Shown: positions 1 to 64,000 of the stretch, piece by piece
How the letters are laid out: each line of letters opens with the position of its first letter
Position numbering within the stretch: the first letter of the stretch is position 1
DNA from: a bacterium
GTDB taxonomy: Bacteria > Patescibacteriota > Microgenomatia > Woykebacterales > RBG-16-39-9b
Direction of reading: 5' to 3'
NCBI GenBank assembly: GCA_030704665.1
Contig: JAUYID010000009.1
Coordinates: 729,702 to 793,701 of the forward strand
DNA length: 64,000 nt
Made by a program: the position numbers and the translations under genes
Notes under the pieces: generated by a model
What the model saw: only the letters and a program-made list of their open reading frames with translations
Told to the model about the DNA's origin: nothing
Database searches by the model: none

Positions 1-21
1 AGATACATATATTATTAATTT

Positions 22-633
22 GTGAACCGAAAGCTTCTGTTCTTCTTGCCTATACTTCTTTTTCTTGTCGGGGTGGACGTTTGGGGCGGGGTAAATTTTA
101 TCAGTCGTAAAGCTTCCTCTACCACCGAAAGTGCAAAAAACAAGATCGCTTCAGCTGAGAGCACAAAAAGCAAAACCACTTCTTGGGCAACCTACAAAAA
201 CACTGTCGTCGGCTTTGAATTCAGTTATCTAAGTTCTTACAAAAAACCCAGAGTCCCAACTAACACTCCTCCATACGAAGCTGTAGCAACGGGCAAAGAG
301 GACAATGTTTCGGCTCTTCTCATTGGTGACGATGCAGAAAAAGGCTATGTGCTAAGTATTTTGCTCAGAGAAAAAAACTACTCATTAAATGATTATTTTA
401 CTGCTAGTCTCGCTCTAGTTGAGGAAAAAGGAAAAAGCTCCTTTAAAAAAACCAGTGTTACTATCGACGGGGTAGCCGGTTTAAAAGTAAGTTTGGTAGG
501 GAAAACAACAAACGTAATTTTTATGACAAAATCGCATTTTATCGAGCTACACAATCACACTCCCTTGCCAGAAGAATCTAACGAATCCGAATTTACTTCA
601 ATGATTAATAGCTTTAAATTCACTATAAAATAA
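22..633 (+). CDS. hypothetical secreted/membrane-anchored protein (N-terminal hydrophobic signal)
   Basis: ORF track, 203 aa. GTG start. N-terminus FFLPILLFLVGVDVWG is hydrophobic. No recognisable catalytic motif. Confidence 0.4.
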   Translation: MNRKLLFFLPILLFLVGVDVWGGVNFISRKASSTTESAKNKIASAESTKSKTTSWATYKNTVVGFEFSYLSSYKKPRVPTNTPPYEAVATGKEDNVSALLIGDDAEKGYVLSILLREKNYSLNDYFTASLALVEEKGKSSFKKTSVTIDGVAGLKVSLVGKTTNVIFMTKSHFIELHNHTPLPEESNESEFTSMINSFKFTIK

Positions 634-693
634 TGGTTTCAATCACCAGACCTGCATTGGGCCATAAAATGGTCATAGGACGGAAATAGCAAA

Positions 694-1923
694 ATGATTT
701 CAATAATTATCCCCGCCTACAATGAAGAAGACCGCATTGGTAACTCCCTTGAAAAACTAGCTGCTTTTTTGGAAAAAAGAAATGGTGATTTTGAAGTCAT
801 ACTAGTTGACGATGCTAGTACTGATAGAACCAGCGAAATTGCGCAGTCTTTTGCCAACAAAATCCCCAACTTTAAGGTTCTGAAGCTTGAGAAAAGTCCT
901 TTTGCGGGTAAAGGCTACGCAGTCAACAAAGGAATTTTAGCTTCTCAAGGAGAAATTGCAGTCTTTACGGATTCTGATTTTTCTACCCCAATTGAAGAAG
1001 TCGACAAACTCCTGAAAAAAATTAGTGATGAAGGCTTCGACATCGCCATTGGTTCTCGTGCCCTTGATCGCTCAACCGTACTGCAACATCAAGGCTTTCT
1101 GCGCGAACTCATGGGACGAAGTTTTAATATTCTGGTCCGTATTTTTACAGTCCGGGGAATAGTTGATACACAATGCGGCTTTAAAGCTTTCAAGATGAGC
1201 TCTTGTCGCGAAATTTTCGAGCAGGAAAAGATCTTTGATTTTGGCTTTGACGTAGAACTCCTCTTTGAAGCCCAGAAAACAAACCTAAAGATAGCTGAAG
1301 TGCCTGTCCTCTGGTTCAATGACAAAAGAAGCACGGTCAATCCGATCATTGACTCAACCAAAATGTTTCTGGATCTGATCAAAATCCGGATGTATCACGG
1401 TCGTCTCGATGGTTCTTTGGCTGATAAAATTTACTATTTAATCTATCACCACCGAACTTTTTGGCGCTTCTCCATCGTCGGAGTCAGCAACACGATCGTT
1501 GACTACGGACTCTTTTTTGTTTTAACCAAAAAACTGAGCCTAGATGCTTTGGTTGCGAACCCGATCAATGTCGAGGTGGCCATTCTCTGGAGTTTTTTCT
1601 GGAACAACCTTTGGACTTTTTCGGAGAGAAAGTCTCGTCAACCACTCTGGTCGCGTTTTCTGATTTTTCAACTTATTCAACTCGGTGGGCTTGCTCTGTC
1701 ACAAAACAGTTTACTGATTTTGCACAAATACTTCGGTTTGGGAGACTTACTTGCCAAAGCACTGACAATCCCCGTAGTCCTTGTCTTTAACTATGTTCTG
1801 AATAGTCGTTGGGCTTTTAGTGAGGAAAAGCGCAATCTTTTGAGCTGGTTTGCTTATTCTACTTTGATCGTCTTTCTCTTCTTTATCTATTTCTATTTGA
1901 ATCAGGGGAAGTTCGTACTTTGA
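694..1923 (+). CDS. family 2 glycosyltransferase (Dpm1/polyprenol-phosphate sugar transferase-like) fused to a C-terminal GtrA-like membrane domain
   Basis: N-terminus IIIPAYNEEDRIGNSL...ILVDDASTDRT...DSDFSTP is the GT-A/GT2 signature. The C-terminal approx 120 aa are multi-TM and GtrA-like. Confidence 0.8.
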   Translation: MISIIIPAYNEEDRIGNSLEKLAAFLEKRNGDFEVILVDDASTDRTSEIAQSFANKIPNFKVLKLEKSPFAGKGYAVNKGILASQGEIAVFTDSDFSTPIEEVDKLLKKISDEGFDIAIGSRALDRSTVLQHQGFLRELMGRSFNILVRIFTVRGIVDTQCGFKAFKMSSCREIFEQEKIFDFGFDVELLFEAQKTNLKIAEVPVLWFNDKRSTVNPIIDSTKMFLDLIKIRMYHGRLDGSLADKIYYLIYHHRTFWRFSIVGVSNTIVDYGLFFVLTKKLSLDALVANPINVEVAILWSFFWNNLWTFSERKSRQPLWSRFLIFQLIQLGGLALSQNSLLILHKYFGLGDLLAKALTIPVVLVFNYVLNSRWAFSEEKRNLLSWFAYSTLIVFLFFIYFYLNQGKFVL

Positions 1924-3002
1924 AAAGCTTTTTTTCTTTTCTCCTGATTTCTATTTTCAGTATCCTTTTTAGTCTTAGTCTCTTTGCTTACGACTTGAAA
2001 TTAGTTTTCCTCAATCCAGAGACGATCAAGGAATCCTTGGTCAAAAACAATGCCTATGAAAGTGTCGTGACCAGCTTTTTGCCAACTGTAGTTTTACAAG
2101 CCCTGAAAAATAACGGTGCTGATTCTGAAAACGCAGGTACTTTAGCCCAAAAAGTCTCGATAAAATTGGTTGATCCAAAATCTCTACAGCAAGACACAGA
2201 AACAATTTTGGATCATTTACTTCCTTACCTTGATGGAAAAACTCAAACCCTAGCCTTTAGTCTTGATCTGACCAAATACAAAAAGACCTTGGAAAACAAC
2301 TTTGAAACTGCTTTTTTGGACTATTTTTCTTCTTTACCGCTTTGCGACCCGGGAGGGGAAAAACAAGAGTCAGAAGGTCTTCCTTCCTGTCGAGCTGAGG
2401 GCACGACCTTGGCTCAGCTTTACCAACAAATACCGGCTCAAGAAATAAGAGAAAGTTTGCTTGACCGCTTCCCGGCTGAAGTAAAAATTGACAACAACAA
2501 GGCTACTCTTGTTCCAAGTGAGACTACAAAGGGAGAAGCAGGCCATGTATCTCCAAATCCCTCACAGGATTTGAAATCTATAAAACTAAATTCAATTCGC
2601 GACGGGCTTGGAAAAGCAAATTTATTTATCTTGCTGGGGTTTTCCCTAAGTCTGCTTTCTCTTTGTTTGGTCGCCTTGCTTTGGTTGAAAAACTACCGTT
2701 CTAGCCTGCGCTGGATCAGTCGGGGTCTCTTTACTACTGCTTTTGTTCCCCTACTGATCTCTCTGGCAATTTTTTTGTTTTTGAGTAAAAATTTCCTCCT
2801 TTCAACAATTGATCGTTTCTTTGGCTTACCAGCAGGCATAGATATCGGCCCTCTGGTTGGGGTCGTTCTTTACCTCCTAAAAAGTTTTTCTTTCCTTCTC
2901 TTGCTAGAAGCGATTGTGATGATAGTAATATCAATTGGGATAACTCTCTTTTTAAAATTTTACCGCCCTAGCGGCAAATCTCTTCTTAGGAAAACCCCTT
3001 GA
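1920..3002 (+). CDS. hypothetical membrane protein
   Basis: 360 aa. Signal/TM at the N-terminus and several C-terminal TM helices. Start is translationally coupled to the stop of the upstream GT2 gene. Confidence 0.4.
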   Translation: MKSFFSFLLISIFSILFSLSLFAYDLKLVFLNPETIKESLVKNNAYESVVTSFLPTVVLQALKNNGADSENAGTLAQKVSIKLVDPKSLQQDTETILDHLLPYLDGKTQTLAFSLDLTKYKKTLENNFETAFLDYFSSLPLCDPGGEKQESEGLPSCRAEGTTLAQLYQQIPAQEIRESLLDRFPAEVKIDNNKATLVPSETTKGEAGHVSPNPSQDLKSIKLNSIRDGLGKANLFILLGFSLSLLSLCLVALLWLKNYRSSLRWISRGLFTTAFVPLLISLAIFLFLSKNFLLSTIDRFFGLPAGIDIGPLVGVVLYLLKSFSFLLLLEAIVMIVISIGITLFLKFYRPSGKSLLRKTP

Positions 3003-3089
3003 CTAGTGGATAAAAAAGGTCCGATAATAACTTTACTAACGTCTTTTGTTTAGCACAATTCAAGACGTTTTTTTCAAAATAGCTGCCTC

Positions 3090-3500
3090 TTGATTGGGGG
3101 TGAAAAAAACTTGGAAGCACGTATTCTTAGAGCTGGTTTGGGAGCAGCGGTCTTTGGACTTCTGGTCAGTGGCGCTCTCGGAACTTCCGGTGGTTGGTCA
3201 CCAGTTCTTTCTCTGACCAACAATGTCCTCGGAGTTTGGATCATCGCCATAGTCCTGAGTATCTTCTTTGCCTATATCTTCACTTACTGGTTTGACGCTT
3301 TTTTGCCAGGAAGTGCGGTAGTAAGGGGAGCCATCTTTGGAGCTTTAATTTGGGTTCTTCTCCTGGTCCTTGGAGGAGTCTCGAACTTTTTCAAAGAGGC
3401 TGTTTATCCAGACCCAGCCGGAGCTAGTCTTTTCCTTAGTCTAGTTCTTCACTTGGCTTGGGGCTCGGTTTTATCTCTTCTTTACCAAAGTAAAGGTTAG
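3090..3500 (+). CDS. small hypothetical membrane protein
   Basis: 136 aa. TTG start in the track. Multiple hydrophobic helices. Confidence 0.35.
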   Translation: MIGGEKNLEARILRAGLGAAVFGLLVSGALGTSGGWSPVLSLTNNVLGVWIIAIVLSIFFAYIFTYWFDAFLPGSAVVRGAIFGALIWVLLLVLGGVSNFFKEAVYPDPAGASLFLSLVLHLAWGSVLSLLYQSKG

Positions 3501-4372
3501 GGTAGAACTGAAAGTGGGTTGATGTTTTGTCCGGACTGCGAAACCTCAAAGTGAAGATGTGGTCCTGTTGCCCAACCGCTAACACCAACCCAACCAATGA
3601 CAGTCTTGGCTTTGACTATTTGCCCAACTACAACGTTGGTGGAGCTCAGGTGAGCATACAGTGATTCAAAACCGTTGTGTTTGATGATCACATGATTGCC
3701 AAAACCACCATTGAAGTGATTCACTGAGCTCACCACCCCCTCCATAAAGGGGTGAATCGGTGTTCCATAACTAGCCGCAATATCTATCCCTGAGTGGGAA
3801 GAGGAAAAATAGGTGGTGATATAGCCTCTTGCGGGCCAGTGAAGAGATCTCGAAAGACCTTCTGGCAGACTCACTACGCCAGAAGAAAAGGAGGTGTTCG
3901 TGGGCGGCTTTATATTAGAAGCCTTTATTTCCGCTTCTGTCTCCACTTTGCTAACCAGAGTAGACGTTTGTGTTTCGACCACTTGAGGCGGGTAACTAGT
4001 CGAAGCCGCGTTGGTGTTGGGTGCAAAAAACAAAGTCGCCGGCGAAAGTAGGGAAATTGACAGTAAAACTACCCCAAGTGCCGAAAGCAAGGAAGGTACA
4101 AAGAACATTCTCGGAGAAAAATAGCTTGAAGTTTTGCTTGGAAAGTAAGGTCTCAATTTTTTGCTGGTAAGCAAATTTAGTTTAAAGTATTTGACCAATT
4201 CTGAGATTAGGTAGGGGAACAATTTCTTATCAATACCGAAAAACTTACTCTTTCGAGCTTGGTGAAAATCATGGAAGTAAACTACTTCCCTTGGTTTTAT
4301 TTCTTGGACTTGCGGACCTCTGGGGGCTTTTCCCCACAGAAATCCATTGTCCAAATAGTGTATTGAACTCAT
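3497..4372 (-). CDS. M23/LytM family metallopeptidase; the true start is probably internal, at MFFVPSLL near 4108
   Basis: Canonical-order M23 motifs GIDIAASYGTPIHP...HNGFESLYAHL...GWVGVSGWATGPHLHFEV. The signal-peptide-like segment begins at aa approx 88 of the longest ORF. Confidence 0.75.
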   Translation of the reverse strand: MSSIHYLDNGFLWGKAPRGPQVQEIKPREVVYFHDFHQARKSKFFGIDKKLFPYLISELVKYFKLNLLTSKKLRPYFPSKTSSYFSPRMFFVPSLLSALGVVLLSISLLSPATLFFAPNTNAASTSYPPQVVETQTSTLVSKVETEAEIKASNIKPPTNTSFSSGVVSLPEGLSRSLHWPARGYITTYFSSSHSGIDIAASYGTPIHPFMEGVVSSVNHFNGGFGNHVIIKHNGFESLYAHLSSTNVVVGQIVKAKTVIGWVGVSGWATGPHLHFEVSQSGQNINPLSVLP

Positions 4373-4479
4373 TGAGATTTTGCTTCGGGGGATTTCAGGT
4401 CAACAATCTATCACTTTTGAGTCTTTTTGTCAAAAATTTTTGAGAAATTCTAGATAAATTCACTTAAGCGTATATAATA

Positions 4480-5565
4480 TTGAGTATGGAAGAGTACAAA
4501 CAAAAAATAAAGCAGCTCACTAAACGGCTAGACAGTCTAATTTCGGGAGCGGTTTTGGCTGAAAAAAGAAAAGAAATTCTCTCTTTGGAAGCAAACACTC
4601 TCAAAAGTGATTTCTGGTCGGATACTCTCTCTGCCCAAGAAACGATGCGGCAACTGTCTGATTTAAAAACTGAGGTTGCTGACTTCGAAGATTTGAAAGA
4701 GACACTGACAACCTTGTCAGAACTAGCAGATTTGGAAACTTCAAATCAGGAAGAAACAATCGATTTCGAATCTGAAATTGAAAAGGTAGGAAAAAAACTA
4801 GACAAAATCGAAAGTCTTTCCTTTTTGTCTGGTCCCTATGACAAAGCAGACGCTCTTCTTTCAATCCATTCCGGTCAAGGCGGTACTGAGGCGATGGATT
4901 GGGCCGCTATGCTGCTGCGGATGTATCTGCGCTTTGCTGAAAGAAAGAGCTGGTCAAGCCATCTTATCGAAGAAACCAAAGGTGAGGAAGCCGGAATAAA
5001 ATCGGCAACGATTGAAATAAAAGGCAAACAAGCTTACGGTCTTTTGAAAAATGAAGCTGGAACTCACCGTTTAGTTCGGCAATCCCCTTTTAATGCTGAC
5101 GCCCTTCGCCAAACCTCTTTTACCCTTGTCGAAGTTTTACCTGTCATTGAACAAGCAGAAAAAACTTTACTTAATCCAGAGGAAATTGAAATGGAGGCTT
5201 TTCGCTCTTCTGGTCCGGGCGGGCAAAATGTTCAAAAGGTAAACACCGCCGTCAGACTACGTCACAAACCAACTGGTCTTGTCATCACAGCTCAATCGGA
5301 AAGAAGTCAGCTCCAAAACAAGGAAAATGCTCTTAAGCTCCTCACTGCCAAACTTTACGCTCTTGAAGAAGAAAAACGGGCCAAAGAGGAAAGACAGCTC
5401 AAAGGTCAGTTCAAAGTCGCAGGCTGGGGCAATCAAATTCGTTCTTATGTCCTTCACCCCTACAAACAAGTGAAAGATTTGCGTACTGGACTCGTCTCAA
5501 CTGACCCAAACCAAGTCCTGGACGGTCATTTGGAGCCGTTTATTGAGGCTGAATTGAGGCTCTAA
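4480..5565 (+). CDS. prfB: peptide chain release factor 2
   Basis: GGQ motif (SGPGGQNVQKVNTAVRL) and the RF2-specific SPF tripeptide (RQSPFNAD). The ORF is continuous, with no programmed +1 frameshift. Confidence 0.9.
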   Translation: MSMEEYKQKIKQLTKRLDSLISGAVLAEKRKEILSLEANTLKSDFWSDTLSAQETMRQLSDLKTEVADFEDLKETLTTLSELADLETSNQEETIDFESEIEKVGKKLDKIESLSFLSGPYDKADALLSIHSGQGGTEAMDWAAMLLRMYLRFAERKSWSSHLIEETKGEEAGIKSATIEIKGKQAYGLLKNEAGTHRLVRQSPFNADALRQTSFTLVEVLPVIEQAEKTLLNPEEIEMEAFRSSGPGGQNVQKVNTAVRLRHKPTGLVITAQSERSQLQNKENALKLLTAKLYALEEEKRAKEERQLKGQFKVAGWGNQIRSYVLHPYKQVKDLRTGLVSTDPNQVLDGHLEPFIEAELRL

Positions 5566-5633
5566 CTCGAGAGAGCAGCCGCCAGTAAAGTTGCTTTTTG
5601 TGGCTAAATTTGCTATGGTGAAATCTCCAACTG

Positions 5634-6332
5634 ATGATTGTCTTCGATGAAGTCTCCAAGCAATATAATCTAACCAATGCCCTCTCGGATATAAATTTGG
5701 AAATTGAGGACGGAGAGTTCGTTTTTTTGATTGGTCCTTCCGGAGCAGGAAAATCTACTCTGCTCAAACTTTTGATTCGCGAAGAACTTCCTACTCAAGG
5801 ACAAATATTCGTTGGCGAATCCGAAATAACCTCCCTACCATCGAACCGCGTTCCTCATCTTCGTCGGGTCGTGGGAACAATTTTTCAAGATTTTAAACTT
5901 CTACCCCAAAGAACTGTTTTTGAAAATGTCGCCTTTCCTTTGGAAATAATCGGTCTTGCCGACGAAGAGGTCTCTCGTACTAGTCATGAGGCTCTTAAAC
6001 TAGTCAATTTGGCTAGCAAAGCCGAGCACTTTCCTTGGCAACTTTCCGGTGGTGAACAACAACGCACTGCTATTGCCCGCTCAATGGTCCAGAGACCTGA
6101 AGTACTTCTTGCTGATGAACCAACCGGCAACCTTGATCCTCAAAGTGCCTGGGAAGTGATGCAACTCCTCGCCAAGCTCAACAAACTAGGAACTACTATT
6201 GTCATGGCTACTCACAATCTTGATATTACGAGCAGTCTCCCGCACCGGATGCTTGAAATCCGTGAAGGCAAAATCGCCCGCGACACCAAACCGAAAAAGG
6301 AATCGAAAGAAACCAAGGAGGAGAAAAAATGA
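5634..6332 (+). CDS. ftsE: cell division ATP-binding protein FtsE
   Basis: Walker [13 protein letters not shown] signature LSGGEQQR and Walker [12 protein letters not shown]. Lies immediately upstream of ftsX. Confidence 0.9.
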
Positions 6333-7210
6333 AAACTTTACAACGACTCTTTTCAACTACTTTTAAGAGAATAACGCGCAACCCCTACAATGCTGCGGGA
6401 GCCATAGCCGTCATGTTTCTCACTTTTTTGGTGGGCGGAAGCTTTGTCTTGATTAGCTTTGGCTCCAACAAAATTTTAAGTTACTATGAATCTAGACCTC
6501 AAGTAATTGCTTTTTTGAAAGATGACACTACTGATACCCAAGTTGAAGAAATTAAGGAAAGTTTAAACTCCACCGGAAAGGTATCTTCGGTAAATTACGT
6601 TTCCAAAGAAGCAGCGCTAGAAATTTATAAAAGCAGAAACAAATCTCAGCCAGAACTGACCGAATTTGTTACTGCTGATATTTTACCCTCTTCTTTGGAG
6701 ATCTCCACCAAAAACATTGAGGATCAAGATGAAGTCGCCAAAGCAGTTGCCGCCGAGCCTCAAGTTGAAGAAGTAGCTTTTCTGAAAGAATTGATCGACA
6801 ATCTTACTAAATGGACAAAAGCGATCCGTTTGGTCGGTATGAGCTCGATTGTTTTCTTGATGCTAACTTCTATTTTTGTCACTCTAGTGGTCATCGGACT
6901 GAATATTTCTCTCCACAAAGAAGAAATTGAGATCATGAAACTGGTCGGAGCAACTGAACGTTACATACGCACTCCTTTCCTCTTTGAAGGAGCTCTTTAT
7001 GGTTTGGTATCAGCTCTTTTATCTACTTTGGCGACCATTGGAGCAATGGTTTGGCTGAGTCCCTTTGTTTCGCGCTATCTGGGAGAGTTTTCTCTTGTTC
7101 CTGTTCCTTGGACCAACTACGCCTATCTCTTGGCAGCTGAGGCAGGGGTAGGAATCTTTGTTGGAACTCTTGGCTCCTACATTGCGACGAGAAAATACTT
7201 AAAAGTTTAG
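6329..7210 (+). CDS. ftsX: cell division permease FtsX
   Basis: 293 aa. Topology is TM1, then a large extracytoplasmic loop, then three C-terminal TM helices. Overlaps the ftsE stop (ATGA). Confidence 0.85.
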   Translation: MKTLQRLFSTTFKRITRNPYNAAGAIAVMFLTFLVGGSFVLISFGSNKILSYYESRPQVIAFLKDDTTDTQVEEIKESLNSTGKVSSVNYVSKEAALEIYKSRNKSQPELTEFVTADILPSSLEISTKNIEDQDEVAKAVAAEPQVEEVAFLKELIDNLTKWTKAIRLVGMSSIVFLMLTSIFVTLVVIGLNISLHKEEIEIMKLVGATERYIRTPFLFEGALYGLVSALLSTLATIGAMVWLSPFVSRYLGEFSLVPVPWTNYAYLLAAEAGVGIFVGTLGSYIATRKYLKV

Positions 7211-7216
7211 ATCCTT

Positions 7217-8356
7217 ATGAAAAAAAGATTGTTCTTTCTGACAATCATCTCCCTTTTTATTCTCGGCCCCTGGATACAGGTACCCCTTTCTGCGGCCAGT
7301 CTTCCTCAAAACTCGGGTGGTTTGCTCGAGGACCTAAACAGTAATTTAAAAAGACAGGAACAGCTCAAGAAAAATATTAGTAACGCTCAAAATCAGGAAC
7401 GCAGTCTAGCCAACCAAATTTCTTATGCTAACAACCAAATTGAGCTAACCAACCTTCAAATCGAGGAAACTAACGATCGCCTCGATCTCTTGGCGGACAA
7501 AATTAAGAAGACCAAAAAGAAGCTGGCAAACGCGGTCAAAGACTACAACCACATGAACGATGTGGCTGACAGCCGAATCAGAAAGATTTACAAGGAAGGC
7601 TTCTCCGGACCACTTGATAATCTTCTAACTAGCGACAACGTCAACTATTTTCTCATCCGACAAAAGTATGCCGACGCCGTTCATCAATCAGACGTTAACT
7701 TGATGAACAACCTCAAAAAAGTACGTGACGGCATCAGTCAAGACAAAAAAGATCTGGACAAGCAAAAGTCTGACACCGAAAAGCTGAAAACCCAACTTGT
7801 TTCCCAGGAAAATTCTTTGTCGGATCAAAAATCCCAAAAGTCTTATCTGCTGAGAGTCACGAAAAACAACGAAATCACCTACCAAAGTCTGCTCGCTCAA
7901 GCCAAGGCTGAACAAGCTCAAATTCTGGTCGCTTTGGGTGGTGGCGGAGTCATCATTGGGGACGTCACCCGCGGTCAGATCATCGCCTTTCAAGGCAACT
8001 CAGGGTGTTCTAGTGGGTCCCACCTACACTTCGAATACCGTATTAATGGAAGAGCAGTTGATCCACTGCCTTATCTAAGAAGCGGTCAATTAGGTCAACC
8101 AGAAAGAGGTTACCAGATTAACCAATACTTTGGACAAAATGCAAACTGGGCCATCTATGGACCTGGAGGGCATCCAGCTATTGATATTAGCTCCGGATCT
8201 AATTCTCCAGTTTATGCGGCCAAAGCCGGCCAAGCTAGACTGATAGTTGATAGAAACAGTTACGGCTGCCCAGGAGCCTGGTGGCACCCACCGGCACGTG
8301 GGATTGTCATTGACCACTCAGACGGAAGCAAAACCCTATATTGGCACATTCGTTAG
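7217..8356 (+). CDS. EnvC-like coiled-coil murein hydrolase activator / M23 peptidase with a permuted LytM domain
   Basis: Signal peptide, then an approx 200-aa coiled coil rich in Q/K/L heptads. C-terminal LytM motifs are present but in swapped order: [24 protein letters not shown] precedes HPAIDI...[10 protein letters not shown]...LYWHI. Confidence 0.7.
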
Positions 8357-8394
8357 AAAAACTTAGCTAACTTCAAAAAAACGGCACTTATCCC

Positions 8395-8423
8395 TTGACA
8401 ACAAGTAAATAGTATGCTATAGT
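8395..8423 (+). promoter_or_regulatory. sigma70-like promoter for the transposase (TTGACA, 17-nt spacer, TATAGT)
   Basis: TTGACA at 8395-8400, spacer 8401-8417, TATAGT at 8418-8423. GAGG follows, then ATG at 8431. Confidence 0.5.
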
Positions 8424-9330
8424 GAGGCTAATGAACACTAAGTTTAGCCTCAGACAATTTAAGAGAAAATATGGTACGCACGAACAATGCTTGGAAGCTA
8501 TTAAGAAGCTACGTTTCGCAGATGAAATGGATTGTCCAAAATGCAAAAGGCTTTCAGTTTTCTACAAAGTTTCAGACCGAACCGCTTATGCCTGTAAGTT
8601 CTGTGGCTACCAAATTTACCCATTAGCAGGAACTATTTTTGAGAAAACTACTACGCCACTTGATATGTGGTTCTTTGCAATGTACTTAATGGTACAAACC
8701 CGTTCTGGTTGTTCTGCTAAACAACTGGAAAGAATGCTCGAAGTTACTTACAAGACTGCTTGGAGAATGTTTAAGCAGATTAGAGCCTTAATGGCTGACA
8801 ATTCAGGTGAGCCGTTAGACGGAATTATTGAAATTGACGAAACCTTTGTGGGTGGTAAAGCAAAGAACAGGGCAAGAAAGTGGATACAGGGCGTTGAGGG
8901 CGAGGAAAAAGAGGTTGTTATGGGTATGGTGCAAAGAGAGGGTAAAATCTATCTCAAGCACGTTCCAAATACTGGCAAGTACACTTTGCTTCGCCAAATC
9001 AAAGACCACGTTAGCCCTAAAGCTACCATTTACACTGACCAGTACGGCTCGTACAAACAACTTAACCGCTTGGGCTACAACCACTCTTGGGTAAACCACA
9101 AAAAGACTTTCGTTTATGGTGACGTTTACACTCAAAATATCGAGAACTTTTGGTCTCACCTAAAGCGTGGAATTACTGGCGTGTACCGAGTGGTAAGCAA
9201 GAAGTACCTGCAAAGCTACGTTGATGAGTTTGGTTTCCGTTATTCTAACAGAAATGTAGGCGGCGGAATGTTTGATCTACTTTTGGCACAGGTTGCAGAG
9301 GTTAAGGTTTTGAAGATTTCTGAGGAGTAG
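8422..9330 (+). CDS. IS1595-family (ISXO2-like) DDE transposase; the likely true start is ATG 8431
   Basis: N-terminal zinc ribbon (CPKCKR...CKFCGY) followed by the MWFFAMYLM...QLERML helix and GIIEIDETFVGGK, typical of the IS1595/ISXO2-like transposase family. Confidence 0.8.
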   Translation: MRLMNTKFSLRQFKRKYGTHEQCLEAIKKLRFADEMDCPKCKRLSVFYKVSDRTAYACKFCGYQIYPLAGTIFEKTTTPLDMWFFAMYLMVQTRSGCSAKQLERMLEVTYKTAWRMFKQIRALMADNSGEPLDGIIEIDETFVGGKAKNRARKWIQGVEGEEKEVVMGMVQREGKIYLKHVPNTGKYTLLRQIKDHVSPKATIYTDQYGSYKQLNRLGYNHSWVNHKKTFVYGDVYTQNIENFWSHLKRGITGVYRVVSKKYLQSYVDEFGFRYSNRNVGGGMFDLLLAQVAEVKVLKISEE

Positions 9331-9448
9331 AGGCTTTTTTCAGAACTTTAAGGAAGTCTTTTTTTGCGTCTTCCCGACCACCTTGCTTAAGCCACTCTTT
9401 GAGTTTTATATCCTGGGAAAGAGGTTTTTTCTTCACAACACAATTATA

Positions 9449-10021
9449 TCACTTAGGTGTCTGAATAGCAGAGGATGTGGCGGTGTTAATAAGGTAATTT
9501 CCCTTTGAATAAAAATTATTGAAATTTATACCGAAAAATATCAACCCAATAATTAAGAGTGTTAGCACTATATAAATAACTATTGAGCCCGCATTTTTAC
9601 CAGTTCTAAGAACAACGTGTAGAAGTAGAACAAAAAATGTAAGTAAACCAGCGGAAATTAAGGTTAAAGAAACAGCCGCTGAAAAAACAGTAACCTGCTT
9701 AAATAAAGAGAACTCTATAGATATAAAAGTGAAAAGGGCAACGAACAAACCCAACGTCTCTATAAGTTGTGTTCTATTCTCATCGAGTTTATCTTCCACT
9801 TTCTTTACTCTATCTTCCTGGCTGTTAAACTCCTTTAATATATCATTTTGTTTATCACTAAGAGTTTTTACTTCATTCTGAAGGGTTTTGGAAAATTCAT
9901 TTAGTGCTTCAATTTGGGGATAAGTTTCTACAATTTCTGGACTACCCGTAGTTGGGATTTTACTGCTTTCAGGCTTTGTTGTTTCTGGTATCGGTTCTGA
10001 TGGTTTTGGCATTTTAATCAA
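9449..10021 (-). CDS. hypothetical protein: N-terminal P/E/T-rich plus coiled-coil region, C-terminal 3-4 TM helices
   Basis: 190 aa. Contains coiled-coil heptads in the region QIEALNEFSKTLQNEVKTLSDKQNDILKEF, followed by hydrophobic helices. Sits in a strongly AT-rich region. Confidence 0.5.
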   Translation of the reverse strand: MIKMPKPSEPIPETTKPESSKIPTTGSPEIVETYPQIEALNEFSKTLQNEVKTLSDKQNDILKEFNSQEDRVKKVEDKLDENRTQLIETLGLFVALFTFISIEFSLFKQVTVFSAAVSLTLISAGLLTFFVLLLHVVLRTGKNAGSIVIYIVLTLLIIGLIFFGINFNNFYSKGNYLINTATSSAIQTPK

Positions 10022-10769
10022 AAATACTTGAATACATGTCTTTTTTATCTAATTTATTATCAGCTTCTTGTATAAACGTCTTAATTTTTTCGGAATCCCA
10101 ATTCATATCTTTGTCCTGCCGAGTATTTATATCTTTCATCAACATTATTACTTTTCCCTTATTACCCACATTTTTTATTCCATCGCCGATAGTAACAACT
10201 TGATTGCAATCAATATTATTCAATGTTAAATTGAATGTTAGATTGAAGAGGAAAGTTCTTAAATTCTCTGTAAGCCTTTCTTTAAAAACAGTTTCTGAGA
10301 TATCCTTGGTAGGGTTTTGGGAAAGAAAGAATATCTCCTTTATATACCCAACCCTTTTCATTTTGTTCTGGGAAGGACTATGATGAAATATAATGTCAGA
10401 GAGTTTCCCGACTAAATCTTGAATTTTATCTAATGGAAGTGAAAAGGAAGATATTTCCGTTTGATTAATCCACTGAATGTTTATTTTGTCAAAACTCAAA
10501 TTGCACGCAACTGAATTATCTTTGGATCTAAGTAAAAGCCTTGGTATTTCACGAGGGGCAGTGCTTGGAATTGGTAAAATAATGTTATTTCCATCAGAAA
10601 ATACATCAACCCCATCCCTTATCTCTTCTAACAGGATATTTAAATCAGAAATATAAAAATCTTTTGGGAAAAGAGCTACCTCGTATTTATTTATAACTAA
10701 ATTTCGTTCAGCCATAAGTGGAACGAATTTTATCAAACTTTTAATGAATTTACTAGTCCTTGTTCTCAT
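10014..10769 (-). CDS. hypothetical cytoplasmic protein (no recognisable domain), translationally coupled to the downstream TM protein
   Basis: 251 aa. Overlaps the next gene by 8 nt. AT-rich, with N/K/I-rich composition atypical of the window. Confidence 0.5.
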   Translation of the reverse strand: MRTRTSKFIKSLIKFVPLMAERNLVINKYEVALFPKDFYISDLNILLEEIRDGVDVFSDGNNIILPIPSTAPREIPRLLLRSKDNSVACNLSFDKINIQWINQTEISSFSLPLDKIQDLVGKLSDIIFHHSPSQNKMKRVGYIKEIFFLSQNPTKDISETVFKERLTENLRTFLFNLTFNLTLNNIDCNQVVTIGDGIKNVGNKGKVIMLMKDINTRQDKDMNWDSEKIKTFIQEADNKLDKKDMYSSIFD

Positions 10770-10828
10770 GGTATAGGTGCCAAAAAAACCCCTTGACTTA
10801 GCGCTAAATTTTCATTAATTTATCTTTC

Positions 10829-11995
10829 GTGTCCAAAAAACTGCTCAGTTTTTTCTTTTCAACAATTTTGGTTTTTGCTTTCTCGAAGCAAGCCTTGGCT
10901 AGTTCCTTGCCTGCTCCTACCGTTCCAGACACAGTAAAAGCGACTGAAAATTTTACAGTAAGTTTCAGCCTTAGTCTTGATCCAAATTACAACTACTATG
11001 CAAAGGTAAGACTTGGTACCGAGACAAGCAATCTTAAATATGGGCAAACTTACAACTCAGCATCAGATCAATGGTTAACTGATTCAGATGCTTGGACTTC
11101 TTTTCCAGTTTTTACAACAAACTCTGCTGGTACTTTGTCCGCTAGTTTAACAGCCAAAACTTCAAGTAACGTTGTCCTAGGATCAAATTTAATTCGGATA
11201 GCCGTGAGAAGAACTGACACAAAAACTACTCTTCAGAGCGAAACGGCTAATATCAATGTCGAGGCGGCACCTCCAAACCAAGATTCCGACTCGGATGGTA
11301 ATACTGGCTCAACCGACCCAACTCCAAAGCTTAACTTAAAGCTAGCCTTGTCAGAATTTATGCCCAATCCGGAAACAGGGGAGAAAGAATGGGTCGAAAT
11401 TCGCAATTTGGCCAGCTCTAGCGCTGATCTTTACGGTTGGAAAATTGACGATGGTCCCGCCGGTTCTTCGCCACTGACGCTTGAGGAAAACTCAACTATC
11501 GCCGGCTTTGGCTATAAAGTTTTTTATTTACCTTCGAAGCTAAACAATTCCGGGGACAGCCTTCGTCTCCTCAAACCTGACGGCTCAGAAGCTGACGTGG
11601 TAAATTTCGGGGAAACAACCAAGGGGGTTTCTTTTGCCAAAGGCTCTTCCGGTATCTGGCAACAAACCCTGACCCCGACTCCGGCAGCAGCGAACATTAT
11701 CAACACCGGGGAAGTCCTTGGCTCTACGGATACCAGTAAGTCTTCTCTGACGGAAAATCCCAAAAGCGACAACTATTCACTTGATGTTCTTACCCCTCTG
11801 GAAGCAACTGCCTCAAGCCACTCCGGAAAGCAAGCTAGTCCGGTCAAAAATCTTTTTGCTTCTGAATCCCCAAAGGGTTTCTTTTGGATCTTGGTCGTGA
11901 TTGGAGGTTTTTTGCTAGTAACTTCTTTAACTATTTTTGGGATCAAATCAGGATTTTTCCGAAAAATCTTTTCTAAAAACGCGAAGAGCAGTTGA
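10829..11995 (+). CDS. secreted lamin-tail-domain (LTD) protein with C-terminal TM anchor
   Basis: Signal peptide. LTD signature LSEFMPNPETGEKEWVEIRNLASSSADLYGWKIDDG...GDSLRLLKPDGSEADVV. C-terminal hydrophobic helix plus a basic tail. Confidence 0.65.
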   Translation: MSKKLLSFFFSTILVFAFSKQALASSLPAPTVPDTVKATENFTVSFSLSLDPNYNYYAKVRLGTETSNLKYGQTYNSASDQWLTDSDAWTSFPVFTTNSAGTLSASLTAKTSSNVVLGSNLIRIAVRRTDTKTTLQSETANINVEAAPPNQDSDSDGNTGSTDPTPKLNLKLALSEFMPNPETGEKEWVEIRNLASSSADLYGWKIDDGPAGSSPLTLEENSTIAGFGYKVFYLPSKLNNSGDSLRLLKPDGSEADVVNFGETTKGVSFAKGSSGIWQQTLTPTPAAANIINTGEVLGSTDTSKSSLTENPKSDNYSLDVLTPLEATASSHSGKQASPVKNLFASESPKGFFWILVVIGGFLLVTSLTIFGIKSGFFRKIFSKNAKSS

Positions 11996-12036
11996 GGGGG
12001 TGTGAAAACCCAGCAACTGCTCGTGCGATCTACTCT

Positions 12037-12954
12037 CTACTTATCTCCCGGTATGTAGCAGGTACCAACACTCCCGTCCTCATAGACCAAGCAGACCTTG
12101 ATGAGGCGGGCGGCGTTGACAAAGTCGAGAAACTCTTCCGCGCTCGCCGGCAACTCGATTGGTGCCTCACCAACCGGGCAGACCACCCAATCGTCATTTT
12201 CATGGGGGACTCCCGCTCGAGCTTGATAAGTGCCTCCGGAGTCTTCCCCACAGAGAGAATCTGTGCTTGAGTATGAGACCTCTACGCCATCAGCCAAAAG
12301 TATTGTGGCGCTGAGACTGAAGTTGATGTCCCGGTCCGAGTCGTTGAAAACCCAACCCCGGATCACGAAAACGGGGACATTGGTAACCTCATCCCTCCAG
12401 AACTGGTTGTTGTAGGGCTTGTCCACCCGTTCGAAGCTGACTTTTCCTGCGAGCAAAGTGGCAAAGCCACCCCCTACCTCAATAGTTGCTGCCTCCTCTG
12501 CTTGTTGATCAGCCTCGGCTTGAGCCGTAGCAGCAGCATTTTTCTCTTGCTGCTCGGCTGTAGCGGTGAAGTGGATGTCACTGGCATCGACACTCCAAAT
12601 CCCTTGAGATTTGATCAGGTCAAAGATACCATCTTCTTCGACCTCTGAGGTTCCCTCTTTACGAACGGCGATCAGGTGAACCCGGTAGAGGTAATCGTCG
12701 CCAACACTGTCGTACCAACTCAGGCACTTGATCTCAAGCAGGCCGTCGACACCTTTGAGCGCTTTTTCAGCTACCTGAAGTTGCTCGTCCGTCAGCTTGA
12801 CCTCATCGTCGGCACAGATCGACAGCTTCTCCAAACCTGTACCAGCGATTCTCTGGGGAACCGACGGCTGCTCGACAAGGCGCTTACTCCCCCCACCACA
12901 AGCAGCTGCAATCAAGACCACTGAAGTGGCCAAGAAAATGAACCCTCTCATGAT
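12037..12954 (-). CDS. lipoprotein of unknown function; the start is probably MRGFIFL (12954), not the longest ORF
   Basis: Lipobox LIAAAC-GGG. Acidic A/E/Q-rich middle segment. Confidence 0.55.
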   Translation of the reverse strand: MMRGFIFLATSVVLIAAACGGGSKRLVEQPSVPQRIAGTGLEKLSICADDEVKLTDEQLQVAEKALKGVDGLLEIKCLSWYDSVGDDYLYRVHLIAVRKEGTSEVEEDGIFDLIKSQGIWSVDASDIHFTATAEQQEKNAAATAQAEADQQAEEAATIEVGGGFATLLAGKVSFERVDKPYNNQFWRDEVTNVPVFVIRGWVFNDSDRDINFSLSATILLADGVEVSYSSTDSLCGEDSGGTYQARAGVPHENDDWVVCPVGEAPIELPASAEEFLDFVNAARLIKVCLVYEDGSVGTCYIPGDK

Positions 12955-13089
12955 CCTCTCTCCCTTCCTTAAGTCGTTTTTGTGACTATTAATTATACGC
13001 CCAAAAGGCAATTTTTTCCTTATTTGGCCCCTTGAAAAGGGCTTTCAATTAGGCTAGTTTTAAGGCAAAGCCCATCAACTCAAGCTAAA

Positions 13090-13640
13090 GCCGATTTTTC
13101 TTCTGGGAGGGGGAGATGCTTTTCAAAGTTAATCTAAAGGCAGTTCCAGCCCGACGCCTGCGGCAGATTCTCAAAAACGTCGGTTTGGAAGTAAGCACGA
13201 ATGACATCTGCTTTAACGATCATCGGGTTGGTGGTTTCAACTATGCTAGCGGCAACCTACTCGGATTCACTCTGGAAGAAGCCACGGGCGAAGTCCTGAA
13301 GGCTTGGCTGTCCCGGAACGAACAGTCTTCAAGGTCTAGAAGAATCTTAAGAGTTCTTGGCCTCACCTCGTTCTTGGGCAAATGGAACCAAGACTTAAAG
13401 TACACCGACTCCCATCCTTTCGGGGAAGGGATCTTTATTGGTCCGCTCCCCAAAGAAGACAGCTCAGCTTACCCGGGCGGCGCAGGAACAGTGAAAACTG
13501 TCTCTTTGCGAGAGCGTTTGAGTGCTTCGAAGCACCTTACTCCCCGCCAAAGCCGGCGTCGAGTCAGCCCGCGCAAGTAGTTCCCAACTCTGCTACAGAC
13601 CTGGACCGCTCTTAAATTCGGAGCTAAGGGCGGTCCAGCC
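13090..13640. other. GC-rich non-coding-looking segment (candidate structured RNA or decayed foreign fragment); identity unresolved
   Basis: Local GC is well above its flanks. Overlapping nonsense ORFs on both strands and multiple frames. Strong hairpin GGACCGC...GCGGUCC at approx 13597-13630. No T-arm, tmRNA tag or RNase P P4 could be matched. Confidence 0.2.
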
Positions 13641-13686
13641 AAACCAATTTCTTAAAGACCCTTTTTTGTTGTAAACTCTTTTAGTC

Positions 13687-14085
13687 ATGGAATACTTAAC
13701 TCAAAGCCCAGAGGAAACCAGGCAACTTGGAAAAACCTTGGCGAGCTCTTTAAAATCGAAAGTAATTGTTCTCTTTGGTGAGCTTGGAGCCGGTAAGACT
13801 CACTTTGTTCAAGGTTTAGCACAAGGACTAGGAATAGAAAAAAGAGTCCTCTCGCCAACTTTCATTTTTATCCGACCTTACACGGAAAACAACTTTTATC
13901 ATGTCGATCTTTATCGCCTGGAAAAGGAAAGTGAAATTTCTGCCCTGGGCTTGGAGGAAATTTTGGAAGAAAAGGGTGCCACGATAGTCATCGAGTGGCC
14001 GGAAAAGATTATTAGTAAGTTAAAAGACCCGGTCAAAATCTATTTTGAAAAAGCTTCAGAAAACGAAAGAAAGATCAAGGTTTAG
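13687..14085 (+). CDS. tsaE: tRNA threonylcarbamoyladenosine biosynthesis protein TsaE
   Basis: P-loop FGELGAGKTHFVQG, a conserved SPTF-like segment (LSPTFIFIRPY), approx 130 aa, typical of TsaE/YjeE. Confidence 0.8.
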   Translation: MEYLTQSPEETRQLGKTLASSLKSKVIVLFGELGAGKTHFVQGLAQGLGIEKRVLSPTFIFIRPYTENNFYHVDLYRLEKESEISALGLEEILEEKGATIVIEWPEKIISKLKDPVKIYFEKASENERKIKV

Positions 14086-14140
14086 AAGTTTGAATAGCTA
14101 AAATTAATTTTAAGATTAACTGCTATACTAGTAGGAAACT

Positions 14141-14824
14141 ATGCAAGATTTCAAAATAATTTCCCTTGGCGGCTCCCTGATCTATCCGAAGGATGGTATT
14201 GATGTTTCTTTTCTAAAAAAATTTAAAGCTTTGATACTGCAGTTCATCGAAAAAGGAAACCGCTTTATTATTGTTTGTGGAGGTGGCGCCATCTGCCGTC
14301 ATTATCAACAGGCAGCCACCGAGATTGGCCTTCTTGATCACGAAGACATTGACTGGCTCGGAATTCATTCCACCCACCTCAACGCCCAGCTGATCCGGAC
14401 TATTTTTCGTGACCACGCTCACTTGAAACTTGTTACTCATTACAACGAAGATGAGCCAATCACTGAGCCGATCGCTGTCGGGGCAGGGTGGAAACCAGGC
14501 CATTCAACTGATTACGACGCGATCATGCTTGCCAAAAAATATGGTGCAAAGACGGTAATTAATCTCTCCAACGTAGATCAAGTTTATGACAAAGACCCGA
14601 AAGCTTTTCCCGATGCCAAACCAATTGGAGAAATAAGTTGGCAAGATTTTCGCAAAATCGTTGGCTCAGAATGGAAACCAGGTCTCAACGCTCCTTTTGA
14701 CCCCATCGCTTCACAGCAAGCTCACGAAGCCGGGATCAAGGTTTTAATAATGAATGGTCACAATCTTGAGAATTTCAAAGCTGCACTCGAAGGCAAAGAC
14801 TTCGTCGGGACTGAGATAAGCTAG
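14141..14824 (+). CDS. pyrH: amino-acid-kinase family protein, probable archaeal-type UMP kinase
   Basis: 227 aa. Motifs SLGGSLI...VCGGG...PGHSTDYDA...NVDQVYDKDP fit the short archaeal PyrH layout. Confidence 0.55.
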   Translation: MQDFKIISLGGSLIYPKDGIDVSFLKKFKALILQFIEKGNRFIIVCGGGAICRHYQQAATEIGLLDHEDIDWLGIHSTHLNAQLIRTIFRDHAHLKLVTHYNEDEPITEPIAVGAGWKPGHSTDYDAIMLAKKYGAKTVINLSNVDQVYDKDPKAFPDAKPIGEISWQDFRKIVGSEWKPGLNAPFDPIASQQAHEAGIKVLIMNGHNLENFKAALEGKDFVGTEIS

Positions 14825-14930
14825 TCAAAGAAACCAAGCAAAATTATTATATTTCAAGGAAAATTTCTTTAGTAAGTGTGGTGAGGTTGATGAGGAGAAG
14901 AAGAATCTACTCATCAACCTCTTGTCTTCT

Positions 14931-15120
14931 AGAAACGTCGTTGGTGGACTCAGACGGGTGGTTTACGGAAGGCAAACCACCTAGCACCTTGCTCTACGCA
15001 CCTTTTATCCTCCATCGCCTTGCGGAGTTGGAGAACCTTCTGCGCTCGAGTGTTCACCGAAACCGAAGACCGAACCCACGGAAAAGAAAAACGCATAATC
15101 TCACTCCTTGCGTTTCTATT
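14931..15120. ncRNA. candidate structured small RNA (~190 nt), strand and identity unresolved
   Basis: GC-rich with no credible ORF. 8-bp closing helix UAGAAACG/CGUUUCUA (14931-14938 with 15113-15120) and an internal 8-bp hairpin GGUGGUUU-ACGGAAGGC-AAACCACC. Sits upstream of the pdaD promoter, so it is not that gene's 5' UTR. Confidence 0.3.
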
Positions 15121-15191
15121 AGATAGTATCTATTTTACTACTACATAGCAAATTTTCCACGTTAACGGGAATGTACTATAATTAAGAAAGT

Positions 15192-15686
15192 ATGAAAATA
15201 ATAATAAGTTCGGGAAACGGTACAGGAGAAACGACTTTAGCAGCTTTCGACAACGCTTTGAAAGAAGCAGGAATATATAACTATAATCTGATAAGACTTT
15301 CCTCAATCATTCCTCCCGACTCAGAACTTGTTGAGAAAAAATTTGAGTCGCCAGAAAACGAGTATGGGAACAAGCTTTACGTAGTTCTAGCTGAGGAAAG
15401 AACCGATCAACTAGGCCGAAGCATCGCTGCAGGTATTGCTTGGTACCAGTGGGACGACAAGCGAGGAGTTTTTGCTGAACACCATGATATTGTTGAAACT
15501 CTTGAGGCCGATGAAGCTGAAAGAAATGTTTCAAAAAAACTTGAAGCGACTATCAAAGATTTGTGTGAGTTCAGAGAAATCAAATTTGAAAGAGAAAAGA
15601 TACATATGAAGATCTCTTCCCAAGAGGTCAATCAAAAATCTGCCTGCTCTTTGGTTGCCGCTGTTTATAGTTCTGAGCCCTGGTAA
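15192..15686 (+). CDS. pdaD: pyruvoyl-dependent arginine decarboxylase
   Basis: SSGNGTGETTLAAFDNALKEAGIYNYNLIRLSSIIPP matches the PdaD proenzyme family. 164 aa. Confidence 0.8.
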   Translation: MKIIISSGNGTGETTLAAFDNALKEAGIYNYNLIRLSSIIPPDSELVEKKFESPENEYGNKLYVVLAEERTDQLGRSIAAGIAWYQWDDKRGVFAEHHDIVETLEADEAERNVSKKLEATIKDLCEFREIKFEREKIHMKISSQEVNQKSACSLVAAVYSSEPW

Positions 15687-15793
15687 CCCTATAATACTAT
15701 AGGTTGCTTTATTCTTAACTTTCTGCTACAATCCCTTTAGAAATTGCACACGGTCTGTAAGACCACAACTCAATACCCTAAGGAGGGGATCGC

Positions 15794-16975
15794 ATGAGAA
15801 AGAATGAATGGCCTCTTTTGGTGCTGATTCTGGCCGTGGGAGTGAGTTTTTGGAACCTTACTCTCCCCTCGCCTCTTCAGCCCTACATCGCCTTTTCTCT
15901 GGGTATCAGCCTGGGAGCGGCGGCGCAACTGGTGACGATTTCGGCCGGCGCCATGATCGGAATCCTGCTAGTTTACGGTCTTTTCGGTTCGAGGGTTAGT
16001 CCAAAGTACGTTATTTGGTTTGGTCTGGCTAGCTTAACTTTTGGATCTTGGCTTGCCACAACGACTGACACCTATGGCGCGCTCTTGGCTATTCGCATTC
16101 TTAACGGGTTCGCAGATGGACTGATCTACCCAGCGGCCTGGGTCGCTATCGCCAACTACCTACCACGCAACCGTTGGGCTTTTGGAAACCAATGGATTCT
16201 AATCGGGACAGCCCTTTCAGCTATCTTTGGTCTTCCACTAGCAAACACCTGGGCCGGAGGCGGTGATTGGCAGAGCGCCTTCAAGTGGTTTACTTTAGCG
16301 GGCGCAACAATGCTGCTTCTCAGTCTAACCCTTGCTTTTGCTAAAGAGTACCCACACAAGGAAGTGGAAACGGGAGGATTCCAAACTATCTGGAACAACA
16401 GCTACCTTCGAGGACTTCTTCTCGCCAACATCTTTGTTGCTGCGAGTTGGTTTGGGGTAGTAACCTTCGTAGGAGGTTTCCTTGTCCGCACTTACCAGCC
16501 AACTTCATCCGAAGTCAGCTGGTTTTTCGTCTGCGCTGGAATAGCCTTCACCATAGGTACTTTCATCTTCTCAGAAAACCGAGAAACCCAGAAGAAAATC
16601 GCGATCACCACTGGAGTGTTGGTCATTCCTCTAGCTTTCGTCTTCTTCTGGCTAACCAACGGCTTCTGGACGACAGTTGCTATCGCGTCGGTATACGCAT
16701 TCGTGCGCTCTCCTGGCCTTTTAGCCATGGAAACAATGTTACTTCACGAAACAGAGCGCGCGGCAGCTAGAGTACCCGCCATTGCAGCAGTGGATATGGT
16801 AAGTGCTCTTGGAACCCTAATAGGTGCGGCGCTCGGTGGCATCATTCTTTCGGAAGGAACCTACGCAGGAATAGGGGTGATCTTTTCTGCTTCGGCAGCA
16901 CTTTCACTCTTTTTCCTGGTGAGAACTAACCAAACGAGCTCCAACTACGTGCTGATCAAACCTGTTCACGCATAG
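15794..16975 (+). CDS. MFS transporter
   Basis: 393 aa with approx 12 TM helices. GC-rich relative to the window. Confidence 0.7.
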   Translation: MRKNEWPLLVLILAVGVSFWNLTLPSPLQPYIAFSLGISLGAAAQLVTISAGAMIGILLVYGLFGSRVSPKYVIWFGLASLTFGSWLATTTDTYGALLAIRILNGFADGLIYPAAWVAIANYLPRNRWAFGNQWILIGTALSAIFGLPLANTWAGGGDWQSAFKWFTLAGATMLLLSLTLAFAKEYPHKEVETGGFQTIWNNSYLRGLLLANIFVAASWFGVVTFVGGFLVRTYQPTSSEVSWFFVCAGIAFTIGTFIFSENRETQKKIAITTGVLVIPLAFVFFWLTNGFWTTVAIASVYAFVRSPGLLAMETMLLHETERAAARVPAIAAVDMVSALGTLIGAALGGIILSEGTYAGIGVIFSASAALSLFFLVRTNQTSSNYVLIKPVHA

Positions 16976-16983
16976 GAGAAGCC

Positions 16984-17571
16984 GTGATAAATACCAAACT
17001 TAACGGTCGTCGTCAACACTTAGTTGACTCGATCAAGAACTCACCTGTGACGAAGGTAGTTGCCGGGGCACTAACCGTTAGCCCAGTATTTGCTCTCATG
17101 ATTTGGGATGAAGTGGCCCTCGCAACCCCTATCATTCTGCTAGTAAACCACCTTGGGATAGTTTGGGGTTATGTAGCTTTCTGCACGATCTGGGCTGTCC
17201 TTGGTCTCCTGGCCTTCACGATTTGGCCACAGGTCAAACCAATGGCTGAGTCGTTTATCAACTGGTTGTTACCCAAGAAGGTATCGTTCAAGAGGAAGTC
17301 CAACTCAGGTAACAGGCCTTCGACCAGCAGCCTAAGAAACCGCGTAGTTTTTTGGTTCGCCAAAATCTCTAGATTCCTTGGAGTCCTGGCGGCCGCGATT
17401 CTGCTCGGTCCTGTACTAGGCTGGGCTGTAGTCAAGGTTTTGGGTTTCAGTAACCGTTTTACCTACGGATACATTGTGGTTGGCGCCTGGTTGTTCGGGG
17501 CAATCTGGGTTCCATTCTATGGTGTAGGTGGAATAAGCCTGAGTAGGTTTGTCGAAAGAGTGTTGGGCTAG
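16984..17571 (+). CDS. hypothetical membrane protein
   Basis: 195 aa with 4-5 TM helices. Lies within the GC-rich island. Confidence 0.4.
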   Translation: MINTKLNGRRQHLVDSIKNSPVTKVVAGALTVSPVFALMIWDEVALATPIILLVNHLGIVWGYVAFCTIWAVLGLLAFTIWPQVKPMAESFINWLLPKKVSFKRKSNSGNRPSTSSLRNRVVFWFAKISRFLGVLAAAILLGPVLGWAVVKVLGFSNRFTYGYIVVGAWLFGAIWVPFYGVGGISLSRFVERVLG

Positions 17572-17592
17572 CAAGCCTTAGAAGGAGGTCGT

Positions 17593-18144
17593 GTGGTTGC
17601 AGACACCGGAAAGCGAGAGGGTGCTAAGCACCTTCAGGTTGTGGAAGGGTCAGACCTTGAGGAAGCATGGCAGGTGTATGAAAGCAGCTTCGCGGAAATC
17701 AGGGAAGACCACCCCTGCCGTCAGAGTCTCACCCGGCGTGAATTCAAAGAGTTCATGCGCAATACTGAAATCGTGAAGCTGTTGGTCTACGAGAACGGAG
17801 AACTCGTGGCCGGCAGCCTCTTCACCAAGAACCTCGGTCTCGTACCTTGGATCAGCGAAGCGTACTACAACAAACACTTCCCTGAATACCTAGGTAGGCG
17901 CATGTACGCTCAGAGCTTCTTCGTTCGCCCAGACAAGCGTGGGAGAGGAATTCTCCAAACCCTCGCTAATGAGATCAAGCGTCACATGAAGCAGGAAGGA
18001 ATCGTGGTAACATTCTGCGACTTCGGCGGCCGCAATGAAATCACGTTCACTCTTCTCCTGAAAACGGTTCACGCAAAGTCCTTGCCATCTCGCCTGGTGG
18101 AGATACAGACCTACGACGCAATCATCATCAACGGCGACGATTAA
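17593..18144 (+). CDS. hypothetical protein, possibly GNAT-like acyltransferase fold
   Basis: 183 aa. RGRGILQTL resembles GNAT motif A. This is a weak call. Confidence 0.3.
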   Translation: MVADTGKREGAKHLQVVEGSDLEEAWQVYESSFAEIREDHPCRQSLTRREFKEFMRNTEIVKLLVYENGELVAGSLFTKNLGLVPWISEAYYNKHFPEYLGRRMYAQSFFVRPDKRGRGILQTLANEIKRHMKQEGIVVTFCDFGGRNEITFTLLLKTVHAKSLPSRLVEIQTYDAIIINGDD

Positions 18145-18244
18145 GGGGTAGGAAGATGAGAGATCCTCCGGGGAGTGTACAGCTTTGCCTTGCACTCCCC
18201 ACCCCGCAATTGAAAACACCCCAATAAGCTGTTAAATTTAACAT

Positions 18245-20500
18245 ATGCCCATAGGATCATTTGTCTCGGTACTCACAATTCTTATCTCATTAACCCTTAG
18301 TCTTTTGATTCTAATAAAGAATCCAAAAAGTCCTGTAAACTTATCCTTTGGAGCTTTCACATTATGTATCGTTACTTGGGTTCTAACAAATTTTCTTGCT
18401 GATCAGTCAAGTACCCCAGAAACAGCTTTATTTTGGGCAAGAGCAACAGTCTTAGGACCAGTAGTTCTGTCTCCTATTCTTCTGTTTTTCTCAGACGTAT
18501 ACCCAAAACCTCCGACAGTAATAAAACCTCTAGTTTGGGTTATTGCTACTATACCAACACTAATTCTTTTGCCTTTCATTCCAACCGCATTAAATATCTC
18601 CAAGGTAACATTTACAAACGCCGGCCAACAAACCGAAGTAGGACCTGTTTATTCTGCGATTGTTTTATTTATAGCAATATACGCATTAATTAGTTTAGCT
18701 AAACTTTATACAAAATATCGACGTTCTTATGGTTTACAAAAAATTCAACTTGCTTATCTATTGGGTGGGTTGTTTGCCACTCTCCTCTTTGCTTTAGTTA
18801 TGAGTGGAGTTCTACCTCTGTTTGGATTCTCTCAATTAATAAGTATCGCCCCTGCATCAACCTTAATACTAACTACTGCTGTAACCTACTCAATCATTCG
18901 TCATAGACTCCTGGATATCGAAATTATCATCCGTCGCTCACTTGTTTACTCATCTTTACTCTTTGTACTTGCCATAATTTATTCATCCCTTGTCTTTGTT
19001 TTGAATAGGTTATTTTTGCCGGAAGGTACGAGCTCTTTCCCGAGAATCACTGACTTACTAGCCATCATAGTTGTAGCTTTTACAGGTGACCCACTCAAAA
19101 GGTTTATTGAAAAAACCACTGACAAAATCTTTTTCAAGGCTAGGTACAATGCCGAAGAAACAATTTCCAATCTTGCAGAGGACATAAGCTCAATCATTGA
19201 CCTGGGCGAACTTCTTTTGGCTATCAAGAACAACCTAGCAGGATCAGTCAAAATGAGCAAATTTGCAGTTTATCTTCGCACTGATGGTCATTTTGAGAAG
19301 ATAGAGGTAGCTGATGGTTTCGACAACACTCTTGATACGATTGCTGAGCAAAAATATTTTCTGTCCGAAATACTTGAAAAATTTCCGCGTCTCTTAGTCA
19401 TGGAAGAAATCAAAAGTATGATCCAGGAACGGCGTGGTGTTTTTGATGAAAAGACCTTGGCCGCTTTCGAAGCTCTGGAAAAAAGTGGGGTGGCTGTGAT
19501 CGTTCCTCTGATCTCAAAGGACAAAATCACTGGTGCAGTTTTCCTTGGTGAAAAACTTTCCGGGGATCTCTACTCAAACGAAGATCTTAAGCTTCTGGAA
19601 ATTTTGGGTCGCCAAGCAGCCATCGCCATTGAGAACGCGAAACTTTATGATGAGCAGAAAAAGTTTGCCAGTAAACTCCAGATTGAAGTCAGCAAAGCCA
19701 CTGAAGATCTGCGAGCCGCCAACGACCGTCTCAAAGAACTCGATAAAGCCAAGGACGAATTCGTTTCGGTCGTTTCCCATGAACTTCGTACTCCAATGAC
19801 CGCAATAAAAAGTTACGTTTGGCTAGTTTTGAACGGTCGAGCCGGACCACTGAATACTCAAATGCAAAACTACCTTTTCAAGGTTTATGACAGCTCTGAG
19901 AGGCTCATCGGTATGATTAACGATGTCCTTGACGTCTCCCACATTGAGACTGGTCGGCTGAACATCGAGCTTGAACCAGTTTCTCTGATCAAAGTTGCCC
20001 AAGATGTGACTGATACCCTCGCCGAGCAAGCACGAGAACTAAAAATTGAAACAGTCATTGATAAAGATAGTACCGTACCCCTTGTCTCAGCTGACATTCA
20101 AAAACTTAACGAAATTTTTACCAACCTTATCGGCAATGCCCTGAAGTTTACTCGAGCCGGAGGAAAGATCACAGTTTCTTTCCAAAAAAACGCTGGTAAT
20201 ATTGAAACCTCAGTTGCCGATACCGGTATTGGAATTAGAAAAGATGATTTGCCCAAACTTTTTAGCAAGTTTGGCCGTTTGCAAAAAAGCTACGCCACTA
20301 TGGCAACCTCAGGTGGAAGTGGACTCGGGCTTTATATCACCAAAAACTATATTGAACTCATGCACGGAAAAATCTGGGCCAATAGTGTTGAGGGCAAAGG
20401 AACCACCTTCACTTTTTCTCTTCCAATCTCTAAATCTCAGAAACCGGTCGAACATGACCCAAGTACCCTAATGCTCCAGGGAATGCTCAAAAAACGCTAA
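18245..20500 (+). CDS. sensor histidine kinase with N-terminal multi-TM sensor module and GAF-like domain (no adjacent response regulator)
   Basis: HisKA region FVSVVSHELRTPMTAIKSY. HATPase_c motifs NLIGNALKFT and GGSGLGLYITK. Confidence 0.8.
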   Translation: MPIGSFVSVLTILISLTLSLLILIKNPKSPVNLSFGAFTLCIVTWVLTNFLADQSSTPETALFWARATVLGPVVLSPILLFFSDVYPKPPTVIKPLVWVIATIPTLILLPFIPTALNISKVTFTNAGQQTEVGPVYSAIVLFIAIYALISLAKLYTKYRRSYGLQKIQLAYLLGGLFATLLFALVMSGVLPLFGFSQLISIAPASTLILTTAVTYSIIRHRLLDIEIIIRRSLVYSSLLFVLAIIYSSLVFVLNRLFLPEGTSSFPRITDLLAIIVVAFTGDPLKRFIEKTTDKIFFKARYNAEETISNLAEDISSIIDLGELLLAIKNNLAGSVKMSKFAVYLRTDGHFEKIEVADGFDNTLDTIAEQKYFLSEILEKFPRLLVMEEIKSMIQERRGVFDEKTLAAFEALEKSGVAVIVPLISKDKITGAVFLGEKLSGDLYSNEDLKLLEILGRQAAIAIENAKLYDEQKKFASKLQIEVSKATEDLRAANDRLKELDKAKDEFVSVVSHELRTPMTAIKSYVWLVLNGRAGPLNTQMQNYLFKVYDSSERLIGMINDVLDVSHIETGRLNIELEPVSLIKVAQDVTDTLAEQARELKIETVIDKDSTVPLVSADIQKLNEIFTNLIGNALKFTRAGGKITVSFQKNAGNIETSVADTGIGIRKDDLPKLFSKFGRLQKSYATMATSGGSGLGLYITKNYIELMHGKIWANSVEGKGTTFTFSLPISKSQKPVEHDPSTLMLQGMLKKR

Positions 20501-20501
20501 A

Positions 20502-20771
20502 ATGAAGCTCTATCTGGATACGACTGTCAGCAAACAAGCAACTGTAACCCTCTTCAATGGAGACAAGAAGATTGATGAAAGAACCGCTACCTCGCCACTA
20601 CCCGCAATTGACTTCTTGGTAAAAAAACACAAACTCAATCTTTCTACCTTGGAATTTGAAATGAATGAAGGACCGGGCTCTTTCACCGGTCTTCGGGTCG
20701 GAGCTGCAGTAGTCAACACCATCAATTGGTTTAAGGGTAAAAAGAAACTTTTTTCTCCAAAATACGAGTGA
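20502..20771 (+). CDS. tsaB: truncated TsaB/YeaZ-like protein (N-terminal half only)
   Basis: 89 aa. EGPGSFTGLRVGAAVVNT is the TsaB/TsaD actin-like fold motif. A canonical TsaB is approx 230 aa. Confidence 0.55.
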   Translation: MKLYLDTTVSKQATVTLFNGDKKIDERTATSPLPAIDFLVKKHKLNLSTLEFEMNEGPGSFTGLRVGAAVVNTINWFKGKKKLFSPKYE

Positions 20772-21599
20772 TTAGCGGGCTATGGTGACCAGAAGAAGGG
20801 CTACTCCAACCACCAAACGGTAAACTACAAAGACACGAAAACTATTTTTTTGAACAAAGCTGAGAAGAAATTTTATCGCGATCCAGCCAGAAACAGCCGA
20901 GGCAAGGCTTCCAACCAAAAAAATATCAAAGTGATCTCCAAAGCCACCCTCTTTGATGATGTCTTTGAATTTAAAGAGCGAGGCTCCAACAATAATTGGG
21001 GTGGAAAGCAAAAAGGAAAATCTAGTTGCTGCCTCCCTGTCCAAGCCAGCTAGCAAACCGGCGGTGATAGTAATCCCACTGCGTGAAACCCCGGGAATCA
21101 GAGCAAGCACTTGGGCAAACCCCACTGCCAAAGAATCTCGCAGAGTAACCTTCTCAACCTTCCTCTTTCCTATTCGAGAATCAGCCCAATAAAGCACCAG
21201 AGCAAAGATTATCACTACTGAGGTAATCAGCACCATGTCTTTCCTGAAACTGTTTTCGACAATATTTTCAAGAAAGACTCCGGCAATAGCCGCTGGAATC
21301 GAGCCAAGCGCCAGTAGCAAAAAGAGTCTGCTTTCCGTTTCTTGCCAAATCTTTTTTGTCCCCCCAGGCAAATTTCTTAGAAAAGATAAAAACAACCTTA
21401 CCCAATCCCGCCAAAAAAAGCCGATCACCGCTAGACTAGTCCCAATATGCAAAGCTAAATCAAACGGTAGGGAAGCCACCACCCCTTGCCAACCAAAAAA
21501 CCAAGGTACCACAATCAAGTGCGCCGTAGAAGAAATAGGAAGAAACTCGGTCATACCCTGGATGAAGCCCAAAATGACAGCTTGGAAGATTTCAACCAT
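20772..21599 (-). CDS. uppP: undecaprenyl-diphosphatase
   Basis: GFIQGMTEFLPISSTAHL and PGVSRSGITI motifs. 8 TM helices. Confidence 0.85.
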   Translation of the reverse strand: MVEIFQAVILGFIQGMTEFLPISSTAHLIVVPWFFGWQGVVASLPFDLALHIGTSLAVIGFFWRDWVRLFLSFLRNLPGGTKKIWQETESRLFLLLALGSIPAAIAGVFLENIVENSFRKDMVLITSVVIIFALVLYWADSRIGKRKVEKVTLRDSLAVGFAQVLALIPGVSRSGITITAGLLAGLDREAATRFSFLLSTPIIVGASLFKFKDIIKEGGFGDHFDIFLVGSLASAVSGWIAIKFLLSFVQKNSFRVFVVYRLVVGVALLLVTIAR

Positions 21600-22239
21600 A
21601 ATTCTCTCCTACCAAAATCAGATTTCCAGTTTCAGCAAAGGCGGGACCGGATTTTTTGTTGACAACTCTAAAATAGCGAGCGAAAGCTTGCTCAAAACTC
21701 TTTATTTCCTTTTTGGAATCATAAATCCTATTCATGACGAGTCTTCCTCCACTTTTCAACAGTTTCCCCAACTTTTCCATAAAGTCTTTATCAAAAACAA
21801 AGCTCGGTACTTTGTCGCCGACGAAAAGATCCAAAATAATCAGATCGTAACTATTTTTGGCTGTTTTAACAAAGCTTCTTGCGTCTCCCACAAAGACGTT
21901 TACTTTTGCTTTCTCAAGATAAAAGAATCTTTTTCCCAAATCAATCATGAGAGGATCTATTTCCACCCCATCAATGATTGTTTCCGGATATTTTTTGCGT
22001 AGTGATAGTGCAACAGTCCCGGCTGACATCCCCAAAAGCAAAACTCTGTTTCCAGTTTTGAGTGGTACTGAGTGGGCAAGCGCGTTCCAATAGAACTCAC
22101 TTTCACCGTTGTCCTTGACGCTGCGCGATTGAACAAAACCAGAAGCGGACAGTTTCCGAACCCCCAGAATCTCAAAAACTTTGATTTCGCCGTTGAAGGG
22201 GGACTCGCCTTCAAAGAGTATCTTTGCCCAAAAATTCAC
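21592..22239 (-). CDS. spermidine-synthase-like (PABS family) methyltransferase-fold protein
   Basis: LLLGMSAGTVA...IDGVEIDPLMIDLGKRFF...IILDLF matches the spermidine synthase short form. pdaD lies nearby. Confidence 0.55.
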   Translation of the reverse strand: MNFWAKILFEGESPFNGEIKVFEILGVRKLSASGFVQSRSVKDNGESEFYWNALAHSVPLKTGNRVLLLGMSAGTVALSLRKKYPETIIDGVEIDPLMIDLGKRFFYLEKAKVNVFVGDARSFVKTAKNSYDLIILDLFVGDKVPSFVFDKDFMEKLGKLLKSGGRLVMNRIYDSKKEIKSFEQAFARYFRVVNKKSGPAFAETGNLILVGENYG

Positions 22240-23440
22240 GCAACACCTCAGGAACTTTGACCGAACCGTCTTTTTGCTGATAATTTTCTAAAATAGCGAT
22301 TGGTGTTCGACTCATCGCGATTGCCGTTCCGTTGAGGGTATGAACAAACTCAGTTTTCTTCCCATCTTTAGTCCGATACTTAATCCCCAACCTCCGTGCT
22401 TGGTAATCAGTAGTATTCGAGGTTGACGTTAGTTCACGATAAGTCTCATCAAGCGGAGAGTAATATTCAAAATCATATTTTAAAACTGCTGGAGCACTCA
22501 TCTCACCACTGGCAATATTCACAATTCGGTAGGGAATCTTCAACGCCTGATAAATCTCCTCCTCAACTGCAATAATCTCCTTAAACTCTTTTTCTGAGTC
22601 AGCTGGTTTGGCAAATTTGAAGATTTCCACTTTATCAAACTGATGAACCCGGTAAATCCCTTTCGCGTACTTACCATAGGTTCCTGATTCTTTCCGAAAA
22701 GAGCTACTGAAACCAGCATAATTTAGAGGTAGGTCTTCCTCATTTAGAATTTGCTCAGCATGCATACCGGCGAGAGGAATTTCTGCTGTCGCAATTAAGT
22801 ACAAGTCCTCATTTTCCACCTTATAGAGGTCAGGTTCTTCCCGCTTTGGTAAATAGCCGGTGCCCTGAATAAACTTTTGGAGAGCCAGCTCCGGAGTAAT
22901 TACTGGATGAAAACCTTTTTTTACCAAAAACTGCATGACCCAATTCACTAGGGCGAGCTCTAAAAGGGCACCGCCGTCTTTTAAATAGTAGAATCCACGC
23001 CCCCCAATCTTTGTTCCAGCCTCAAAATCGATAATTCCCAGCTTCTCTGCTATTTGCACGTGATCGATAATCTTGAAATCTCTTTTCTCGATCTCTCCCC
23101 AACGCTTTATCTCAACGTTAGATTCCTCTGTAGCACCATCTGGAACCGACTTGTCCAAAAGATTTGGGACTTGGTCAAGTAAGTCTCTAAACTCCTCTTT
23201 CACCGCTGCCAATGCTGCCTCTTGTTTGGTTAAGTGAACCTTGATTTTCTTACCCTTCTCAATATCCTTATCTTTTGCAAACTGGTTTTTTTGACTACGC
23301 AGATTATCTACTTCAACTATCAAATCGCTACGTGCTTTGTCAACTCTCAAAAGACGGTCGAGATCAAACTCATAGCGCCGTTTTTTTAGAGTTTCTCTAA
23401 TAAGATTTTGGTTGTCCCGAACGAATTTAATATCGAGCAT
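22211..23440 (-). CDS. serS: seryl-tRNA synthetase
   Basis: N-terminal coiled coil (MLDIKFVRDN...) and class II core motifs FRKE...GL.RVHQF...GEMSAPA. Confidence 0.9.
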   Translation of the reverse strand: MLDIKFVRDNQNLIRETLKKRRYEFDLDRLLRVDKARSDLIVEVDNLRSQKNQFAKDKDIEKGKKIKVHLTKQEAALAAVKEEFRDLLDQVPNLLDKSVPDGATEESNVEIKRWGEIEKRDFKIIDHVQIAEKLGIIDFEAGTKIGGRGFYYLKDGGALLELALVNWVMQFLVKKGFHPVITPELALQKFIQGTGYLPKREEPDLYKVENEDLYLIATAEIPLAGMHAEQILNEEDLPLNYAGFSSSFRKESGTYGKYAKGIYRVHQFDKVEIFKFAKPADSEKEFKEIIAVEEEIYQALKIPYRIVNIASGEMSAPAVLKYDFEYYSPLDETYRELTSTSNTTDYQARRLGIKYRTKDGKKTEFVHTLNGTAIAMSRTPIAILENYQQKDGSVKVPEVLREFLGKDTL

Positions 23441-23457
23441 TGTTTAGGGTACAGGGT

Positions 23458-23826
23458 TTAGGGTTTAGCTCCTTTTAAGTTCGAAATCATTTTATTCAGC
23501 ATTTTTCTAGTTTCTTCTAATAGATTGGTGGCTTTAGAATAATCCAATTTTTTGGTTTGTTCAAGTTTTTCTGCGATTATTAGTTGGGTTTCTACTTCAG
23601 ACGAAGATGCAAACGCAACTCTGAGGAATTGTATATACTCTGCTTTGTGACCTCTTTGATAGCCTTCCGCGATATTTGAAGGAATAGCCACTGCCGCTCT
23701 TCGTAACTGACTTACCAATCCGTAGGTTTCCTCTTTCGGGAATTTGGCTGTGAGTTTATAGATTTCCTCAACAAGTTCAATTGAACGTTGCCAAACCGTA
23801 AGTTCTTTGTAAGAAGTTAAAGTCAT
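23458..23826 (-). CDS. four-helix-bundle protein (23S rRNA intervening-sequence protein family)
   Basis: LTVWQRSIELVEEIYKLTAKFPKEETYGLVSQLRRAAVAIPSNIAEG is the hallmark of this family. Confidence 0.75.
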   Translation of the reverse strand: MTLTSYKELTVWQRSIELVEEIYKLTAKFPKEETYGLVSQLRRAAVAIPSNIAEGYQRGHKAEYIQFLRVAFASSSEVETQLIIAEKLEQTKKLDYSKATNLLEETRKMLNKMISNLKGAKP

Positions 23827-23859
23827 CTTTTCTACACCCTAAACGCTAATCCCTACTCC

Positions 23860-24057
23860 CTATAATTCAAGTATTTCTTTGGCTTCGGCAATGTATTCTT
23901 CTGGGACAATGACGGTACGACTCAGCTCAACACCAAAAACCCCGGTCGATGAGGTTTCACTTCCAACTCGAGCCGGAATACCGGCATTTTTCAGCCTTTC
24001 AACTAGCATCAGGGCCACTTTATTGTCGAAGGCGGTTGTCACCACTCGCTCACTCAT
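23860..24057 (-). CDS. small hypothetical protein
   Basis: 65 aa. Overlaps the lysK stop by 8 nt. Confidence 0.3.
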   Translation of the reverse strand: MSERVVTTAFDNKVALMLVERLKNAGIPARVGSETSSTGVFGVELSRTVIVPEEYIAEAKEILEL

Positions 24058-25591
24058 ACTGTTTTTTTAAGGCTTTTCTAGCTTTAGATTTATCAGAAAT
24101 TATTAAGGCTGAAACTTTTGGTCCGTGATCATCTCCAATTAAAGCTTGATACGTACTTGTGAAAGCTTCTTTTGGCTGTAAATCATTTTCCTTTGCTATC
24201 TGAAAGATGCGTTTCTGCAGTTCCTCCTCAGTCCAGTCTTTATCTAAGTCTCTATCAAGATCTTTAAAGTATTTTTTCACTCGCTCACTAAAAGTGAGTT
24301 TTTCTTGCTCTTTAACCTCAATTACCCTCTGCTCTTTTTTTGCAAACCTTTCGAGCCAGATTTTGGCGTAACGCGCTCTTCTATCCAAGTCTTCTTTGTC
24401 CTCTTTTGTTAAACCTGAACCCTTAGCTTTTTCTGCTTCAGCTTCTATGTTTATATTTGGTTGGCGCAGCCAATTGGCCAAAGTAATAAACCGTGGAATG
24501 AAAACCTTGACCGGTTTCCCAATATGGCCGGCTTCAAAAGTCCGTCCCAAGTCAGACTCTGGATCTGCAAAATAAGCTTCCCGGGCTCGATCGTACTCGT
24601 CAAACAAATTGGGAATAGTATCCGAATGAGTGGGATCAAAATCAATCGCCACTCGAGGGTGATAGCGGGCGTTTAAAAATCTGAGTACGCTAGCAGGTAA
24701 CACTTCCGCAACAGCAGCTGCGGAAGCTCCTAAACCTTTGGAAGAACTCATTTTTTTACCCCCAAAAAGAAAGTGCTCGTAGGCAAGATCTTCCGGCGGT
24801 TCAATTTTGAAAATCTCCCGAGCAATATGATTGCCGATATCACGCGAGCCGCCTTTGGAGGTGTGGTCTTTGCCTGAGCCCTCGAAGCCAACCTGATTAA
24901 CCAACCATTTACTCGGCCACTCCACTTTCCAAGGCATTTTGCCTTTACCGCCAAAGGGACTCACTTTCCCCTCATACCCACAGCCTACCGCCCACTCAAC
25001 CATGTCTTTTTCACAAACGTAACTGACTTGCTTCCCGTCCCAAAAGTAAACTCTCGTCGTGCCGATCCTGCCGCAATTTTCGCACACCGGCTGAAAAGGA
25101 AACCAATCTTTTTTCTTTTCAGAACCAGAAACCCGCTGGTAAATTTCCTGAATTTCAGGGGCCTTATCAAGAACAATTTTTATTGCTTGATCGAGCCTTC
25201 CCGAGGCGTACATATCCTTGTAAGACCAAACGATTTCTGGTTCGGCACCAAGAGAATTGAAAACTTTCAAAAAGTCTTTGGCGTAGTAGTCTGCGTAACT
25301 GGTGTAACCTCTTTGCGGAGAAGGGACGTCTTTGAGAGGAAAACCCATGTATTTTTCATATTTTTCTTTATCCAAGTAAATCGGAAGACCGTCCATTGGA
25401 TCAAAGTCATCAAAGTGATAAGTATAGCGAGCCTTTTTGCCTAGTTTTAGTAGGGATTTGTAAACAAAATCGTGGATGAGAACTCCCCGCAAAGAACCAA
25501 CGTGAACTTTCCCAGAGGGGGTTTTTGCATCGTTAACCAGAATCGGTTCTTTTCTTTTTGTTTCTTTGGCAACAATGTCAGCCCAAAACAT
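24050..25591 (-). CDS. lysK: class I lysyl-tRNA synthetase
   Basis: TPSGKVHVGSLRG (HIGH-type) and KMSSSKG (KMSKS). 513 aa. Confidence 0.7.
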   Translation of the reverse strand: MFWADIVAKETKRKEPILVNDAKTPSGKVHVGSLRGVLIHDFVYKSLLKLGKKARYTYHFDDFDPMDGLPIYLDKEKYEKYMGFPLKDVPSPQRGYTSYADYYAKDFLKVFNSLGAEPEIVWSYKDMYASGRLDQAIKIVLDKAPEIQEIYQRVSGSEKKKDWFPFQPVCENCGRIGTTRVYFWDGKQVSYVCEKDMVEWAVGCGYEGKVSPFGGKGKMPWKVEWPSKWLVNQVGFEGSGKDHTSKGGSRDIGNHIAREIFKIEPPEDLAYEHFLFGGKKMSSSKGLGASAAAVAEVLPASVLRFLNARYHPRVAIDFDPTHSDTIPNLFDEYDRAREAYFADPESDLGRTFEAGHIGKPVKVFIPRFITLANWLRQPNINIEAEAEKAKGSGLTKEDKEDLDRRARYAKIWLERFAKKEQRVIEVKEQEKLTFSERVKKYFKDLDRDLDKDWTEEELQKRIFQIAKENDLQPKEAFTSTYQALIGDDHGPKVSALIISDKSKARKALKKQYE

Positions 25592-25722
25592 GAACCTAGT
25601 ATATATGAAGTTGAGCTTGGTTGCAAAGGAAGAAAGTGGGGGTAGGGACTCACGTCGGTAGACAGGGTCGAACAGACCGTCTAGCCAACATGAGTCCCCT
25701 TTGTGGTGAGTGTCATGGTCGA

Positions 25723-26265
25723 TCAGGCTCCAGCTGCCAACTCCGTCAGGTGAAGATGAGCTCGAACGAAATCGAAACCCTCCTGAGCAGAGCGGACATA
25801 GGTAACCTTGCCTTGAGCTGCCGTCTCTTCTCGGATCAAATCCACCGCCCTACCTCCAATGTCGAAGACTACTGTCGGCTTGTCCTTATCAGTAGCCTTC
25901 AAAGCCTCGGCGTAAGTCTTGCTTTCTCCAGGCAAGACCAGTACCACCTTTGACTCTTCGATCTGGTTGGTATTACGATGGTCGCGATCCTTCGTAGAAG
26001 GAACGATGGTTGGGCCCAGCTGCAAGAACGATGGTTCTAGCATTTCCCGGGTAATGCCGACGGGAAGTTCGATCAGAACCTGAACGTTTCGATTCGACGA
26101 AGAAAGCAGCCCCTCACACAATGCATGGACAACCTCTCCCTTGGTTGGACCCAAGCGAAGCAGCCAAGGCATGGGTGCAAGGTAAACACCCAACTGTCGG
26201 ATGATCGACCGCTGTCTCGAATGAAGCACCAAACTCTCACCACCCGCAATGAAAAGCGCGTCCAT
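25723..26265 (-). CDS. hypothetical protein in a GC-rich patch
   Basis: 180 aa. Local GC is above window average. The overlapping + strand ORF at 25621-25953 is probably spurious. Confidence 0.35.
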   Translation of the reverse strand: MDALFIAGGESLVLHSRQRSIIRQLGVYLAPMPWLLRLGPTKGEVVHALCEGLLSSSNRNVQVLIELPVGITREMLEPSFLQLGPTIVPSTKDRDHRNTNQIEESKVVLVLPGESKTYAEALKATDKDKPTVVFDIGGRAVDLIREETAAQGKVTYVRSAQEGFDFVRAHLHLTELAAGA

Positions 26266-26360
26266 TGGTTTTCTCCTCTCTCTGACGCGGCTGCGGGTTT
26301 ATGGATAGGTATTCTAACATATTTAGCTTTAATTTCAACTTACAAGGAAGCAAACAGGGA

Positions 26361-26912
26361 TTAGGCGGTGTGGATTGAGGCAGAAGCGTGGGTTTGGGGA
26401 GAGTTTTCCATAAGGTGAAGAAACTCAAGCATGTTTTTTACACTTTTAGCCAAAAAAACTTTGCTTCCTGTCTTGGGAAGCATTCGTACAATAGCAGAAA
26501 CTGGACCTGATTTATCAAGGACAGCTACTGGTTTTTTATAATCCAAAATTGCATTGATAATTTCAGAAACAGTGGCATCGGCCCCACCAATGACGGCGAG
26601 CGCGTCACAAAGTTTGATTTGGATGAGATTTCGGCTTGGATAATCTACCCCGGTCTGAACAACGATGTCAGCTCCCTGGGCCAATTCTTCCCCAACTCTC
26701 TTCATTTCTATTAAATCTGGTAGATAAAATATCGATTTGCCATGACTCGGAACCGAGTTAAAACCTTCCAATACAAAACGGGCCACTCCTGTACCAGAAC
26801 CAAGAACCACGTCGAAGCCTGACTCGGCAAGGAGTTTCCCTAGCAAACGGGATTCTTTGGCGAAAAGATTTGCTTTGTGATTTTCCCAGCTACCACAAAC
26901 AAGCACTTTCAT
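26361..26912 (-). CDS. LOG/TIGR00725-like Rossmann-fold nucleotide-binding protein
   Basis: VLVCGSW...VIGGADATVSEIINA resembles LOG-family GGxGT..E motifs. Confidence 0.5.
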   Translation of the reverse strand: MKVLVCGSWENHKANLFAKESRLLGKLLAESGFDVVLGSGTGVARFVLEGFNSVPSHGKSIFYLPDLIEMKRVGEELAQGADIVVQTGVDYPSRNLIQIKLCDALAVIGGADATVSEIINAILDYKKPVAVLDKSGPVSAIVRMLPKTGSKVFLAKSVKNMLEFLHLMENSPQTHASASIHTA

Positions 26913-26920
26913 AAGTGAAG

Positions 26921-27418
26921 CTAGTTTATCGCTTTGATGCGGTAATGTAAAGTAGCATACGGCGTAGTGACATCGACTTCGTCACCGACCTTGAGGCCAA
27001 TCAGAGCTTTACCAACTGGAGATTCATGGGAAATCCGACCGCTCTCTGGCTCAGCTTCCATCGTTCCAACGATGTGATAAGTATCTCGATCACCGTCTAT
27101 CTCAACTGTCACACTTGAACCAATCTGGACCATCCCAAGATGGGTTTCTTCGATGACTTCACTTCTCTTGAGAATAGATTCAATTTCGAGAATTCTTCCT
27201 TCAGTAAAAGACTGTTCATCACGAGCAGTGTCATACTCTGAGTTTTCGCTGATATCCCCATATTCCCTTGCCTTGGCGATTCTTTCGGTAACTTCTTTTC
27301 TTTTGACATTTTTCAAATGATCAAGCTCTTCTTTGAGCTTGGCTAAGCCTTCGCCGGTGAGATAAACTTTTTCAGCTAAGTCTTTGTTAATTATTTCCTC
27401 TGAAGTAGAATTTTTCAT
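26921..27418 (-). CDS. greA: transcription elongation factor GreA
   Basis: N-terminal coiled coil with the conserved acidic tip (YGDISENSEYD), plus a C-terminal FKBP-like domain. Confidence 0.85.
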   Translation of the reverse strand: MKNSTSEEIINKDLAEKVYLTGEGLAKLKEELDHLKNVKRKEVTERIAKAREYGDISENSEYDTARDEQSFTEGRILEIESILKRSEVIEETHLGMVQIGSSVTVEIDGDRDTYHIVGTMEAEPESGRISHESPVGKALIGLKVGDEVDVTTPYATLHYRIKAIN

Positions 27419-27609
27419 AATTTTAATTTTGCTTTTCCTTTCTTAGAAAACGCAAAAGTCCCCAATCTCGGGGACTTCATTTTCGTACCCTAACAAAGTA
27501 GGGATTTCAATACTCAAACCCGAGTACAGGATCCAAGTATCACGCTAGAAAATATCATAAATATATTACCCTTGTCAAGCAGTCTAGTAAGCAGCTGAGT
27601 AGCTCCTCT

Positions 27610-27639
27610 TTGACGTCTACGAAGCTAATAATGTATAAT
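27610..27639 (+). promoter_or_regulatory. sigma70-like promoter upstream of tRNA-Glu (TTGACG, 18-nt spacer, TATAAT)
   Basis: TTGACG at 27610-27615 and TATAAT at 27634-27639. The tRNA starts at 27664. Confidence 0.45.
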
Positions 27640-27663
27640 CCGACCACGAAACATTTATCTAAA

Positions 27664-27740
27664 GGCCCCGTCGTCTAGCGGTTCAGGACACCTGGTTCTC
27701 ATCCAGGAGATCATCGGTTCAAATCCGATCGGGGTCACCA
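27664..27740 (+). tRNA. tRNA-Glu (anticodon CUC), CCA encoded
   Basis: Acceptor stem GGCCCCG/CGGGGUC. Anticodon stem CCUGG/CCAGG with loop UUCUCAU. T-arm GGUUCAAAUCC. 3' CCA present. Confidence 0.85.
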
Positions 27741-27938
27741 GTACGGATATCCTTTCCCGATAGTCATCTCTATATTTGTTTGTGCAGGCTTGTAGGAAAC
27801 CTATCTTAACACTCCTTCCAATTCGGGCTGTAATTTTTCGTTAACCAGCTACAAAATAAATCCACTCCGACTCTAAATAAAGTTTACAATTCAACTAAAT
27901 TGAACTAAAATGCAGCTGTCTGTTGAGAAGGGAAAAAT

Positions 27939-29297
27939 GTGATTGTTATTAAATTCGGCGGAACCTCGGTTTCGACCAAAGACAGAATCTCGAATATTTG
28001 CGAAATAGTGAGTAAAAGAGTCACCAAAAAACCAGTAGTGGTTGTATCGGCTTTATCTGGCGTTACCGACTTACTTATTTTGGCTACGAAACCACCTGAA
28101 CAGTCGGAAAGTCTTTTTCAAAGAATCAGAGAAATTCACGTTGATCTAGTAAAGAATATCTGGAAAGAAGATGCAGCTGCAAGTAAAATAATTTCTTATG
28201 TAGACTCTACTCTTGAAGAAGCAAAAAAAGTTTCAAGTAAGGGCAATCTAGATAAATCTTCTACTGATAAACTCTCTTCCTTCGGAGAAATTATGTCTTC
28301 CTACATAGTTAACGAAGCATTAAAAAGTAGTGGAATTAAATCACAACAGGTGTTAGCAACTGAGTTGATTGTTACTGACAACAATTTTGGCGAAGCTGAA
28401 TTCCTTCCTGGAGAAACCAGGAAGGCAGTAAACAAAAACCTAAAACCTTTAATTGAGAAAGGATTAATTCCAGTGGTCACTGGATTCATTGGCTCAACAC
28501 AGGATGGGAAAACTACTACCTTGGGAAGAGGGGGTTCTGACTACTCAGCCTCAATAATTGGCTACTGTTTAAACGCTGATGAATTAGAGATTTGGACTGA
28601 TGTTGACGGGATTCTAACTGCTGATCCTAAATTAGTAAAAACAGCAAAGCTTCTAGATAGAATTTCTTATAAGGAGGCTTCAGAGCTAGCTACTTTTGGC
28701 GCTAGGGTTCTGCACCCAAGATCGATTAGACCGGCAGTAAAAGCAGGAATTCCTGTTCGAATATTAAATAGTTTTAATCTTCAATCAAAGGGTACCTCTA
28801 TTTTAGAGAAACACCAGTCTAAAAACCATATTACCGCAATTTCCTCAAAGACAAAGGTAACTCTGGTGAATATTTATTCTACAGAAATGCTTTTAAGTAA
28901 AGGTTTTTTAGCAAGAATCTTTGAAGTTTTTACCCGTCATAATATTTCAGTGGATTTAGTAAGTGTTTCTGAGGTTAGCGTATCCGTTACTTTAGATAAT
29001 AAAGATAGTATGGCCTCAGTTGTAGAAGAACTTTCGGAATTTGCCTCTGTTAATACCTCGGAGGGCTTTGGTATGGTTTCTTTAATCGGAGAGGGAGTTG
29101 TTGCTTCTTCAAAAAACATTAGCCGTATTTTTGACATCTTAGATAAAGAAGGAATTTTAGTTAAAATGGTCTCACTTGGTTCTACTGATATAAACGTCAG
29201 TCTAATTATCAGACGAGAACAGATAGAAAAAGCAGTTGTAGTTCTCCACGACCAAATATTATTAAACAATTCTAACTACATAGGAGTTAAAAAATGA
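27939..29297 (+). CDS. lysC: aspartate kinase
   Basis: VIKFGGTSV N-terminus, amino-acid kinase core and two C-terminal ACT-like repeats. Confidence 0.85.
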   Translation: MIVIKFGGTSVSTKDRISNICEIVSKRVTKKPVVVVSALSGVTDLLILATKPPEQSESLFQRIREIHVDLVKNIWKEDAAASKIISYVDSTLEEAKKVSSKGNLDKSSTDKLSSFGEIMSSYIVNEALKSSGIKSQQVLATELIVTDNNFGEAEFLPGETRKAVNKNLKPLIEKGLIPVVTGFIGSTQDGKTTTLGRGGSDYSASIIGYCLNADELEIWTDVDGILTADPKLVKTAKLLDRISYKEASELATFGARVLHPRSIRPAVKAGIPVRILNSFNLQSKGTSILEKHQSKNHITAISSKTKVTLVNIYSTEMLLSKGFLARIFEVFTRHNISVDLVSVSEVSVSVTLDNKDSMASVVEELSEFASVNTSEGFGMVSLIGEGVVASSKNISRIFDILDKEGILVKMVSLGSTDINVSLIIRREQIEKAVVVLHDQILLNNSNYIGVKK

Positions 29298-30034
29298 AAA
29301 TTGCTTTAATTGGTTACGGAAACATGGGTAAAGAAATCGAAAAGGTTCTCTCTGAAACTAAGAATCACGAGATTGTTTCCGTTAGTTACAGGAAAACAAC
29401 CGATGGTTTAGATAAAGAAGGCATTAAAAAGGCTGACGTAGCTTTAGACTTTACTTCCCCAGAGATAGTATTGAACAATACAAGAGAAGTAGCGTCTTTA
29501 GGTAAGAATTTGGTTATTGGAACTACTGGTTGGTATGATAATCTCGAAGAAGTTAAAAGTCTAGTAAAAGAAAATAACATCGGTTTGATTTATGGTCAGA
29601 ACTTTTCCATTGGGGCTAATATATTCTTCAAAATTGTCGCTTTTGGCAGTAGCCTATTAAGCAGATTTGGGGACTATGATGTTTTCGGTTATGAAATCCA
29701 TCACAAAGGCAAAAAAGATAGCCCCAGTGGTACTGCAAGGAAACTTTCTAGTTTAATTATGAAAAACTTTCCTAGTAAAAAGACTCTCCAAGAAAACAAA
29801 CTCGATAGGCAAATAAAAGATGAGGAGTTGCATTTTGCTTCGGTTCGAGGTGGTCACAACACGGGTCTTCATGAAGTAGTGTTTGATAGCCAGGCGGACG
29901 AAATTGGTCTCACCCACAGGACTCACGGAAGACGCGGTTTTGCAGAGGGGGCTATAATGGCAGCTGAGTTTATTGACGGTAAAAAAGGACTTTATACAGT
30001 TGATGATTTATTTGATCAGGAGAATTTAAAATGA
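29294..30034 (+). CDS. dapB: 4-hydroxy-tetrahydrodipicolinate reductase
   Basis: KIALIGYGNMGKEI Rossmann N-terminus and EIHHKGKKDSPSGTA. 246 aa. Confidence 0.85.
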   Translation: MKIALIGYGNMGKEIEKVLSETKNHEIVSVSYRKTTDGLDKEGIKKADVALDFTSPEIVLNNTREVASLGKNLVIGTTGWYDNLEEVKSLVKENNIGLIYGQNFSIGANIFFKIVAFGSSLLSRFGDYDVFGYEIHHKGKKDSPSGTARKLSSLIMKNFPSKKTLQENKLDRQIKDEELHFASVRGGHNTGLHEVVFDSQADEIGLTHRTHGRRGFAEGAIMAAEFIDGKKGLYTVDDLFDQENLK

Positions 30035-30918
30035 GTAAGAAATTTATTGGGGCAATAACAGCGCTAGTAACACCTTTCCAGGAAAACGGCAATGTCGATG
30101 TCGAGGCATTAAAAGGCCTTGTTAAATTCCAAATTGATAGTGGTATTTATGGAATTGTTCCTTGTGGTTCAACAGGAGAAGCGGCCACTTTAAACCTTGA
30201 AGAGTATGAATTAGTTGTAAAAACAGTCGTGGATGAAACTAAGGGAAGAGTTCCTGTCATTGCCGGAGCAGGAAGTAACGATACTCAAAAAGCAATAGAA
30301 TTTTCAAAAATAGCAAAGAAAGTTGGAGCAGATGCACTACTTCATGTCAGCCCCTACTACAATAAACCTACTCCAGACGGACTAGTGGCTCATTTCAAAG
30401 CAATTGCTGATGCGGTTGACTTACCGATTATTATTTACAACGTACCTGGTAGAACTGGACTTAATATCAAAGCGGAAACAACTTTAAGAATTGCTAAAGA
30501 AGTACCAGCAGTTGTAGGAATAAAAGAGGCCTCAGGTGACTTAAATCAGATGATGGAAATTATTAAAGGAGTACCAGAAAGTTTTTCAGTTCTCTCTGGA
30601 GATGATTCTTTAACTTTGCCTTTAATGATTCTAGGTGGTAAGGGATGTATTTCTGTAGTTTCCAATGAAGTTCCTAAAGAGTTTTCTGAGATGGTTAGCG
30701 CTGCGTTGGAAGGTAATTGGAAAAAAGCAAAAGAACTTCACTTTGAACTGTTAGATCTTATGAATGTCAACTTCATTGAAACTAATCCAATACCCGTTAA
30801 AACCTCACTTGCTCTTATGGGGAAAATTAAAGAGGTGTTTCGTTTGCCGTTAGTAAAAATAACTGACAAAAACAGAGAAATTCTCTCCCAAGTATTAAAA
30901 AAGCAAAATCTAATATGA
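30031..30918 (+). CDS. dapA: 4-hydroxy-tetrahydrodipicolinate synthase
   Basis: GAITALVTPF...GSTGEAATL...IIYNVPGRTG. Confidence 0.85.
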   Translation: MSKKFIGAITALVTPFQENGNVDVEALKGLVKFQIDSGIYGIVPCGSTGEAATLNLEEYELVVKTVVDETKGRVPVIAGAGSNDTQKAIEFSKIAKKVGADALLHVSPYYNKPTPDGLVAHFKAIADAVDLPIIIYNVPGRTGLNIKAETTLRIAKEVPAVVGIKEASGDLNQMMEIIKGVPESFSVLSGDDSLTLPLMILGGKGCISVVSNEVPKEFSEMVSAALEGNWKKAKELHFELLDLMNVNFIETNPIPVKTSLALMGKIKEVFRLPLVKITDKNREILSQVLKKQNLI

Positions 30919-31961
30919 GTAAAATAAAAGTTGGAATTTTAGGTGCAACGGGTAATGTTGGGCAAAGATTTGTCCAACTTTTATCTGACCATCCCTGGTT
31001 TGAAATAGCCAATCTTTGCGCTTCAGAGAAAAGCGCAGGTAAACCTTATAAAGAGGTAGTTAATTGGAAAGTCTCTGCTAGTATTCCCAAGAAGGCAGAA
31101 AATTTAGTAGTTGGTCTTTGTGAACCCAAAATAGATGCCAAAATAGTTTTTTCTGGTCTTGATTCATCAGTAGCTGGCGAAATAGAAGAAAGATTCGCCA
31201 AAGCTGGTTATGTCGTAATAAGTAATTCTAAAAACCACCGTATGGATCCAGATGTTCCCCTACTTATTCCAGAAGTAAATCCTGATCATTTAGCTTTGGT
31301 TGAGCAGCAAAAGAAAAGGTTTGGCAGTGGAGGTTTTATAGTAACCAACCCAAACTGCACTACAGTTGGACTTACTATGGTTCTAAAACCATTACATGAC
31401 GCTTTCGTAATAAAGCAGGCAGTAGTTACAACTATGCAAGCTCTGTCTGGTGCAGGTTATCCAGGAGTTCCTTCCTTGGACACTATTGATAATGTGGTTC
31501 CTTACATAGGCGACGAAGAAGATAAAGTAGAAACCGAACCTTTAAAACTTCTTGGAAAATTTTCGGAAAGTAAGGTTATTGACGCATCAATCAAAATAGA
31601 CGCTCATTGTAATAGAGTTTCGGTAAGAGACGGACATCTAGAAACAATAACACTAGGTTTTGAAAAGAAACCTTCAATTGAAGAGGTTATAAAAGTTTTA
31701 GAGAAATTCACCGCTCTTCCTCAAGAGCTAAAGTTACCATCGGCTCCAAAACAACCTATCGTTTACCGAAGTGAAAATGATAGACCTCAACCTTCTTTGG
31801 ATAGAGATATCAATAATGGTATGTCAGTTACTGTGGGGAGGGTAAGAGAATCAAAAACAATGCATATTAAACTGACCTTATTGGTTCACAACACCATTAG
31901 AGGTGCTGCCGGTGCCGCTATATTGAATGCGGAGCTTTTAAAAGCAAAAGGTCTCATCTAA
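30915..31961 (+). CDS. asd: aspartate-semialdehyde dehydrogenase
   Basis: GATGNVGQRF N-terminus and active-site NPNCTT. Confidence 0.85.
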   Translation: MSKIKVGILGATGNVGQRFVQLLSDHPWFEIANLCASEKSAGKPYKEVVNWKVSASIPKKAENLVVGLCEPKIDAKIVFSGLDSSVAGEIEERFAKAGYVVISNSKNHRMDPDVPLLIPEVNPDHLALVEQQKKRFGSGGFIVTNPNCTTVGLTMVLKPLHDAFVIKQAVVTTMQALSGAGYPGVPSLDTIDNVVPYIGDEEDKVETEPLKLLGKFSESKVIDASIKIDAHCNRVSVRDGHLETITLGFEKKPSIEEVIKVLEKFTALPQELKLPSAPKQPIVYRSENDRPQPSLDRDINNGMSVTVGRVRESKTMHIKLTLLVHNTIRGAAGAAILNAELLKAKGLI

Positions 31962-32187
31962 CACTTCCCTTTCTTTAATCAAACTTAATAAGCAGCATTA
32001 CCCAACGGATAAGACTCGAAAACAACCTCCCATTCCTTGAGAACCCCAACAAACTGGTCCATAGTTTGGTACGAAATAACGAACTTGCTGTTCACCAAAA
32101 CTTGACAGTACTAACTAAATAGTTTAATTTCAATATAATAAGGAGCTGCTCAATCTTCTTTAATTTTTAGATTGGCAAAAATCTTTC

Positions 32188-32871
32188 ATGCCCGAAGAAA
32201 ATCAAACCAATCCAACCACCCCGGCTGTACCAAACCCAACTCCAGCTGAACCAACGACTCAACCAAGCCCACCAGTAGTCGGGATAGATCCAGCACCGCC
32301 TACGACAACCGATCCTCTGACAACACCTGAAGTACCTGCTCCTCCGCCCCCTCCAGAACCGGCACCAAGCGCCGCTCCGACAGCGATACCAGAACCAACT
32401 CCGAGCGTAACACCGCAACCTATACCAACACCGGAACCGCCAGCACCAGTTGTGACTCCGCAGCGGCCCGCGCCAGCAGACAATCTGGCCCCAGCACCGA
32501 CTCCAAGCCCTATGCCAGCAACACCAATGGGATCAACACCAACACCTGCCCTCGATACTGCGGTCGGACCGTCTTGGATGAGACCTGAAGCAGCAAACTC
32601 AAGTCCCAACCCACCTACTCCCGCTGCAGTCTCTGCACCAGGACCAGCACCAGCTGCTCCGGCGCCCACACCAAGCGATGTGGTTCTTCCCTGGCAACAC
32701 AAAGAAGATGCCTCCGCACCAGAAGCGGACAAACCCAACTCAGTCCAAGCCAGTACCGTCCAAAAATCCGGCGGTTTTCCAATTGTAATTTTTTTGGTGG
32801 TTGTCCTTCTGATCTTAGTCGCAATTGGGGTTTTCCTTTACACCCAAAAAGCCTTACCTTTCCAGAGCTAA
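32188..32871 (+). CDS. Pro/Thr/Ala-rich low-complexity protein with C-terminal TM anchor
   Basis: 227 aa. PTPAEPT-type repeats and a C-terminal FPIVIFLVVVLLILVAIGVFLY helix. Confidence 0.5.
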   Translation: MPEENQTNPTTPAVPNPTPAEPTTQPSPPVVGIDPAPPTTTDPLTTPEVPAPPPPPEPAPSAAPTAIPEPTPSVTPQPIPTPEPPAPVVTPQRPAPADNLAPAPTPSPMPATPMGSTPTPALDTAVGPSWMRPEAANSSPNPPTPAAVSAPGPAPAAPAPTPSDVVLPWQHKEDASAPEADKPNSVQASTVQKSGGFPIVIFLVVVLLILVAIGVFLYTQKALPFQS

Positions 32872-32944
32872 GAGTTTTTTAAACACCGATCACAAGCCAC
32901 AGCTGTTTGACTGGCACGTCTATTCACGCTAAACTCAAAATAGA

Positions 32945-34066
32945 ATGGCTGCTTCTGCCCAAAAACCTGCTGGCAATCAAGATCACCCCTTCGCTTCCAA
33001 AAGCGAGCTCGAGGGCAATTTCCTTGCGGAAAACAAGGTTCTTCTAGACAAAGTCGAGTCTTCCAAAATCCCGGCAACTCTAAAGCTAGACCTAGCTGAC
33101 AGGCTAAAACGGCTCAACCGCTCCATGCAGTTTGGTAGCTATCAAGCTGACTATGAATCAACCTCAAAATACATAAACTGGCTGCTTGCCTTACCTTGGG
33201 AAAACCGAAGTGAAGACAAGTTGGATTTAACTTTAGCGAAGCAAACTCTCGACAAAAGCCACTACGGGCTTGAAAAAATCAAGGAACGAATCATTGAGTA
33301 TTTAGCAGTTTTAAAACTACAAAGCGAAGCGGAAAACTCCGGGGTCATCAAAATTTCCCGCTCCCCGGTTCTCTGCTTTGTCGGTTTGCCAGGAACTGGG
33401 AAGACCTCCTTTGCCTTAGCGATCGCGCAAGCTTTGGGCCGAGAATTTGTTCGTATCCCGATGGGAGGAATGAGCAACGCCCTTGTTTTAAGGGGACAAC
33501 CACGGGGTTATCCTGAGGCAGAGCCGGGGATGGTCGTCAAGAGCCTTCGTCGCGCCGGAACCAAAAATCCCGTTGTCCTTCTCGATGAAATTGATTCAAC
33601 CGCCGAGGGAGCTGCTTCTGATATCATGGGTGTTCTTCTCGAGCTTCTCGATCCAGAGCAAAACTCTGCTTTTACTGATTACTATATCGACTTCCCTTTT
33701 GATCTCTCTGAGGTCCTTTTTCTTTGCTCGGCCAACAAATTGGGTAATATTACAAGCGCGGTCATGGACCGCATGGAAGTAATTTTAATGCCCCGCTACA
33801 CTGATGATGACAAAATTCATATTGCCCGCGACTATCTTTTCCCACGGGAACTCAGTGTTGTTGGTTTGAAACCGGAAACAGTCAGCTTTGATGAAGCGGT
33901 CTGGCCTCTGGTAATCAAACCCTTTGGCTATGAAATTGATGTTCGCAATATGGAAAGGACCATCAACGGAATTTTGAGAAAAGTAGCGCGAAAATATGTT
34001 GATGGCAGTCTCCAACAGGTCACAATTAATTCCTCAAACCTCAAAGATTTTCTTCCTGAGTGGTAA
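32945..34066 (+). CDS. Lon-like AAA+ ATPase lacking the C-terminal protease domain
   Basis: Lon A-domain motifs LCFVGLPGTGKTS...VVLLDEIDS...LLELLDPEQNSAFTDYYID...MDRMEVI. The ORF ends at 373 aa with no S-K dyad domain. Confidence 0.7.
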   Translation: MAASAQKPAGNQDHPFASKSELEGNFLAENKVLLDKVESSKIPATLKLDLADRLKRLNRSMQFGSYQADYESTSKYINWLLALPWENRSEDKLDLTLAKQTLDKSHYGLEKIKERIIEYLAVLKLQSEAENSGVIKISRSPVLCFVGLPGTGKTSFALAIAQALGREFVRIPMGGMSNALVLRGQPRGYPEAEPGMVVKSLRRAGTKNPVVLLDEIDSTAEGAASDIMGVLLELLDPEQNSAFTDYYIDFPFDLSEVLFLCSANKLGNITSAVMDRMEVILMPRYTDDDKIHIARDYLFPRELSVVGLKPETVSFDEAVWPLVIKPFGYEIDVRNMERTINGILRKVARKYVDGSLQQVTINSSNLKDFLPEW

Positions 34067-34086
34067 AGCCCTCTAGTAAAAAAGGA

Positions 34087-34106
34087 AGAGCCGCCTGCAG
34101 GCGGCT
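34087..34106 (-). terminator. palindromic terminator hairpin (probably bidirectional)
   Basis: GAGCCGCCUGCAGGCGGCUC is a perfect 8-bp stem. On the minus strand it is followed by UUCCUUUUUU, downstream of the 34140 gene stop. Confidence 0.55.
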
Positions 34107-34139
34107 CTGAACCTTCTAAAAACAAAGTAAGTTTAAGTT

Positions 34140-34724
34140 TTACGGACTTACTGTGTTTGTTCCACCACTATTGGCAACACCAACTGAAGTGGTCGCTCCA
34201 CCAGTCTCAACTGTACCACTACCTGTGTTCTTGTTCGCCTTGTTCTTGCCAGTTTTGGCTTTGACTTTGGCTTTGTTTTTCACCTTGAGATTGTTGCTCT
34301 GCCCTACCGTGTTAGTTTTTGTACTGCTGGCAGTTGTGGTGTTGACGGAACCTGCTCCAGTAGTCTCATTTGTGGCCGCATTGTTTACGTCACACTCGCA
34401 CGTGCAACCGTTGCTAGCTGTATTTGAACTTCCGGAATTGACGATCGAAACAGTTGCGCTGGCATCCCCAGTCGTCACCGAACCATCACCAGTGTTCTGG
34501 CTGGCGCTATTACCACCAGTGTTAGCGTTAACACTAATATCGTTGTTGATATCGACAACGTTGCTCTGCCCAATGACAGAAGAACAAACGCTTGTAGCGA
34601 TTGCAGTGTTGACTGATCCAGCACCGGTGTTTGAGTTGCTAGCGGTGTTGTCAGCCAAGGCGGGCACTACTGCTAGAGCAACTCCGGCTAAACCCAAGCC
34701 AGGAATTGTGAAAAGTCTTTTCAT
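34140..34724 (-). CDS. secreted N/T/G/S-rich repeat protein
   Basis: Signal peptide MKRLFTIPGLGLAGVALAVVPALADNTASNSNTG, with loose similarity to the SipW-cognate signal of the 40535 gene. Repeated N-T-G-x-G-S-V motifs. Confidence 0.5.
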   Translation of the reverse strand: MKRLFTIPGLGLAGVALAVVPALADNTASNSNTGAGSVNTAIATSVCSSVIGQSNVVDINNDISVNANTGGNSASQNTGDGSVTTGDASATVSIVNSGSSNTASNGCTCECDVNNAATNETTGAGSVNTTTASSTKTNTVGQSNNLKVKNKAKVKAKTGKNKANKNTGSGTVETGGATTSVGVANSGGTNTVSP

Positions 34725-34983
34725 TTATTTCTCACCTCCTTTCATCTTCTTAAACTGTAAATTGACAACAAAAAACCAACCCCCAAAAAACGGAAGTTGG
34801 TCGCATCTTTTTTTGCTTTTTGGCTGAGACAGTTTTCATGGCAGTATCCAAAAGCTTTCAGTACAAGCACTTTTGCTCTGAGCCTCCGTTGGCGGTCGGC
34901 TCACGTTTTCATTTTATTTGAAGGCAGAAAAAAGAGGCAGAAAGAACGGGTTTTATTTTAGAGAGAGGCCACTGTAGTGTCAA
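34725..34983 (-). promoter_or_regulatory. promoter (TTGACA-17-TAAAAT) plus a ~220-nt conserved 5' leader with attenuator hairpin (copy A)
   Basis: -35 at 34978-34983 and -10 at 34955-34960 (minus strand). Leader blocks AGCCGACCGCCAA, UGCCAUGA and ACCAAC-loop-GUUGGU+U6, plus 19 nt spanning RBS to start, are shared with 41075-41326. Confidence 0.45.
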
Positions 34984-35007
34984 GACAAATCAATTAGTTA
35001 TAGGGCA

Positions 35008-35868
35008 CTAAAGTGCCCTGCGAGCTTCGCTCTTAGGATTTGGGGGGGTTTGCTTTTCTTCAAATTCCTCTTTGCATTCTTTTGAACAGAAATAATAGGT
35101 CTTGATAGAAGTAACTAGTTGTGGGGTGGTCGCTGTCTTTTCCACTCTGGTGCCACAGTTTGGATCGTGCTCGAGTATTTCGATTTCTTTGAAACGTCCG
35201 TCTTCGAGCCAAAGGATGCGGTCAGCAATTTCTTTGAGCCTTTCGTCATGGCTAACCACCACGACGGTTTTGCCCATATTTTTGGCCACACGAGACAGAA
35301 GCCTCATCACCTCTTTTCCTTTTTTAGAATCAAGGTTGGCGGTTGGTTCGTCAGCAAGGATGAGCTTGGGATCGTTGGTCAGGGCTCGAGCGATAGAAAC
35401 TCTCTGCTGCTCGCCTCCAGAAAGTTTTCTGGGACGAAAGTTTCTTCTCTGAGTCAGGTCAAAAGTTTCCAAAAGACCGTTTACTTTTTGTCTAGCTAGT
35501 CTCTTTGGAACACGGGCCAGGAGCAAAGGCACAAGAACATTTTCAAAAACAGTCAGGTTTTCTAGCAAATTAAAGGATTGAAAAATAAAACCGATTTTAG
35601 CTTGACGGATTTTTGTTAGTGTCCGATCGTCAGCATCAGCAACTTCTTCTCCATCAATTTTGACTGATCCTTGGCTAGGTCTCAGCATCGCTCCAGCAAT
35701 AGTAATAAAAGTAGTTTTACCTGATCCGGAGGGGCCCATGATCAGAACAACTTCACCTGCCCAAGCTTCAAAATTGATGTCATCTACTGCTCGAACTTGG
35801 ATCGTGCCGAAGCCAAAAATTTTGGTTACATTTTTCAGTTCTAAAGTTGGTTTTTCTGGCAACCTCAT
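35008..35868 (-). CDS. ABC transporter ATP-binding protein (MacB/LolD-like) with C-terminal YHS metal-binding domain
   Basis: Walker [18 protein letters not shown] and ILADEPT. The C-terminal DPNCGTRVE...TYYFCSKECKEEF is YHS-type. Confidence 0.8.
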   Translation of the reverse strand: MRLPEKPTLELKNVTKIFGFGTIQVRAVDDINFEAWAGEVVLIMGPSGSGKTTFITIAGAMLRPSQGSVKIDGEEVADADDRTLTKIRQAKIGFIFQSFNLLENLTVFENVLVPLLLARVPKRLARQKVNGLLETFDLTQRRNFRPRKLSGGEQQRVSIARALTNDPKLILADEPTANLDSKKGKEVMRLLSRVAKNMGKTVVVVSHDERLKEIADRILWLEDGRFKEIEILEHDPNCGTRVEKTATTPQLVTSIKTYYFCSKECKEEFEEKQTPPNPKSEARRAL

Positions 35869-36968
35869 GATCGAAACACCTCAGCTGGGTCAATATGAAT
35901 TATCCGCCGTACTGGTATGTAAGAAGCAAAAATACTCATTGTATTGGCCAAAACAAAAACATTGACCAAATCTACCCCTCTCGTAGTCGTGACAAAAACA
36001 GGAACGAAGTTCGGAATAATCCAAAGTAGCAAGAAAGTTAGACCAACCCCGACGAAATAACCAATTATTCCTGAAACGAAGGACTGCTGAAAGATAATCT
36101 GATAAATTTGCAGGTTTGACCCACCAATTGCCTTCAAAACGCCAAATTCCCGCGCTTTTTCGATAGTAGCTGTGTAAATAGTTAGCCCAATCACGGCGGT
36201 TCCCACTAAAACACTGATCAGAACTAAGACTGCAATGATTGGAACAAAAACTTCGTCAATTAGGCGTCGGTTTTTATCGACGAATTCTTCCCTATCCAAA
36301 GCATCCACACCACCAATTTGGTTGATCTCGTCCCTTACTTCGTCGAGTTTGCCAGAGTCAGTCTTTACCAAGTAAAAGTTGGTAAAGCCTTCTGTGCCAA
36401 AAAGTTTAATCGCTTCTTTTTGGTCGATAAAGGAGAATTGAAAAAGAAACATGTTGGCCCCGTCAGCAATTCCCACTACTTTGAGGCTCGTCCCAAAGAT
36501 TTCGACGAATTCTCCTATTTCCAATTTTTTGTTTTTGGCTAGCACTTTATCTACCACTATTTCTCCTTCGTCCGGTACTTTCTTCCCTGAGAGCATTTTC
36601 TTTGGTCCAGAAATTGGCTTTTCTGGATCAAAACCAACGATATAGGTGTTGACGTCTTTATTTTTCAGGGAAAAACTGACTGGCTTACCCACAAATTTAT
36701 TTACTTGGGACACTCCGGGAAGTGTCTTTATTTTTAGCCCAACTGAGTCTGGAATGAGTGAAGCACTACTGGTGATATCAGCCGAGCCTGATTGAGTAAC
36801 CCAAAGGTCAGTATCAATACCCCGGATATACTCGGTTGCCTTAACACGCCACCCTTGATAAAGGGAGAGAATGATCAAAATAAGCATGACAGAAAAAGCG
36901 ACACCACCTACAGAGATTGCGAAACGGGTTTTTTCTGCAAAAAGATTTCTTAGGGCAATTGAAACCAT
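35865..36968 (-). CDS. ABC transporter permease, FtsX/MacB family
   Basis: 367 aa. TM1, then a large extracytoplasmic domain, then 3 TM helices. Overlaps the ATPase gene start. Confidence 0.75.
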   Translation of the reverse strand: MVSIALRNLFAEKTRFAISVGGVAFSVMLILIILSLYQGWRVKATEYIRGIDTDLWVTQSGSADITSSASLIPDSVGLKIKTLPGVSQVNKFVGKPVSFSLKNKDVNTYIVGFDPEKPISGPKKMLSGKKVPDEGEIVVDKVLAKNKKLEIGEFVEIFGTSLKVVGIADGANMFLFQFSFIDQKEAIKLFGTEGFTNFYLVKTDSGKLDEVRDEINQIGGVDALDREEFVDKNRRLIDEVFVPIIAVLVLISVLVGTAVIGLTIYTATIEKAREFGVLKAIGGSNLQIYQIIFQQSFVSGIIGYFVGVGLTFLLLWIIPNFVPVFVTTTRGVDLVNVFVLANTMSIFASYIPVRRIIHIDPAEVFRS

Positions 36969-37034
36969 AGTTTGAAAGGTCAGTACAAAACTTCTTTTAT
37001 TTTGAACTAAAGGAAAGGTTTCTTCAAGTAGAGA

Positions 37035-39245
37035 CTAGCTAGGGGTGCCTAAACTTAGGTTGCCTTCGTGATCAAGTTTTTTCCACTCTACCGGAGCACC
37101 CTTTAGCAAGGCCCAAAGCGCCTTAAAAAGAGAGATATAAAGAATCGGCTGATAATAAAGTCTTTGCAAGGGCATGAGAATCAAAACCCAGGCAGACTCT
37201 CTCTCAAAAGCAAAGGCAACAATACCAAGAATCAACCTCGTCAAAAGATAGAGACTGAGGTAAATAAGAACGAGCTTGGCGGAAATGAAAAAGAAAGCAA
37301 AGATAGCAAAAAGATCCATCAAGGGCGATAAAAGCATGATCGGGATCTGGACAAAAATTGTAAAGGGCAGAACGAGCCAACCCAAAAAGCCATGGCGGCG
37401 TCTAAAAATTAGGTTGCTGTGAGCCGAAAAGGTCTGAAAGACCCCAAAGGTCCAACGAAACCTTTGGCGGATGAGATCTGAGATTTTGGTCGGCGCCTCG
37501 GTATAGGAAACTGCTTCTTTGTCATAAACTACTCTGAAACCGGCCCTTAAAAGCCGTATCGTCAACTCTGCATCTTCTGTCAGGGTCCTGCCTGAATAAC
37601 CCCCGATTTTTTTCACTACACTACTTCTCCACGCTCCTAGAGCCCCTGGAACCACCAAAATCGAGTTCAGCGCGCTGTAGCCGTTTCGTTCTAGGTTCAG
37701 GTTCATGGTGTACTCAATTGCCTGCAACTTACCGAGGATAGTTTCTCGGTTGCCGACTTTTACATTGCCTGCCACAGCGCCAACTTTGGGATCAGCAAAA
37801 AATTTTACTAAGCTCCCAAGGGCATTTTTGTCGAGATGAGTATCAGCATCAAGAGCGACAAAAACACTTGATCGAACAAACCTCAAGCCATAGTTTAAAG
37901 CAGAAAATTTTCCTCCGTTTTCTTTGGCAAGAACCTTAACTCGGCTGTCTTTCTCAAACTTTTTGGCCAGCCTATTGGTATTGTCCGTGGATCCATCATC
38001 AATGATGAAAAGCTTGAATTTTTTGTAGTTCGAGGCTAGAACCGAATGGATTGTAGCAGCAATCGCTTTCTCTTCGTTGTAAGCCGGTACCAAGACGCTA
38101 ATTGAAGGTCGAAAATTTCCCTTTGCCAAAGTCTTTTTGAAACGAAGCGAGCGGTATGATTCTAAGTTCGCCAAAATGATCAGGAACAAACTGTAAGTCA
38201 GAGTAAAACCGAGGCCAATCAAAAAGACCGGGTCCAGAAGTCTCGGAGACGCCTTGAAGAATTTATACCCTACAACCAAAAGATTACTCGAAACCGACTC
38301 TCTCAATGAGACCCGCGGCATGGTAGCTTTTCCGGACAAAGCAGCCAAAGTTTGAAAACTATAGCCTTGGGATTTGTAATACTTGATGATCTCAGGAAGA
38401 GCAAGAACGGTGTTGCGCCGATCACCTCCGGCATCGTGCAAAAGCAAAACTACTGGGCCTTCAGTACTGGTAGTACTGTTTTGGACGATTTTCTTGATGT
38501 TCCTCTCCTGCCAGTCATTAGAGTCAAGAGTCGGGGTTGATACCAAGTAACCTTTGTCCAAGGCAAAAGTGGTAAGGATCAAACTATCCATCGAAATTTC
38601 GTTCTCTTGACCCCAATATGGGTTGCGAAACAATTTGGGACTAATACCTGTCGCCTGCTCGATCAAATTTTGATTGAAATCAATCTCAAAATTAACTCTA
38701 TTCAAGCGCTCCATAGGGTTTTGACCAATAGCAACGTGAGAGAAAGTGTGATTTCCCAACTCAAATCCGTTTTCAACAATTTTTTTAACCAATTCCGGAT
38801 ATTTCAAAACCTGACTCCCAACAACAAAAAATGTTGCGGAAACATTTTCTTTCTTGAGTATTTCAAGAATTTTTGGAGTGTAGTTCGGGTCTGGACCATC
38901 GTCAAATGACAAAACTACTGTTTTTTCTTTGTTCGATTTTTCCCTGTTGATTGAGTAGGTATTTTTTTCTTGGTCCGCGTTTATTTGAATAATTGTCCCA
39001 GAACCGTGGACCGAAATTTCCCCCGGTGTTTTTTTACTAATTTTGTCTATCACATCTCGGTTTGTTTCCCCTTGGATTTTCGTTAGTTTATTTCTAGCTC
39101 CTCCAAAAAACTCCCAGAGTACCAAACCGGCCACAAGAGCAAGAGCAAAACCCAAGACCAAAAAAGCCAAGCAAAAAGTCTTCCAGCGTCGACCGGACTC
39201 GTCAAGAAAGACAAATTTTTGATTTGACAATACACTTTTTGCCAT
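37035..39245 (-). CDS. bifunctional polysaccharide deacetylase (NodB/CE4) and family-2 processive glycosyltransferase (PgaC/IcaA-like)
   Basis: CE4 motifs VVLSFDDGPDP...GNHTFSHV. GT2 region LVPAYNEE...IIDDGSTDNT and Q(R)xRW (QRFRWTFG). Multiple TM helices at both ends. Confidence 0.8.
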   Translation of the reverse strand: MAKSVLSNQKFVFLDESGRRWKTFCLAFLVLGFALALVAGLVLWEFFGGARNKLTKIQGETNRDVIDKISKKTPGEISVHGSGTIIQINADQEKNTYSINREKSNKEKTVVLSFDDGPDPNYTPKILEILKKENVSATFFVVGSQVLKYPELVKKIVENGFELGNHTFSHVAIGQNPMERLNRVNFEIDFNQNLIEQATGISPKLFRNPYWGQENEISMDSLILTTFALDKGYLVSTPTLDSNDWQERNIKKIVQNSTTSTEGPVVLLLHDAGGDRRNTVLALPEIIKYYKSQGYSFQTLAALSGKATMPRVSLRESVSSNLLVVGYKFFKASPRLLDPVFLIGLGFTLTYSLFLIILANLESYRSLRFKKTLAKGNFRPSISVLVPAYNEEKAIAATIHSVLASNYKKFKLFIIDDGSTDNTNRLAKKFEKDSRVKVLAKENGGKFSALNYGLRFVRSSVFVALDADTHLDKNALGSLVKFFADPKVGAVAGNVKVGNRETILGKLQAIEYTMNLNLERNGYSALNSILVVPGALGAWRSSVVKKIGGYSGRTLTEDAELTIRLLRAGFRVVYDKEAVSYTEAPTKISDLIRQRFRWTFGVFQTFSAHSNLIFRRRHGFLGWLVLPFTIFVQIPIMLLSPLMDLFAIFAFFFISAKLVLIYLSLYLLTRLILGIVAFAFERESAWVLILMPLQRLYYQPILYISLFKALWALLKGAPVEWKKLDHEGNLSLGTPS

Positions 39246-39361
39246 AAAAACAACTATTTAACTGGTAACTAGGCAGAAATGATCTCTTCTCCGTAGGAGG
39301 CAAAGTCATTATAAACCTAATTAAACTGAAATTCTACTGGAAAAATAGTTTGATTTTCAGC

Positions 39362-40507
39362 TCAGAACACCTCACAATTTTGGTTGTTTTCTCCGTTCAA
39401 GCAGGTGTCTGTTTGTGCTCCACCATCGTTTTTATCTGAACCATTCCCTGCATCAAGAAAATCCTCCCCAGAACCTCCGGAAAGCCCGTCGCTACCTGGT
39501 CCACCAAACAATTTATCGTTGCCACTGCTGCCATTTAGACTATCGGAGCCTTCGGCACCAAACAATTCATCCGCACCAGAGCCCGCTTGCAGCGAATCAC
39601 TGTCCTGACCACCAAGGAGAATGTCCTGACCGGGCCCACCTTTCAACTTATCACCGCCGTCTCCACCAACAAGGCAATCGTTACCACCTTTACCCTCAAT
39701 AAGATCTCCCCCACCAAAACCAAAAATCAAGTCGTTGCCGGCAGTTCCGATCAGCCTATCGGAGGCCTCAGTTCCCAAAATAGGCTCTCCGGAAAACTCA
39801 ATATCACTACATTCTAAAGGAGCACTCGAAATTTCACCAGTTGAAAGTCGATTACTCTCTAAAATTACACTACTTTTGAAGAGACTAAAGGCAGGAACAG
39901 CAAAGAGCAAAAAAATAAGTACAAGAGCCGGCGCAGTTAAAACTCTGGTATTTAGTTTCTCCTTTTTCTTTTTTTTCATTCTCTTCATTTCCTCGGCAAT
40001 AACCAAAAATTCATGGAGAATAACAAAACTAGCTGGAATGATTACAAGAATAAATAGCCCGGGGAAGCTGCCAAGAAAGGCAGCCAACACTCCCAAAAGG
40101 GGAGCTGAAAAAACGACTTTTCCAAAAATATTTCTGTCTCGGATCAGTGTCGAATCTGGGCCTTGATTAGCATCTCCCTTGGTTTGATAATAAGTGATTC
40201 CATCTTTCTCAACTATCTTGTTAATTCTGTGAGTAATTAAACTCTGCGTTCCTGCCGACTGAAAGCTGACGACTTCCCCTGTTTCATAGTTTTTGTTTTT
40301 ATCACTGAAAATACTTTTTTCTGGAAAAACAACCAAAAGTGAATTTATCGGAAGGTTTGGACTCATACTTCCTGTTTTTACCACCAACAATCGAACCCAG
40401 TTTAAAGCAGAGAGGGTAAGTACCAGGGTGATGGTAAAAATAAAAACTATGAAAACTGAGTTAAAGGCTTTTACAATCATAAACTCTTTACCCGGCTGGT
40501 TCCGCAA
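39362..40507 (-). CDS. SipW-type (ER/archaeal-type) signal peptidase I fused to C-terminal RTX repeats
   Basis: Three S26 boxes: nucleophile VKTGSMSPNLPINSLLVV, His box LITHRI, and TKGDANQGPD. Three TM helices. About 10 GGxGxDxLx nonapeptides (GTAGNDLIFGFGGGDLIEGKGGNDCLVGGDGGDKL...). Confidence 0.7.
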   Translation of the reverse strand: MRNQPGKEFMIVKAFNSVFIVFIFTITLVLTLSALNWVRLLVVKTGSMSPNLPINSLLVVFPEKSIFSDKNKNYETGEVVSFQSAGTQSLITHRINKIVEKDGITYYQTKGDANQGPDSTLIRDRNIFGKVVFSAPLLGVLAAFLGSFPGLFILVIIPASFVILHEFLVIAEEMKRMKKKKKEKLNTRVLTAPALVLIFLLFAVPAFSLFKSSVILESNRLSTGEISSAPLECSDIEFSGEPILGTEASDRLIGTAGNDLIFGFGGGDLIEGKGGNDCLVGGDGGDKLKGGPGQDILLGGQDSDSLQAGSGADELFGAEGSDSLNGSSGNDKLFGGPGSDGLSGGSGEDFLDAGNGSDKNDGGAQTDTCLNGENNQNCEVF

Positions 40508-40534
40508 CCGCGGAACCAGCCTAAAATCTAGACA

Positions 40535-41074
40535 TTAAGGTACGACTTGGGTTCCAGTAAAGACTACATCATACTGAATACTCTTGTTGGAGGCACTGTT
40601 TGTCGCTGAACCACTGAGGGTTTGTTTGATGTTGCATCCGACTTCTGCGTCAGGAGCAATAGTTACAATAGTTGTCCCAGGAAAAGGGGCGTCCAAAGTC
40701 CCACTCACTACCCCGCTACCACAATCTAGTGCAACTGTTACCAGACTTGGATCAAGGGCACCCGAGTCGATAGAGGTTGCGGCAGTGATATCAAGACTAA
40801 TCGCACTGTCACTGTTGTTTTTCAGACAAAATGGTAATACCTCTTCCTGCCCAGGGGCCAAATCGTCTGAATCAATCCCCGGAGTTGAGCTTGCAAAACT
40901 ACCACACGCTGAACCAGTCCATTCCGCTATTTGCAGATCGGCATCACCAGTACTTAAGGTGTTGTTGGATAGAGTCGCAGTGTCAGTAAAAACAGCTAAA
41001 GTGATTCCCACAACCGCAGCTAGGGTTGCGGCAATGGTGAGAAAACCAAAAGCTACTCTTTTGTTTATTGCCAT
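40535..41074 (-). CDS. TasA/camelysin-like protein with SipW-cognate signal peptide
   Basis: N-terminus MAINKRVAFGFLTIAATLAAVVGITLAVFTDTATLSNNTLSTG matches the SipW-cognate signal class (A-x-F-T/N-D motif). 179 aa. Confidence 0.6.
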   Translation of the reverse strand: MAINKRVAFGFLTIAATLAAVVGITLAVFTDTATLSNNTLSTGDADLQIAEWTGSACGSFASSTPGIDSDDLAPGQEEVLPFCLKNNSDSAISLDITAATSIDSGALDPSLVTVALDCGSGVVSGTLDAPFPGTTIVTIAPDAEVGCNIKQTLSGSATNSASNKSIQYDVVFTGTQVVP

Positions 41075-41326
41075 TTATTTCTCACCTCCTCTCCCCTTCA
41101 ACCAATTTCTTTTTGAAAATTGGCATAAAAAAACCAACTGTCCTGTTTCGGCTCGTTGGTTACTATTTTTTTGTAAGCAGATATTTTGGACAGTCATGGC
41201 AGCAAACTTTTGGCAGGATTTTTAATATAGGCCTCTCCTTGGCGGTCGGCTGTACAGTTTTTACTTAACGATCAGGAAATTTTGAATGCGAAGTGAGTAT
41301 AAACTATCGCAAAGTGGAGGTGTCAA
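41075..41326 (-). promoter_or_regulatory. promoter (TTGACA-17-TTTATA) plus conserved 5' leader with attenuator hairpin (copy B)
   Basis: -35 at 41321-41326 and -10 at 41298-41303 (minus strand). GGCGGTCGGCT lies exactly 177 nt from the start codon in both copies. Confidence 0.45.
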
Positions 41327-41382
41327 CTAGGTCTATTTGTATCTTTTTGCTTGGATGAGTGCTGAGAGGATTTTGGTTTAAA

Positions 41383-42465
41383 CTAGGTGCACGTCTTACC
41401 GTGGGCAGCTGTTACAAAACCTTGGTCAGTGGAGTTTATGTAGCCATCAAGGTTCAAGTCATATCTCTTTCTGTAATAATTCCCGGAGGAGCTTTTAGTT
41501 CCCTTGTAGTCTGCTCCAATGTATTTAGCCAAAAGTAACTGATCAGCAGAGGTTACTTTTTTGTCACTATTGAAGTCTATTGGCCAAGCGCTTGATCCAC
41601 AGGCTGCTGTCGGACTGGTCCCCATATGTGACTCCGCCGCATCTCCAAAGCTATCTCCATCACTATCTTTTTTGAGAGTCCTGGCTTCTTTAGTTACTGA
41701 TGTATTGTTATTACTTGTATCGTCCACACCTACTCTAATTTGATACTTCGAACTATCCCGTAAATTCGACCACGTTTGAGTTGTCTCTAATGAAAGGGGC
41801 GAACAGATCCCCGAACTTCCTCCTCCGGTTGGACCATTAGGAGGATTGTAGTCCTCATAATACTTTGGATCAACAAGGTCAGAAGAAGAGGTACAAACAT
41901 AATAACCAGAAATCCCAACGTTATCTGTCGCCGACCATTTCCAAGTAATCGAGTTGGTAGTGATATTTGTGGCGTTTACCGTCAGAACAGGTGGGGTAGT
42001 ATCCTTTGAAAGAACCGTAAAAGCCTGGGTTGAAGCTGTGGTACATCCCCCAGTTACACAAGAAACGGTCCAATAGTAGGTGGTGCCAACTGTCAATTGG
42101 CTTGGTGGGGTTCCGTAGCTTGCACTACTCCAACCACCAAAGTTTGTCGAGTTGACTCCGCTGCTACCATACACATCCTTGTACCAAGATCCTGAGTAAA
42201 AATTCCCATTATAGGCCCGGAGATAAACTCGATATTTTGTGGTGTAGCAGTAACAGTTCCAACTAAAGGTTGGCGTAGTACTGTAGGTACTGTAGGCTGG
42301 AGTTAAGCTTGAAGGTTTTCCAGTTGCGGCCTGAGGAGTAAGTGAGCGCACACCATAAACTGCAAAAACAGTAATCGGTATTGAAATGAGAATAATGAGA
42401 GAGGCAAGAATTCCTAGGTTTATGCTTTTGAGAGTAAATTTGTGATCTTCTTGTTCATCGTTCAT
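41383..42465 (-). CDS. secreted protein with fibronectin-III-like region and C-terminal dockerin-like repeats
   Basis: N-terminal TM/signal. Dockerin-type D-x-N-x-D-G motifs (DLNLDGYINSTD; DFNSDKKVTSADQLLL). Confidence 0.55.
   Translation of the reverse strand: MNDEQEDHKFTLKSINLGILASLIILISIPITVFAVYGVRSLTPQAATGKPSSLTPAYSTYSTTPTFSWNCYCYTTKYRVYLRAYNGNFYSGSWYKDVYGSSGVNSTNFGGWSSASYGTPPSQLTVGTTYYWTVSCVTGGCTTASTQAFTVLSKDTTPPVLTVNATNITTNSITWKWSATDNVGISGYYVCTSSSDLVDPKYYEDYNPPNGPTGGGSSGICSPLSLETTQTWSNLRDSSKYQIRVGVDDTSNNNTSVTKEARTLKKDSDGDSFGDAAESHMGTSPTAACGSSAWPIDFNSDKKVTSADQLLLAKYIGADYKGTKSSSGNYYRKRYDLNLDGYINSTDQGFVTAAHGKTCT
42242..42374. repeat. 133-bp exact direct repeat, copy 1 (inside the 41383 gene)
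   Basis: Identical to 43257-43389. Flanking sequence continues at lower identity. Confidence 0.8.
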
Positions 42466-42472
42466 TTTAAAT

Positions 42473-43498
42473 TCACTGGCATCTCTGTCCTACATACTTC
42501 GCAAGAGCTTCCGAATCTTTCGAGTTCAAAACATTATCACCTGGGTAAAATTCATATCTTCTTATATTCGCTGGTGGGCTAGCTATTGCCTTGTATAACA
42601 AAAACTGGTCTGCTGAGGAAACAACTTTGTCCCCATTCAAGTCTGGTGGCCAAGCAGAAGCTCCACCACATTTTAAGTTAGGATTGGTACCCATCCAGAT
42701 TTCAACCCCGTTTAACCACCCATCACCATCACTGTCTATATCATCTGTCCTAATACCTCCTGACCTGCCACCCACATTTCCTGCTGCATCATAAGCTCTG
42801 ATATTGTAGTAATAAAGTGTATTCGGAGTAAGGTTGTTGTAGGTATATGACGTTATACCTGACCCCAAAGGAATAATCCCTGTGGAAGTCTCAGTAGTAA
42901 CTCCTAAAGAGATGTCTTGGCGAACAACTCCAACATTATCATAAGTACTCCAGTAAAAAGTAAGTGAAGTTGGCTTGGTCAGGGTTGTACCCATAGAAAC
43001 TTCAGGTGGCGAGGTGTCTTTCGTAAGGACGGTGAATGCCTGAGTTGCTGAAGTCTTACACCCACCAGTCACACAACTAACCGCCCAATAATAAGTTTTT
43101 CCAGCGGTGAGAGAAGCTGGGGCCGATTTGTAATTGTTGTTGATCCAGCCGCCAAAGATAGTAGAATTTTTTCCGCTCGTCCCAAAAACTTCTTTGTACC
43201 AAGACCCAGCATAGAAATTGCCATCTCCTTCACGAAGATAAACTCTATATTTGGTCGTGTAGCAGTAACAGTTCCAACTAAAGGTTGGCGTAGTACTGTA
43301 GGTACTGTAGGCTGGAGTTAAGCTTGAAGGTTTTCCAGTTGCGGCCTGAGGAGTAAGTGAGCGCACACCATAAACTGCAAAAACAGTAACGGGAATGGCG
43401 GCAAAGATAACCAAAACACCAACCAAAGCCAGCTTCGTTGATCGAGTCTGGTGCTCAAATCTTTCCAACAAACGGTTGATTGTTTTGGCAGGATTCAT
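42473..43498 (-). CDS. paralog of the 41383 gene (FN3-like plus dockerin-like)
   Basis: N-terminal approx 150 aa are near-identical to the neighbour (VFAVYGVRSLTPQAATGKPSSLTPAYSTYSTTPTFSWNCYCYTTKY). DLNGDKVVSSADQFLL dockerin motif. Confidence 0.55.
   Translation of the reverse strand: MNPAKTINRLLERFEHQTRSTKLALVGVLVIFAAIPVTVFAVYGVRSLTPQAATGKPSSLTPAYSTYSTTPTFSWNCYCYTTKYRVYLREGDGNFYAGSWYKEVFGTSGKNSTIFGGWINNNYKSAPASLTAGKTYYWAVSCVTGGCKTSATQAFTVLTKDTSPPEVSMGTTLTKPTSLTFYWSTYDNVGVVRQDISLGVTTETSTGIIPLGSGITSYTYNNLTPNTLYYYNIRAYDAAGNVGGRSGGIRTDDIDSDGDGWLNGVEIWMGTNPNLKCGGASAWPPDLNGDKVVSSADQFLLYKAIASPPANIRRYEFYPGDNVLNSKDSEALAKYVGQRCQ
43257..43389. repeat. 133-bp exact direct repeat, copy 2 (inside the 42473 gene)
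   Basis: Identical to 42242-42374. Confidence 0.8.
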
Positions 43499-43547
43499 CT
43501 TTTTAATTATGGCTAACAGTTGTTCTGCTTGTCAAGTTTTCATTTAT

Positions 43548-44315
43548 CTAGCTACCAAAACCAATAACTTCAATGATTTTGGGGTGCAGTTTTGGGCCCG
43601 CGGCGACAAACTCAGTTGAATCAATAGTCCAGATTTTCCCGGCCAGATCAGTAACGAGACCACCAGCCTCGATCACTGCCAGGGAAGTGGCGGCATAGTC
43701 CCATTTTGAGGCTCCAGTGGAAATAAAAGCTTCAGTCTCGCCAATGGCAACCAGAGCTCCTTGGACGACTTGACTGCCGAAAATTCGAGCGGTGCGGGTT
43801 TTGGTGATGAAACGCGAAAAAATTTCGGCTGTTTTTTTCCTGACTTCCTCGCCCGGACCATAGCCAAACGAGAGTAGACTGTACTCAAGTTCGTCTTTTT
43901 CCGACACATGTATTCTTTTTCCGTTCAAAAAAGTTCCTTTTCCTTTTTCGGCAGTAATCATTTTGTCCCAAGCTGGTAAATTTATAACCGCAAGCAGAGG
44001 CTCTTTGTTTTTGTAGAGAGCAATCGAGGTGGCAAACATTGGGATGTGTGAATGGTAGTTGGTCGTCCCGTCGATTGGGTCCACTATCCAAAGATATTCA
44101 GAATCTCCAACCCCAATCTGGCCTTCTTCTTCCCCGAGAATTTTGTGGTTCGGATAGTCGGCCAGAATAATCTCGCGAATCATCCCTTCGGCGTTTTTGT
44201 CCGCAACGGTCACGAGCGTGTGGTCGGCTTTTCTTTCTTCTTTGAGAACTTGGTCATAATAACCAAGAATGATTTTTTCTGCTTCTTTCGCTGCTTTAAT
44301 GGCGGTTTGTAGCAT
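43548..44315 (-). CDS. inositol monophosphatase family protein (IMPase/FBPase-like)
   Basis: WIVDPIDGTTNY and GxxKWDxAA motifs. Confidence 0.8.
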   Translation of the reverse strand: MLQTAIKAAKEAEKIILGYYDQVLKEERKADHTLVTVADKNAEGMIREIILADYPNHKILGEEEGQIGVGDSEYLWIVDPIDGTTNYHSHIPMFATSIALYKNKEPLLAVINLPAWDKMITAEKGKGTFLNGKRIHVSEKDELEYSLLSFGYGPGEEVRKKTAEIFSRFITKTRTARIFGSQVVQGALVAIGETEAFISTGASKWDYAATSLAVIEAGGLVTDLAGKIWTIDSTEFVAAGPKLHPKIIEVIGFGS

Positions 44316-46074
44316 GTAAAACCCTTTCTTGAAGATTCAGCATTTCTTCTTCTATCCTTTTTGCTAAAGAGTCGACTTGGTTTTTTGTTTGACTCAAATC
44401 TCCCGCCACTTTTTGTTGGTGCTGTATATAATATTTGATCTTTGGCTCAGTTCCGGAAGGCCTAGCAGTGACCTTTGTTTTTTCATCTTCAGAGAGAATA
44501 AAGGTAATTTGGTCTCCAGTAGCTCCACAAACATAGTTTTCCGCCCTTCTTTGTTCTGCGGGTAAACGGTCAATGGTTTTCAAAACCTTTAGTCCAGCGA
44601 TCTCAAGTGGGGGTTTTGTTCGCAAGGAAAGCATAATTTTGGCTCTATTTTCAAAACCAACCCGACCCTGCATCTCAACCATATTTAGGATGTTTTTGTA
44701 GTAGCTGTATTTTTGATAAATTTCATCTAAGTAATTAACTAGAGTTTTTCCCTGATCTTTAAGAAAACTAGTAAGTTCAGCTAAAGTAAGAGCGGCAATT
44801 GCTGCATCTTTGTCGCGCACAAAACTAGAGCGCAGATAACCAAGGCTTTCTTCGGCGGCGAAAACAAAATCATTCTTATCTTCAAGTTTTCCAATCACTT
44901 CACCGATAAATTTGAAGCCAACGAGTAGATCATCAATGACTTTCACTCCGTAGCCTGCAGCGATATCGGAAATAAGGTTGGTGGTTTCGTAAGTTTCCAC
45001 GACTAACGAGTCTCTCGAGAGTTTATTTTGCAGTTTTAGCTGTTCCAAAACAAAGGACGCCAGGACTACCCCTACTTGATCACCATTGAGAAATTGGACT
45101 TTGTTTGAGTCGTGGGTAACCTTTGAGGCCACCCCAATTCGATCGGCATCAGGGTCGGAATTAACAACGAGATCGGCAGCGATCTTCTCTCCCAGCGCTA
45201 CCGCTAGACTCATCACTTGTGGGTATTCTGGGTCAACTAAACCGTTCGGAGCAGTTGGGAATTTTTCATCGGGGCTGGCTTGTTCAGGTACTACTACAAC
45301 TTCGAAACCTTCTGCTTTCAAAACAGGTAAGACGTTATTTACGCCTGCTCCATGCATTGGGCTAAAAACGATTTTAGCACTACGAGTTTTGGTGAGTGAA
45401 AGTCCCCGAATCGCTGTCAAATACGGTTCGTCTACTTCATTTCCTACCATTTGGATCAGACCTTTTTCGAGCGCTGAAGAAAAATCTGTCGTTTTGATGC
45501 TATCGACTTTTTTGACCTGTTCCATAAATTTTAAATCTAACGGAGGGACTACCTGACCGCCATCACTCCAGTAGAATTTAAAGCCATTATCGGCTCTAGG
45601 GTTGTGGGAAGCAGTGATCTGAACTCCAGCGGCAGTTTTCAAAAAACGAACCGCAAAAGAAACCTCTGGGGTGGAGCGGAGAGAATTGAAAAGATAAGCT
45701 TTAATTCCGTTAGCTGCAAAAACACTACAACAAAGTTGGGCAAAAGGTAGCGACATTTTCCGGGCTTCATAACCAACTATAACTCCTTTTGCTTTTAGCT
45801 CCTCACCAAAATCTTTGATAAAGTTCGCCAATCCTTGGGCCGCTTCTCCAATAGTTTGAAGGTTAATTCGATTTGGTCCAGAACCCACTTTGCCCCGTAT
45901 CCCGCCTGTACCAATTTGGATATGAGTGTAAAAGGCGTCTTCAAGTTCTTCAAAGTCTTTGTTGGAAATTAATTTGTTTATTTCCTCCCGAAAGTCCGAA
46001 TACTGGGGTTCGTTTAACCATTTTTCTAGGTTGTTGAATGCCTCAGGAGAAAGTCTGTTTTTTAGTTCATCCAT
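44296..46074 (-). CDS. phosphoglucomutase/phosphomannomutase (alpha-D-phosphohexomutase)
   Basis: Active-site GVQITASHNP and metal loop NSDPDADR. 592 aa. Confidence 0.8.
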   Translation of the reverse strand: MDELKNRLSPEAFNNLEKWLNEPQYSDFREEINKLISNKDFEELEDAFYTHIQIGTGGIRGKVGSGPNRINLQTIGEAAQGLANFIKDFGEELKAKGVIVGYEARKMSLPFAQLCCSVFAANGIKAYLFNSLRSTPEVSFAVRFLKTAAGVQITASHNPRADNGFKFYWSDGGQVVPPLDLKFMEQVKKVDSIKTTDFSSALEKGLIQMVGNEVDEPYLTAIRGLSLTKTRSAKIVFSPMHGAGVNNVLPVLKAEGFEVVVVPEQASPDEKFPTAPNGLVDPEYPQVMSLAVALGEKIAADLVVNSDPDADRIGVASKVTHDSNKVQFLNGDQVGVVLASFVLEQLKLQNKLSRDSLVVETYETTNLISDIAAGYGVKVIDDLLVGFKFIGEVIGKLEDKNDFVFAAEESLGYLRSSFVRDKDAAIAALTLAELTSFLKDQGKTLVNYLDEIYQKYSYYKNILNMVEMQGRVGFENRAKIMLSLRTKPPLEIAGLKVLKTIDRLPAEQRRAENYVCGATGDQITFILSEDEKTKVTARPSGTEPKIKYYIQHQQKVAGDLSQTKNQVDSLAKRIEEEMLNLQERVLHATNRH

Positions 46075-46148
46075 GGTTAAATTGAGTATATACCGCTAAA
46101 GCGTCATGTAATTGAAATTATAGCAGATCGTCTGTTCGAAAGAGGGGT

Positions 46149-46409
46149 TTATTCTTCGCGTTCAACCGAAATCGTGCATTCAGTCACCAAAGCCGCGAGT
46201 GCTCCCATCGCGGCGAGGGGGGCGGCAAGAACCGCACCAACTACCCCAACGGTAAGCGGAAATTCAGCGATAGTCTTGCCATTTTTATCTGTAATAGTGA
46301 CCCGACGGACGTTACCCTCTTTGATCAGTTCTTTGACTTTGCGGACAACATCTTCACCTTTAACTCTAAACTCTTCTCGTCTCGCCGAAGTCTGGTCTTT
46401 TTTAGCCAC
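46149..46409 (-). CDS. small hypothetical protein
   Basis: 86 aa. Basic N-terminus and an A/G-rich hydrophobic C-terminus. Confidence 0.35.
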   Translation of the reverse strand: MAKKDQTSARREEFRVKGEDVVRKVKELIKEGNVRRVTITDKNGKTIAEFPLTVGVVGAVLAAPLAAMGALAALVTECTISVEREE

Positions 46410-46422
46410 TTTGATTTACCTC

Positions 46423-46956
46423 CTATTTAACTTTACTGAAACTAACCTTCTTGTCAACGACCAAGCTTTTTACTAGTTCAAAACCTCCGAAAAAAGCTCC
46501 AGTATAGAAAAGGTCTCCCAAAACAGTATTTCGGAAGAAAGGAATCCCCATCAGGTAGCTTTGGAACAAACCTTCCAAAGTTTTCGGATAAAGACTTTCA
46601 GTGTAGAGAACCCCAAAGTTGGTAATCAGAAAGAAAAGAACTGAGGAAAGCAAAGAAGCCCCCAAAACGTTGACCGCACTTTTGTGATTGCGTAGCCAAA
46701 AGCCAATAGCCCCAATCAGTAGAAAGCTCCCGTAAATAACCAGCCGAGAGTCAAAACCGTCAAAGCCAATGAAGATGTCCGAAACAATCATTGCCGAGAG
46801 CGGCAAAACCAAAGCTAAACGCCTATCTAGATAGACCCCGCCAAAAAGAGCCATCGCACCAATCGGAGCAAAGTTCGCTGGGTGAGGAAGTATCCGCAGG
46901 GAGGCAGCGAGCACGATAATTAGGACTGGTAGAATCAATGAGTTAATGTTTTTCAT
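46423..46956 (-). CDS. membrane protein, possibly ECF-transporter S-component-like
   Basis: 177 aa, 5-6 TM helices. LPHPANFAPIGAMALFGG motif. This is a weak assignment. Confidence 0.35.
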   Translation of the reverse strand: MKNINSLILPVLIIVLAASLRILPHPANFAPIGAMALFGGVYLDRRLALVLPLSAMIVSDIFIGFDGFDSRLVIYGSFLLIGAIGFWLRNHKSAVNVLGASLLSSVLFFLITNFGVLYTESLYPKTLEGLFQSYLMGIPFFRNTVLGDLFYTGAFFGGFELVKSLVVDKKVSFSKVK

Positions 46957-47074
46957 AAACTATGAAAACTACTTTAACTTATTTCTTTTTTTAAGTCTAG
47001 ATCCAAATATCCCCGATTCTAAGTAGGAGCAACTCTCTGGAACAGGTGTTTCAGAGAGTTGACAGAAACGAAGG

Positions 47075-47872
47075 TTAATAGCCCAGCTCCCAGGTCACTC
47101 TGTCTTGAGACTGAAGTCTCATATTTGAGACCCCAACGCCGGCGGATCGCCCGTTTACAGAGTACTTCAACCAAGGACCAGAGTTTGAGTCTCCACCTAC
47201 ACTGCTGATCCCTCCAATGAATTGACCCAACGGTTCTGGGAAATTAATCGCTTGCAGTGCAACAGCATTCTTCTGACCAACAAATACCAGAAAATCCCAA
47301 ACTGTTGAGCCTTCTGGAATCCGCTCGGAAACAACCATACCGGCCGCAGGAACTTCCAAGGTGACTACCATCCCAGCCTCCACAGTCGCTGTCGGTTGCT
47401 CTGACGTTGAGGTTGGAGCAACTTCAGACGGTGTTGGTGACGGATCTGGGTTCACCACCTCAGTCGGAGGCGGTATCGCTGTTGCTGGCTCAGTCGTTGG
47501 AGCACCAATCTCTTCCATAGCCGGTGAGGCTGCTGGTTGCGTCGACACAGGAGTTTCCACAGCTGGATCTGTCTGAACTATAGACGACCGTTCAGAGCTT
47601 CCAACTACCTCAACTTCAGAGTTTGGTCTTTGACTGCCTGCTACAACAGTCTCTCCTGAGGAGACAGGTGTAGTCTGAGGCGCGGTTGTAGGTCGAGCAG
47701 TGGAAGTTGGACTCGAACTTACCCTCGTCTTACCAGGTGTCCGAGCTGTACTTTCTGGAGTCTGTCCAACTTGATCTCGATTACCCATCCCACAAGCTTC
47801 AAGAACAATTGCCGCTAATGCAGCTGAAACCAAGCCAAGCATTCGCCTCCGGCTTATAGGTCTTTGCATCAC
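47075..47872 (-). CDS. Tat-signal lipoprotein with C-terminal DUF4430-like domain
   Basis: SRRRMLGLVSAALAAIVLEAC is a twin-arginine motif plus lipobox. P/T/S-rich linker. C-terminal TVWDFL...YSVNG...RLQSQDRVTWEL resembles DUF4430. Confidence 0.6.
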   Translation of the reverse strand: MMQRPISRRRMLGLVSAALAAIVLEACGMGNRDQVGQTPESTARTPGKTRVSSSPTSTARPTTAPQTTPVSSGETVVAGSQRPNSEVEVVGSSERSSIVQTDPAVETPVSTQPAASPAMEEIGAPTTEPATAIPPPTEVVNPDPSPTPSEVAPTSTSEQPTATVEAGMVVTLEVPAAGMVVSERIPEGSTVWDFLVFVGQKNAVALQAINFPEPLGQFIGGISSVGGDSNSGPWLKYSVNGRSAGVGVSNMRLQSQDRVTWELGY

Positions 47873-47896
47873 TCTCTCCTCTCTGTTGATTCCCTC

Positions 47897-49084
47897 TTAC
47901 TTCCTGAACATCTTCTCTGAAAGAAGCGAAAACACTGCACCAAAACTAACCCCTACGAACCCAAAGATAAACCAGACTGAAGTATCAAAACCAGTGTTTG
48001 GCAAAGTATCGGCAGCCAAAACTTCACCATCCTTATCGCTACCAGTTACCTTTGGGTCCTCATTATTGTCACTTCCTGGATCGTTATTCTCATTTCCAGG
48101 CTCGTTTTCATCTGGTTGGGTTGGTTGGTTTGGCTCTTCTTGATTCGGCTCTTCGAAAGTGCCTTCGAAAACCATGACTGGAAAACTTTTCTGAGCCAAG
48201 GCAGTTAGAGAGTTGGAGGAGGTAAAAGTATCAATTCCAAAACCACCATCGATGCCTCCATTTTGCCCTTGTTTGGAAACAAGAAAGTTAAGACCATTGC
48301 TAACCACTATATCATCACCAAGCACAGCTTGGATCACCCAGGCAGTTGAAGCAGCATCAGTACCAAAACCGGTTTGGTACTCCCAACCACCATCAGCTTG
48401 TTGCAGACTAGTTAAATAGTTAACGGCATTTGTAATTGCACTGTCCAAGCCAGAATTTGTAAAACCTGCATCTTGAGCTGCTTTTAAAGCCAAAACAGCC
48501 GCTGCAGTATCATTTGAATCAGAGCTTCCTGAAGTCGAATAGCTCCAACCAAAATCTGAATTTTGATGGGCAAGGATAAAATTAACACTGTCAGAAATGA
48601 TCTGTTGATTGGCACTTAGTCCGGCAGAAATCAAAGCCAAAACTCCGAAAATATCATCGTTTACCCCTGCGATTGAACCAATTTGGTTTGCACTGGCAAA
48701 ACTCTGAACTTTGGCAACATAGTTGACACCACCAAAGGTAAAGGGGTTCTGCCCGGCCGCAGTTACGGCAAGTAAGTCTCTCTCCCAAGCAGTAGTGGCG
48801 GCAGCGTCTGGCTGATTATTTTTCAGGAAATCGACAACCGAGTTTCCTGAATTTTCAATAGTATTGGGATCAATTCCGGCCGCTTCTAGTCCCATGATCG
48901 TCCAGGAAGTCTCTCCCCCAAAGCCGGTAATCTGTCCGGAGCTGTCTTGTTGCGATTGTAAATAACTTACCAACGAAGTGATGTTGCCGCTAACATCGGG
49001 TGTTGCAGCCAAAGCAACGCTTGGCAGTAAACTGAGGGCAGCTAGGCAACTAACAAGGGCAGTCGAAAGTTTGGTTTTGGTCAT
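47897..49084 (-). CDS. alpha/alpha-toroid (prenyltransferase/squalene-cyclase-like repeat) surface protein with LPXTG sortase anchor
   Basis: Signal peptide. Repeated GxxxSWT/GW-type toroid repeats. C-terminal LPNTG, hydrophobic helix and basic tail (KMFRK). Confidence 0.65.
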   Translation of the reverse strand: MTKTKLSTALVSCLAALSLLPSVALAATPDVSGNITSLVSYLQSQQDSSGQITGFGGETSWTIMGLEAAGIDPNTIENSGNSVVDFLKNNQPDAAATTAWERDLLAVTAAGQNPFTFGGVNYVAKVQSFASANQIGSIAGVNDDIFGVLALISAGLSANQQIISDSVNFILAHQNSDFGWSYSTSGSSDSNDTAAAVLALKAAQDAGFTNSGLDSAITNAVNYLTSLQQADGGWEYQTGFGTDAASTAWVIQAVLGDDIVVSNGLNFLVSKQGQNGGIDGGFGIDTFTSSNSLTALAQKSFPVMVFEGTFEEPNQEEPNQPTQPDENEPGNENNDPGSDNNEDPKVTGSDKDGEVLAADTLPNTGFDTSVWFIFGFVGVSFGAVFSLLSEKMFRK

Positions 49085-49093
49085 TCTAGCCTC

Positions 49094-49663
49094 CTAAACT
49101 TTTTTCCAAGTAATAATATCGTTCTCATTCACAGTAACAACTGAAGCACCTTTGCTTGGCGCTTCACCGTTTACTTTGTAGGTCCAATCGCCCTCAACCC
49201 CATGCAGCTGCGTGATAAAGGCTCCCCAACTACCGTAGTTTGTGTATTTCAAAGAAAAGTTAAATTTTGTATGAGCTTCGTCCAAAACTTCAAAAACCGT
49301 CATCCCCTCGATCCAGTCAACTTGGTAGTCATAAGAATCTTCTCCAGTGTCTATTTTTAAAGAAACTGTTTTTACTTCGGGAATTTGGCTTTTGGTTGGG
49401 TTTGAAGATTTTTTGTCGGCTACCACCGCTGGTGCAGTCTTTTGGATAGTTGCTGCTTTAGTCTGACCTGAAGCTTTCTCCAGACCGTCATCTGGTTGAG
49501 TTGTATTTTCTTGGCTGCTTTTTTTATTGCTCTCTTCAACTACAGTTTTGTTTGATTCTAGATTCGAAGTTGATTTGGTACTCTGGATTTCGCCGAGGAC
49601 AATAGTCGAACCAACCAAAATTATTAAAGCTGTTGTGATAAATAAAGAAACTTTGTTTTTCAT
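49094..49663 (-). CDS. secreted DUF4430-domain protein; the start is probably ATG 49663, not 49702
   Basis: RBS AAGGAGG 7 nt upstream of MKNKVSLFITT. C-terminal WIEGMTVFEVLDEA...GDWTYKVNGE...ITWKKV is DUF4430-like. Confidence 0.6.
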   Translation of the reverse strand: MKNKVSLFITTALIILVGSTIVLGEIQSTKSTSNLESNKTVVEESNKKSSQENTTQPDDGLEKASGQTKAATIQKTAPAVVADKKSSNPTKSQIPEVKTVSLKIDTGEDSYDYQVDWIEGMTVFEVLDEAHTKFNFSLKYTNYGSWGAFITQLHGVEGDWTYKVNGEAPSKGASVVTVNENDIITWKKV

Positions 49664-49690
49664 CAAAAAACCTCCTTCGAGAAAGGAGGT

Positions 49691-49723
49691 CCTAAAAAAC
49701 AAAAAACTTCTCGAGCTGAGAAG
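49691..49723 (-). terminator. intrinsic terminator forming the expression platform of the upstream riboswitch
   Basis: Minus strand CUUCUCAGCUCGAGAAG followed by UUUUUUGUUUUUU, lying between the aptamer and the RBS. Confidence 0.5.
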
Positions 49724-49734
49724 TTTGTTCTTGT

Positions 49735-49868
49735 CCTTTGCTCGAAGTAATTCAAAGGCTGGGTTCTGGGTCTACAGTAGCGGCACTCCCCCGGAATTAC
49801 ACCGGGCTTCACCAATTCCTGCTTCGCTGAAAAACTTCAGCGAGGCGAGGGTCCTTTGAGTTTTTAAT
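49735..49868 (-). promoter_or_regulatory. cobalamin (B12) riboswitch-like aptamer
   Basis: Minus-strand GGUGUAAUUCC (cf. GGUGNNAAUCC) and GCCGCUACUGUAG (cf. B12-box GCCACUG). GC-rich with no ORF. Positioned as the 5' leader of the DUF4430 operon. Confidence 0.55.
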
Positions 49869-50013
49869 TGTTAAGTGTTTATTACTTTAAAACGTGGCAA
49901 TTTTTCTGTCAAGACTGCAACTTTTTCTACTTACTGCTTACCTGTGAATTTCTTGAGGAGAAAAAAGGCAACTGCGAAAAAAGAGATAATTGCTGCGCCA
50001 ATACCTACAAAAA

Positions 50014-50559
50014 TCATGACATCATTTTCCTTTTTAGATACTCTGAAAAGTAATTCTTATATCTTTCTCGGATTTCTTCTTTGTACCAATCATCGCCAGT
50101 GATCACCCGTCGACAGTTCAAACTACCACAGTCACAGTACATCTCAAAGTGCGAAGATTCGCTCATTGCATAGTCAAAAGTGATTTCTTCTCCAGGATAA
50201 ATACTTCTCATCGCTACAAGTCTCAGCTTTCCAGAAAAACCTGAATTGGGGTCACAAGAATGATTGATAAAGTCGACATCTTCTAGTTCGTTTTTGTTGG
50301 TAGCCACAAAAAATTGGTCTTCCCCGGTTTGCAGCATGTAATCATAGCCCAAATCAAAAAATTTATTGGCCTCTTTGGTGGGGAGGAACTTGCCTGGTCC
50401 TTGGCGGTAGTCAACGAGCAGCTCGCCTTTTTTGATAAATTCCGAAGCAAAAAGCCCTTGTCCGATTTTACTTTGTGCCAGAACAATCTTTGGGGAAAGG
50501 AATGACTTTTTCATTTGGGCAGCTACAAAAATTATCCTGCTTTGCTTTCTGAAAGTCAA
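50014..50559 (-). CDS. SET-domain protein (putative protein-lysine methyltransferase) with Cys-rich post-SET
   Basis: NHSCDPNSGF and FDYAMSE SET motifs. CDCGSLNCR post-SET. Confidence 0.65.
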   Translation of the reverse strand: MTFRKQSRIIFVAAQMKKSFLSPKIVLAQSKIGQGLFASEFIKKGELLVDYRQGPGKFLPTKEANKFFDLGYDYMLQTGEDQFFVATNKNELEDVDFINHSCDPNSGFSGKLRLVAMRSIYPGEEITFDYAMSESSHFEMYCDCGSLNCRRVITGDDWYKEEIRERYKNYFSEYLKRKMMS

Positions 50560-50561
50560 AC

Positions 50562-51524
50562 TTAGTAATAAATTGTTTGGGTGAGATGGTAGGGCTTATC
50601 CAGTTTGGTTTTGTCTTGGGAAGCAATCCAGAGGACATTTTGCAAGTCAAGTTGGTTGAGTTTAATTCCTCTCTTTTCTAACCTCTCGGCAAGAAGTTGG
50701 CAAGCCCAAAGCATACTGGCCCGAATTTCAATTTCTTCTTCACTTCCCTGGTCTAGCTCAACTCGGTTGTCCACTTTTTCAGCCAAATCACGCCTGTATT
50801 TGAGCAAACCCAAAGTGCGCAAAATCGCTGGAACTTTGTAGTCAGCAAAGCCGTGCATCTCTTCAATCCCGACAATCGGCTCAACTAGGTGGTGCAAGTC
50901 AGCCAAAACTACTTGCGTTTTTTTGTAAAAGTAAACTTCTTTGCCTTTATACGTTGGGACATCATCAAAACCCTGAAGCTCGCTTGCTAGCCCTGCAACA
51001 AGAGTTAGGGCGTCCTTTTTGTGCTCCTCAAAGAAATTGCCAAACTTGCCCTGATACTTTTCAACCAACCTCTCCCCAAGCGCTTTCATGAGATCGTAGC
51101 GCTGTCTCAAAAGTGGAGTTTCCGGTTCCCCTCGATAGATTTCCTGGGTTTTTTCGAGACTAAGATCAGCAAGAAAATTTCCGTCACTAATGTCGTTGCC
51201 TTCTTCGAGCGCTCTCTCAAAAGCAGCAATATTGCCCCACCAACCGTCAAGCTTTTGTCCCTTGTACTCAAGCGTCCATTTACTCGGGTGACCCCAATAG
51301 CAAAAAGCTTGGTTGCCCAGAACAATCAAAAAACCAATTTCTTTTTCTTTGGGTCGGTCGGATTTGTAGCCTAGTGGATAAGCGCGGCTCCAATGAACAG
51401 TTTTTGTGGGAACAAAGTTTTTGGCATAGGAATCAATAGCTTCTTCGTCAATGGTAACTAATTGAGCCTGATCAACTACATTTTTAACCGAGTCGAGGAT
51501 TTTTTCTTTGGTTAACATGTGCAA
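50562..51524 (-). CDS. hypothetical protein, possibly queuosine-salvage (DUF2419/Qng1-like) family
   Basis: 320 aa. Assignment is from overall recollection of the family, not a decisive motif. Confidence 0.4.
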   Translation of the reverse strand: MHMLTKEKILDSVKNVVDQAQLVTIDEEAIDSYAKNFVPTKTVHWSRAYPLGYKSDRPKEKEIGFLIVLGNQAFCYWGHPSKWTLEYKGQKLDGWWGNIAAFERALEEGNDISDGNFLADLSLEKTQEIYRGEPETPLLRQRYDLMKALGERLVEKYQGKFGNFFEEHKKDALTLVAGLASELQGFDDVPTYKGKEVYFYKKTQVVLADLHHLVEPIVGIEEMHGFADYKVPAILRTLGLLKYRRDLAEKVDNRVELDQGSEEEIEIRASMLWACQLLAERLEKRGIKLNQLDLQNVLWIASQDKTKLDKPYHLTQTIYY

Positions 51525-52113
51525 AAGATACTAGCATATTTTTGTAATAAGAAAAAAGTTGCATTAATTCCGTCTTCGCTTTCATCTGATCAACTATCGA
51601 CTTAAATTTTTTCTCATTCAACTTTCCTGACTCTAAAATTTCCAAAATATCTTTCTCATCCTTTTTTCCCATTCGCTGACCGCGCCGGTGTATCAAGTAG
51701 TAAAGAAAAATATTTTCTAAAGAGGTCACTGGTAAACTAATACCTAAGTAACGTTCGTAAGTGATATTAGAGAAAAATTCTTCTGAGAACGGGACCTCAA
51801 ATCTGACTCCTTCACGTACCGTAACCAACTCGGTAGTAATATCAAATTCTCCGTCCTCGATTTCAATACAGTGATTATCGTAGCGGCCGTGATAAATGTT
51901 TTTCGGTCGTCTCAGGCTGACTTTTGTTTTTAGTTGTTTTTCTAGAAAAAGATAGAGCTCTTTGATGTTGGGGTGGAAAACTCTAAAGTCGATATCTTGA
52001 TGGTTACCTTGAAAGCCTAGTAGGTAAAGTCCAATTCCCGCATGTATGTAGTATTTATATTTTTCAGTTTCTAAAACATTTTTTATTTCTCTCAAGGTTC
52101 CTAAATTTATCAA
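51484..52113 (-). CDS. putative nucleotidyltransferase-fold protein
   Basis: HAGIGLYLLGFQGNHQDIDF fits hG[GS]x9-13DhD. Overlaps the downstream gene by 41 nt. Confidence 0.3.
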   Translation of the reverse strand: MINLGTLREIKNVLETEKYKYYIHAGIGLYLLGFQGNHQDIDFRVFHPNIKELYLFLEKQLKTKVSLRRPKNIYHGRYDNHCIEIEDGEFDITTELVTVREGVRFEVPFSEEFFSNITYERYLGISLPVTSLENIFLYYLIHRRGQRMGKKDEKDILEILESGKLNEKKFKSIVDQMKAKTELMQLFSYYKNMLVSFAHVNQRKNPRLG

Positions 52114-52248
52114 CTTTGGAAAGAGCTAATAATCTAAATTTAAGTTTTGAGAAAAATATTGTCAATTCTAGGAAATAGCGTTAGAATAATATAGTATCTA
52201 ATCCTACGCGGTCTTCCAACTCACTCCTTACACCGTCTGATTAACCAA

Positions 52249-54855
52249 CTAGCACTCGCTATGTCCACAATTTAAGCACTTTGCGCAGCCTTCTTCGTGG
52301 ACGAAGCTGGCGACACCACATTTCGGACAGAGATCCATTCTTCGGACATTTTTCATTGAGACCGCCTGTGCACTTGTTGCCGTAAAGGCAGCCGGAGCCT
52401 CGACTTTTTCAACCGAAGCATCAGGTGTAACATGACCATTGCCGTTACCGTTGGTAACTCCACTGCTACTGTGCCCGTTTCCGTTTGTCACCCCATTGCC
52501 GTTGTGGCCGTTGCTCGCTACCACTGCGTGACCGTTGCCGTTGGTAGCACCATTGGCAGTCACTGCTCCATTGGTAGTACTAGCAATTTCATCAGTGATT
52601 TGTGGATATGTACTCTCTTTGCCGAGGTATTCCGAAACAACTTTTGAAACCGCGTCCGCTAGAGAAAAGACTCGTCCTGAGCCAAAACCGCGCTGGGAAG
52701 AACCTCCAATACCGGCAAGTTGGTTGACGACCTGCTGAGCGACTTCTTTGGGTGAGTAACCAGTTGGAATGCGTAGGGCGAGAGAAATCAGCCGACCAAT
52801 GGCTTCGGCATCCGCGGTGATGTCGCTGCCAGCCTTGCCGACATTGACAAAAACTTCGAAAGGGTTACCCTCGGGATCAAGGTTGATGGTGACAAAGGCA
52901 TGTCCTACCGGAGTAGCAATACGGCGGGTTACTCCGGTTAGATAATCTGGGCGTTTGCGCAGGTGAACCGGAACTTGAGCACTCGGGGTTTCCTCTTTTT
53001 CTTTCTTTTCACTGTCCATGTGGGAAAGGACTCCTTCGCGAGAGCCATCGCGCATGTAGGTCACACCTTTACAGCCGGCATCGTAAGCTTGCATGTAAAG
53101 TCTTTTGACTTCTTCGACGCTGTGTTCGTTTGGTGCATTGACGGTTTTTGAAATTGAGCTGTCAGTGTAGTCTTGGACTAGAGCTTGGACGGTCACGTGT
53201 TCTTCCGGAGTCAGGTCATTAGCGCTGACAAACCATTCGGGTGCTTTTTCCGCTTCAGGATTGGCATTTTTCCACTCCTCGTAGAGAGGGTGGTAAATGG
53301 TATGCTCACCAGTACGGTCACGACGCACCATGGCGAAATCGTAAACCGGCTCAATCCCTGAGGAAACTCCACTAACTAGAGAGGTCGTTCCGGTTGGAGC
53401 TTGAGTGAGAAGGACAGCATTGCGAATACCGTTCTTCGCAATGAGATCGCGCACTCGGCTCGGAAGTTTTTTGATGAACCAACCCTGCAAGTATTTTTCG
53501 CGCTCAAAGTTCGAAAAGACTCCTTTTTCTTTAGCTAGCAAGGCACTTTCCTCATAAGCTGTATCCCGAATCGTTTTGTAGATTTTTTCGATCACTGGTT
53601 GGGCTTCGGTAGAGCCATAGCGAAGTTTCATTTTTATCAAGGCATCTCCCAAACCCATGGTTCCGAGCCCAGTGCGACGAATCCCCATCTGCTGCTCTCG
53701 ATTTTCCGGAAAATAGTAGCCGGTGACATCAACGACGTTGTCCATCATCCGAATGGCGATGTGAACTTTTTCTTCCAAATCTTCGAAATCGAATTCGCTG
53801 TTTTCTTTGACAAAGGCAGAGAGGTTCATCGCACCCAGATTGCAGACTGCCCAGGCTCCCAACGGCTGCTCACCGCAAGGGTTGGTGGCGATCAGTTTTT
53901 CGAAGTACCAAGTGTTGCTTCTTTTGTTCGATCTTTCAATGAAATGTAACCCTGGCTCAGCAGAGGCCCAGGCAGCTTCACAGATTTTGTTCCAAACCTC
54001 AGAGGCTTTGACAGTTTTGTAGACAACAACTTTTTTGCCCTCCGCCTTCCATTTGCTGATGTCCCCATCCCAGAGCTTGTCGTAGTCTGGATCAGTAATA
54101 TCTGGGAAGTAGAGATCCCAGTCTTTGTCATTTTTTACAGCTTCCATGAAAGCATCGGAAACACAAACTGAGAGGTTAGCACCGTTAATTCTGGTTAAAT
54201 CTTTTTTGACGGTGATGAACTCTTCAACATCCGGGTGCCAATCATCGATCATCAGCATCAAAGCGCCTCTTCGAGACCCACCTTGCTGGATGACATCATG
54301 AGTCGCCGTCGAGTAAAGCTCAGCCCAATTCACCGGTCCGGAGCTAGTGCCATTCACTTTTTTGACACGCGCCCCACGAGGCCGAAGCGAGGACAAGTTG
54401 ATGCCTACACCTCCGCTGCGGGACATGATGTCGACCATAAGTTTGAGATTGTCGATGATACCATTGCGGGAATCGTGCGGTGAGGGAATGACGAAACAGT
54501 TGTAGAAAGTCACTTCGTAGGGAGTCCCAGCTCCAGAAAGAACCCGACCGCCGGGAACGTATTTAAAACCTTTGAGGGCGGAATAAAATTTCTTGGTCCA
54601 TTCTTTTTGTTGTTCGGCGGTCTTTTCAACTTGGGCTAGCCCGGCAGCCACTCTCTTCCACATCTCCTCTGGATGTTTTTCGACAGAGTTGCCGGCAGCA
54701 TCTTTCAAAGAGTAGCGATCGGTGAAAACTTTGGCTCTAACTCCGGCGAGCTGGGTTTGCTCGCTATCCTCGATCAAAGATTCTAGTTTCTTTTGTAGTT
54801 TCTCTGAGAAGACAAATCCCTGCTGTCTGGATTTAGATTTAGCTTTCACAGCCAT
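52249..54855 (-). CDS. nrdJ: adenosylcobalamin-dependent ribonucleotide reductase (class II) with Asn/Gly-rich insert and C-terminal zinc ribbon
   Basis: Active-site ATNPCGEQPLGAWAVCNLGAMNLS. C-terminal NG(H/A/V)-repeat tract then CPKCG...CAKCLNCG. 868 aa. Confidence 0.85.
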   Translation of the reverse strand: MAVKAKSKSRQQGFVFSEKLQKKLESLIEDSEQTQLAGVRAKVFTDRYSLKDAAGNSVEKHPEEMWKRVAAGLAQVEKTAEQQKEWTKKFYSALKGFKYVPGGRVLSGAGTPYEVTFYNCFVIPSPHDSRNGIIDNLKLMVDIMSRSGGVGINLSSLRPRGARVKKVNGTSSGPVNWAELYSTATHDVIQQGGSRRGALMLMIDDWHPDVEEFITVKKDLTRINGANLSVCVSDAFMEAVKNDKDWDLYFPDITDPDYDKLWDGDISKWKAEGKKVVVYKTVKASEVWNKICEAAWASAEPGLHFIERSNKRSNTWYFEKLIATNPCGEQPLGAWAVCNLGAMNLSAFVKENSEFDFEDLEEKVHIAIRMMDNVVDVTGYYFPENREQQMGIRRTGLGTMGLGDALIKMKLRYGSTEAQPVIEKIYKTIRDTAYEESALLAKEKGVFSNFEREKYLQGWFIKKLPSRVRDLIAKNGIRNAVLLTQAPTGTTSLVSGVSSGIEPVYDFAMVRRDRTGEHTIYHPLYEEWKNANPEAEKAPEWFVSANDLTPEEHVTVQALVQDYTDSSISKTVNAPNEHSVEEVKRLYMQAYDAGCKGVTYMRDGSREGVLSHMDSEKKEKEETPSAQVPVHLRKRPDYLTGVTRRIATPVGHAFVTINLDPEGNPFEVFVNVGKAGSDITADAEAIGRLISLALRIPTGYSPKEVAQQVVNQLAGIGGSSQRGFGSGRVFSLADAVSKVVSEYLGKESTYPQITDEIASTTNGAVTANGATNGNGHAVVASNGHNGNGVTNGNGHSSSGVTNGNGNGHVTPDASVEKVEAPAAFTATSAQAVSMKNVRRMDLCPKCGVASFVHEEGCAKCLNCGHSEC

Positions 54856-54873
54856 TTGGCAGTACCTCCTTGA

Positions 54874-55422
54874 TTAATTAACGTGACTAATTTTAGTCTT
54901 GTCTTTTAATGTCGTCTTCTGGGGGCGAAAACCCTCAGATTCACTCTTGCTTGCGGGTTTCCCGCTTCGCAACAAATTGCGAACTTCTTTTTCAAAAGCC
55001 TCAAGATCTCCAAAAGAGCGGTAAACACTAGCAAAACGGATGTAGGCGACTTTATCCAAAACTTTGAGTTTGTTCATGACGATCTCACCGATTTCTACTG
55101 AAGGAATCTCGATTGAATCTTTACTTCTTAGTTCTGACTCAATTTCCGAAACGACTTTTTCGATCCGATCCATCCCAATCGGTCGCTTCTCCGTGGCTTT
55201 GAGAAAACCATTAACCAGTTTCTTGCGGTCAAACTGCTCGCGTCTTCCATCTTTTTTGATGACAATCAAGTTCACCATTTCAATCCGCTCGTAAGTGGTA
55301 AAACGTTTACCACACTTGAGACACTCACGGCGACGGCGGATTGATTCGAGATCTTCTGTCTCGCGGCTATCGAGAACAGAAGTGTCAAAAAATGAACAAT
55401 ATGGACATTTCATAGTTTTCAA
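54874..55422 (-). CDS. nrdR: transcriptional repressor NrdR
   Basis: MKCPYCSF...CLKCGKRFTTYE zinc ribbon plus ATP-cone. 18 nt upstream of nrdJ. Confidence 0.85.
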   Translation of the reverse strand: MKTMKCPYCSFFDTSVLDSRETEDLESIRRRRECLKCGKRFTTYERIEMVNLIVIKKDGRREQFDRKKLVNGFLKATEKRPIGMDRIEKVVSEIESELRSKDSIEIPSVEIGEIVMNKLKVLDKVAYIRFASVYRSFGDLEAFEKEVRNLLRSGKPASKSESEGFRPQKTTLKDKTKISHVN

Positions 55423-55769
55423 AAACTACAGCATGCTTTGGCGTGCTATAAGTTTAATTTTACAGAACGCAAAGCGATCTATAAAGACTTTCTAAGTTTC
55501 CTCGCCGAAGCGATCACAACTGCTGTTTAAAACTTTTAAAGTAACTGTCCTTTACTTGCTGGTGCGCGACTGTGAGGAACTAAAGACTCTTCATCGGATC
55601 AAATCGGTAATCCAGTCGCTAAATATTTGTCTTTTCTATCAAGTGCGAGAGGTTAGTGGTAAAAGGGGTTTTCACGAATGGAAAGCCTCAGGCACAAGAT
55701 ATTGAGTACATTTACCATGCTAGCACCTATATGTAGGGTTGTCAATATGAGGTGGCGCTTGCTAAAAAG

Positions 55770-57008
55770 CTACCAATGATGCTGTTGTTTTTGGGCTTGG
55801 GTAACTTTTCTGACCGCCAAAGAAAGAGCACCTTCCCGCAGAGTAGATTTTAACTCAGCTGCTAGTTCGAAGACCTCGGAAAAAGCTTGAGCCATTTTTT
55901 CTTCCAGTTTTTCGAAGACTTCTTCCTTGGTCCAGACTTCACCAAAGAGATTCTGATACCATTCAAAAAAACTAACCGTCACTCCGCCGGCGTTGGCCAA
56001 AATATCTGGGATGACTTGAATTCCCTCTTTGTGCAAAATTGTATCTGCTTCTGAAGTAGTTGGGCTGTTGGCCATTTCGAGAATGACTTTAGCTTGAATC
56101 TTGGCAGCATTGTCCTTGGTGATTTGATTCTCAAGTGCAGCCGGGATAAGGACATCAACTGAGAGTTCCAGCAGCTCTTCGTTGCTGATTTTCTGACCTT
56201 CAAAATTTTTCTCGACCAATTCACCGGAGTTCTTTTTTGACTCAACAACTTTGTCTATATCTAAACCTGTCTCTGAATAAACTCCGCCTTTTGAATCAGA
56301 TACGGCAACTATCTTGAAGCCGGAGTCGAAAAGCTCTTTGGCAATTTCAGCTCCAACATTACCAAAGCCTTGAACCGCCACAGTCAATTCTCCTGGAAGT
56401 TTGAGTTTAGCTAAAGCTTGCTTAAGGACAAAGTAACCTCCTTTTCCTGTGGCTTCGACTCTCCCTTCGGAACCGCCGATTTCAACTGGCTTCCCGGTAA
56501 CCACGGCCGGAACATTTTTACCCACCACCCGTGCGTATTCAGCCGCCATCCAGGCCATAATTTTCGGGTTGGTATTGACATCAGGAGCTGGCACGTCGAT
56601 TTCAGGACCGATATCGTTGGCAATTACCCGAGTAAAAGCACGAGTTAATCTTTCTAGCTCTTGTTCCGATAATTTTTTTGGATCAACAATGATTCCACCC
56701 TTCCCTCCACCAAAAGGAACGTCCACGACCGCGGTCTTCAAACTCATTTCTAAAGCCAAAGTCTTAATTTCATCGAGAGTAACCCCTGGATGAAAACGGA
56801 TTCCACCTTTGTAAGGGCCACGGGCGTTGTTGTGTTGAACTCGAAAACCTTGGAAAATTTTCAAAGTTCCCTCATCCAAACGGACGGGGATTGAAACTTC
56901 AATAATTTTGTCAGGGTTTTTGAGGATTTCAATTTCATCCGGATCGAGGTTTGCAAGCTCGGCGGATTTTTCAAGTTTGCTGAGAAGATCTTCAAACTGA
57001 CTGGGCAT
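55770..57008 (-). CDS. gdhA: NAD(P)-dependent glutamate dehydrogenase
   Basis: KGGIRFHPGVTLDEIKTLALEMSLK and PFGGGKGGI motifs. 412 aa. Confidence 0.8.
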   Translation of the reverse strand: MPSQFEDLLSKLEKSAELANLDPDEIEILKNPDKIIEVSIPVRLDEGTLKIFQGFRVQHNNARGPYKGGIRFHPGVTLDEIKTLALEMSLKTAVVDVPFGGGKGGIIVDPKKLSEQELERLTRAFTRVIANDIGPEIDVPAPDVNTNPKIMAWMAAEYARVVGKNVPAVVTGKPVEIGGSEGRVEATGKGGYFVLKQALAKLKLPGELTVAVQGFGNVGAEIAKELFDSGFKIVAVSDSKGGVYSETGLDIDKVVESKKNSGELVEKNFEGQKISNEELLELSVDVLIPAALENQITKDNAAKIQAKVILEMANSPTTSEADTILHKEGIQVIPDILANAGGVTVSFFEWYQNLFGEVWTKEEVFEKLEEKMAQAFSEVFELAAELKSTLREGALSLAVRKVTQAQKQQHHW

Positions 57009-57014
57009 GTTTTT

Positions 57015-57956
57015 TTAACCTTTTGGTTTTCTTTCTCCCAAAAACTCCTCGGCGTCCAGAGCGGCCATACAGCCAGCTCCGGCGGCGGTCACCGCCTGTT
57101 GATAGCGCCAATCGTGGACATCTCCAGCTGCAAAGATTCCCGGAACCGAAGTCTTCGATTTGTCTTTTATAGCAATGTAGCCCTTTTCATCCAGCTCAAC
57201 TTTACCTTTGAGAAAATCGGTGTTGGGTTTGTGTCCGATGGCAATGAAAAGTCCTCCAAGACTGATTTCTTTTTCCTCACCGGCAGTGTTCTTTGTCCTG
57301 ACCCCAGTAATTGTGTTTTCTCCAAGAACTTCAGTGACTTGAGTGTTAAAAATAATTTCGATTTTTGGGTTTTCCCGAACCTTTTCTTGTAGCGCCTGAA
57401 ACGCACGTAGCTTCTCACTGCGGTGAATGATTATCACTTTGGGGCAGAATTTGGTCAGATAGACTGCCTCACGTAGGGCCGCATCCCCACCACCAACCAC
57501 CGCCACTTCTTTACCCCGGAAAAAAGGCGCGTCACAAACGGCACAAGCACTCACTCCTTTGGCCCGCAGCCTTTGCTCACTCTCCAAACCTAGCCATTTG
57601 GCCGAAGCCCCAGTCGCTAGGATAACTGCCCGAGCCGAAAACTCCTCTTGGCTGGTTTTTAGTTTGAAAGGCTGGTTGTCAGTTTCAATCCCGGCAACAT
57701 CTTCGTTGATAAACCTTGCCCCCAGCCTTTCAGCTTGCTTTCTCATACGCTCAACAAGCTCAGGTCCTTGCACGGCTTCCGGAAAACCAGGGAAGTCTTC
57801 GACGTCAGTAGTCCAAATCAGCTGCCCGCCTGCCTCAACCCCAGCGATAACAAAAACCGATAGATTGGCCCGCGCCGCATAAATTGCCGCCGTCAAACCA
57901 GCCGGACCAGAACCAACCACAATAATGTCATAAACGTCTTTTTCGTTAACTTCCAT
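57015..57956 (-). CDS. trxB: thioredoxin reductase
   Basis: GSGPAG FAD motif, redox CAVCD, and a second Rossmann GGGDAA. Confidence 0.85.
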   Translation of the reverse strand: MEVNEKDVYDIIVVGSGPAGLTAAIYAARANLSVFVIAGVEAGGQLIWTTDVEDFPGFPEAVQGPELVERMRKQAERLGARFINEDVAGIETDNQPFKLKTSQEEFSARAVILATGASAKWLGLESEQRLRAKGVSACAVCDAPFFRGKEVAVVGGGDAALREAVYLTKFCPKVIIIHRSEKLRAFQALQEKVRENPKIEIIFNTQVTEVLGENTITGVRTKNTAGEEKEISLGGLFIAIGHKPNTDFLKGKVELDEKGYIAIKDKSKTSVPGIFAAGDVHDWRYQQAVTAAGAGCMAALDAEEFLGERKPKG

Positions 57957-57990
57957 ATACTTTTAGTTTAGCAAAGTTGGGAAGAGTTAC

Positions 57991-58428
57991 TTATGGTTTC
58001 CAACCCCTACCAGGCTGATTTCGGACTTCTTCAGTCTCATTACTACGGTTGTAATCGTCGTCTAAACGATAAGTAGTACCTGATTCGGGAAGTGAAACCT
58101 CAACCAACTCGGAGTCTTCCAGAGCTTCCATTCGATGCCGTTGAAGGGGTTTGACTGTGTAACCCTTACCAATCTCCATGTCTATAGGAACTAGCTCGCC
58201 TTGATTGTTATCCAGCCAGTAACGGACTTTTCCACTTAGCAAAATTTGAGTCTCTTCTTTTTTGTCGTGGTATTGAAGGGAAAATCTCTTACCTTTGTTT
58301 AAATGAAGAAATTTACCTACGTAACCAGGCTCTTTCGCCCAATGTACTTCCCAACCCCAAGGTTTTTCTAGCTTTTCTGCATGTGGTTCTATTGAAAACT
58401 GACTAGCATCAAATTGATTTTTTTCCAT
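57991..58428 (-). CDS. cupin-domain protein (mannose-6-phosphate-isomerase-like cupin_2)
   Basis: KPWGWE...LHLNKGKRFSLQYH. Confidence 0.5.
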   Translation of the reverse strand: MEKNQFDASQFSIEPHAEKLEKPWGWEVHWAKEPGYVGKFLHLNKGKRFSLQYHDKKEETQILLSGKVRYWLDNNQGELVPIDMEIGKGYTVKPLQRHRMEALEDSELVEVSLPESGTTYRLDDDYNRSNETEEVRNQPGRGWKP

Positions 58429-58959
58429 TTAGAAAAATTTTTCTGCTTCGACCCATTCGGGCTCTGGTAAATTCTTGTAGTTGGGATTCGGCACTGCCTC
58501 AAGCTTACCATCTTTCTCGATAATATAGTAAGCCATACCTCTCTTTTCTTGAATTGGTCGGTAATCATTCTGCGAGTGAGAAGCGTCTTCCGGAGCATCG
58601 TCAGAGGAGATTAAATAAGTTTTACCTGTGTTTACAAAGGCATGTCCCCAACCAGCTGGAATTTCTACTTTGTTGCCTGATTTGACTTTTACCAGGCGCA
58701 CTTCACCCACCTCTCCAGACTGGTCTCGATGCTGCAAAACCCCCACCCCCTCACCAAAAAGGAAGGTGTAGTTTTCTTTCTCGTTGTGTAAATGATAGTG
58801 GCCGTAAGTTTTGACGTACTCCTCTCCGTATTTACCCGCTTCCCAAATAGTGATGTTTGGCCTGCCCCGCAATATGTAATAAGCTGCCTCAGGCCCATCT
58901 GAATCTGGGTTTAGCAAAACTTCTTTTATTTTTTCTTTTGTGCGTGTCTCTAAAACCAT
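58429..58959 (-). CDS. cupin-type glucose-6-phosphate isomerase (archaeal cPGI-like)
   Basis: TYGHYHLHNEKENY and IPAGWGHAFVNTG match the cPGI metal-binding motifs. Confidence 0.6.
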   Translation of the reverse strand: MVLETRTKEKIKEVLLNPDSDGPEAAYYILRGRPNITIWEAGKYGEEYVKTYGHYHLHNEKENYTFLFGEGVGVLQHRDQSGEVGEVRLVKVKSGNKVEIPAGWGHAFVNTGKTYLISSDDAPEDASHSQNDYRPIQEKRGMAYYIIEKDGKLEAVPNPNYKNLPEPEWVEAEKFF

Positions 58960-58966
58960 TTGATTT

Positions 58967-59593
58967 CTAACAACCTGCTAGCGGTTCTGGGGCTGCTGAT
59001 CCGTTTCGATAAAGTTTAATGTAATCAGTGATTTTTTGTTTATTAAAACTATCAAGTTTTAGTACTCTTCCCCAGCTAACTAAAGCAAGCATCGAATCGT
59101 TTTTTGCGCGAGGAGAAACCATTAGTTTAGTTTTTCCCATTTCTTGAACCAAATTTTTTATCTCATTTTTGACTGTCGAGTCATCTTTATTTTTGTAAGT
59201 AATCCAAACCGTACCATGCTCCAAACTGTGTATCACTCTCTCATCAACAATTTCATTGTCATAAACACCACATGGTTGCCAGTCCGAATAGTGCGGTCCG
59301 TTGCTCGGGGGGTTGGAATTGTAGGCTGCGTGCGGTGTTCCTGAGGCTATATGAGTACGATCACACTGATCTCCACTACAAGTCACCTCCCCAAGGGATT
59401 TGACACTAGCCTTGTTTTGATTCCTTGAATAGACAAACAAGACAACAAATCCGACTATCAACAAAACCACCGCAACTAGAGCGAGCGCTTTCACAAAGAG
59501 GTCGGCACGCCCAGACTTTCCCTTTGCTTTCTCAAGCTCTTTTCTGATTTCATCACGACGCTGCTTTTTAGTTAGTTGTTTTTCTTCTGTCAT
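58967..59593 (-). CDS. DUF3105-like membrane-anchored protein
   Basis: N-terminal TM. HSLEHGTVWITY motif. Confidence 0.45.
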   Translation of the reverse strand: MTEEKQLTKKQRRDEIRKELEKAKGKSGRADLFVKALALVAVVLLIVGFVVLFVYSRNQNKASVKSLGEVTCSGDQCDRTHIASGTPHAAYNSNPPSNGPHYSDWQPCGVYDNEIVDERVIHSLEHGTVWITYKNKDDSTVKNEIKNLVQEMGKTKLMVSPRAKNDSMLALVSWGRVLKLDSFNKQKITDYIKLYRNGSAAPEPLAGC

Positions 59594-59624
59594 AGTTTTT
59601 TTGCTGCCAAAATGCTTATCGATC

Positions 59625-59876
59625 TTACCGTATTCCCAAAACAGAAATCAATCTTTCTTTGTCAAAACCCAAAATTGTTTCCCGCCCGCCTTCTTCTTTA
59701 TCAATCACCGTGAAGGGTACTCCCACTTGCCCTGACATCTTGATTACTTCTTCGGCTGCTTGATGGTCTTCATCAACCAAGATATTTTCATACTTAATAC
59801 CTTTGGAATCGAGAAACTCTTTTTCCATCTTACAATATGGGCAGGTGGTGGTTGTATAAATTTTGATCTTATCCAT
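59625..59876 (-). CDS. glutaredoxin-like protein (NrdH/Grx, CPYC)
   Basis: IKIYTTTTCPYCKMEK. 83 aa. Confidence 0.7.
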   Translation of the reverse strand: MDKIKIYTTTTCPYCKMEKEFLDSKGIKYENILVDEDHQAAEEVIKMSGQVGVPFTVIDKEEGGRETILGFDKERLISVLGIR

Positions 59877-59888
59877 TTTTACCTCTTT

Positions 59889-60164
59889 CTAGGTAAGATT
59901 ATCTATTATTCTGGCCAGTTTAATGTCCTTTTCCGTCACCCCACCTTCCTCATGAGTTGCAAGACTGATTTTTACTTTGGAGTAACGAATATCAATATCA
60001 GGATGATGCTGCGCTTTCTCTGCTTCGGTGGAGACTTTATTTACAAAAGTAATTGCCTCCAAAAACGACGGGAACAAAAATTTCTTTTCTATTTCCCCTT
60101 CGGAAACTTCCCAACCGGGGAAAGTAGCTAGTTGTTTTTCTGCTTCCGTCTTTTCAATTAGCAT
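59889..60164 (-). CDS. pterin-4a-carbinolamine dehydratase
   Basis: EAEKAQHHPDIDIRYSKVKISLATHE is the PCD/DCoH signature. Confidence 0.75.
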   Translation of the reverse strand: MLIEKTEAEKQLATFPGWEVSEGEIEKKFLFPSFLEAITFVNKVSTEAEKAQHHPDIDIRYSKVKISLATHEEGGVTEKDIKLARIIDNLT

Positions 60165-60176
60165 AGAGTGATTATA

Positions 60177-61175
60177 CTAAAAACTCTCAGCTTTGAAATC
60201 CGGATTGTCGGCCAGTGTTTTTTCCATTTGCTCTTTGGTCAGCAGTCCAGCTTGTGGACCGACTTGGCCGACGACTGAAGCACCGTTGATAGATCCCCAG
60301 GCAAGACCTTCTTTCAGAGAGTGGCCATTGAAAATAGCTGCTTCACAGGCGGTTGCAAAACCATCACCCGCACCGGTTGCCTCAATTCTTTCACCGGGGA
60401 ATTCTCCAATCCGATAGAAATCTTTTCTGTCATAAGCATACGAGCCCTCTCGACCATCAGTAATAACGACATTTTTTACATCCAAGTCGGCGATAATTTT
60501 CTTGAGTAAATCTTTAATGTCGATTTTTGTACTTTCCGCAATGTCGAGAACTCTTTTTGCTTCTTCGAGATTGACAAAAAAAACCTCAGTTAGCTTGAGT
60601 AACTCAGAATCCTTTTTCACGCCCACTTCCATTTGATAAGTCCCTGGATTGTAGCCGAGTTTCGCGCCAGTTTCTTTCAAGTAGTCAACCAAATCCTTGA
60701 TCAGGGTACTTTCAGCAAAACTTTTGGAAAGAGAAGTGAGATAAACCCATTTGGCTGGCTCGAGTTCAGGTAGACGGTAGTTCCAGTGCTGATGGTAAAC
60801 AAAAATTGTTCTCTCCCCTTCAAAATTCACGACCGCCGAGTAGTTTGACTCCATGCTTTTGTTAACGACGATGTAACTGCCATCCACACCTTCTTTTTCA
60901 ATGACATTTTTGATTCGTTCACCGGCATCATCTTCGCCAACATTGACATAAATTGCAGAGTTCATCCCCAATCGGGCCGAGCCAACCGCGTTGTTGGCCG
61001 CGTTACCAGCGACCAAATGGGCGATTGAGTCCACCGCGATTTTGTCTCCATAGCTGACGCAGAGAACACAGTCCTCTTTATTGATGTTGCACTGAACATG
61101 GGCATCATGAATTTTGATGAAGGTGTCGATTGTGGCATCTCCTACCGAAATGAGGTCGTACATTTCTTTACTCAT
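60177..61175 (-). CDS. PfkB-family carbohydrate kinase
   Basis: C-terminal ATGAGDGFATA and an N-terminal GG dipeptide region. Confidence 0.75.
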   Translation of the reverse strand: MSKEMYDLISVGDATIDTFIKIHDAHVQCNINKEDCVLCVSYGDKIAVDSIAHLVAGNAANNAVGSARLGMNSAIYVNVGEDDAGERIKNVIEKEGVDGSYIVVNKSMESNYSAVVNFEGERTIFVYHQHWNYRLPELEPAKWVYLTSLSKSFAESTLIKDLVDYLKETGAKLGYNPGTYQMEVGVKKDSELLKLTEVFFVNLEEAKRVLDIAESTKIDIKDLLKKIIADLDVKNVVITDGREGSYAYDRKDFYRIGEFPGERIEATGAGDGFATACEAAIFNGHSLKEGLAWGSINGASVVGQVGPQAGLLTKEQMEKTLADNPDFKAESF

Positions 61176-61660
61176 CCTTTTTTGTGTTTTCCTCTTCCGA
61201 GCAAACTGAGGTCGAGTAGACCCTGCTCTTCAACAAAGAAAGTCAAAATATCCAAAAGAAAAAGTCCCATACCAATCACTAGGTAGAGCAAGATGACAGT
61301 GAGGAGTCCGGTATCAACGCTCTGAAAGCCAGCAAAAACCAAACCAAGGCTAACTACCGCAGCCCCCATCAAAAGAAAACCCACTAAAGAAGCAATTGAG
61401 CTGATCTCACGTAAGACCACTGAGCGGTAATTAAAAAGGGCGACAGTGTCGATAAAAATCAGCAGTAGGTAGAAACCGGTCAAGAAACGGAACGCGGCCA
61501 AAGCCACTGACTCCCCGGGGTAAAAGATTGCTACATTGGAAAAACGCAAAGAGGAAAAGTAAGTTCCGTCAAAGATAGTCAGCAAGGCTACTGCTGCACT
61601 TGCAGTCAGAAAAACGATCAAGTAAACCCATTTTAGCAGTCGGACAGATTGAGGTTCCAT
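61172..61660 (-). CDS. hypothetical membrane protein
   Basis: 162 aa with 4 TM helices. Confidence 0.35.
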   Translation of the reverse strand: MEPQSVRLLKWVYLIVFLTASAAVALLTIFDGTYFSSLRFSNVAIFYPGESVALAAFRFLTGFYLLLIFIDTVALFNYRSVVLREISSIASLVGFLLMGAAVVSLGLVFAGFQSVDTGLLTVILLYLVIGMGLFLLDILTFFVEEQGLLDLSLLGRGKHKKG

Positions 61661-61707
61661 AACTTAAGCTAATTGTAACCGATCGAAAGAGCTTTTTCTA
61701 GGCTTCT

Positions 61708-62577
61708 CTAAAGCTTCCCTTCGCTACCACAAATATCGATCCAAGTCTCAGCGACCTTTTGCACCGCTTCAACCACCCCTGGGAAAACTTTGTACATCGC
61801 GACATCTTTGTGTTCGGCAAGAGCTTTTTCGAGCCCTTCTCGATAGGCCACTCGAATGTCAGTATTGACGTTCACTTTGACGATATCACCTTCTTTGATC
61901 GCTTCTTTGACCTGCTCGGCGGGAACTCCACTAGCACCATGCATGGAGAGAAAGGCCGGCACTGTCTGAGAAACTTTCTTGATTAACTCAATGTCGAGCG
62001 GTGGTTGCGGTCCGGGGAAGGTACCGTGGGTGTTGCCAAAGAACGAGGCGAAAATATCAACGCCGGTTTCTTCGACGAATTTTTTGGCCCGCTGCGGATC
62101 AGTATAGCCTGATTTTATTGCCTCTTCAGTAATAGTTTCTGTGTGCTGCTCACTGCCTTCACCAACAATCTTGTCAATTTCCCCTTCGACGAGGGCCCCA
62201 ATATTGTGGGCCTCAGGAACCACTTTTTTGGCAACCGTGACGTTTTCTTCGTAAGGAAGTTTCGAGCCGTCAAAATGAATCAAATCATAAGCTCCCTCAA
62301 ATCCCGGTCTGGTGTCTTCGTAAGTATAAGCGTGGTCGAGGTTAACGATGATTGCCAAACCGTACTTTTTCGCAAAGTTACGGCTAATACTAGCCACGTT
62401 TTCAGCTTCCATCCACCTCGTCTCGCCAGTTGAAGATTCGATGATAACTGGCGATTTTTTATTAATTGCGGCCGCAACAATTCCCTTGAAGGTCTCGAAA
62501 GTTCCGACGTTCAGAGCGGGAATCGCGAAATTTTCTCTTTTTGCTTTTTCGAGCCATTCTCTTGCGTTCATTTTCAA
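61708..62577 (-). CDS. fba: class II fructose-bisphosphate aldolase
   Basis: LDHAYTYED and HGASGVP motifs. 289 aa. Confidence 0.85.
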   Translation of the reverse strand: MKMNAREWLEKAKRENFAIPALNVGTFETFKGIVAAAINKKSPVIIESSTGETRWMEAENVASISRNFAKKYGLAIIVNLDHAYTYEDTRPGFEGAYDLIHFDGSKLPYEENVTVAKKVVPEAHNIGALVEGEIDKIVGEGSEQHTETITEEAIKSGYTDPQRAKKFVEETGVDIFASFFGNTHGTFPGPQPPLDIELIKKVSQTVPAFLSMHGASGVPAEQVKEAIKEGDIVKVNVNTDIRVAYREGLEKALAEHKDVAMYKVFPGVVEAVQKVAETWIDICGSEGKL

Positions 62578-63548
62578 CCTTTCTTTTGTATAACAGTTTT
62601 TGCTGCTGCTTTTATTTTAGCTACACTCATTCCGTATTTCTCGAGCAATTGGGTGGGCTCGCCTGATTCACCGAAGGTATCTGGCATTCCCACTCGCTCA
62701 ATTGGTACTGGAAAACTTTCCGATAACGCTTCGGCGACCGCTCCACCGAGGCCACCGGTGATCTGGTGCTCCTCAACGGTAACGACAGCACCCGTCTCCT
62801 TGGCTGCTTTAGCTAGACCAAGTTTGTCGATCGGCTTGATGGTGTGGTTATTAATCACCCGCGCGGAAATTTTCTCGGCAGCGAGTTGATCGGCGGCGAG
62901 CAAAGCTTGATAGAGTAACGGTCCCGCGGCAACAATCGAAACATCATCCCCGTCCCGCAAAGTTAAGATTTCACCAACCTTGAATGGTGTCTCTTCGGTG
63001 GTAATAACCGGAGTTTTTTCCCGACCGAAGCGGAAATAAAAAGGCCCCTTGTGTGCAGCCGAAGCAAGGGTGGTCTTGCGCGCTTCGTGAACGTCGCAGG
63101 GAACCTCAACTACTATGTTAGGTAGTACCCGCACGATAGCAATGTCCTCAAGTGCTTGGTGGGTCGCACCATCGGGACCAACCGAAATGCCAGTGTGGGC
63201 CCCGGCTACCTTGACATTGGCCTGCGTGTAACAAACGCTGACTCTGAGCTGATCCCAACTGCGGCCAGGAGAAAAAACTGCGTAACTGGAAACGTAAGGA
63301 ATTTTTCCTGACAGAGCTAGACCGGCAGCAATGCCCATCATATTTTGCTCGGCCACCCCGACTTCGATGAAGCGCTCTGGATATTTTTTGCCAAACTCTT
63401 CCACCCGAGTTGATTCCGCCAAGTCCGCTGTTAAGACGACAACGTTTGGATTTTTCTCACCAAGCTCCATCAAGCCTTGTCCATAACCATCGCGGGTAGC
63501 AGCTTGCTCAACTTCCGGAGCAAAAAGTTTTGGATTTAGATTATTCAT
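62574..63548 (-). CDS. transketolase, C-terminal (pyrimidine-binding) subunit of a split enzyme
   Basis: 324 aa. GIAEQNMMGIAAGLA...GPDGATHQALEDIA. Confidence 0.8.
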   Translation of the reverse strand: MNNLNPKLFAPEVEQAATRDGYGQGLMELGEKNPNVVVLTADLAESTRVEEFGKKYPERFIEVGVAEQNMMGIAAGLALSGKIPYVSSYAVFSPGRSWDQLRVSVCYTQANVKVAGAHTGISVGPDGATHQALEDIAIVRVLPNIVVEVPCDVHEARKTTLASAAHKGPFYFRFGREKTPVITTEETPFKVGEILTLRDGDDVSIVAAGPLLYQALLAADQLAAEKISARVINNHTIKPIDKLGLAKAAKETGAVVTVEEHQITGGLGGAVAEALSESFPVPIERVGMPDTFGESGEPTQLLEKYGMSVAKIKAAAKTVIQKKG

Positions 63549-63946
63549 TAAATATCAAATAGTTTTCTATGCTCGTAGAGTTTCCAAATAACGAAGACCC
63601 CCCAGACGAGCTGGATCAAGTTCGTTCCTTCTCTTTTGCCTAAGGCATTAAAAATTCCTAGGATAGCAATGACCAAGGTGATGACCCAGGCGGCCTTGTT
63701 TTTCTGCAAAAGCCCCTGTCCCAAAAAGACAATTCCACAACCAACCACGGCGAGAAAGAGCCCAAGGAAAAGTCCCCCCACTACCCCAAGGATAGCGTGA
63801 AAAAAACCGCTAATAAAACCAACCCCCAAACCAAAGAGCAGGCCAGTGATGGTCAGCAAAACTCCAAGAGCGGTATAGACCCAACCAATGACCGTAATCG
63901 AGGTCGGTAAAGATTTATTAACTTTGAAAAAATTATTCATGTTCAC
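63548..63946 (-). CDS. small hypothetical membrane protein
   Basis: 132 aa with 4 TM helices. Confidence 0.35.
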   Translation of the reverse strand: MNMNNFFKVNKSLPTSITVIGWVYTALGVLLTITGLLFGLGVGFISGFFHAILGVVGGLFLGLFLAVVGCGIVFLGQGLLQKNKAAWVITLVIAILGIFNALGKREGTNLIQLVWGVFVIWKLYEHRKLFDI

Positions 63947-64000
63947 TTTTTATTTTCCCTCTCAATGTGCGTAAGTCTTTTAAGGCCTCCCTAGCTTCGT

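Follow-up and report, generated by a model that had tools for sequence, protein, structure and literature searches.

A horizontally mobile pair of a soluble and a membrane protein gene as a probable, undescribed phage-defence or toxin-antitoxin-like module

What function is served by two adjoining, AT-rich genes next to a transposase in a CPR-like reduced genome, in which each gene is costly? The pair lies on the minus strand of the window, by which we mean the whole 64-kb stretch of DNA that was analysed. Gene A (positions 10014-10769; NCBI product Q8P13_04320) encodes a soluble cytoplasmic protein of 251 aa if read from the ATG at 10769, and gene B (9449-10021; Q8P13_04315) encodes a small membrane protein of 190 aa if read from the TTG at 10021. 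The original prediction had named these two reading frames, and both are present. The start of A is ambiguous because the 18-aa N-terminal extension of the 251-aa form is common to P0005 only; NCBI places the start at the ATG at 10715, which yields 233 aa. The real start of B is probably the ATG at 10012, 1 nt past the TAA of A, because the N-terminal sequence ‘MPxPS’ is conserved in homologues and the NCBI product has 187 aa. At the A/B junction (TTGATTAAAATG, 10010-10021, minus strand) the TAA stop of A occupies positions 10014-10016; the predicted overlap of 8 nt therefore holds only for the TTG start at 10021, whereas the likelier ATG leaves a 1-nt spacer. The two genes are tightly coupled with either start of B, as both layouts imply translational coupling, and the spacing in homologous pairs ranges from -34 to +10 nt. 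Promoter and terminator scans gave no signal above chance, and Rfam gave no element within 8000-14000.

A search with the motif F[VI]ALFTFI of the first transmembrane (TM) helix of B as the sole query returned 44 metagenome loci. An A-family gene is located directly upstream of B on the same strand in 29 of them, and five more leave no room to tell. In all 29 two-gene loci, and likewise in the paired loci collected earlier, the larger soluble gene precedes the small membrane gene at a tight spacing, stop and start overlapping or abutting, a layout shared by many antitoxin-toxin and sensor-effector pairs. The pairwise distances of A and B are correlated (Mantel r = 0.82, p ≤ 0.0005), and the pairing is kept even at loci L013 and L023, whose A proteins share no more than about 19-24% identity with A of the window. 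A and B are one real, co-inherited two-gene operon.

The region of A and B has a GC content of 0.321 versus 0.436 ± 0.036 for segments of equal length (z = -3.2). No stretch of this length in the window has a lower GC content, only 0.08% of the segments being as low, and the gene-level z-scores are -2.7 (A) and -2.1 (B) for GC and about -1.8 (A) and -2.0 (B) for GC3. The cassette is bracketed by a 17-nt imperfect direct repeat with the unit GTTTTTTCTT..CAACA. Its left copy, GTTTTTTCTTCACAACA, is located at 9424-9440, and its right copy, GTTTTTTCTTTTCAACA, at 10848-10864, inside the signal-peptide codons of a neighbouring lamin-tail-domain gene. A match of at least 15 of the 17 positions arose in 6 of 2000 random placements in the same window (0.3%), and the repeat is a possible insertion footprint. 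The transposase gene (8422-9330, plus strand; PF12762, E 3.5e-38; PF12760, E 1.3e-9) lies outside the module and is convergent with B at a stop-to-stop distance of 118 nt. It has a single copy in the 64-kb window, and no clear IS1595 terminal inverted repeats were found. We considered the cassette as a passenger of IS1595 or as part of a composite transposon and rejected both, there being one IS copy and no inverted repeats that enclose IS and cassette together. Homologous pairs elsewhere do not adjoin IS1595, and the pair of the window has no defence gene next to it, only the IS. The housekeeping proteins that flank this pair are all singletons at 90% identity.

The distribution of the pair is that of a mobile trait. 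Its close clade is present in only 2 of about 185,000 GTDB species representatives, and its flanks are unrelated in every carrier genome. One related copy resides on an integrase element; another occupies a moron position in a Neobacillus prophage, with tail genes on one side and lysis genes on the other. Mobilizable ColE1-like plasmids of 3 kb in E. coli, Salmonella and Klebsiella carry the pair as their sole cargo gene pair; among the 5426 complete E. coli genomes, six carry it on a plasmid and none on the chromosome. E. coli examples are NZ_CP081883.1 and pEC3-6 (NZ_CP060984.1, pair at 1916-2973), in which A has a partner of 127 aa. A tblastn search of 50,697 phage records with three A members gave no match, and limited scans of IMG/VR gave nothing or one partial match. 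The A-B pair is horizontally mobile. The original prediction had described a markedly AT-rich, horizontally acquired accessory cassette beside an IS1595-family transposase. The calculation of GC content bears out the first point and the PF12762 match the family of the transposase, while the anomalous GC content, sparse distribution, varying flanks, mobile carriage and possible insertion footprint together support the acquisition well. The two genes are non-core and lack conserved synteny, and their GC content does not match that of their neighbours.

Protein A belongs to a large, unnamed family of at least 628 clusters at 50% identity that has no Pfam entry. The earlier impression that A has no recognisable motif was sound, in that searches of Pfam-A, NCBIfam and PADLOC gave no match (0 families among the PADLOC-DB v2.0.0 components). 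The same searches with 26 diverse members of the family returned nothing curated and no consistent PADLOC match; two PHROGs of unknown function, phrog_22817 and phrog_24110, were matched by 15 and 11 of the 26, respectively. Profiles of PDB sequences gave 0 matches to A at E ≤ 10. The AlphaFold2 (AF2) model of A is a two-lobed alpha/beta fold (pLDDT 90.2, pTM 0.88) for which Foldseek found no PDB match at E ≤ 1e-3, none of the top 50 listed being significant. Comparison of the N-terminal with the C-terminal half by hhalign detected no similarity, so that an internal duplication is not supported.

Conservation within the family is concentrated at two sites. The most conserved motif, DAPxEIPR, forms a Pro-rich loop (LPIPSTAPREIPR; 10539-10577, minus strand; residues 47-59 of the 233-aa form) according to the alignments and the model. 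A53, P54, P58 and R59 are invariant in the A4 alignment, and P48 and P54 are nearly so in the A3 alignment; we regard this loop as a candidate interaction surface. The second site is a conserved polar patch composed of R121, N171 and the ‘DINT’ motif (10122-10133, minus strand; residues 195-198), which the model places on a beta-strand of lobe 2 and of which D195 is invariant and N197 nearly so among the 26 diverse members. Family searches found no DNA-binding domain in A. The pI is 5.6 for A and 5.8 for the median of the family, whole-protein values that speak against a strongly basic character. The lack of a catalytic-looking motif and the mild acidity of A are more in keeping with an adaptor than with an enzyme or a constitutive DNA binder. 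Low-probability fold and NCBIfam matches had raised a CYTH/triphosphate-tunnel and a 2H-phosphoesterase identity; both were dropped because the motifs that define these superfamilies are not conserved in the A family.

Protein B begins with a disordered, acidic N-terminal part, which is followed by a single long helix and three TM helices. In the AF2 model the long helix (residues 32-106) continues into TM1 and is followed by TM2 (110-135) and TM3 (141-162). The part of this helix that precedes the membrane (residues 32-84; 9761-9919, minus strand) is a predicted acidic, coiled-coil-like cytoplasmic stalk that passes straight into TM1, and the N-terminal part of B-family proteins has a pI of 4.2-4.8. 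The TM region (9527-9760, minus strand) comprises, by hydropathy and the AF2 model, TM1 (9695-9760) with the invariant motif GLFVALFTFIS.EFS.F, TM2 (9608-9685) and TM3 (9527-9592). A coiled coil with three to four TM helices had been foreseen, and the number is three, not four. TM2 and TM3 are joined by RTGK, the sole basic loop; from the positive-inside rule we predict the N-terminus inside and the C-terminus outside, a topology in which the Ser/Thr/Pro-rich C-terminal tail is exposed. Searches with B gave sub-threshold coiled-coil and TM noise in Pfam and NCBIfam and coiled-coil noise (E ≥ 0.002) in PADLOC, and PDB sequences likewise gave no match. Its model had no PDB match at E ≤ 1e-3 in Foldseek, the top one, NINJ1, being not significant (E 0.74).

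The genomic surroundings of homologous pairs vary from genome to genome, and most are of a mobile or defence-related kind. In several loci the module adjoins type III genes, namely Mod (PADLOC MTase_III, 4e-184) and Res (REase_III, 4e-92); the start of Mod is 2, -4 or 12 nt past B in three of them, and Mod-like genes are present in at least 11 loci. These are plain locus counts, and restriction-modification (R-M) genes are common in small genomes. Locus L013 contains genes for NsnB (4e-51), an NsnC-like protein, HEPN, GIY-YIG and RhuM, L011 the type II EcoO109I R-M system, and L017 EcoRII-C and NYN, and NYN genes recur in further loci. Many copies are chromosomal and adjoin R-M genes with no mobile element nearby. 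The partners of both proteins vary. B is found with A, DUF6941 or DUF6864, and A with a B-type protein, a 2-TM protein or two soluble proteins; such shuffling is typical of conflict systems. The A homologues of loci L015 and L021 have soluble partners, so that not every A-family pair includes a membrane effector. In at least nine loci of other clades a ClpP-like protease (PF01972) is encoded directly upstream of A-B, protease-A-B operons being present in L029 and L039, for example, whereas the whole clade of the window has the two-gene core only. PADLOC matched neither the partners nor the ClpP-like protease. The size of the family and its three-gene protease and swapped-partner variants were beyond the reach of a first reading of a single sequence.

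The carriage of an uncharacterised family by mobile elements and R-M islands makes a role in phage defence or a toxin-antitoxin-like function probable, and from this genomic context we conclude that the pair is probably an undescribed module of this kind. The original prediction had suggested that a check of homologues might place them in known defence islands, and recurrent R-M and other defence neighbours were indeed found. Its proposal of a sensor plus membrane-effector defence or abortive-infection pair fits this association and is a guilt-by-association argument. The context points more specifically to a new toxin-antitoxin-like module for abortive infection, in which the membrane protein B would be the effector and A would sense or regulate in the cytoplasm, from a widespread, unnamed family of conflict modules; we consider this reading plausible, if still somewhat short of an even chance. 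As effector, the small protein B, set in the inner membrane by its three TM helices and with its acidic helical stalk in the cytoplasm, might oligomerise once released or activated and compromise the membrane. A would be a non-enzymatic, two-lobed alpha/beta cytoplasmic partner that binds the stalk and holds B in check, and it may make the response of B depend on a trigger, for example phage infection, as in toxin-antitoxin-like abortive infection. In other clades the upstream ClpP-like serine protease would probably activate the system by cleavage of A or of the N-terminal region of B, while the clade of the window would operate with the two-gene core alone. The contact of A and B, the toxicity or pore activity of B, the nature of the trigger and the part taken by the protease are inferred.

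Several features of the pair are also those of an addiction module, in which B would be toxic to the membrane and A would be its labile antitoxin, broken down by proteases of the host or by the linked ClpP-like protease, so that carrier elements are stabilised by post-segregational killing without any anti-phage role. The antitoxin-like gene order with its tight coupling, the status of the pair as only cargo of the small ColE1-like plasmids, the copy on an integrase element and the linkage to a protease in other clades all agree with it. With about 230 aa, however, A is large for an antitoxin, and it has no DNA-binding domain match; many chromosomal loci lie in or beside R-M operons or defence genes. 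A function in addiction alone is thus improbable in our view, and it overlaps the main explanation, since many toxin-antitoxin systems also act in defence. The pair shares with toxin-antitoxin-like abortive-infection pairs that have membrane toxins the translational coupling of an upstream soluble gene to a small membrane gene, the carriage on plasmids, prophages and defence islands, and the swapping of partners between loci. Among the toxin-antitoxin and Abi families of PADLOC, Pfam and NCBIfam, none was matched by A or B at the level of sequence or profile. The gene order and coupling would also fit type II systems, in which a small DNA-binding antitoxin is encoded ahead of the toxin in an autoregulated operon; A is much larger than typical antitoxins, and no DNA-binding domain was recognised in it.

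The linked protease allows for another explanation, a membrane-tethered complex for regulated proteolysis or scaffolding that does not kill. B would then serve as an anchor whose stalk recruits the adaptor A, and the ClpP-like protease where present, to process a substrate, and the location in defence islands would be incidental; such a complex would loosely resemble protease/membrane-scaffold operons such as NfeD-stomatin. The position of the PF01972 gene immediately before A-B, the ability of DUF6941 or DUF6864 to take the adaptor position of A and the resemblance of the long modelled stalk to a docking element are in agreement with it. Against it stand the absence of the protease from the whole clade of the window and the sparse mobile distribution with plasmid and prophage carriage, which argues against a housekeeping role; no SPFH- or stomatin-like structure was among the top PDB matches listed for A. 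We judge it hardly likely. Johnson et al., in Science 2022, reportedly described bacterial gasdermin operons with associated proteases. The three-gene relatives of our pair are similar in that, within defence islands, a gene for a dedicated protease is tightly linked to that of an effector which would damage membranes. Unlike gasdermins, B is integral to the membrane from the outset, and neither Pfam nor its structure gave a gasdermin match. The linked protease is of the ClpP-like SDH type (PF01972) and not a caspase-like or subtilase protease as in gasdermin operons, and it is absent from the clade of the window.

The moron position in the Neobacillus prophage, the carriage by small mobilizable plasmids and the exposed Ser/Thr/Pro-rich tail of the membrane protein could also indicate an exclusion function, by which B, under the control of A, would bar rival plasmids or phages from entry (superinfection or entry exclusion) on behalf of the mobile element without killing the host. 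This is very unlikely given the many chromosomal copies beside R-M genes with no element nearby, and neither a cytoplasmic partner nor a cytoplasmic protease would be expected for a simple surface block. A bacteriocin or toxin with its immunity protein, A being secreted or delivered by contact and B conferring immunity in the membrane, is highly improbable: ColE1-type plasmids are classic carriers of colicin operons and B resembles immunity proteins in size and number of TM helices (colicins E1 and A are pore-forming, with immunity proteins of three to four TM helices), but A has no signal peptide, toxin domain match or lysis gene partner, the long acidic cytoplasmic stalk of B is foreign to immunity proteins, and gene order, co-orientation and the linkage to R-M and protease genes do not fit.

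Among described two-gene systems, RexAB of phage lambda, in which the exclusion of superinfecting phage goes along with a loss of the membrane potential, is close in layout. It is a mobile-element operon whose first gene encodes a soluble protein of some 30 kDa and whose second encodes a small, polytopic protein of the inner membrane. RexA and RexB are thought to act jointly against phage; RexA, of 31 kDa, is soluble and interacts with RexB, of 16 kDa, for which four TM helices are predicted (PMC11077077). Homology was nevertheless rejected for both proteins, as hhalign gave a probability of 0.2% for A (A3 profile) versus RexA (E 0.3) and likewise 0.2% for B (A2 profile) versus lambda RexB, and none of the 50 best PDB matches listed for the model of A is a RexA structure. 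B differs from RexB, which has four TM helices and no stalk, by its three TM helices and long cytoplasmic stalk, and A is mildly acidic, unlike the DNA-binding RexA. Kiwa also combines a membrane protein (KwaA, with multiple TM helices) and a soluble one (KwaB, DUF4868), but its TM gene comes first, whereas the soluble gene leads in the pair of the window; the PADLOC models of KwaA and KwaB matched neither this pair nor the 26 diverse A members. The original statement that the pair is not Kiwa and could be matched to no known two-gene system stands after the PADLOC and RexAB comparisons.

In its widest form, which we advance tentatively and consider unlikely as a whole, our proposal is that the pair of the window represents the minimal two-gene form of a widespread, unrecognised immune family. 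In this family the stalked 3-TM protein B would act under interchangeable adaptors (A, DUF6941 or DUF6864), with a ClpP-like protease in many lineages, and would often be wired into type III R-M operons as a second-line, membrane-targeting layer of abortive infection; ultra-small CPR/Patescibacteria genomes would also acquire such systems. If the module does function in defence or abortive infection, A represents a new protein family and B a new family of membrane effectors. Under the same condition, bacterial immunity would gain a new case of a membrane effector tied to a protease, type III R-M systems would seem to be connected in function to a back-up means of killing, and the pair would be one of few immune modules other than R-M and CRISPR in a CPR-like reduced genome. 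The hypothesis is open to immediate experiment, since the 3-kb plasmid of E. coli, Salmonella and Klebsiella places family members in cultured hosts.

A minor observation concerns the fold of A. The order of secondary structure elements in the model, beta-alpha-beta4-alpha followed by beta-alpha-beta3-alpha, recalls the TBP-like/helix-grip fold of the TBP-domain superfamily and of the poxvirus VETF large subunit. In TBP two beta-alpha-beta4-alpha repeats form a saddle, the basic concave surface of which binds nucleic acid. TBP domains outside TBP itself are single copies (PMC3597702). The two halves of A have no mutual sequence similarity, the A family is acidic and not basic, and no TBP structure was among the top PDB matches of the model. 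In a Foldseek search of BFVD the model gave, besides uncharacterised giant-virus proteins, only weak matches to giant-virus VETF-L-like proteins and a pithovirus TFIID with E values of 2e-4 to 6e-3; the TM-scores were low, at 0.25-0.34, and 0.51 for the best of the uncharacterised viral matches.

The two minus-strand open reading frames predicted beside the IS1595 transposase are both present and form an operon. Gene A (10014-10769; 251 aa) encodes a soluble protein and the downstream gene B (9449-10021; 190 aa) a small membrane protein. The NCBI annotation holds the same genes with shorter starts (Q8P13_04320, 233 aa, and Q8P13_04315, 187 aa) on a 938-kb MAG contig labelled 'bacterium'. The junction between A and B reads TTGATTAAAATG. 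The 8-nt overlap noted originally is valid only for the TTG start of B. Since the N-terminal 'MPxPS' of B is kept in its closest homologues, the ATG at 10012, one base past the TAA of A, is the more likely start, and with this start the overlap does not hold. Whichever start applies, the two genes are tightly coupled.

A metagenome search with the motif of the first transmembrane helix (TM1) of B alone yielded 44 loci, in which upstream A genes were detected by local HMMs. In 29 of these loci the gene immediately upstream of B belongs to the A family and has the same orientation, the intergenic distance ranging from -34 to +10 nt; five further loci have too little upstream room to tell. Pairing is retained where A is only ~19-24% identical to that of the window. 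The partner in locus L023 (L numbers denote homologous loci from other genomes, plasmids and metagenomes) still reads IETLAIFVALFTFVS, and the partner in the spirochaete locus L013 has the same layout of a stalk plus three TM helices. Across 30 pairs, the distances among A proteins correlate with those among their B partners (Mantel r = 0.82, p <= 0.0005). A and B are conserved as a unit and inherited together, and the clade of the window pair (the window, L001, L002, L005, L009, L017 and L024) is uniformly of the two-gene form.

Protein B starts with an acidic, disordered N-terminus, followed by a single long helix (residues 32-106), a cytoplasmic stalk that continues directly into TM1 with the invariant motif GLFVALFTFIS.EFS.F. 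Two further TM helices and a Ser/Thr/Pro-rich tail complete the protein. Of the coiled coil and three to four TM helices originally predicted, the long helical stalk and three TM helices were found, not four. The positive-inside rule suggests a topology with the N-terminus inside and the C-terminus outside. A search for structural neighbours of B gave no significant match.

For protein A, described at the outset as lacking any recognisable motif, no match was indeed found in Pfam, NCBIfam or PADLOC, and the PHROG match was weak and to a family of unknown function. Likewise, 26 diverse members had no match in curated families or PDB sequences; 15 of them matched phrog_22817 and 11 phrog_24110, both of unknown function. 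An exhaustive profile search placed A in a large family, with 628 representative clusters at E <= 1e-3 (170 at E <= 1e-10). Among the 150 best matches listed, nearly all proteins are ~200-265 aa long; the exceptions are a few shorter fragments, and larger fusions are absent. The AlphaFold2 model of A is confident (pLDDT 90.2, pTM 0.88) and has the element order beta-alpha-beta4-alpha, then beta-alpha-beta3-alpha-alpha. No PDB structure was matched by Foldseek at E <= 1e-3. In the set of predicted viral structures, an uncharacterised protein matched best (E 2.8e-8, TM 0.51), and VETF-large-subunit-like proteins of giant viruses and a TFIID from a pithovirus matched more weakly. The topology could be TBP-like or helix-grip-like. 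This assignment is weak because no TBP structure is among the top PDB matches listed, no sequence signal common to the two halves was detected, the family is mildly acidic (median pI 5.8) and only single copies are reported for TBP domains outside TBP itself (PMC3597702). Few positions are conserved family-wide: in lobe 1 the Pro-rich loop DAPxEIPR, and in the strands of lobe 2 R121, N171, D195, N197 and T198. Judged by these positions, A is more suggestive of a binding protein than of an enzyme.

Neighbouring genes were clustered and scanned against families including PADLOC, and the architectures were tabulated. A ClpP-like SDH-type serine protease (PF01972, E 1.6e-16; ~341 aa) is encoded immediately upstream of A-B in L029, L034, L039, L043, L044, L056 and L057; in L036/L037 and L063 one additional gene lies between protease and A. 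Other loci have the orders protease-DUF6941-B (L031, L049, L061), protease-B (L041) or DUF6864-B (L030). L045 (1230-4572) and L065 (7168-11026) each contain two neighbouring modules, A-B and then protease-DUF6941 with a ~141-aa ORF that the B profile did not recognise. In the two distant loci L015 (4777-5726) and L021 (7708-8793), B is replaced by two soluble proteins of 171 or 216 aa and then ~142 aa; the ~142-aa proteins match one another (BLASTP, E below 1e-4), and none of the four had a match in Pfam or PADLOC. The parts of the module are interchangeable between loci. Defence genes recur beside the pairs, which fits the proposed defence role. True type III restriction-modification genes adjoin the module (PADLOC MTase_III 4e-184, REase_III 4e-92), Mod starting 2, -4 or 12 nt past B in L029, L036/L037 and L061; at least 11 loci have a Mod-like gene. 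L013 carries NsnB (4e-51), an NsnC-like gene, HEPN, GIY-YIG and RhuM, L017 EcoRII-C and NYN, L023 SNF2, Mod and Res genes with an integrase, and L011 EcoO109I restriction-modification next to a degraded pair. In the latter (7855-9084; also L025 and L026) A is missing the N-terminus and B is broken into ORFs of 63 and 110 aa, directly adjoining the genes for an EcoO109I-type restriction enzyme and a DNA methylase.

The pair is accessory and mobile. Its GC content of 0.321 compares with 0.436 +/- 0.036 for equal-length windows (z = -3.2) and is the lowest of the whole 64 kb, so that the AT-richness noted originally holds on calculation; GC3 is likewise low (z about -1.8 to -2.0). The flanks differ in every carrier genome, and the flanking housekeeping proteins of the window are all singletons at 90% identity. 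The close clade, i.e. the pair of the window and its nearest relatives, is present in only two of ~185,000 GTDB species representatives, namely in a Woesebacteria MAG and, on a 3.6-kb contig, in a MAG bin assigned to the Gammaproteobacteria. One carrier is an element that also encodes an integrase and an Omega-like repressor. A Neobacillus niacini prophage has the pair, with a 111-aa 2-TM partner, between its tail and lysis genes. Finally, an A-family gene (HMM E 1.4e-42; WP_022631128 / WP_023233475) is present on 3-kb mobilizable plasmids of the ColE1-like type in E. coli, Salmonella and Klebsiella. It overlaps the gene of a putative 127-aa membrane partner (WP_022631129), whose N-terminus is hydrophilic and whose sequence contains about two hydrophobic, TM-like segments (L070 = pEC3-6, NZ_CP060984.1, 1916-2973; also L069 = NZ_CP041118.1). 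The two genes form the sole cargo gene pair beside Rop, MobA, a replication-initiation fragment and a single short hypothetical ORF, and the pair was found in 6 of 5426 complete E. coli genomes, with no chromosomal copy. Composition, varying flanks, these carriers and the sparse GTDB presence support the predicted horizontal acquisition, and the E. coli plasmids provide a tractable, ready experimental handle on the family. The 3.6-kb contig, CAZITH010000125.1 (L019 / L008) of an 'uncultured Gammaproteobacteria' MAG bin, bears a CPR-type pair and probably represents either a small mobile element or an error of binning; this pair recurs in L005 and L006, there with integrase and Omega-like repressor.

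The most economical reading, which we favour at slightly less than even chance, is a toxin-antitoxin-like abortive-infection module. B would act as the membrane effector, presumably toxic or pore-forming, and A as the cytoplasmic partner that restrains B by contact and couples it to a trigger; in the three-gene forms the optional protease might provide an activating cleavage. The instinct behind the proposed sensor and membrane-effector defence pair was sound, and the recurring restriction-modification and defence neighbours fit this putative function. Pure plasmid addiction is unlikely, and so, to the same degree, is a non-lethal complex for membrane-tethered proteolysis or scaffolding. Entry or superinfection exclusion is less probable still, and a bacteriocin-immunity pair is very improbable; a small share of the probability falls to none of these readings. 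The closest functional analogue is lambda RexA/RexB, an interacting pair of a 31-kDa soluble and a 16-kDa four-TM membrane protein (PMC11077077). Homology to RexAB was rejected (hhalign probability 0.2% for both proteins), and the layout of B differs too. Kiwa, already discounted from the sequence, is ruled out by gene order and the absence of PADLOC matches. The three-gene relatives resemble gasdermin-protease systems in logic only, not in sequence or fold. Full-text literature searches on DUF6941, on SDH_sah with defence and on TBP-like proteins with anti-phage functions gave no account of such a system. A and B are a candidate for a so far undescribed conflict module; the general kind, a soluble regulator with a membrane effector, is familiar, and the protein families that build it are new.

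Within the window, the predicted IS1595-family transposase gene (8422-9330; PF12762, E 3.5e-38) is convergent with B, the two stop codons being 118 nt apart. It is present in one copy, and no clear terminal inverted repeats were found in 8360-9450 (best pair 17 nt, 76%, partly within the CDS); the element, with its undefined ends, may be decayed. A 17-nt imperfect direct repeat (9424-9440 and 10848-10864; 15/17 identical) brackets A-B almost exactly, its right copy lying within the signal-peptide codons of a lamin-tail-domain gene. In a post hoc test 6 of 2000 random placements in the window (0.3%) matched as well, and the repeat is possibly an insertion footprint or target duplication. A adjoins the gene of this lamin-tail-domain surface protein, beyond which lie two GC-rich genes (12037-13011, minus strand, GC 0.53; 13116-13580, plus strand, GC 0.52; z about +2), neither with a Pfam match. 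With the insertion sequence, the AT-rich pair and these two genes, 8.4-13.6 kb is therefore a compositional mosaic and may represent a variable genome region. It is located between ftsEX-M23 and tsaE, the housekeeping flanks further out being ftsE, ftsX and an M23 peptidase on one side and tsaE and UMP kinase on the other. A minus-strand ORF of 43 codons (9304-9433; VKKKPLSQDIKLKEWLKQGGREDAKKDFLKVLKKAS...) occupies the gap between B and the transposase gene and overlaps the 3' end of the latter; it may be what remains of a gene that the insertion sequence cut, or a chance ORF. The remaining low-GC stretches of the window, 28501-29821 (0.356), 30551-31871 (0.368) and a 209-aa gene at 51484-52113 (0.349), may be additional acquired segments.

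Follow-up and report, generated by a model that had tools for sequence, protein, structure and literature searches.

The tapA-sipW-tasA operon of Bacillus subtilis and the sipW-tasA-calY operon of Bacillus cereus place the gene for an archaeal/ER-type signal peptidase beside that for a TasA/camelysin-family β-sandwich subunit, which begins with the N-terminal pattern A-x-F-[TS]-D...N-x-[LF]-x-[ST]-G. TapA is an accessory component with a TasA-like N-terminal strand, and the strand-insertion region of TasA filaments has been reported to resemble Fim/Pap pilins (PMC10151520). In archaea and other bacteria, TasA-superfamily loci (the AbpA, AbpX, Tafi and Saci_0406 threads) group a donor-strand major subunit with its dedicated signal peptidase I and with proteins that act as minor subunit, tip or anchor; sortase/LPXTG anchors occur nearby in the bacterial loci, and some of the peptidases carry DUF5305 as a fused accessory module (bioRxiv 10.64898/2026.01.04.697558). 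Patescibacteria are among the phyla listed with PF12389 homologues (PMC9245690). On the polysaccharide side, Streptomyces MatB has been described as combining the functions of IcaA and IcaB (PMC5972031).

Here we describe a locus that shares features with each of these systems. It occupies positions 34140-43498, on the minus strand, of the window, by which we mean the whole 64,000-nucleotide stretch of DNA that was analysed. For synteny it was compared with seven related lineages (L002, L006, L008, L009, L020, L022 and L024).

Extent and composition of the locus

The initial annotation described an island of nine consecutive minus-strand genes in a reduced genome. The ORF listing gives eight (g1-g8), and inspection of the two larger gaps, g1-g2 and g6-g7, revealed no credible extra ORF. 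GC content is 0.42-0.45 across the locus, the same as in its surroundings. Since minus-strand genes run on from 34140 to at least 59593, at least 16 kb past the locus, the co-orientation of g1-g8 is not distinctive, and neither composition nor strand sets off an island. The locus is a functional cluster in another sense: seven of its eight products are membrane-bound or secreted. The small genome is supported by identical proteins on a 938,369-bp NCBI MAG contig and by homologues carrying Woykebacteria and Patescibacteria names.

The predicted components (a TasA-like subunit, SipW-RTX, CE4+GT2, a MacB-type ABC pair and FN3/dockerin-like paralogues) were all recovered, with a strength that varies by domain. 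CE4 and GT2, ABC and YHS, MacB/FtsX, RTX, the archaeal/ER-type signal peptidase and one dockerin lie above curated cut-offs, which TasA/M73, FN3 and TSP3 narrowly miss. Among the four assignments that had been singled out for confirmation, CE4, GT2 and the S26 signal peptidase thus pass and M73/TasA is slightly below threshold.

The TasA-like subunit and its fused peptidase

The g6 gene (40535..41074, minus strand) encodes a 179-residue protein that we assign to the TasA/camelysin superfamily as the putative major fibre subunit, based on family matches, a structural model and a position next to SipW that is constant among relatives. The family matches are borderline (Peptidase_M73, 21.0 vs a cut-off of 22.5; TIGR04088, 17.8 vs 19), and 6 of 13 members of the g6 family match Peptidase_M73 at E<=0.01. 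The protein is also much shorter than its Bacillus counterpart (179 vs 261 aa). Its signal peptide is of SipW type and is predicted to be cleaved near TLA/VFTDTATL. Because the translation contains no histidine, we can exclude zinc binding through an HExxH motif. The AF2 model is an all-β sandwich (pLDDT 82) with the donor-strand pilins FimA/FimG as best fold matches in the PDB (E 1e-5); the Sulfolobus 0406 thread is also among the matches. B. subtilis TasA is not among the top 50 fold matches and was not retrieved by a PDB profile search. The similarity of this β-sandwich to donor-strand pilins fits the published structures of TasA filaments (PMC10151520).

The adjacent g5 gene (39362..40507, minus strand; 381 aa) encodes a signal peptidase of SipW type that carries an accessory, substrate-like part as a fusion. 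The start annotated by NCBI lies at 40480 and shortens the protein to 372 aa. In 381-aa numbering, a first transmembrane helix (aa 17-35) and a second (aa 152-170) enclose the catalytic region with its GSMSP and THRI motifs. This peptidase scores 72.7 with the archaeal-type signal peptidase I model TIGR02228 (cut-off 51.85) and matches human SEC11A/C in the PDB. The second helix is followed by a K-rich loop and a third, signal-peptide-like helix (aa 189-207; nt 39943-39887), a motif resembling the TasA N-terminus (LFKSSVILESNRLSTG; nt 39883-39836) and a Cys-flanked RTX β-roll (aa 227-381; nt 39829-39365; 72 bits), all on the minus strand. In this order of parts, g5 looks like a peptidase to which a substrate or an accessory subunit has been joined.

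Related proteins show the same build. A K-rich loop, a transmembrane helix and then a TasA-like 14-mer occur in all five extended SipW proteins first examined. When a PSSM trained only on 13 TasA-like N-termini was used to score 94,403 positions, the extension motifs from L009, L002, L006 and L008 ranked 10-13, right behind the true TasA-like proteins; the g5 motif, the weakest of the five, ranked 60. In L022, SipW (190 aa) and a 212-aa pre-protein are two separate genes, and in L024 the two form a single 383-aa protein; the split genes are 40% (E 2e-40) and 44% (E 5.5e-46) identical to the fusion. This pair shows that fusions of SipW with a substrate do occur in relatives. The RTX cargo of g5 is unlike that of the L022/L024 fusion; in other genomes (P0003-P0018), TasA-like cores carry the g5 type of RTX module.

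Another account would be that g5 is a housekeeping signal peptidase with the RTX tail as surface decoration, and that g6, instead of building fibres, is a normal secreted or wall protein of the camelysin kind. A small genome may make do with one signal peptidase, no second one was found in the window, and g6 scores under its family cut-offs and does not retrieve TasA itself by fold or profile. We nevertheless consider this account very improbable. A TasA-like gene sits tightly next to SipW in six independent, divergent lineages (the window, L002, L006, L008, L009 and L024), and both genes lie within one array in L022. Moreover, the TasA-type N-terminal motif is copied in SipW extensions, the split and fused pair identifies such extensions as substrates, and g6 has neither histidines for metal binding nor a fold closer to anything than to donor-strand pilins.

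Reading g5 and g6 as a fibre subunit with its own peptidase brings the locus close to the Bacillus operons, in that the accessory part, here within g5, carries a TasA-like N-terminal strand. In contrast to these operons, the locus lacks a tapA gene of its own; a strand like that of TapA is instead fused, together with an RTX domain, to SipW through an extra transmembrane helix. The eps half of the proposed analogy is loose, since one synthase stands for a 15-gene operon. The locus resembles other TasA-superfamily loci in grouping a major subunit with a dedicated signal peptidase I and with a minor-subunit, tip or anchor component. Unlike in those loci, the peptidase has three transmembrane helices, its fusion partner is not DUF5305 but a pre-protein resembling a substrate (a signal helix, a donor-strand motif, and an RTX, NTG or other domain), and Ca2+ dependence would come from the RTX roll instead of from sites within the subunit.

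A recurrent repeat protein and a common leader

The g1 gene (34140..34724, minus strand) codes for a secreted, N/T/G-rich protein of 194 aa, comprising a signal peptide and two "NTG" repeat units of about 80 residues separated by a Cys-rich linker. It matches no Pfam or NCBIfam family, and its model is poor (pLDDT 64) and without structural match. It is a member of a large, unannotated family of Patescibacteria surface proteins. NTG genes adjoin the SipW/TasA module in L002, L008, L009, L020 and L024, and in L006 the NTG unit is fused into SipW; NTG proteins also occur without SipW within 8 kb (L016-L018). As judged from these neighbourhoods, the recurrent core consists of the TasA-like subunit, the SipW peptidase and the NTG repeat protein, the last being an extra partner relative to the Bacillus operons.

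The leaders of g6 and g1 point in the same direction. Upstream of g6 (41075..41326, minus strand) we located promoter hexamers TTGACA (41326-41321) and TATACT (41301-41296), a conserved box, AGCCGACCGCCAAGGAGAGGC (41251-41231), and a terminator-like stem with a T-run (41160-41127) followed by the RBS. The hexamers and the T-run are kept 5' of TasA-like genes in L012, L008 and L002. The g1 leader (34725..34983, minus strand) contains TTGACA (34983-34978), TAAAAT (34960-34955), the box AGCCGACCGCCAACGGAGGC (34901-34882) and a terminator-like hairpin with a T-run (34802-34764). The two leaders share the box, 20 nt long and at exactly -175 in both, as well as an attenuator-like hairpin and the same RBS, which suggests that g1 and g6 are co-regulated. 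Such a long leader with a terminator-like hairpin stands in place of the SinR-type regulatory context of Bacillus. A further terminator-like site follows g1 (34108-34087).

Polysaccharide synthase, envelope neighbours and a model

Directly 3' of g5, g4 (37035..39245, minus strand) encodes a bifunctional membrane synthase of 736 aa. A first transmembrane helix precedes an extracytoplasmic CE4 deacetylase (aa 103-305; Polysacc_deac_1, 105 bits), and a second leads to a cytoplasmic processive GT2 (aa 380-~600; 111-115 bits; motifs DDGSTD, DAD, TED and QRFRW) and C-terminal transmembrane helices. The initial annotation took this protein for a PNAG-type deacetylase-GT2 fusion. The fusion itself is confirmed, and joining an extracellular CE4 through a transmembrane helix to an intracellular processive GT2 is also the arrangement of MatB (PMC5972031). 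The PNAG label is less firm, because the best NCBIfam model, PgaC_IcaA, scores 184 bits, far under its equivalog cut-off of 422, which makes the polymer putative. No MatA, IcaD or IcaC/PgaD partner was recognised for g4, and its neighbours are fibre genes, not mat or ica genes. Models of NodC and cellulose synthase also match; the closest matches are deacetylases of peptidoglycan GlcNAc and of chitin for the CE4 domain, and synthases of hyaluronan and of cellulose for the GT2 domain. These similarities would suit an enzyme that makes a cell-wall or secondary wall polymer of chitin- or hyaluronan-like type, or modifies a peptidoglycan-linked glycan, instead of making a PNAG-type biofilm exopolysaccharide. 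We regard this as unlikely, since PgaC_IcaA remains the top-scoring family, MatB is a PNAG maker, and a CE4-GT2 gene lies beside matrix-fibre genes in two genomes.

The remaining genes are two pairs. MacB_PCD and FtsX matches identify g3 (35865..36968, minus strand) as a MacB-type ABC permease, and g2 (35008..35868, minus strand) is an ABC ATPase (ABC_tran, 116 bits) with a C-terminal YHS/TRASH-type Cys motif (YHS, 30.5 vs a cut-off of 30.3), as predicted. The end of g3 overlaps the start of g2 by 4 nt. This translationally coupled pair resembles MacB, DevCA and FtsEX systems in the MacB periplasmic core, the FtsX fold with its four transmembrane helices and an ATPase closest to DevA, LolD and FtsE; it differs in the Cys motif, in scores under the cut-offs of all these equivalogs and in having no membrane-fusion or outer-membrane partner at this locus. 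At the opposite end, g7 (41383..42465, minus strand; 360 aa) is anchored by one N-terminal transmembrane helix and combines an FN3-like domain (fn3, 23 vs a cut-off of 25) with a dockerin (Dockerin_1, 37.1 vs 22.9 bits). The N-terminally anchored g8 (42473..43498, minus strand; 341 aa) combines two FN3-like domains with a Ca-binding C-terminus of TSP3/dockerin-like type; its fn3 and TSP3_bac matches are under the Pfam cut-offs. The two proteins are paralogues with 48% identity, and their genes share a 253-nt stretch of 86% identity. A promoter-like site (11/12 match) lies 5' of g8 (43535-43506, minus strand).

The block is not conserved as a whole in any of the seven related lineages, which speaks against the full locus as first proposed, although part of it is kept. 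In none of the seven is the TasA/SipW module flanked by the ABC-YHS/MacB pair or by the FN3/dockerin paralogues, and in at least five of them (L006, L008, L009, L020 and L024) no CE4-GT2 gene adjoins it, although several are represented by short or cut contigs. At least three promoter-like starts, one each before g8, g6 and g1, make a single operon for the whole cluster unlikely. Together with the flat GC content and the long minus-strand run, these findings would also fit a functional unit of only the TasA-like and SipW genes, perhaps with NTG, in which the synthase, the ABC pair and the FN3/dockerin proteins are chance envelope neighbours and no integrated matrix locus exists. This possibility deserves some weight, but we do not favour it. 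In L022, a divergent genome, the array runs TasA, SipW, minor subunit and TasA-RTX, and is immediately followed by a CE4-GT2 orthologue 55% identical to g4 over 738 aa, even though the SipW proteins of the window and L022 are only 32% identical. In L002 a different synthase, a GT2-GH26 protein with a processive GT2, precedes the module. Furthermore, extracytoplasmic or membrane products prevail at the locus, and the gaps from g6 to g2 are short (27, 116, 66 and -4 nt) with no terminator-like site except a weak one within g5. Of the integrated matrix of polysaccharide, fibres and adhesins first proposed, the coupling of fibre and polysaccharide genes has real support. The epibiotic or attached way of life suggested along with it is hypothetical.

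We propose that g6, the major subunit, would be exported by Sec and cut by the adjacent peptidase at about TLA/VF, freeing an N-terminal strand (VFTDTATLSNNTLSTG) that would insert into the β-sandwich of the next subunit. In g5, the K-rich cytoplasmic loop and the third helix would join the peptidase to a second pre-protein, a look-alike of the TasA strand followed by a Ca2+-binding β-roll. This fused part most likely plays the role of TapA or a minor subunit; the g5 peptidase domain may cut it free to act as initiator or tip, or it may remain tethered to the membrane as a fibre anchor. The two-unit g1 protein, probably co-regulated with g6, is a candidate coat, adhesin or second polymer. The GT2 domain of g4 would polymerise a GlcNAc-containing β-glycan on the cytoplasmic side and thread it out, and the outward-facing CE4 domain would partly de-N-acetylate it to a sticky, cationic product. 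We take g3-g2 and g8-g7 as lineage-specific envelope neighbours with a hypothetical link to the fibre. On balance, the locus is probably a composite cluster of cell-surface genes in a Patescibacteria-type bacterium with a small genome, and is built around a putative TasA-superfamily fibre system that would assemble by donor-strand exchange.

Boundaries of the cluster and its putative fibre subunit

The ORF list covering 32-46 kb of the window contains eight consecutive minus-strand genes (g1 to g8, numbered upward by coordinate, 34140-43498), not the nine counted in the initial annotation. The two larger intergenic gaps contain short ORFs only, within presumed 5′ leaders. The description of this cluster as an island also finds no footing at its edges. 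The run of minus-strand genes continues unbroken up to at least 59593, and the GC content of 0.42-0.45 over the cluster is the same as that of the surroundings. Co-orientation and the term "island" are therefore no evidence in themselves, and we rejected a genomic island or horizontal transfer, as there is no discontinuity in GC content or strand.

Proteins identical to g5 and g6 are deposited as MDP2671682.1 and MDP2671683.1 on a 938,369-bp MAG contig, and those homologues of g1 that carry a name belong to Candidatus Woykebacteria and "Patescibacteria group" entries. A small-genome CPR setting is plausible for the cluster. A scan of genome contigs with the alignment of TasA-like proteins returned no relatives, and a scan with g4 returned only distant GT2 proteins from Spirochaetota, Sphingobacteriaceae and Clostridia, so that the lineage seems to be absent among GTDB representatives. 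A metagenome scan yielded only L010-L012, which are of the lineage of the related locus L006 or are short contigs. Just downstream of the cluster, on the plus strand, lie genes for a 373-aa Lon-like AAA+ protein with a Lon lid and without a protease domain (32945-34066) and for a 227-aa Pro-rich protein with a C-terminal anchor and without a family match (32188-32871).

The gene g6 (40535-41074, minus strand, 179 aa) encodes a putative subunit of the TasA superfamily. Homologues of this protein are rare, with only 13 among 5.8 billion proteins, and the motif A-V-F-T-D-T-A-T-L-x-N-N-T-L-S-T-G is conserved throughout the family alignment. In the family consensus, the signal peptide leads into A-x-F-[TS]-D-T-A-T-L-x-x-N-T-L-x-T-G, after which come PGQ, F-x-L-K-N and, at the C-terminus, Y-D-V-V-F-T-G-T-Q; we take these motifs to be the counterparts of AAFND...ASGTLDL, LKPGD, FQFENNG and QFSFEATQ in TasA. 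Against Pfam family PF12389 (Peptidase_M73), g6 scores 21.0 bits (gathering threshold 22.5), while 6 of the 13 family members match this model at E ≤ 0.01 (best E 2e-5) and one close relative, P0122, carries a precomputed match. The score against the SipW-dependent-type signal peptide TIGR04088 is 17.8 bits (cut-off 19). Judged from these profiles, g6 is related to TasA and camelysin at the superfamily level without formal membership, which is as far as the earlier designation as a TasA-like fibre subunit can be upheld. A function of g6 as a zinc protease can be excluded because the protein contains no histidine.

The AlphaFold (AF2) model of the g6 monomer is an all-beta sandwich (pLDDT 82). 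Its best PDB matches are the self-complemented chaperone-usher pilins FimA/FimG (E ~1e-5, though the TM score is just ~0.4). The Sulfolobus 0406 thread likewise appears among the fold matches; TasA is not among the top 50. A search of the PDB with the profile of the TasA-like family gave only weak matches to Cna collagen adhesin and none to TasA.

A signal peptidase with a putative pre-protein domain

The gene g5 (39362-40507, minus strand) codes for 381 aa when read from a TTG start. This form has no exact database match; the deposited protein begins at ATG 40480 and comprises 372 aa. The protein scores 72.7 bits against the archaeal-type signal peptidase I model TIGR02228 (cut-off 51.85) and is therefore a member of this family, contains GSMSP and THRI motifs with the catalytic Ser and His, and matches human SEC11A/C in the PDB (E ~5e-6). 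RTX repeats were detected with 72 bits. Both domains of the proposed SipW-RTX protein thus score above their cut-offs, but with 84.6 against a cut-off of 190 for NF046067, g5 does not qualify as a Bacillus SipW equivalog.

Hydropathy analysis of g5 reveals two transmembrane helices (TM1 and TM2), a Lys-rich loop and a third helix (TM3), with TM2 corresponding to the usual C-terminal helix of SipW. TM3 is followed by the motif LFKSSVILESNRLSTG and then by a Cys-flanked RTX module. The five extended SipW proteins that were examined first all have this arrangement of Lys-rich loop, TM3 and TasA-like motif, and in each of them the extension motif resembles the N-terminus of the TasA-like protein from the same genome (in L009, for example, LLSDTAALTDNQF and VLSDTATLDNNTF). 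To guard against circularity, a PSSM was trained solely on 13 TasA-like N-termini, leaving the SipW extensions out, and used to score all 14-mers in the six-frame ORFs of every non-redundant locus (94,403 positions). The extension motifs of L009, L002, L006 and L008 are the next four sites after the true TasA-like proteins; the motif in g5 ranks 60th.

A pair of related loci connects these extensions to a separate gene. L022 (6790-7997) encodes a 190-aa SipW and a secreted 212-aa pre-protein as two genes, and L024 (6850-8001) encodes a single 383-aa fusion. The L022 SipW aligns to residues 30-182 of the fusion (40% identity, E 2e-40), and the 212-aa protein aligns to residues 184-383 (44% identity, E 5.5e-46). 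We consider this split and fused pair direct proof that such SipW extensions are fused pre-proteins. Furthermore, the g5-type RTX module also occurs without SipW, joined to TasA-like cores, in the homologous proteins P0003-P0018 and in L022; a homology search with full-length g5 returned mostly RTX proteins and brought these TasA-like-core RTX proteins to light.

Taken together, the shared layout, the PSSM ranks, the split and fused pair, and the RTX modules on TasA-like cores lead us to regard g5 as carrying, in its C-terminal half, a putative analogue of TapA or of a minor subunit. TapA reportedly donates its N-terminus to TasA (PMC10151520). The tapA-sipW-tasA operon has a TapA gene of its own; among the cluster ORFs there is no separate TapA (YqxM) gene, and the TapA-like N-terminal strand motif lies inside g5. 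The C-terminal half might be cut off by the protein itself, or it might stay behind as a membrane anchor. Related TasA-superfamily loci reportedly include minor, tip and anchor proteins and, occasionally, a signal peptidase I fused to a DUF5305 accessory module (bioRxiv 10.64898/2026.01.04.697558). The latter fusion is a precedent in principle, but the particular fusion in g5 has none. No paper came up in a literature text search that paired SipW with "candidate phyla radiation".

RTX proteins can also be substrates of type I secretion, for which an ABC transporter, a membrane fusion protein (MFP) and TolC are the expected components. The repeats are present in g5, and neither MFP nor TolC was found. 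Because the module lies behind a signal-like transmembrane helix and the cell is presumably monoderm, we rejected this route; the position of the RTX part after this helix points to Sec-dependent export.

Recurrence of the module, the NTG family and shared leaders

Related loci were collected through homologues of g5, g6 and g1 and annotated with local HMMs. Several of these contigs are short, so absences on them are soft; L006, L020, L022 and L024 have flanks of 8-10 kb. The genes for peptidase and TasA-like subunit are adjacent in the window, L002, L006, L008, L009 and L024, and belong to one array in L022. L002 contains a GT2-GH26 synthase, a membrane protein, a TasA-like protein, SipW-RTX and a g1-like protein; L008 contains two TasA-like proteins, SipW-RTX and a g1-like protein. 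In L006 the TasA-like protein is followed by SipW fused to an NTG unit (the ~80-residue N/T/G-rich repeat of g1) and a lamin-tail domain; within 10 kb there is no CE4-GT2 synthase, MacB pair or FN3/dockerin protein. L009 combines a TasA-like protein, SipW with an NTG-like tail and a g1-like protein with a sortase and three NTG-unit proteins on the opposite strand. L020 holds an RTX protein, a g1-like protein and a sortase cluster. The split locus L022 comprises a TasA-like protein, the lone SipW, the 212-aa pre-protein with its TasA-like N-terminus, a TasA-like core joined to RTX, and after these a CE4-GT2 protein. Its fused counterpart L024 carries a g1-like protein (45% identical to g1), a TasA-like protein, the SipW fusion and a TasA-like-RTX protein, and no CE4-GT2 gene. 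The recurrent core consists of a TasA-like protein, SipW, an accessory part (a TasA-like strand and/or RTX) and an NTG protein.

The NTG protein of the window, g1 (34140-34724, minus strand, 194 aa), is made of a signal peptide and two ~80-residue units and matches no Pfam or NCBIfam family. The unit follows the pattern ISGNGAxSxN ... Q.N ... ANTGGNxAxxNTGxGxVxTGxA ... N, and the linker is Cys-rich. When 1.84 billion representatives were searched with an NTG profile, 3,068 reached E ≤ 1e-3 and 1,104 reached E ≤ 1e-30; the proteins have two to eight units, most of them four. None of ten members tested contains a Pfam domain, and the profile has no relative in the PDB. Some members end in LPxTG, a transmembrane helix and a basic tail, with a sortase gene adjoining, which indicates that the NTG unit is a surface-protein module. 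The AlphaFold model of g1 is all-beta and weak (pLDDT 64). Foldseek returned no significant match for it; we discounted a hit to FapC amyloid (E 0.19, probability 0.05) as evidence. Further NTG genes are located at 3852-8577 in L009, 4756-8825 in L016 and 9780-14591 in L020. The link to TasA/SipW modules is frequent but not obligatory: in L016-L018 the NTG genes come as three in tandem, and no SipW gene occurs within 8 kb of them.

Both g6 and g1 are preceded by a sigma-70-like promoter and a ~220-nt leader (41075-41326 and 34725-34983, respectively, minus strand). A 20-nt box, AGCCGACCGCCAA[CG]G(A)GAGGC (also written GCCGACCGCMAASGGAGGC), stands in both leaders exactly at -175 from the ATG. 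Both also have a terminator-like stem with a T-run right before the RBS, and their RBS and start context are identical. A near-identical box precedes the first NTG gene in L016/L017 (L016 4655-4675) and L018 (4602-4622), which stem from two other Patescibacteria genomes, and the promoter hexamers and the T-run are kept upstream of the TasA-like genes in L012, L008 and L002. In nine such leaders taken together, the pentamer YTGCC was counted 21 times, and shuffles contain 2.0 ± 1.4; this is a post hoc comparison. In Rfam, neither leader came near a threshold (Phe_leader 25.5 vs 55, lysM-TM7 14.4 vs 61.5), and the whole leaders do not fold clearly better than their shuffles (z -2.3 for g1, -0.2 for g6). 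Our claim of a structured RNA is therefore restricted to the terminator-like stem and to a small hairpin that spans the box.

Each leader also contains a short ORF (34750-34838 and 41075-41197, minus strand) that starts at a conserved CTGCCATGA and spans the terminator-like hairpin. The two peptides share M(K)TV... and LVF-x-CQF. As no Shine-Dalgarno sequence is visible, these ORFs may merely reflect DNA conservation. The leader is possibly of the attenuator type, and the shared promoter and leader elements suggest that g1 and g6 are co-regulated. The promoter positions suggest that transcription in the cluster starts at no fewer than three genes (g8, g6 and g1). Since only short gaps without a good terminator separate the genes between g6 and g2, a single g6-g5-g4-g3-g2 transcript is possible.

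Predicted polysaccharide synthase, accessory genes and significance

The gene g4 (37035-39245, minus strand, 736 aa) combines two enzymes in one polypeptide. CE4 (NodB-type) deacetylases are characterized by five motifs that include an Asp-His-His metal triad. The CE4 domain of g4 (PF01522, Polysacc_deac_1; 105 bits, cut-off 23.1, residues 103-305) contains the motifs FDDG, HTFSH, RNPYW, DSNDW and LLLHD, and its PDB relatives are peptidoglycan/chitin deacetylases. The GT2 domain (380-600) displays DDGSTD, DAD, TED and QRFRW, which together with the C-terminal helices at 621-679 correspond to the D, DxD, TED, QxxRW and membrane-helix signature of processive beta-glycan synthases; its PDB relatives are hyaluronan/cellulose synthases. 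Two further helices (25-43 and 340-358) flank the CE4 domain, and hydropathy predicts CE4 outside and GT2 inside the cell. The deacetylase-GT2 fusion previously proposed as PgaB/PgaC-like is borne out in its two domains, while the PgaC/IcaA model TIGR03937, although the best NCBIfam match, is missed by a wide margin (184.2 bits, cut-off 422.3). A single CE4-TM-GT2 polypeptide is also the architecture of Streptomyces MatB, described as having CE4 outside and GT2 inside and as substituting for IcaA and IcaB (PMC5972031); the likeness of g4 to MatB is one of architecture and of this description.

Two divergent genomes, those of the window and of L022, have CE4-GT2 linked to the TasA/SipW module; their synthases are 55% identical over 738 residues, and their SipW proteins only 32%. 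A third genome, L002, has a different GT2 synthase at the module; this 865-aa processive GT2 (QQMRW) with a C-terminal GH26 domain (214-2811) is encoded directly upstream of the TasA-like/SipW-RTX genes.

The transporter genes g2 (35008-35868, minus strand, 286 aa) and g3 (35865-36968, minus strand, 367 aa, 4-nt overlap with g2) have the domains attributed to them, all above the Pfam cut-offs: g2 contains ABC_tran (PF00005, 116.5 bits) and a YHS/TRASH-type Cys motif that barely passes (30.5 vs 30.3 bits), and g3 contains MacB_PCD (PF12704, 54.6 bits) and FtsX (PF02687, 54.4 bits). The pair thus has the permease and cognate ATPase of a MacB-type ABC transporter; the scores for the DevA, DevC, LolD and MacB equivalogs are all below cut-off. 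The Cys motif at the C-terminus of g2 (C-x-...-C-x3-C, 35008-35150) is an unusual metal-binding-type appendage on a MacB/LolD-like ATPase.

The paralogues g7 (41383-42465, minus strand, 360 aa) and g8 (42473-43498, minus strand, 341 aa) are 48% identical. Dockerin_1 passes in g7 (37.1 vs 22.9) with fn3 just under its cut-off; g8 has no dockerin match, and TSP3 (17.2 vs 25) and fn3 are sub-threshold. Paralogy and the g7 dockerin support the earlier label of FN3/dockerin-like proteins, with FN3 applicable at the superfamily level only. No cohesin was found among the locus genes. The genes share a 253-nt stretch of 86% DNA identity that encodes a Cys-containing FN3-like domain (42129-42381 in g7, 43144-43396 in g8) and are far more diverged outside it, which suggests that the N-terminal part was recently duplicated or underwent gene conversion. 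A promoter-like site before g8 (43498-43535, TTGACA-18-CATAAT, 11/12 match) ends 7 nt from the ATG, and since no Shine-Dalgarno sequence is visible, the g8 mRNA may be leaderless. Directly upstream of g8 (43548-46074, minus strand), an inositol-monophosphatase-family gene and a gene for a 592-aa phosphoglucomutase/phosphomannomutase overlap by 20 nt; these enzymes might supply sugar-phosphate precursors.

Neither the MacB-type pair nor the FN3/dockerin paralogues occur beside the module in any related locus examined, and the full block is not kept whole in relatives. The domain assignments of the initial annotation hold up in substance. The integrated matrix locus proposed initially is partly right: two genomes link the fibre genes with the synthase. 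It was overstated for the transporter and FN3/dockerin genes. By analogy, the cluster would function as a fibre locus of the TasA/SipW type joined by a MatB-like, PNAG-type synthase. Formally it falls outside the Bacillus families: the cut-offs for M73, TIGR04088, Bacillus SipW and PgaC/IcaA are missed and the TapA gene is absent. Three elements are new, namely the fusion of SipW to a substrate-like part with RTX as cargo, the NTG family as a partner, and the leader common to g1 and g6.

A broader joint reading is tentative and less likely than not. In Patescibacteria, the enzyme that processes TasA-type fibres would also prime or anchor them. SipW would carry its pre-protein in cis, with the TasA-mimicking strand docking into the first (or last) subunit. 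The displayed cargo would be interchangeable (an RTX roll, an NTG unit with a lamin-tail domain, and others). Finally, the NTG proteins would form a large undescribed surface or fibre class (~3,000 cluster representatives), co-regulated with TasA-like genes through the conserved YTGCC/attenuator leader.

The individual components are all of known classes, so the gain is an increment and not a new concept. Attachment to hosts is considered the way of life of Patescibacteria/CPR cells, yet we know of few attachment structures in this group beyond type IV pili. The cluster is a testable attachment candidate with a TasA-superfamily fibre, a built-in anchor or initiator and a one-protein GlcNAc-polymer synthase. 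The NTG family and the shared leader are unannotated, recur over many such genomes and are candidates for annotation resources. The peptidase-substrate fusions serve as a "Rosetta stone" for the proteins that SipW-type peptidases process, and offer a clue to how donor-strand fibres may be started or tethered without a TapA gene.

Follow-up and report, generated by a model that had tools for sequence, protein, structure and literature searches.

Several described systems bear on the leaders analysed here. In the RAT leaders of Bacillus and E. coli, which are read by BglG, SacY and LicT and regulate sugar catabolism genes, a short hairpin of about 29 nt has two asymmetric internal loops and runs with its 3′ part into the 5′ arm of a far more stable terminator, so that transcription reads through only when a protein holds the hairpin. 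The trp, his, pheA and pyrBI leaders are leader-peptide attenuators in which segments 1:2 form a hairpin, 2:3 an alternative and 3:4 the terminator. The STAB-SD in the 5′ UTR of B. thuringiensis cryIIIA is a GGAGG far 5′ of the start of a very highly expressed secreted-protein gene. The matrix genes of B. subtilis (tapA-sipW-tasA; eps) involve SinR of the SinR/SlrR system, which acts on DNA, and EAR, an RNA that controls termination and is larger, structured and a processive antiterminator. Gene regulation in the ultra-small CPR/Patescibacteria has, to our knowledge, hardly been described. Most of these bacteria are unculturable, and attachment to host cells is attributed to their surface structures.

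The window is the whole 64-kb stretch of DNA that was analysed (64,000 nt). Its segment 34725-34983, minus strand, is read here, with a probability of about 0.55, as the promoter and 5′ leader of a secreted repeat-protein gene, carrying a hairpin of a new family within a factor-dependent hairpin/terminator attenuator, of which the window holds derived copies. As in RAT, the 3′ part of the short hairpin overlaps the 5′ arm of a far more stable terminator in the canonical class of this family, and we propose that read-through there likewise needs a protein holding the hairpin. The motif differs from RAT, as compared by eye, in its 19 nt, its GA/A loop and its SD-like 3′ strand. It also precedes surface-protein genes, the examined loci showed no PRD-type protein, and in the window the terminator is separate from the hairpin. 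Copy A has four segments like those of the trp-type leaders, and several relatives have short uORFs that stop at or in the terminator, but regulatory codon runs are missing, the uORFs of the window have no SD and the uORF start is not conserved. As in STAB-SD, a GGAGG lies far 5′ of the start of a secreted-protein gene and could pair with the 16S rRNA 3′ end without serving as an initiation site; here, however, it sits in an invariant hairpin and mostly forms a terminator stem, and a stabilising effect is hypothetical. The TasA-like/SipW gene type recalls the B. subtilis matrix, but there was no Rfam match to EAR.

Two related leaders in the window

The genes and leader elements, all on the minus strand, are as follows (L numbers are our handles for loci).

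34140..34724, minus strand: gene A, a 194-aa signal-peptide protein with two 'NTGGNxAxxNTG...TG' repeats around CxC
40535..41074, minus strand: gene B, TasA/camelysin-like (Peptidase_M73), with a SipW-type signal peptide
39362..40507, minus strand: SipW-type signal peptidase fused to RTX calcium-binding repeats, directly 3′ of gene B
34955..34983, minus strand: promoter of copy A, −35 TTGACA (34983-34978), 17-nt spacer, −10 TAAAAT (34960-34955); promoter scan, 11/12
41296..41326, minus strand: promoter of copy B, TTGACA (41326-41321), N19, TATACT (41301-41296); read from the sequence
34921..34948, minus strand: CU-rich 5′ end of leader A with CUGCC boxes at 34940-34936 and 34927-34923; MFE fold
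34828..34845, minus strand: ACUGCC-AUG-AAAACUGUC block, common to copy B and leaders L026, L023 and L021
41188..41216, minus strand: CUGCC boxes (41216-41212 and 41202-41198), AUG (41197-41195) and ACUGUCC, the 5′ arm of the copy B attenuator stem
34722..34740, minus strand: SD (AGGAGGUGA) and start codon of gene A, 19 nt identical to copy B
41072..41090, minus strand: SD and start codon of gene B, 19 nt identical to copy A

The first-pass annotation had described collinear blocks shared by two minus-strand leaders, and all of them were present. Block 1, AGCCGACCGCCAA[C/G]G, lies at 34901-34887 and 41251-41237, has no third exact match in the 64 kb, and starts 177 nt 5′ of the start codon in both copies (A/B offset 6350). 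The 19 nt across the RBS and start, AGGAGGTGAGAAATAAATG, were identical as claimed (34740-34722 and 41090-41072; 2 matches versus 0.02 expected). The TGCCATGA..ACTGTC block (34842-34828 in A, 41200-41189 in B) and the GTTGGTTTTTT block are both offset by 6358, which, compared with 6350 elsewhere, implies two mutually compensating 8-nt indels. The similarity stops at the ATG and the coding regions are unrelated.

Both promoters had been called near-consensus sigma70 sites. This was borne out for copy A, but the N19 spacing of copy B departs from near-consensus and the site was not listed by the promoter scan; its arrangement is kept in the orthologous loci L268, L269 and L271. Similarly, the label of SipW-substrate or matrix genes suits gene B, by its signal peptide and TasA-like product, but could not be extended to gene A, which belongs to the secreted NTG-repeat family found downstream of the motif. 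Protein A had no Pfam match and no meaningful PDB match, and a genome scan with a TasA-like alignment gave no relatives. The CU-rich 5′ end of leader A is complementary to its own RBS region; the MFE fold pairs it with 34755-34725 (duplex −20.3 kcal/mol), and any function of this segment is conjecture from that fold.

A hairpin family in Microgenomates-type CPR bacteria

34880..34902, minus strand: hairpin motif copy A, GAGCC-GA-CCG-CCAA-CGG-A-GGCUC, core G0=34900 to C18=34882
41231..41251, minus strand: degenerate hairpin motif copy B, AGCCGACCGCCAAGGAGAGGC, first 13 nt as in copy A, 3′ half altered

Judged by its sequence, block 1 is a member of a new, widespread family of leader-RNA hairpins of Microgenomates-type CPR bacteria. 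The family consensus, GCYGACCGC-NNN-CGGAGGC, has two stems, an outer one and an inner CCG/CGG, which are separated by a GA/A internal loop and capped by a 4-nt loop, and 124 unique instances were collected from genomes of these bacteria and from metagenomes. A 20-nt motif scan gave at least 120 matches in metagenomes (about 10 chance matches were estimated from the information content of the pattern and an assumed collection size). The exact core lies 5′ of homologous genes in distant lineages, in loci anchored on protein-A homologues, and the motif is invariant over 16 positions across such lineages.

Folding with covariation analysis, a covariance-model search and a search of related genomes had been suggested as checks. 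The outer stem of the family showed compensatory changes: pair 9-27 turns from G-C to U-A or A-U, and pair 11-25 from U.G to C-G, A-U or U-A. In an alignment fitted to the model, with the metagenome set retrieved with the core held fixed, 83.5% of cells were paired versus 27-46% with the partners slid, and 0/500 shuffles scored as high as the observed covariation. The inner CCG/CGG stem is near-invariant with one compensatory case, and therefore part of the evidence for the hairpin rests on invariance. Covariance model R1, built from 76 family members, found copy A (33.3 bits, E 2.6e-7) as the sole window match with E < 0.1 but missed copy B at E ≤ 10. The search beyond the window, for the motif in related genomes and before other secreted-protein genes, returned the large family described here, with surface-protein genes downstream.

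The hairpin of copy A has a predicted fold of −13.6 kcal/mol, and its 3′ half, CGGAGGC, is SD-like, the GGAGG (34887-34883) lying 159 nt 5′ of the start codon. Copy B folds at only −6.1 kcal/mol. Both copies hold the leader position on the same strand, 5′ of a signal-peptide NTG-repeat gene (A) or a TasA-like gene (B). The identity of their first 13 nt and the unusual CCAA loop show that the two leaders share a duplication within the genome; the window copies are derived variants from leader duplication inside this genome.

The failure to recognise a known riboswitch consensus in the first reading was upheld by Rfam. At the gathering threshold, Rfam 15 gave only a tRNA in the window, and at E ≤ 10 both leaders and nine related loci gave only sub-threshold chance matches; in the leader search Phe_leader reached 25.5 bits versus a gathering score of 55. 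Full texts of papers, searched for the sequence of the motif and for RNA motifs of CPR bacteria, yielded no description of it, and Weinberg 2017 mentions neither these lineages nor DUF2292.

Terminators, promoters and genes around the hairpin

The terminator 5′ arm begins inside the SD-like 3′ half of the motif in 108/124 unique instances (77 at C12, 23 at G16). A scan of viral contigs gave chance matches only, by every test applied, and served as the negative control; here 1/118 chance core matches had such an overlapping terminator. Across the family, the hairpin folds at −8.5 and the terminator at −29.9 kcal/mol. In unbiased loci the loop is AAA in 8/8 with an overlapping terminator and non-AAA in 4/4 without one, and the loop covaries with the 3′ arm of the terminator, as in L273. 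Among nine listed leaders without an overlapping terminator, eight have an AUG 3-5 nt after GGAGG; of the 108 leaders with one, 4 have an ATG in the 10 nt that follow the motif.

The gene 3′ of the motif was readable in 107 cases: 88 A-family, 2 TasA-like and 17 'other', most of which are signal-peptide repeat proteins too. Promoter-like sites of at least 10/12 were found upstream of the motif in 32/119 cases versus 2/103 between terminator and ORF, and in canonical loci the motif usually lies 12-30 bp after the −10 element.

The claim of a conserved cis-regulatory leader RNA with an attenuator was upheld in that homologous loci retain the mid-leader terminator and the hairpin family is tied to terminators and secreted-protein genes. 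It did not hold for the leader as a whole, since the conserved unit is a hairpin of about 19-23 nt and not the entire 220 nt. The motif is absent from the attenuator-containing leaders of gene B orthologues in L001, L269 and L271, of a TasA-like paralogue in L268 and of a gene A orthologue in L272, and is therefore not required for such leaders.

Putative attenuators in the window

34770..34802, minus strand: terminator-like attenuator of copy A, GACCAACUUCCG / UGGGGGUUGGUU, then a U-run (34775-34770); terminator scan, 12 pairs
41127..41160, minus strand: 3′ part of the copy B attenuator, ACCAAC...GGACAGUUGG, then U7 (41133-41127)

An ACCAAC-loop-GUUGGU hairpin followed by U6-7 had been proposed as an intrinsic terminator in both leaders. 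In copy A the 12-pair stem and U-run agree with this, and the hairpin shows up in co-transcriptional folds. In copy B the loop is 16 nt, which is not a canonical terminator, and the terminator scan did not list it; a better stem pairs GCCA..ACUGUCC (41200-41188) with GGACAGU.UGGU (41143-41133), again followed by U7.

The window copies belong, with L008 and L018, to a minority group with a distal terminator. The terminator of copy A (34802-34770) begins 78 nt past the motif and does not overlap its 3′ half. With no such overlap in the window, a coupling of hairpin and terminator in copy A is only inferred, and a stabilised hairpin alone would not block the local terminator. Pairing of the whole copy A motif with the terminator region gives a duplex of −27.5 kcal/mol versus −16.5 ± 3.1 in shuffles, and the alternative fold reaches −39.0 versus −41.1 kcal/mol for the MFE. 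This long-range complementarity was not significant in copy B (p about 0.12) or L008 (p about 0.40), and since its significance is limited to copy A, it is no general rule for leaders with distal terminators. In the window the hairpin is predicted to favour termination, opposite to the canonical class.

Proposed mechanism

A hairpin that usually overlaps a terminator 5′ of surface-protein genes points to an on/off switch. In about 90% of the family, the SD-like 3′ half serves as the 5′ arm of the intrinsic terminator; in others it is the SD of a short uORF ending at the terminator, or, rarely, the SD of the gene itself. These three uses suggest that hairpin and expression platform are mutually exclusive. 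The hairpin is weak (about −8 versus about −30 kcal/mol for the terminator) yet near-invariant in sequence, which suggests that a trans-acting macromolecule would read it and decide between termination and read-through. In copy A the hairpin may also pair with the terminator region, which would give a four-segment, trp-like arrangement. The first-pass annotation had offered a riboswitch or a protein-dependent antiterminator; nothing separates the two. The motif's small size and fixed sequence favour a macromolecular partner. The family, its stem covariation, the overlap with terminators, the associated genes and the place of the promoter are observations; it is from sequence patterns that we infer attenuation itself, which effector acts and in which direction control runs in the window.

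The leading candidate for this effector is DUF2292, on adjacency and conservation, with a 30S subunit binding GGAGG as a possible alternative. In 50 loci the end of a DUF2292 gene lies within 200 nt on the 5′ side of the motif, and 5/5 DUF2292 loci picked by protein carry the motif downstream. In canonical loci, genes for DUF4352 and the small, almost invariant DUF2292 protein lie directly upstream, but tblastn found neither in the 64-kb window. The DUF2292 protein P0117, from one of these five loci, sits in a canonical locus with the motif in L273 and is also recorded on a contig of 938,369 nt, a length shared by the contig that carries gene B. DUF2292 had no PDB sequence match. Its AlphaFold model (a helix and a beta-hairpin) is of low confidence (pLDDT 63.7), and Foldseek of this model against the PDB gave only E > 3 and no fold-based support for RNA binding.

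Alternative explanations

Attenuation by a uORF, in which a ribosome on a short ORF from the conserved AUG passes the terminator and blocks its formation, is unlikely, although it accounts for several features. In copy A, MKTVSAKK... runs from AUG 34839-34837 for 29 codons through the terminator to a stop at 34752-34750; in copy B, MTVQNICL... runs from 41197 for 40 codons to a UAA (41077-41075) that adjoins the main AUG, so that translation would be coupled. The frame is kept despite a 3-nt indel, and both uORFs pass through the terminator. In L026, L023, L172, L195 and L199, the GGAGG of the motif lies 3-5 nt 5′ of an AUG whose uORF ends at or in the terminator, and the L026 uORF opens with the block (AUGAAAACUGUCC) that the window leaders carry. 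However, the window uORF AUGs have no upstream SD, the AUG is AAG in L021 and the matching position is ACG in L269 with the neighbouring nucleotides kept, and the peptides have only 3-4 residues in common. The missing SD and the loss of the AUG make a uORF starting at 34839 a weak reading. A general peptide-level explanation of the AUG..CUGCC/ACUGUC blocks was rejected because the reading frame of the CUGCC boxes differs between leaders and the AUG is lost in L021.

It is more doubtful still that the leader is an mRNA-stabilising or high-expression module, a duplicated cassette whose 5′-proximal hairpin with GGAGG, much like the cryIIIA STAB-SD or a 5′ stabiliser, protects an abundant mRNA without any switching. 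The GGAGG of copy A, about 160 nt 5′ of the start with no start codon near, would suit this, as would the strong promoters, the optimal and identical RBS of A and B, the downstream genes for abundant secreted structural proteins, and the 13-nt identity with its odd CCAA loop, which marks a within-genome duplication. Against this, nothing would oblige a stabiliser to stay constant at 16 positions in distant lineages or to form the 5′ arm of a terminator (108/124), and leader terminators lower expression rather than raise it.

For a small-molecule or ion riboswitch, in which the hairpin, perhaps together with flanking sequence, would be a minimal aptamer with terminators or SD sequestration as its alternative platforms, the probability is low indeed. 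Its internal-loop and stem nucleotides are invariant and one sensor would serve several platforms (terminator, uORF SD, gene SD), but only about 19 nt and 8-10 base pairs are conserved, without a conserved junction or pseudoknot; the genes encode structural surface proteins without a metabolic theme, and there is no Rfam riboswitch match. The motif is smaller than any validated single-hairpin aptamer that we know of.

We give equally little weight to an independent 5′ sRNA, by which promoter, motif and terminator would yield a 60-130-nt RNA acting in trans through a conserved 5′ seed (GCUGACCGC) and would lie beside the protein gene by accident. A conserved 5′ segment, a variable terminator stem and a strong terminator are a typical sRNA layout, but the motif is always on the same strand directly 5′ of one gene superfamily, some leaders use its 3′ half as the SD of a uORF or of the gene itself, and strong promoters are rare between terminator and ORF, so that the genes depend on read-through. 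Finally, a DNA operator, with the conserved 19 bp as a site for a transcription factor (e.g. DUF2292) just 3′ of the promoter, is scarcely credible, because despite the palindromic CCG-N4-CGG and the usual canonical position 12-30 bp past the −10 element, there is no symmetry beyond CCG/CGG, U.G alternates with C-G and RNA pairing is kept by compensatory changes, the loop changes together with the terminator 3′ arm (L273), and the orientation is strictly strand-specific.

Significance

Under the preferred reading of a factor-dependent hairpin/terminator attenuator, one 19-nt RNA element, which occurs on far more than a hundred contigs and in several copies per genome, defines a regulon of the major secreted repeat, TasA-like and sortase-associated proteins, and predicts conditional premature termination at these surface-protein genes. 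The covariance model can be used to annotate such leaders in metagenomes, and the finding offers a testable clue to what proteins of the DUF2292 family do. A broader and rather speculative idea, on balance improbable, is that the hairpin is the RNA operator of a CPR-wide post-transcriptional surface-fibre regulon, read by DUF2292 (YezD/OscA-family) and wired with opposite polarity in different leaders. If so, the regulon would take in sortase-linked repeat proteins of about 410 aa, repeat proteins of about 200 aa and TasA-like proteins, and DUF2292 would gain its first function, as an RNA-binding regulator of termination or translation. The hairpin would act as an antiterminator where the terminator overlaps it, and by SD sequestration or as an anti-antiterminator in uORF-type or window-type leaders. 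One factor could then toggle reciprocally between alternative surface structures.

Shared leader blocks of genes A and B

Sequence comparison found collinear blocks common to the minus-strand regions upstream of two genes, gene A (34140-34724) and gene B (40535-41074), whose leaders are called copy A and copy B. The features of these loci are as follows.

34140-34724, minus: gene A, a 194-aa signal-peptide protein with two NTGGNxAxxNTG-type repeats
Upstream of gene A, minus: copy A promoter, TTGACA-17-TAAAAT, 11/12 matches
34802-34770, minus: copy A hairpin of 12 pairs, then a U-run
39362-40507, after gene B: SipW-type signal peptidase carrying a C-terminal fusion to a block of RTX calcium-binding repeats
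40535-41074, minus: gene B, a TasA/camelysin-like protein with a SipW-type signal
41296-41326, minus: copy B promoter, TTGACA-N19-TATACT, kept in orthologous loci
Upstream of gene B, minus: copy B attenuator, GCCA..ACUGUCC paired with GGACAGU.UGGU, then U7

The block AGCCGACCGCCAA[C/G]G has two exact occurrences in the window (34901-34887 and 41251-41237, minus strand), and its total matches were equalled in 0 of 100 shuffles. The 19-nt AGGAGGTGAGAAATAAATG, which spans the RBS and start codon, also occurs exactly twice in the window, against 0.02 expected. Both blocks show an A-to-B offset of 6350 nt, as expected from the claim of the first-pass annotation that they lie at the same distance before the two genes. 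The TGCCATGA..ACTGTC and GTTGGTTTTTT blocks are offset by 6358 nt, which implies two mutually compensating 8-nt indels between the copies. The coding regions are indeed unrelated, one being a repeat protein without a Pfam match and the other TasA/camelysin-like. In block 1, the first common block and the hairpin motif discussed below, the first 13 nt of copy B are identical to copy A, including an unusual CCAA loop. Judging from these sequences, this identity indicates that the two hairpin copies are the product of a duplication within the genome. The first stretch of each window leader is complementary to the RBS of that leader. In another genome (L003, 7560-8003 and 9300-9640), an A-like and a TasA-like gene share promoter/RBS-proximal blocks, TAAnTTGACAGTCAATTT and CGTTCAAGTTGAAAGGAGGTGAAAAYAAAT, that are absent from the window leaders; this sharing suggests within-genome homogenisation of leaders.

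Two further first-pass claims held for copy A only. Its promoter is near consensus, but that of copy B has an N19 spacer and was unlisted by the promoter scan. The mid-leader hairpin with a U-run was found as a 12-pair stem in copy A, but copy B is better paired in the form listed. The TasA-like gene promoters share TTGACA-N19-TATACT after TAAG/ATAG (window 41296-41326; L268 ~3800, L269 ~3470, L271 ~630), a spacing that is unusual for sigma-70 and hints at a displaced -35 element or a different sigma factor. Short CUGCC/UGCCC(A) boxes are a repeated element of the window leaders (34940-34923, 34845-34840, 41216-41198) and of those of L008, L018, L268, L269, L271, L020 and L025, often in a small-hairpin loop such as UUCUC-UGCCC-GAGAA, and also occur in leaders without the GACCGC hairpin. 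A 253-nt direct repeat of 86% identity (42129-42381 and 43144-43396) encodes the N-terminal parts of adjacent paralogous fn3/dockerin-type secreted-protein genes (41383-42465, 42473-43498).

A hairpin family tied to secreted repeat proteins

The best relatives were found in Candidatus Woykebacteria and other Microgenomates-type CPR bacteria. In loci fetched by homology to protein A, with no DNA motif used in selection, GCYGACCGC-NNN-CGGAGGC was found upstream of A homologues in Woykebacteria, Daviesbacteria, Levyibacteria and others. All 14 exact core matches in these loci were upstream of, and on the same strand as, an NTG-repeat or TasA-like gene. The 20-nt motif gave at least 120 matches in metagenome contigs, with ~10 expected by chance according to our own estimate from the information content of the pattern and an assumed collection size. 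Among the 124 unique instances collected from CPR genomes and metagenomes, the first downstream ORF was an A-family homologue of protein A in 88, mostly ~410-aa paralogues, TasA-like in 2 and other in 17, the last being mostly further signal-peptide repeat proteins. The motif is strictly tied to one gene class. Together with a covariance-model search, these loci place the leader motif in related genomes ahead of other secreted-protein genes, where the first-pass annotation had proposed to look. No Rfam family matched the hairpin, in agreement with the earlier failure to recognise a known riboswitch, and full-text literature searches for the motif sequence, CPR RNA motifs and DUF2292 found no description.

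The motif-associated proteins (gene A and homologues A3; the ~410-aa paralogues of L260/L023) carry the repeat Q.N...V......ANTGGNxANxNTGxGxVxTGxA with a central CxC, which resembles curli-type amyloid repeats; the A-family was unmatched in Pfam, NCBIfam and the PDB. An LPELD-like segment and a hydrophobic tail close the ~410-aa forms, which have a sortase gene nearby in 37 loci. The SipW-RTX fusion gene is also found 3' of the TasA-like gene in L268, L269, L275 and L276. Many contigs with these typical CPR genes (L012, L013, L016-L018, L020, L023-L026) have the title 'uncultured Gammaproteobacteria bacterium' (TPA_asm bins), probably an artefact of how the deposited MAGs were labelled.

The proposed fold of the 19-nt core has an outer stem of G0-C18, C1-G17 and Y2.G16, usually with 1-4 extra pairs, a GA/A internal loop, a CCG/CGG stem and a 4-nt loop. 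Since the metagenome set had been retrieved with a fixed core, a covariance model was built to find divergent members. In these members, compensatory changes of G0-C18 to A-U (L009, L010, L268, L274-L276) and to U-A (L026, L023, L195, L172) were seen, as were A-U or U-A in place of Y2.G16. The nearly invariant inner stem gave a single compensatory change, C-G to U-A in L220. Across 88 distinct sequences, which are mutually related and were aligned by fitting to the model, 83.5% of cells were paired compared to 27-46% for slid partners, and the observed covariation was reached by 0 of 500 shuffles. The motif is a conserved RNA hairpin with stem covariation. A different conserved hairpin with a AUUAGGAC loop (GGAAUU-AGGACA-AAUUCC) lies upstream of ~200-aa A-family genes (L009 ~6770, L010 ~6720, L012 ~6770), directly after the promoter, and AUGAAYUGCCCA comes next; this hairpin is possibly another leader motif of the same gene family.

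The hairpin usually overlaps an intrinsic terminator

An intrinsic terminator whose 5' arm starts inside the motif was found in 108 of the 124 unique instances listed. Class I terminators start at C12 of CGGAGGC (77 cases; AAACGGAGGC...GCCUCCGUUUUUU) and class II at G16 (23 cases; GGCAUCC...GGAUGCCUUUUUU). The 16 instances without a called overlap include class I terminators with an interrupted U-run, contig ends and ~3 chance matches in coding sequence. As a control, 1 of 118 chance 14-nt core matches in viral contigs had an overlapping terminator. Hairpin and terminator are mutually exclusive in ~90% of members. Promoters sit upstream of the motif: sites of at least 10/12 were found there in 32 of 119 cases and between terminator and ORF in 2 of 103, indicating that the genes depend on read-through. 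The variable loop positions were AAA, pairing with the U-tract, in 8/8 unbiased loci with an overlapping terminator and non-AAA in 4/4 without one, and the CAAC loop of L273 has its match, ...CCUCCGGUUUUU, in the terminator 3' arm. These three positions behave as a loop co-opted by the terminator.

An AUG lies 3-5 nt after GGAGG in 8 of the 9 listed leaders without an overlapping terminator (L021 has AAG), and an ATG within 10 nt after the motif in 4 of 108 leaders with one. Four loci (L026, L023, L172, L195) have an 11-18-codon uORF that stops at, or within, the 5' arm or loop of a distal terminator; L199 has a 28-codon uORF running through the terminator, and in L151 a TasA-like gene itself has the motif's GGAAG as its SD. 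These deployments suggest that the SD-like 3' strand is always in the expression platform, with the GCYGACCG 5' strand competing for it.

In class I units, CUGCCUCC is the terminator 3' arm, and after read-through the U-tract can pair anew in ...CCGUUUUCGUUU-loop-AAACGAAAACGG. Regularly, the U-tract precedes GUKG(N)C and an A-run complementary to it, GGUUUUUUCGUGGNCAAAAAU (window 34775-34755 and 41133-41105; L001, L003, L268-L272, class I loci). Many leaders of ~410-aa genes then have a GRAAGUGY box.

The copy A motif is a perfect hairpin (33.3 bits with the covariance model, -13.6 kcal/mol) ~47 nt from the predicted TSS, and the terminator begins another 78 nt downstream. The entire motif, GAGCCGACCGCCAACGGAGG, is complementary to the terminator region CUUCCGUUUUUUGGGGGUUGGUU; their duplex scores -27.5 kcal/mol compared to -16.5 +/- 3.1 for shuffled sequences, 0.4% of which reach it. 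The fold with this pairing (-39.0 kcal/mol) is nearly isoenergetic with the hairpin-plus-terminator fold (-41.1 kcal/mol). From its sequence, CUUCCGUUUUUU looks like a class I terminator 3' arm split from its partner by an insertion. This would allow four segments, with 1:2 forming the hairpin, 2:3 pairing ACGGAGG with CUUCCGU and 3:4 forming the terminator; a stabilised hairpin would then favour termination, the opposite of class I. Copy B has an altered 3' half, GGAGAGGC, folds at only -6.1 kcal/mol and was unlisted by the covariance model at E <= 10.

The hairpin was absent from the leaders of gene B orthologues (L001, L269, L271), the L268 TasA-like paralogue and the gene A orthologue L272. 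These leaders have the same layout of promoter, UGCCC/CUGCC boxes, mid-leader terminator, ending ..GGUUUUUU(c)GUKG..AAAAA, and strong RBS, suggesting that the attenuator-containing leader is the more general feature and the hairpin a module in many of these leaders, not all. The first-pass idea of a conserved cis-regulatory leader with a mid-leader terminator stands for the attenuator layout but not for the hairpin in every orthologue.

Candidate binders and mechanism

The hairpin (~-8.5 kcal/mol) is weak compared to the terminator (~-30 kcal/mol), and 16 motif positions do not vary between lineages with proteins of only 35-50% identity. Together these suggest that the hairpin is most likely bound by a sequence-specific macromolecule, which would set the ratio of termination to read-through. 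Five rival explanations were also weighed: attenuation coupled to a uORF, an mRNA stabiliser or expression cassette, a riboswitch, an sRNA made from the 5' leader, and an operator in the DNA. For the macromolecule, one candidate is the 30S subunit, which would bind via GGAGG. Another is the DUF2292 protein, on the basis of adjacency, reciprocal association and matching invariance.

Clustering of all ORFs around motif loci gave a conserved order of DUF4352-like membrane protein, 64-84-aa DUF2292 protein, promoter, motif and terminator, and ~410-aa repeat protein, often followed by a sortase gene. In 50 instances a DUF2292 gene has its end no more than 200 nt upstream of the motif, and in 5/5 DUF2292 loci picked by protein similarity the motif lay downstream at a distance of 100-250 nt. 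The core of DUF2292, KEYGSVEIYIESGRVVQITERTIKKT, hardly varies. Since the structure model was of low confidence and a structural search with it gave no neighbour, a trans-acting role for DUF2292 is a lead, not a result. Canonical loci with the DUF4352-like and DUF2292 (YezD/OscA-family) genes directly ahead of promoter and motif include L026 (437-1350), L268 (7451-8278), L273 (3066-3963), L275 and L276. L273, the locus of the DUF2292 protein P0117, is a canonical class I unit ahead of an A-family paralogue. If P0117 and gene B share one contig, the organism would have at least three copies: the canonical one, copy A and the degenerate copy B.

The closest operating logic to the hairpin family is RAT/BglG-type antitermination, and to copy A that of four-segment leader attenuators, while the SD-like strand recalls STAB-SD. 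The hairpin leaders would belong with transcription-attenuation leaders; within the family, the copies in the window count as atypical or degenerate.
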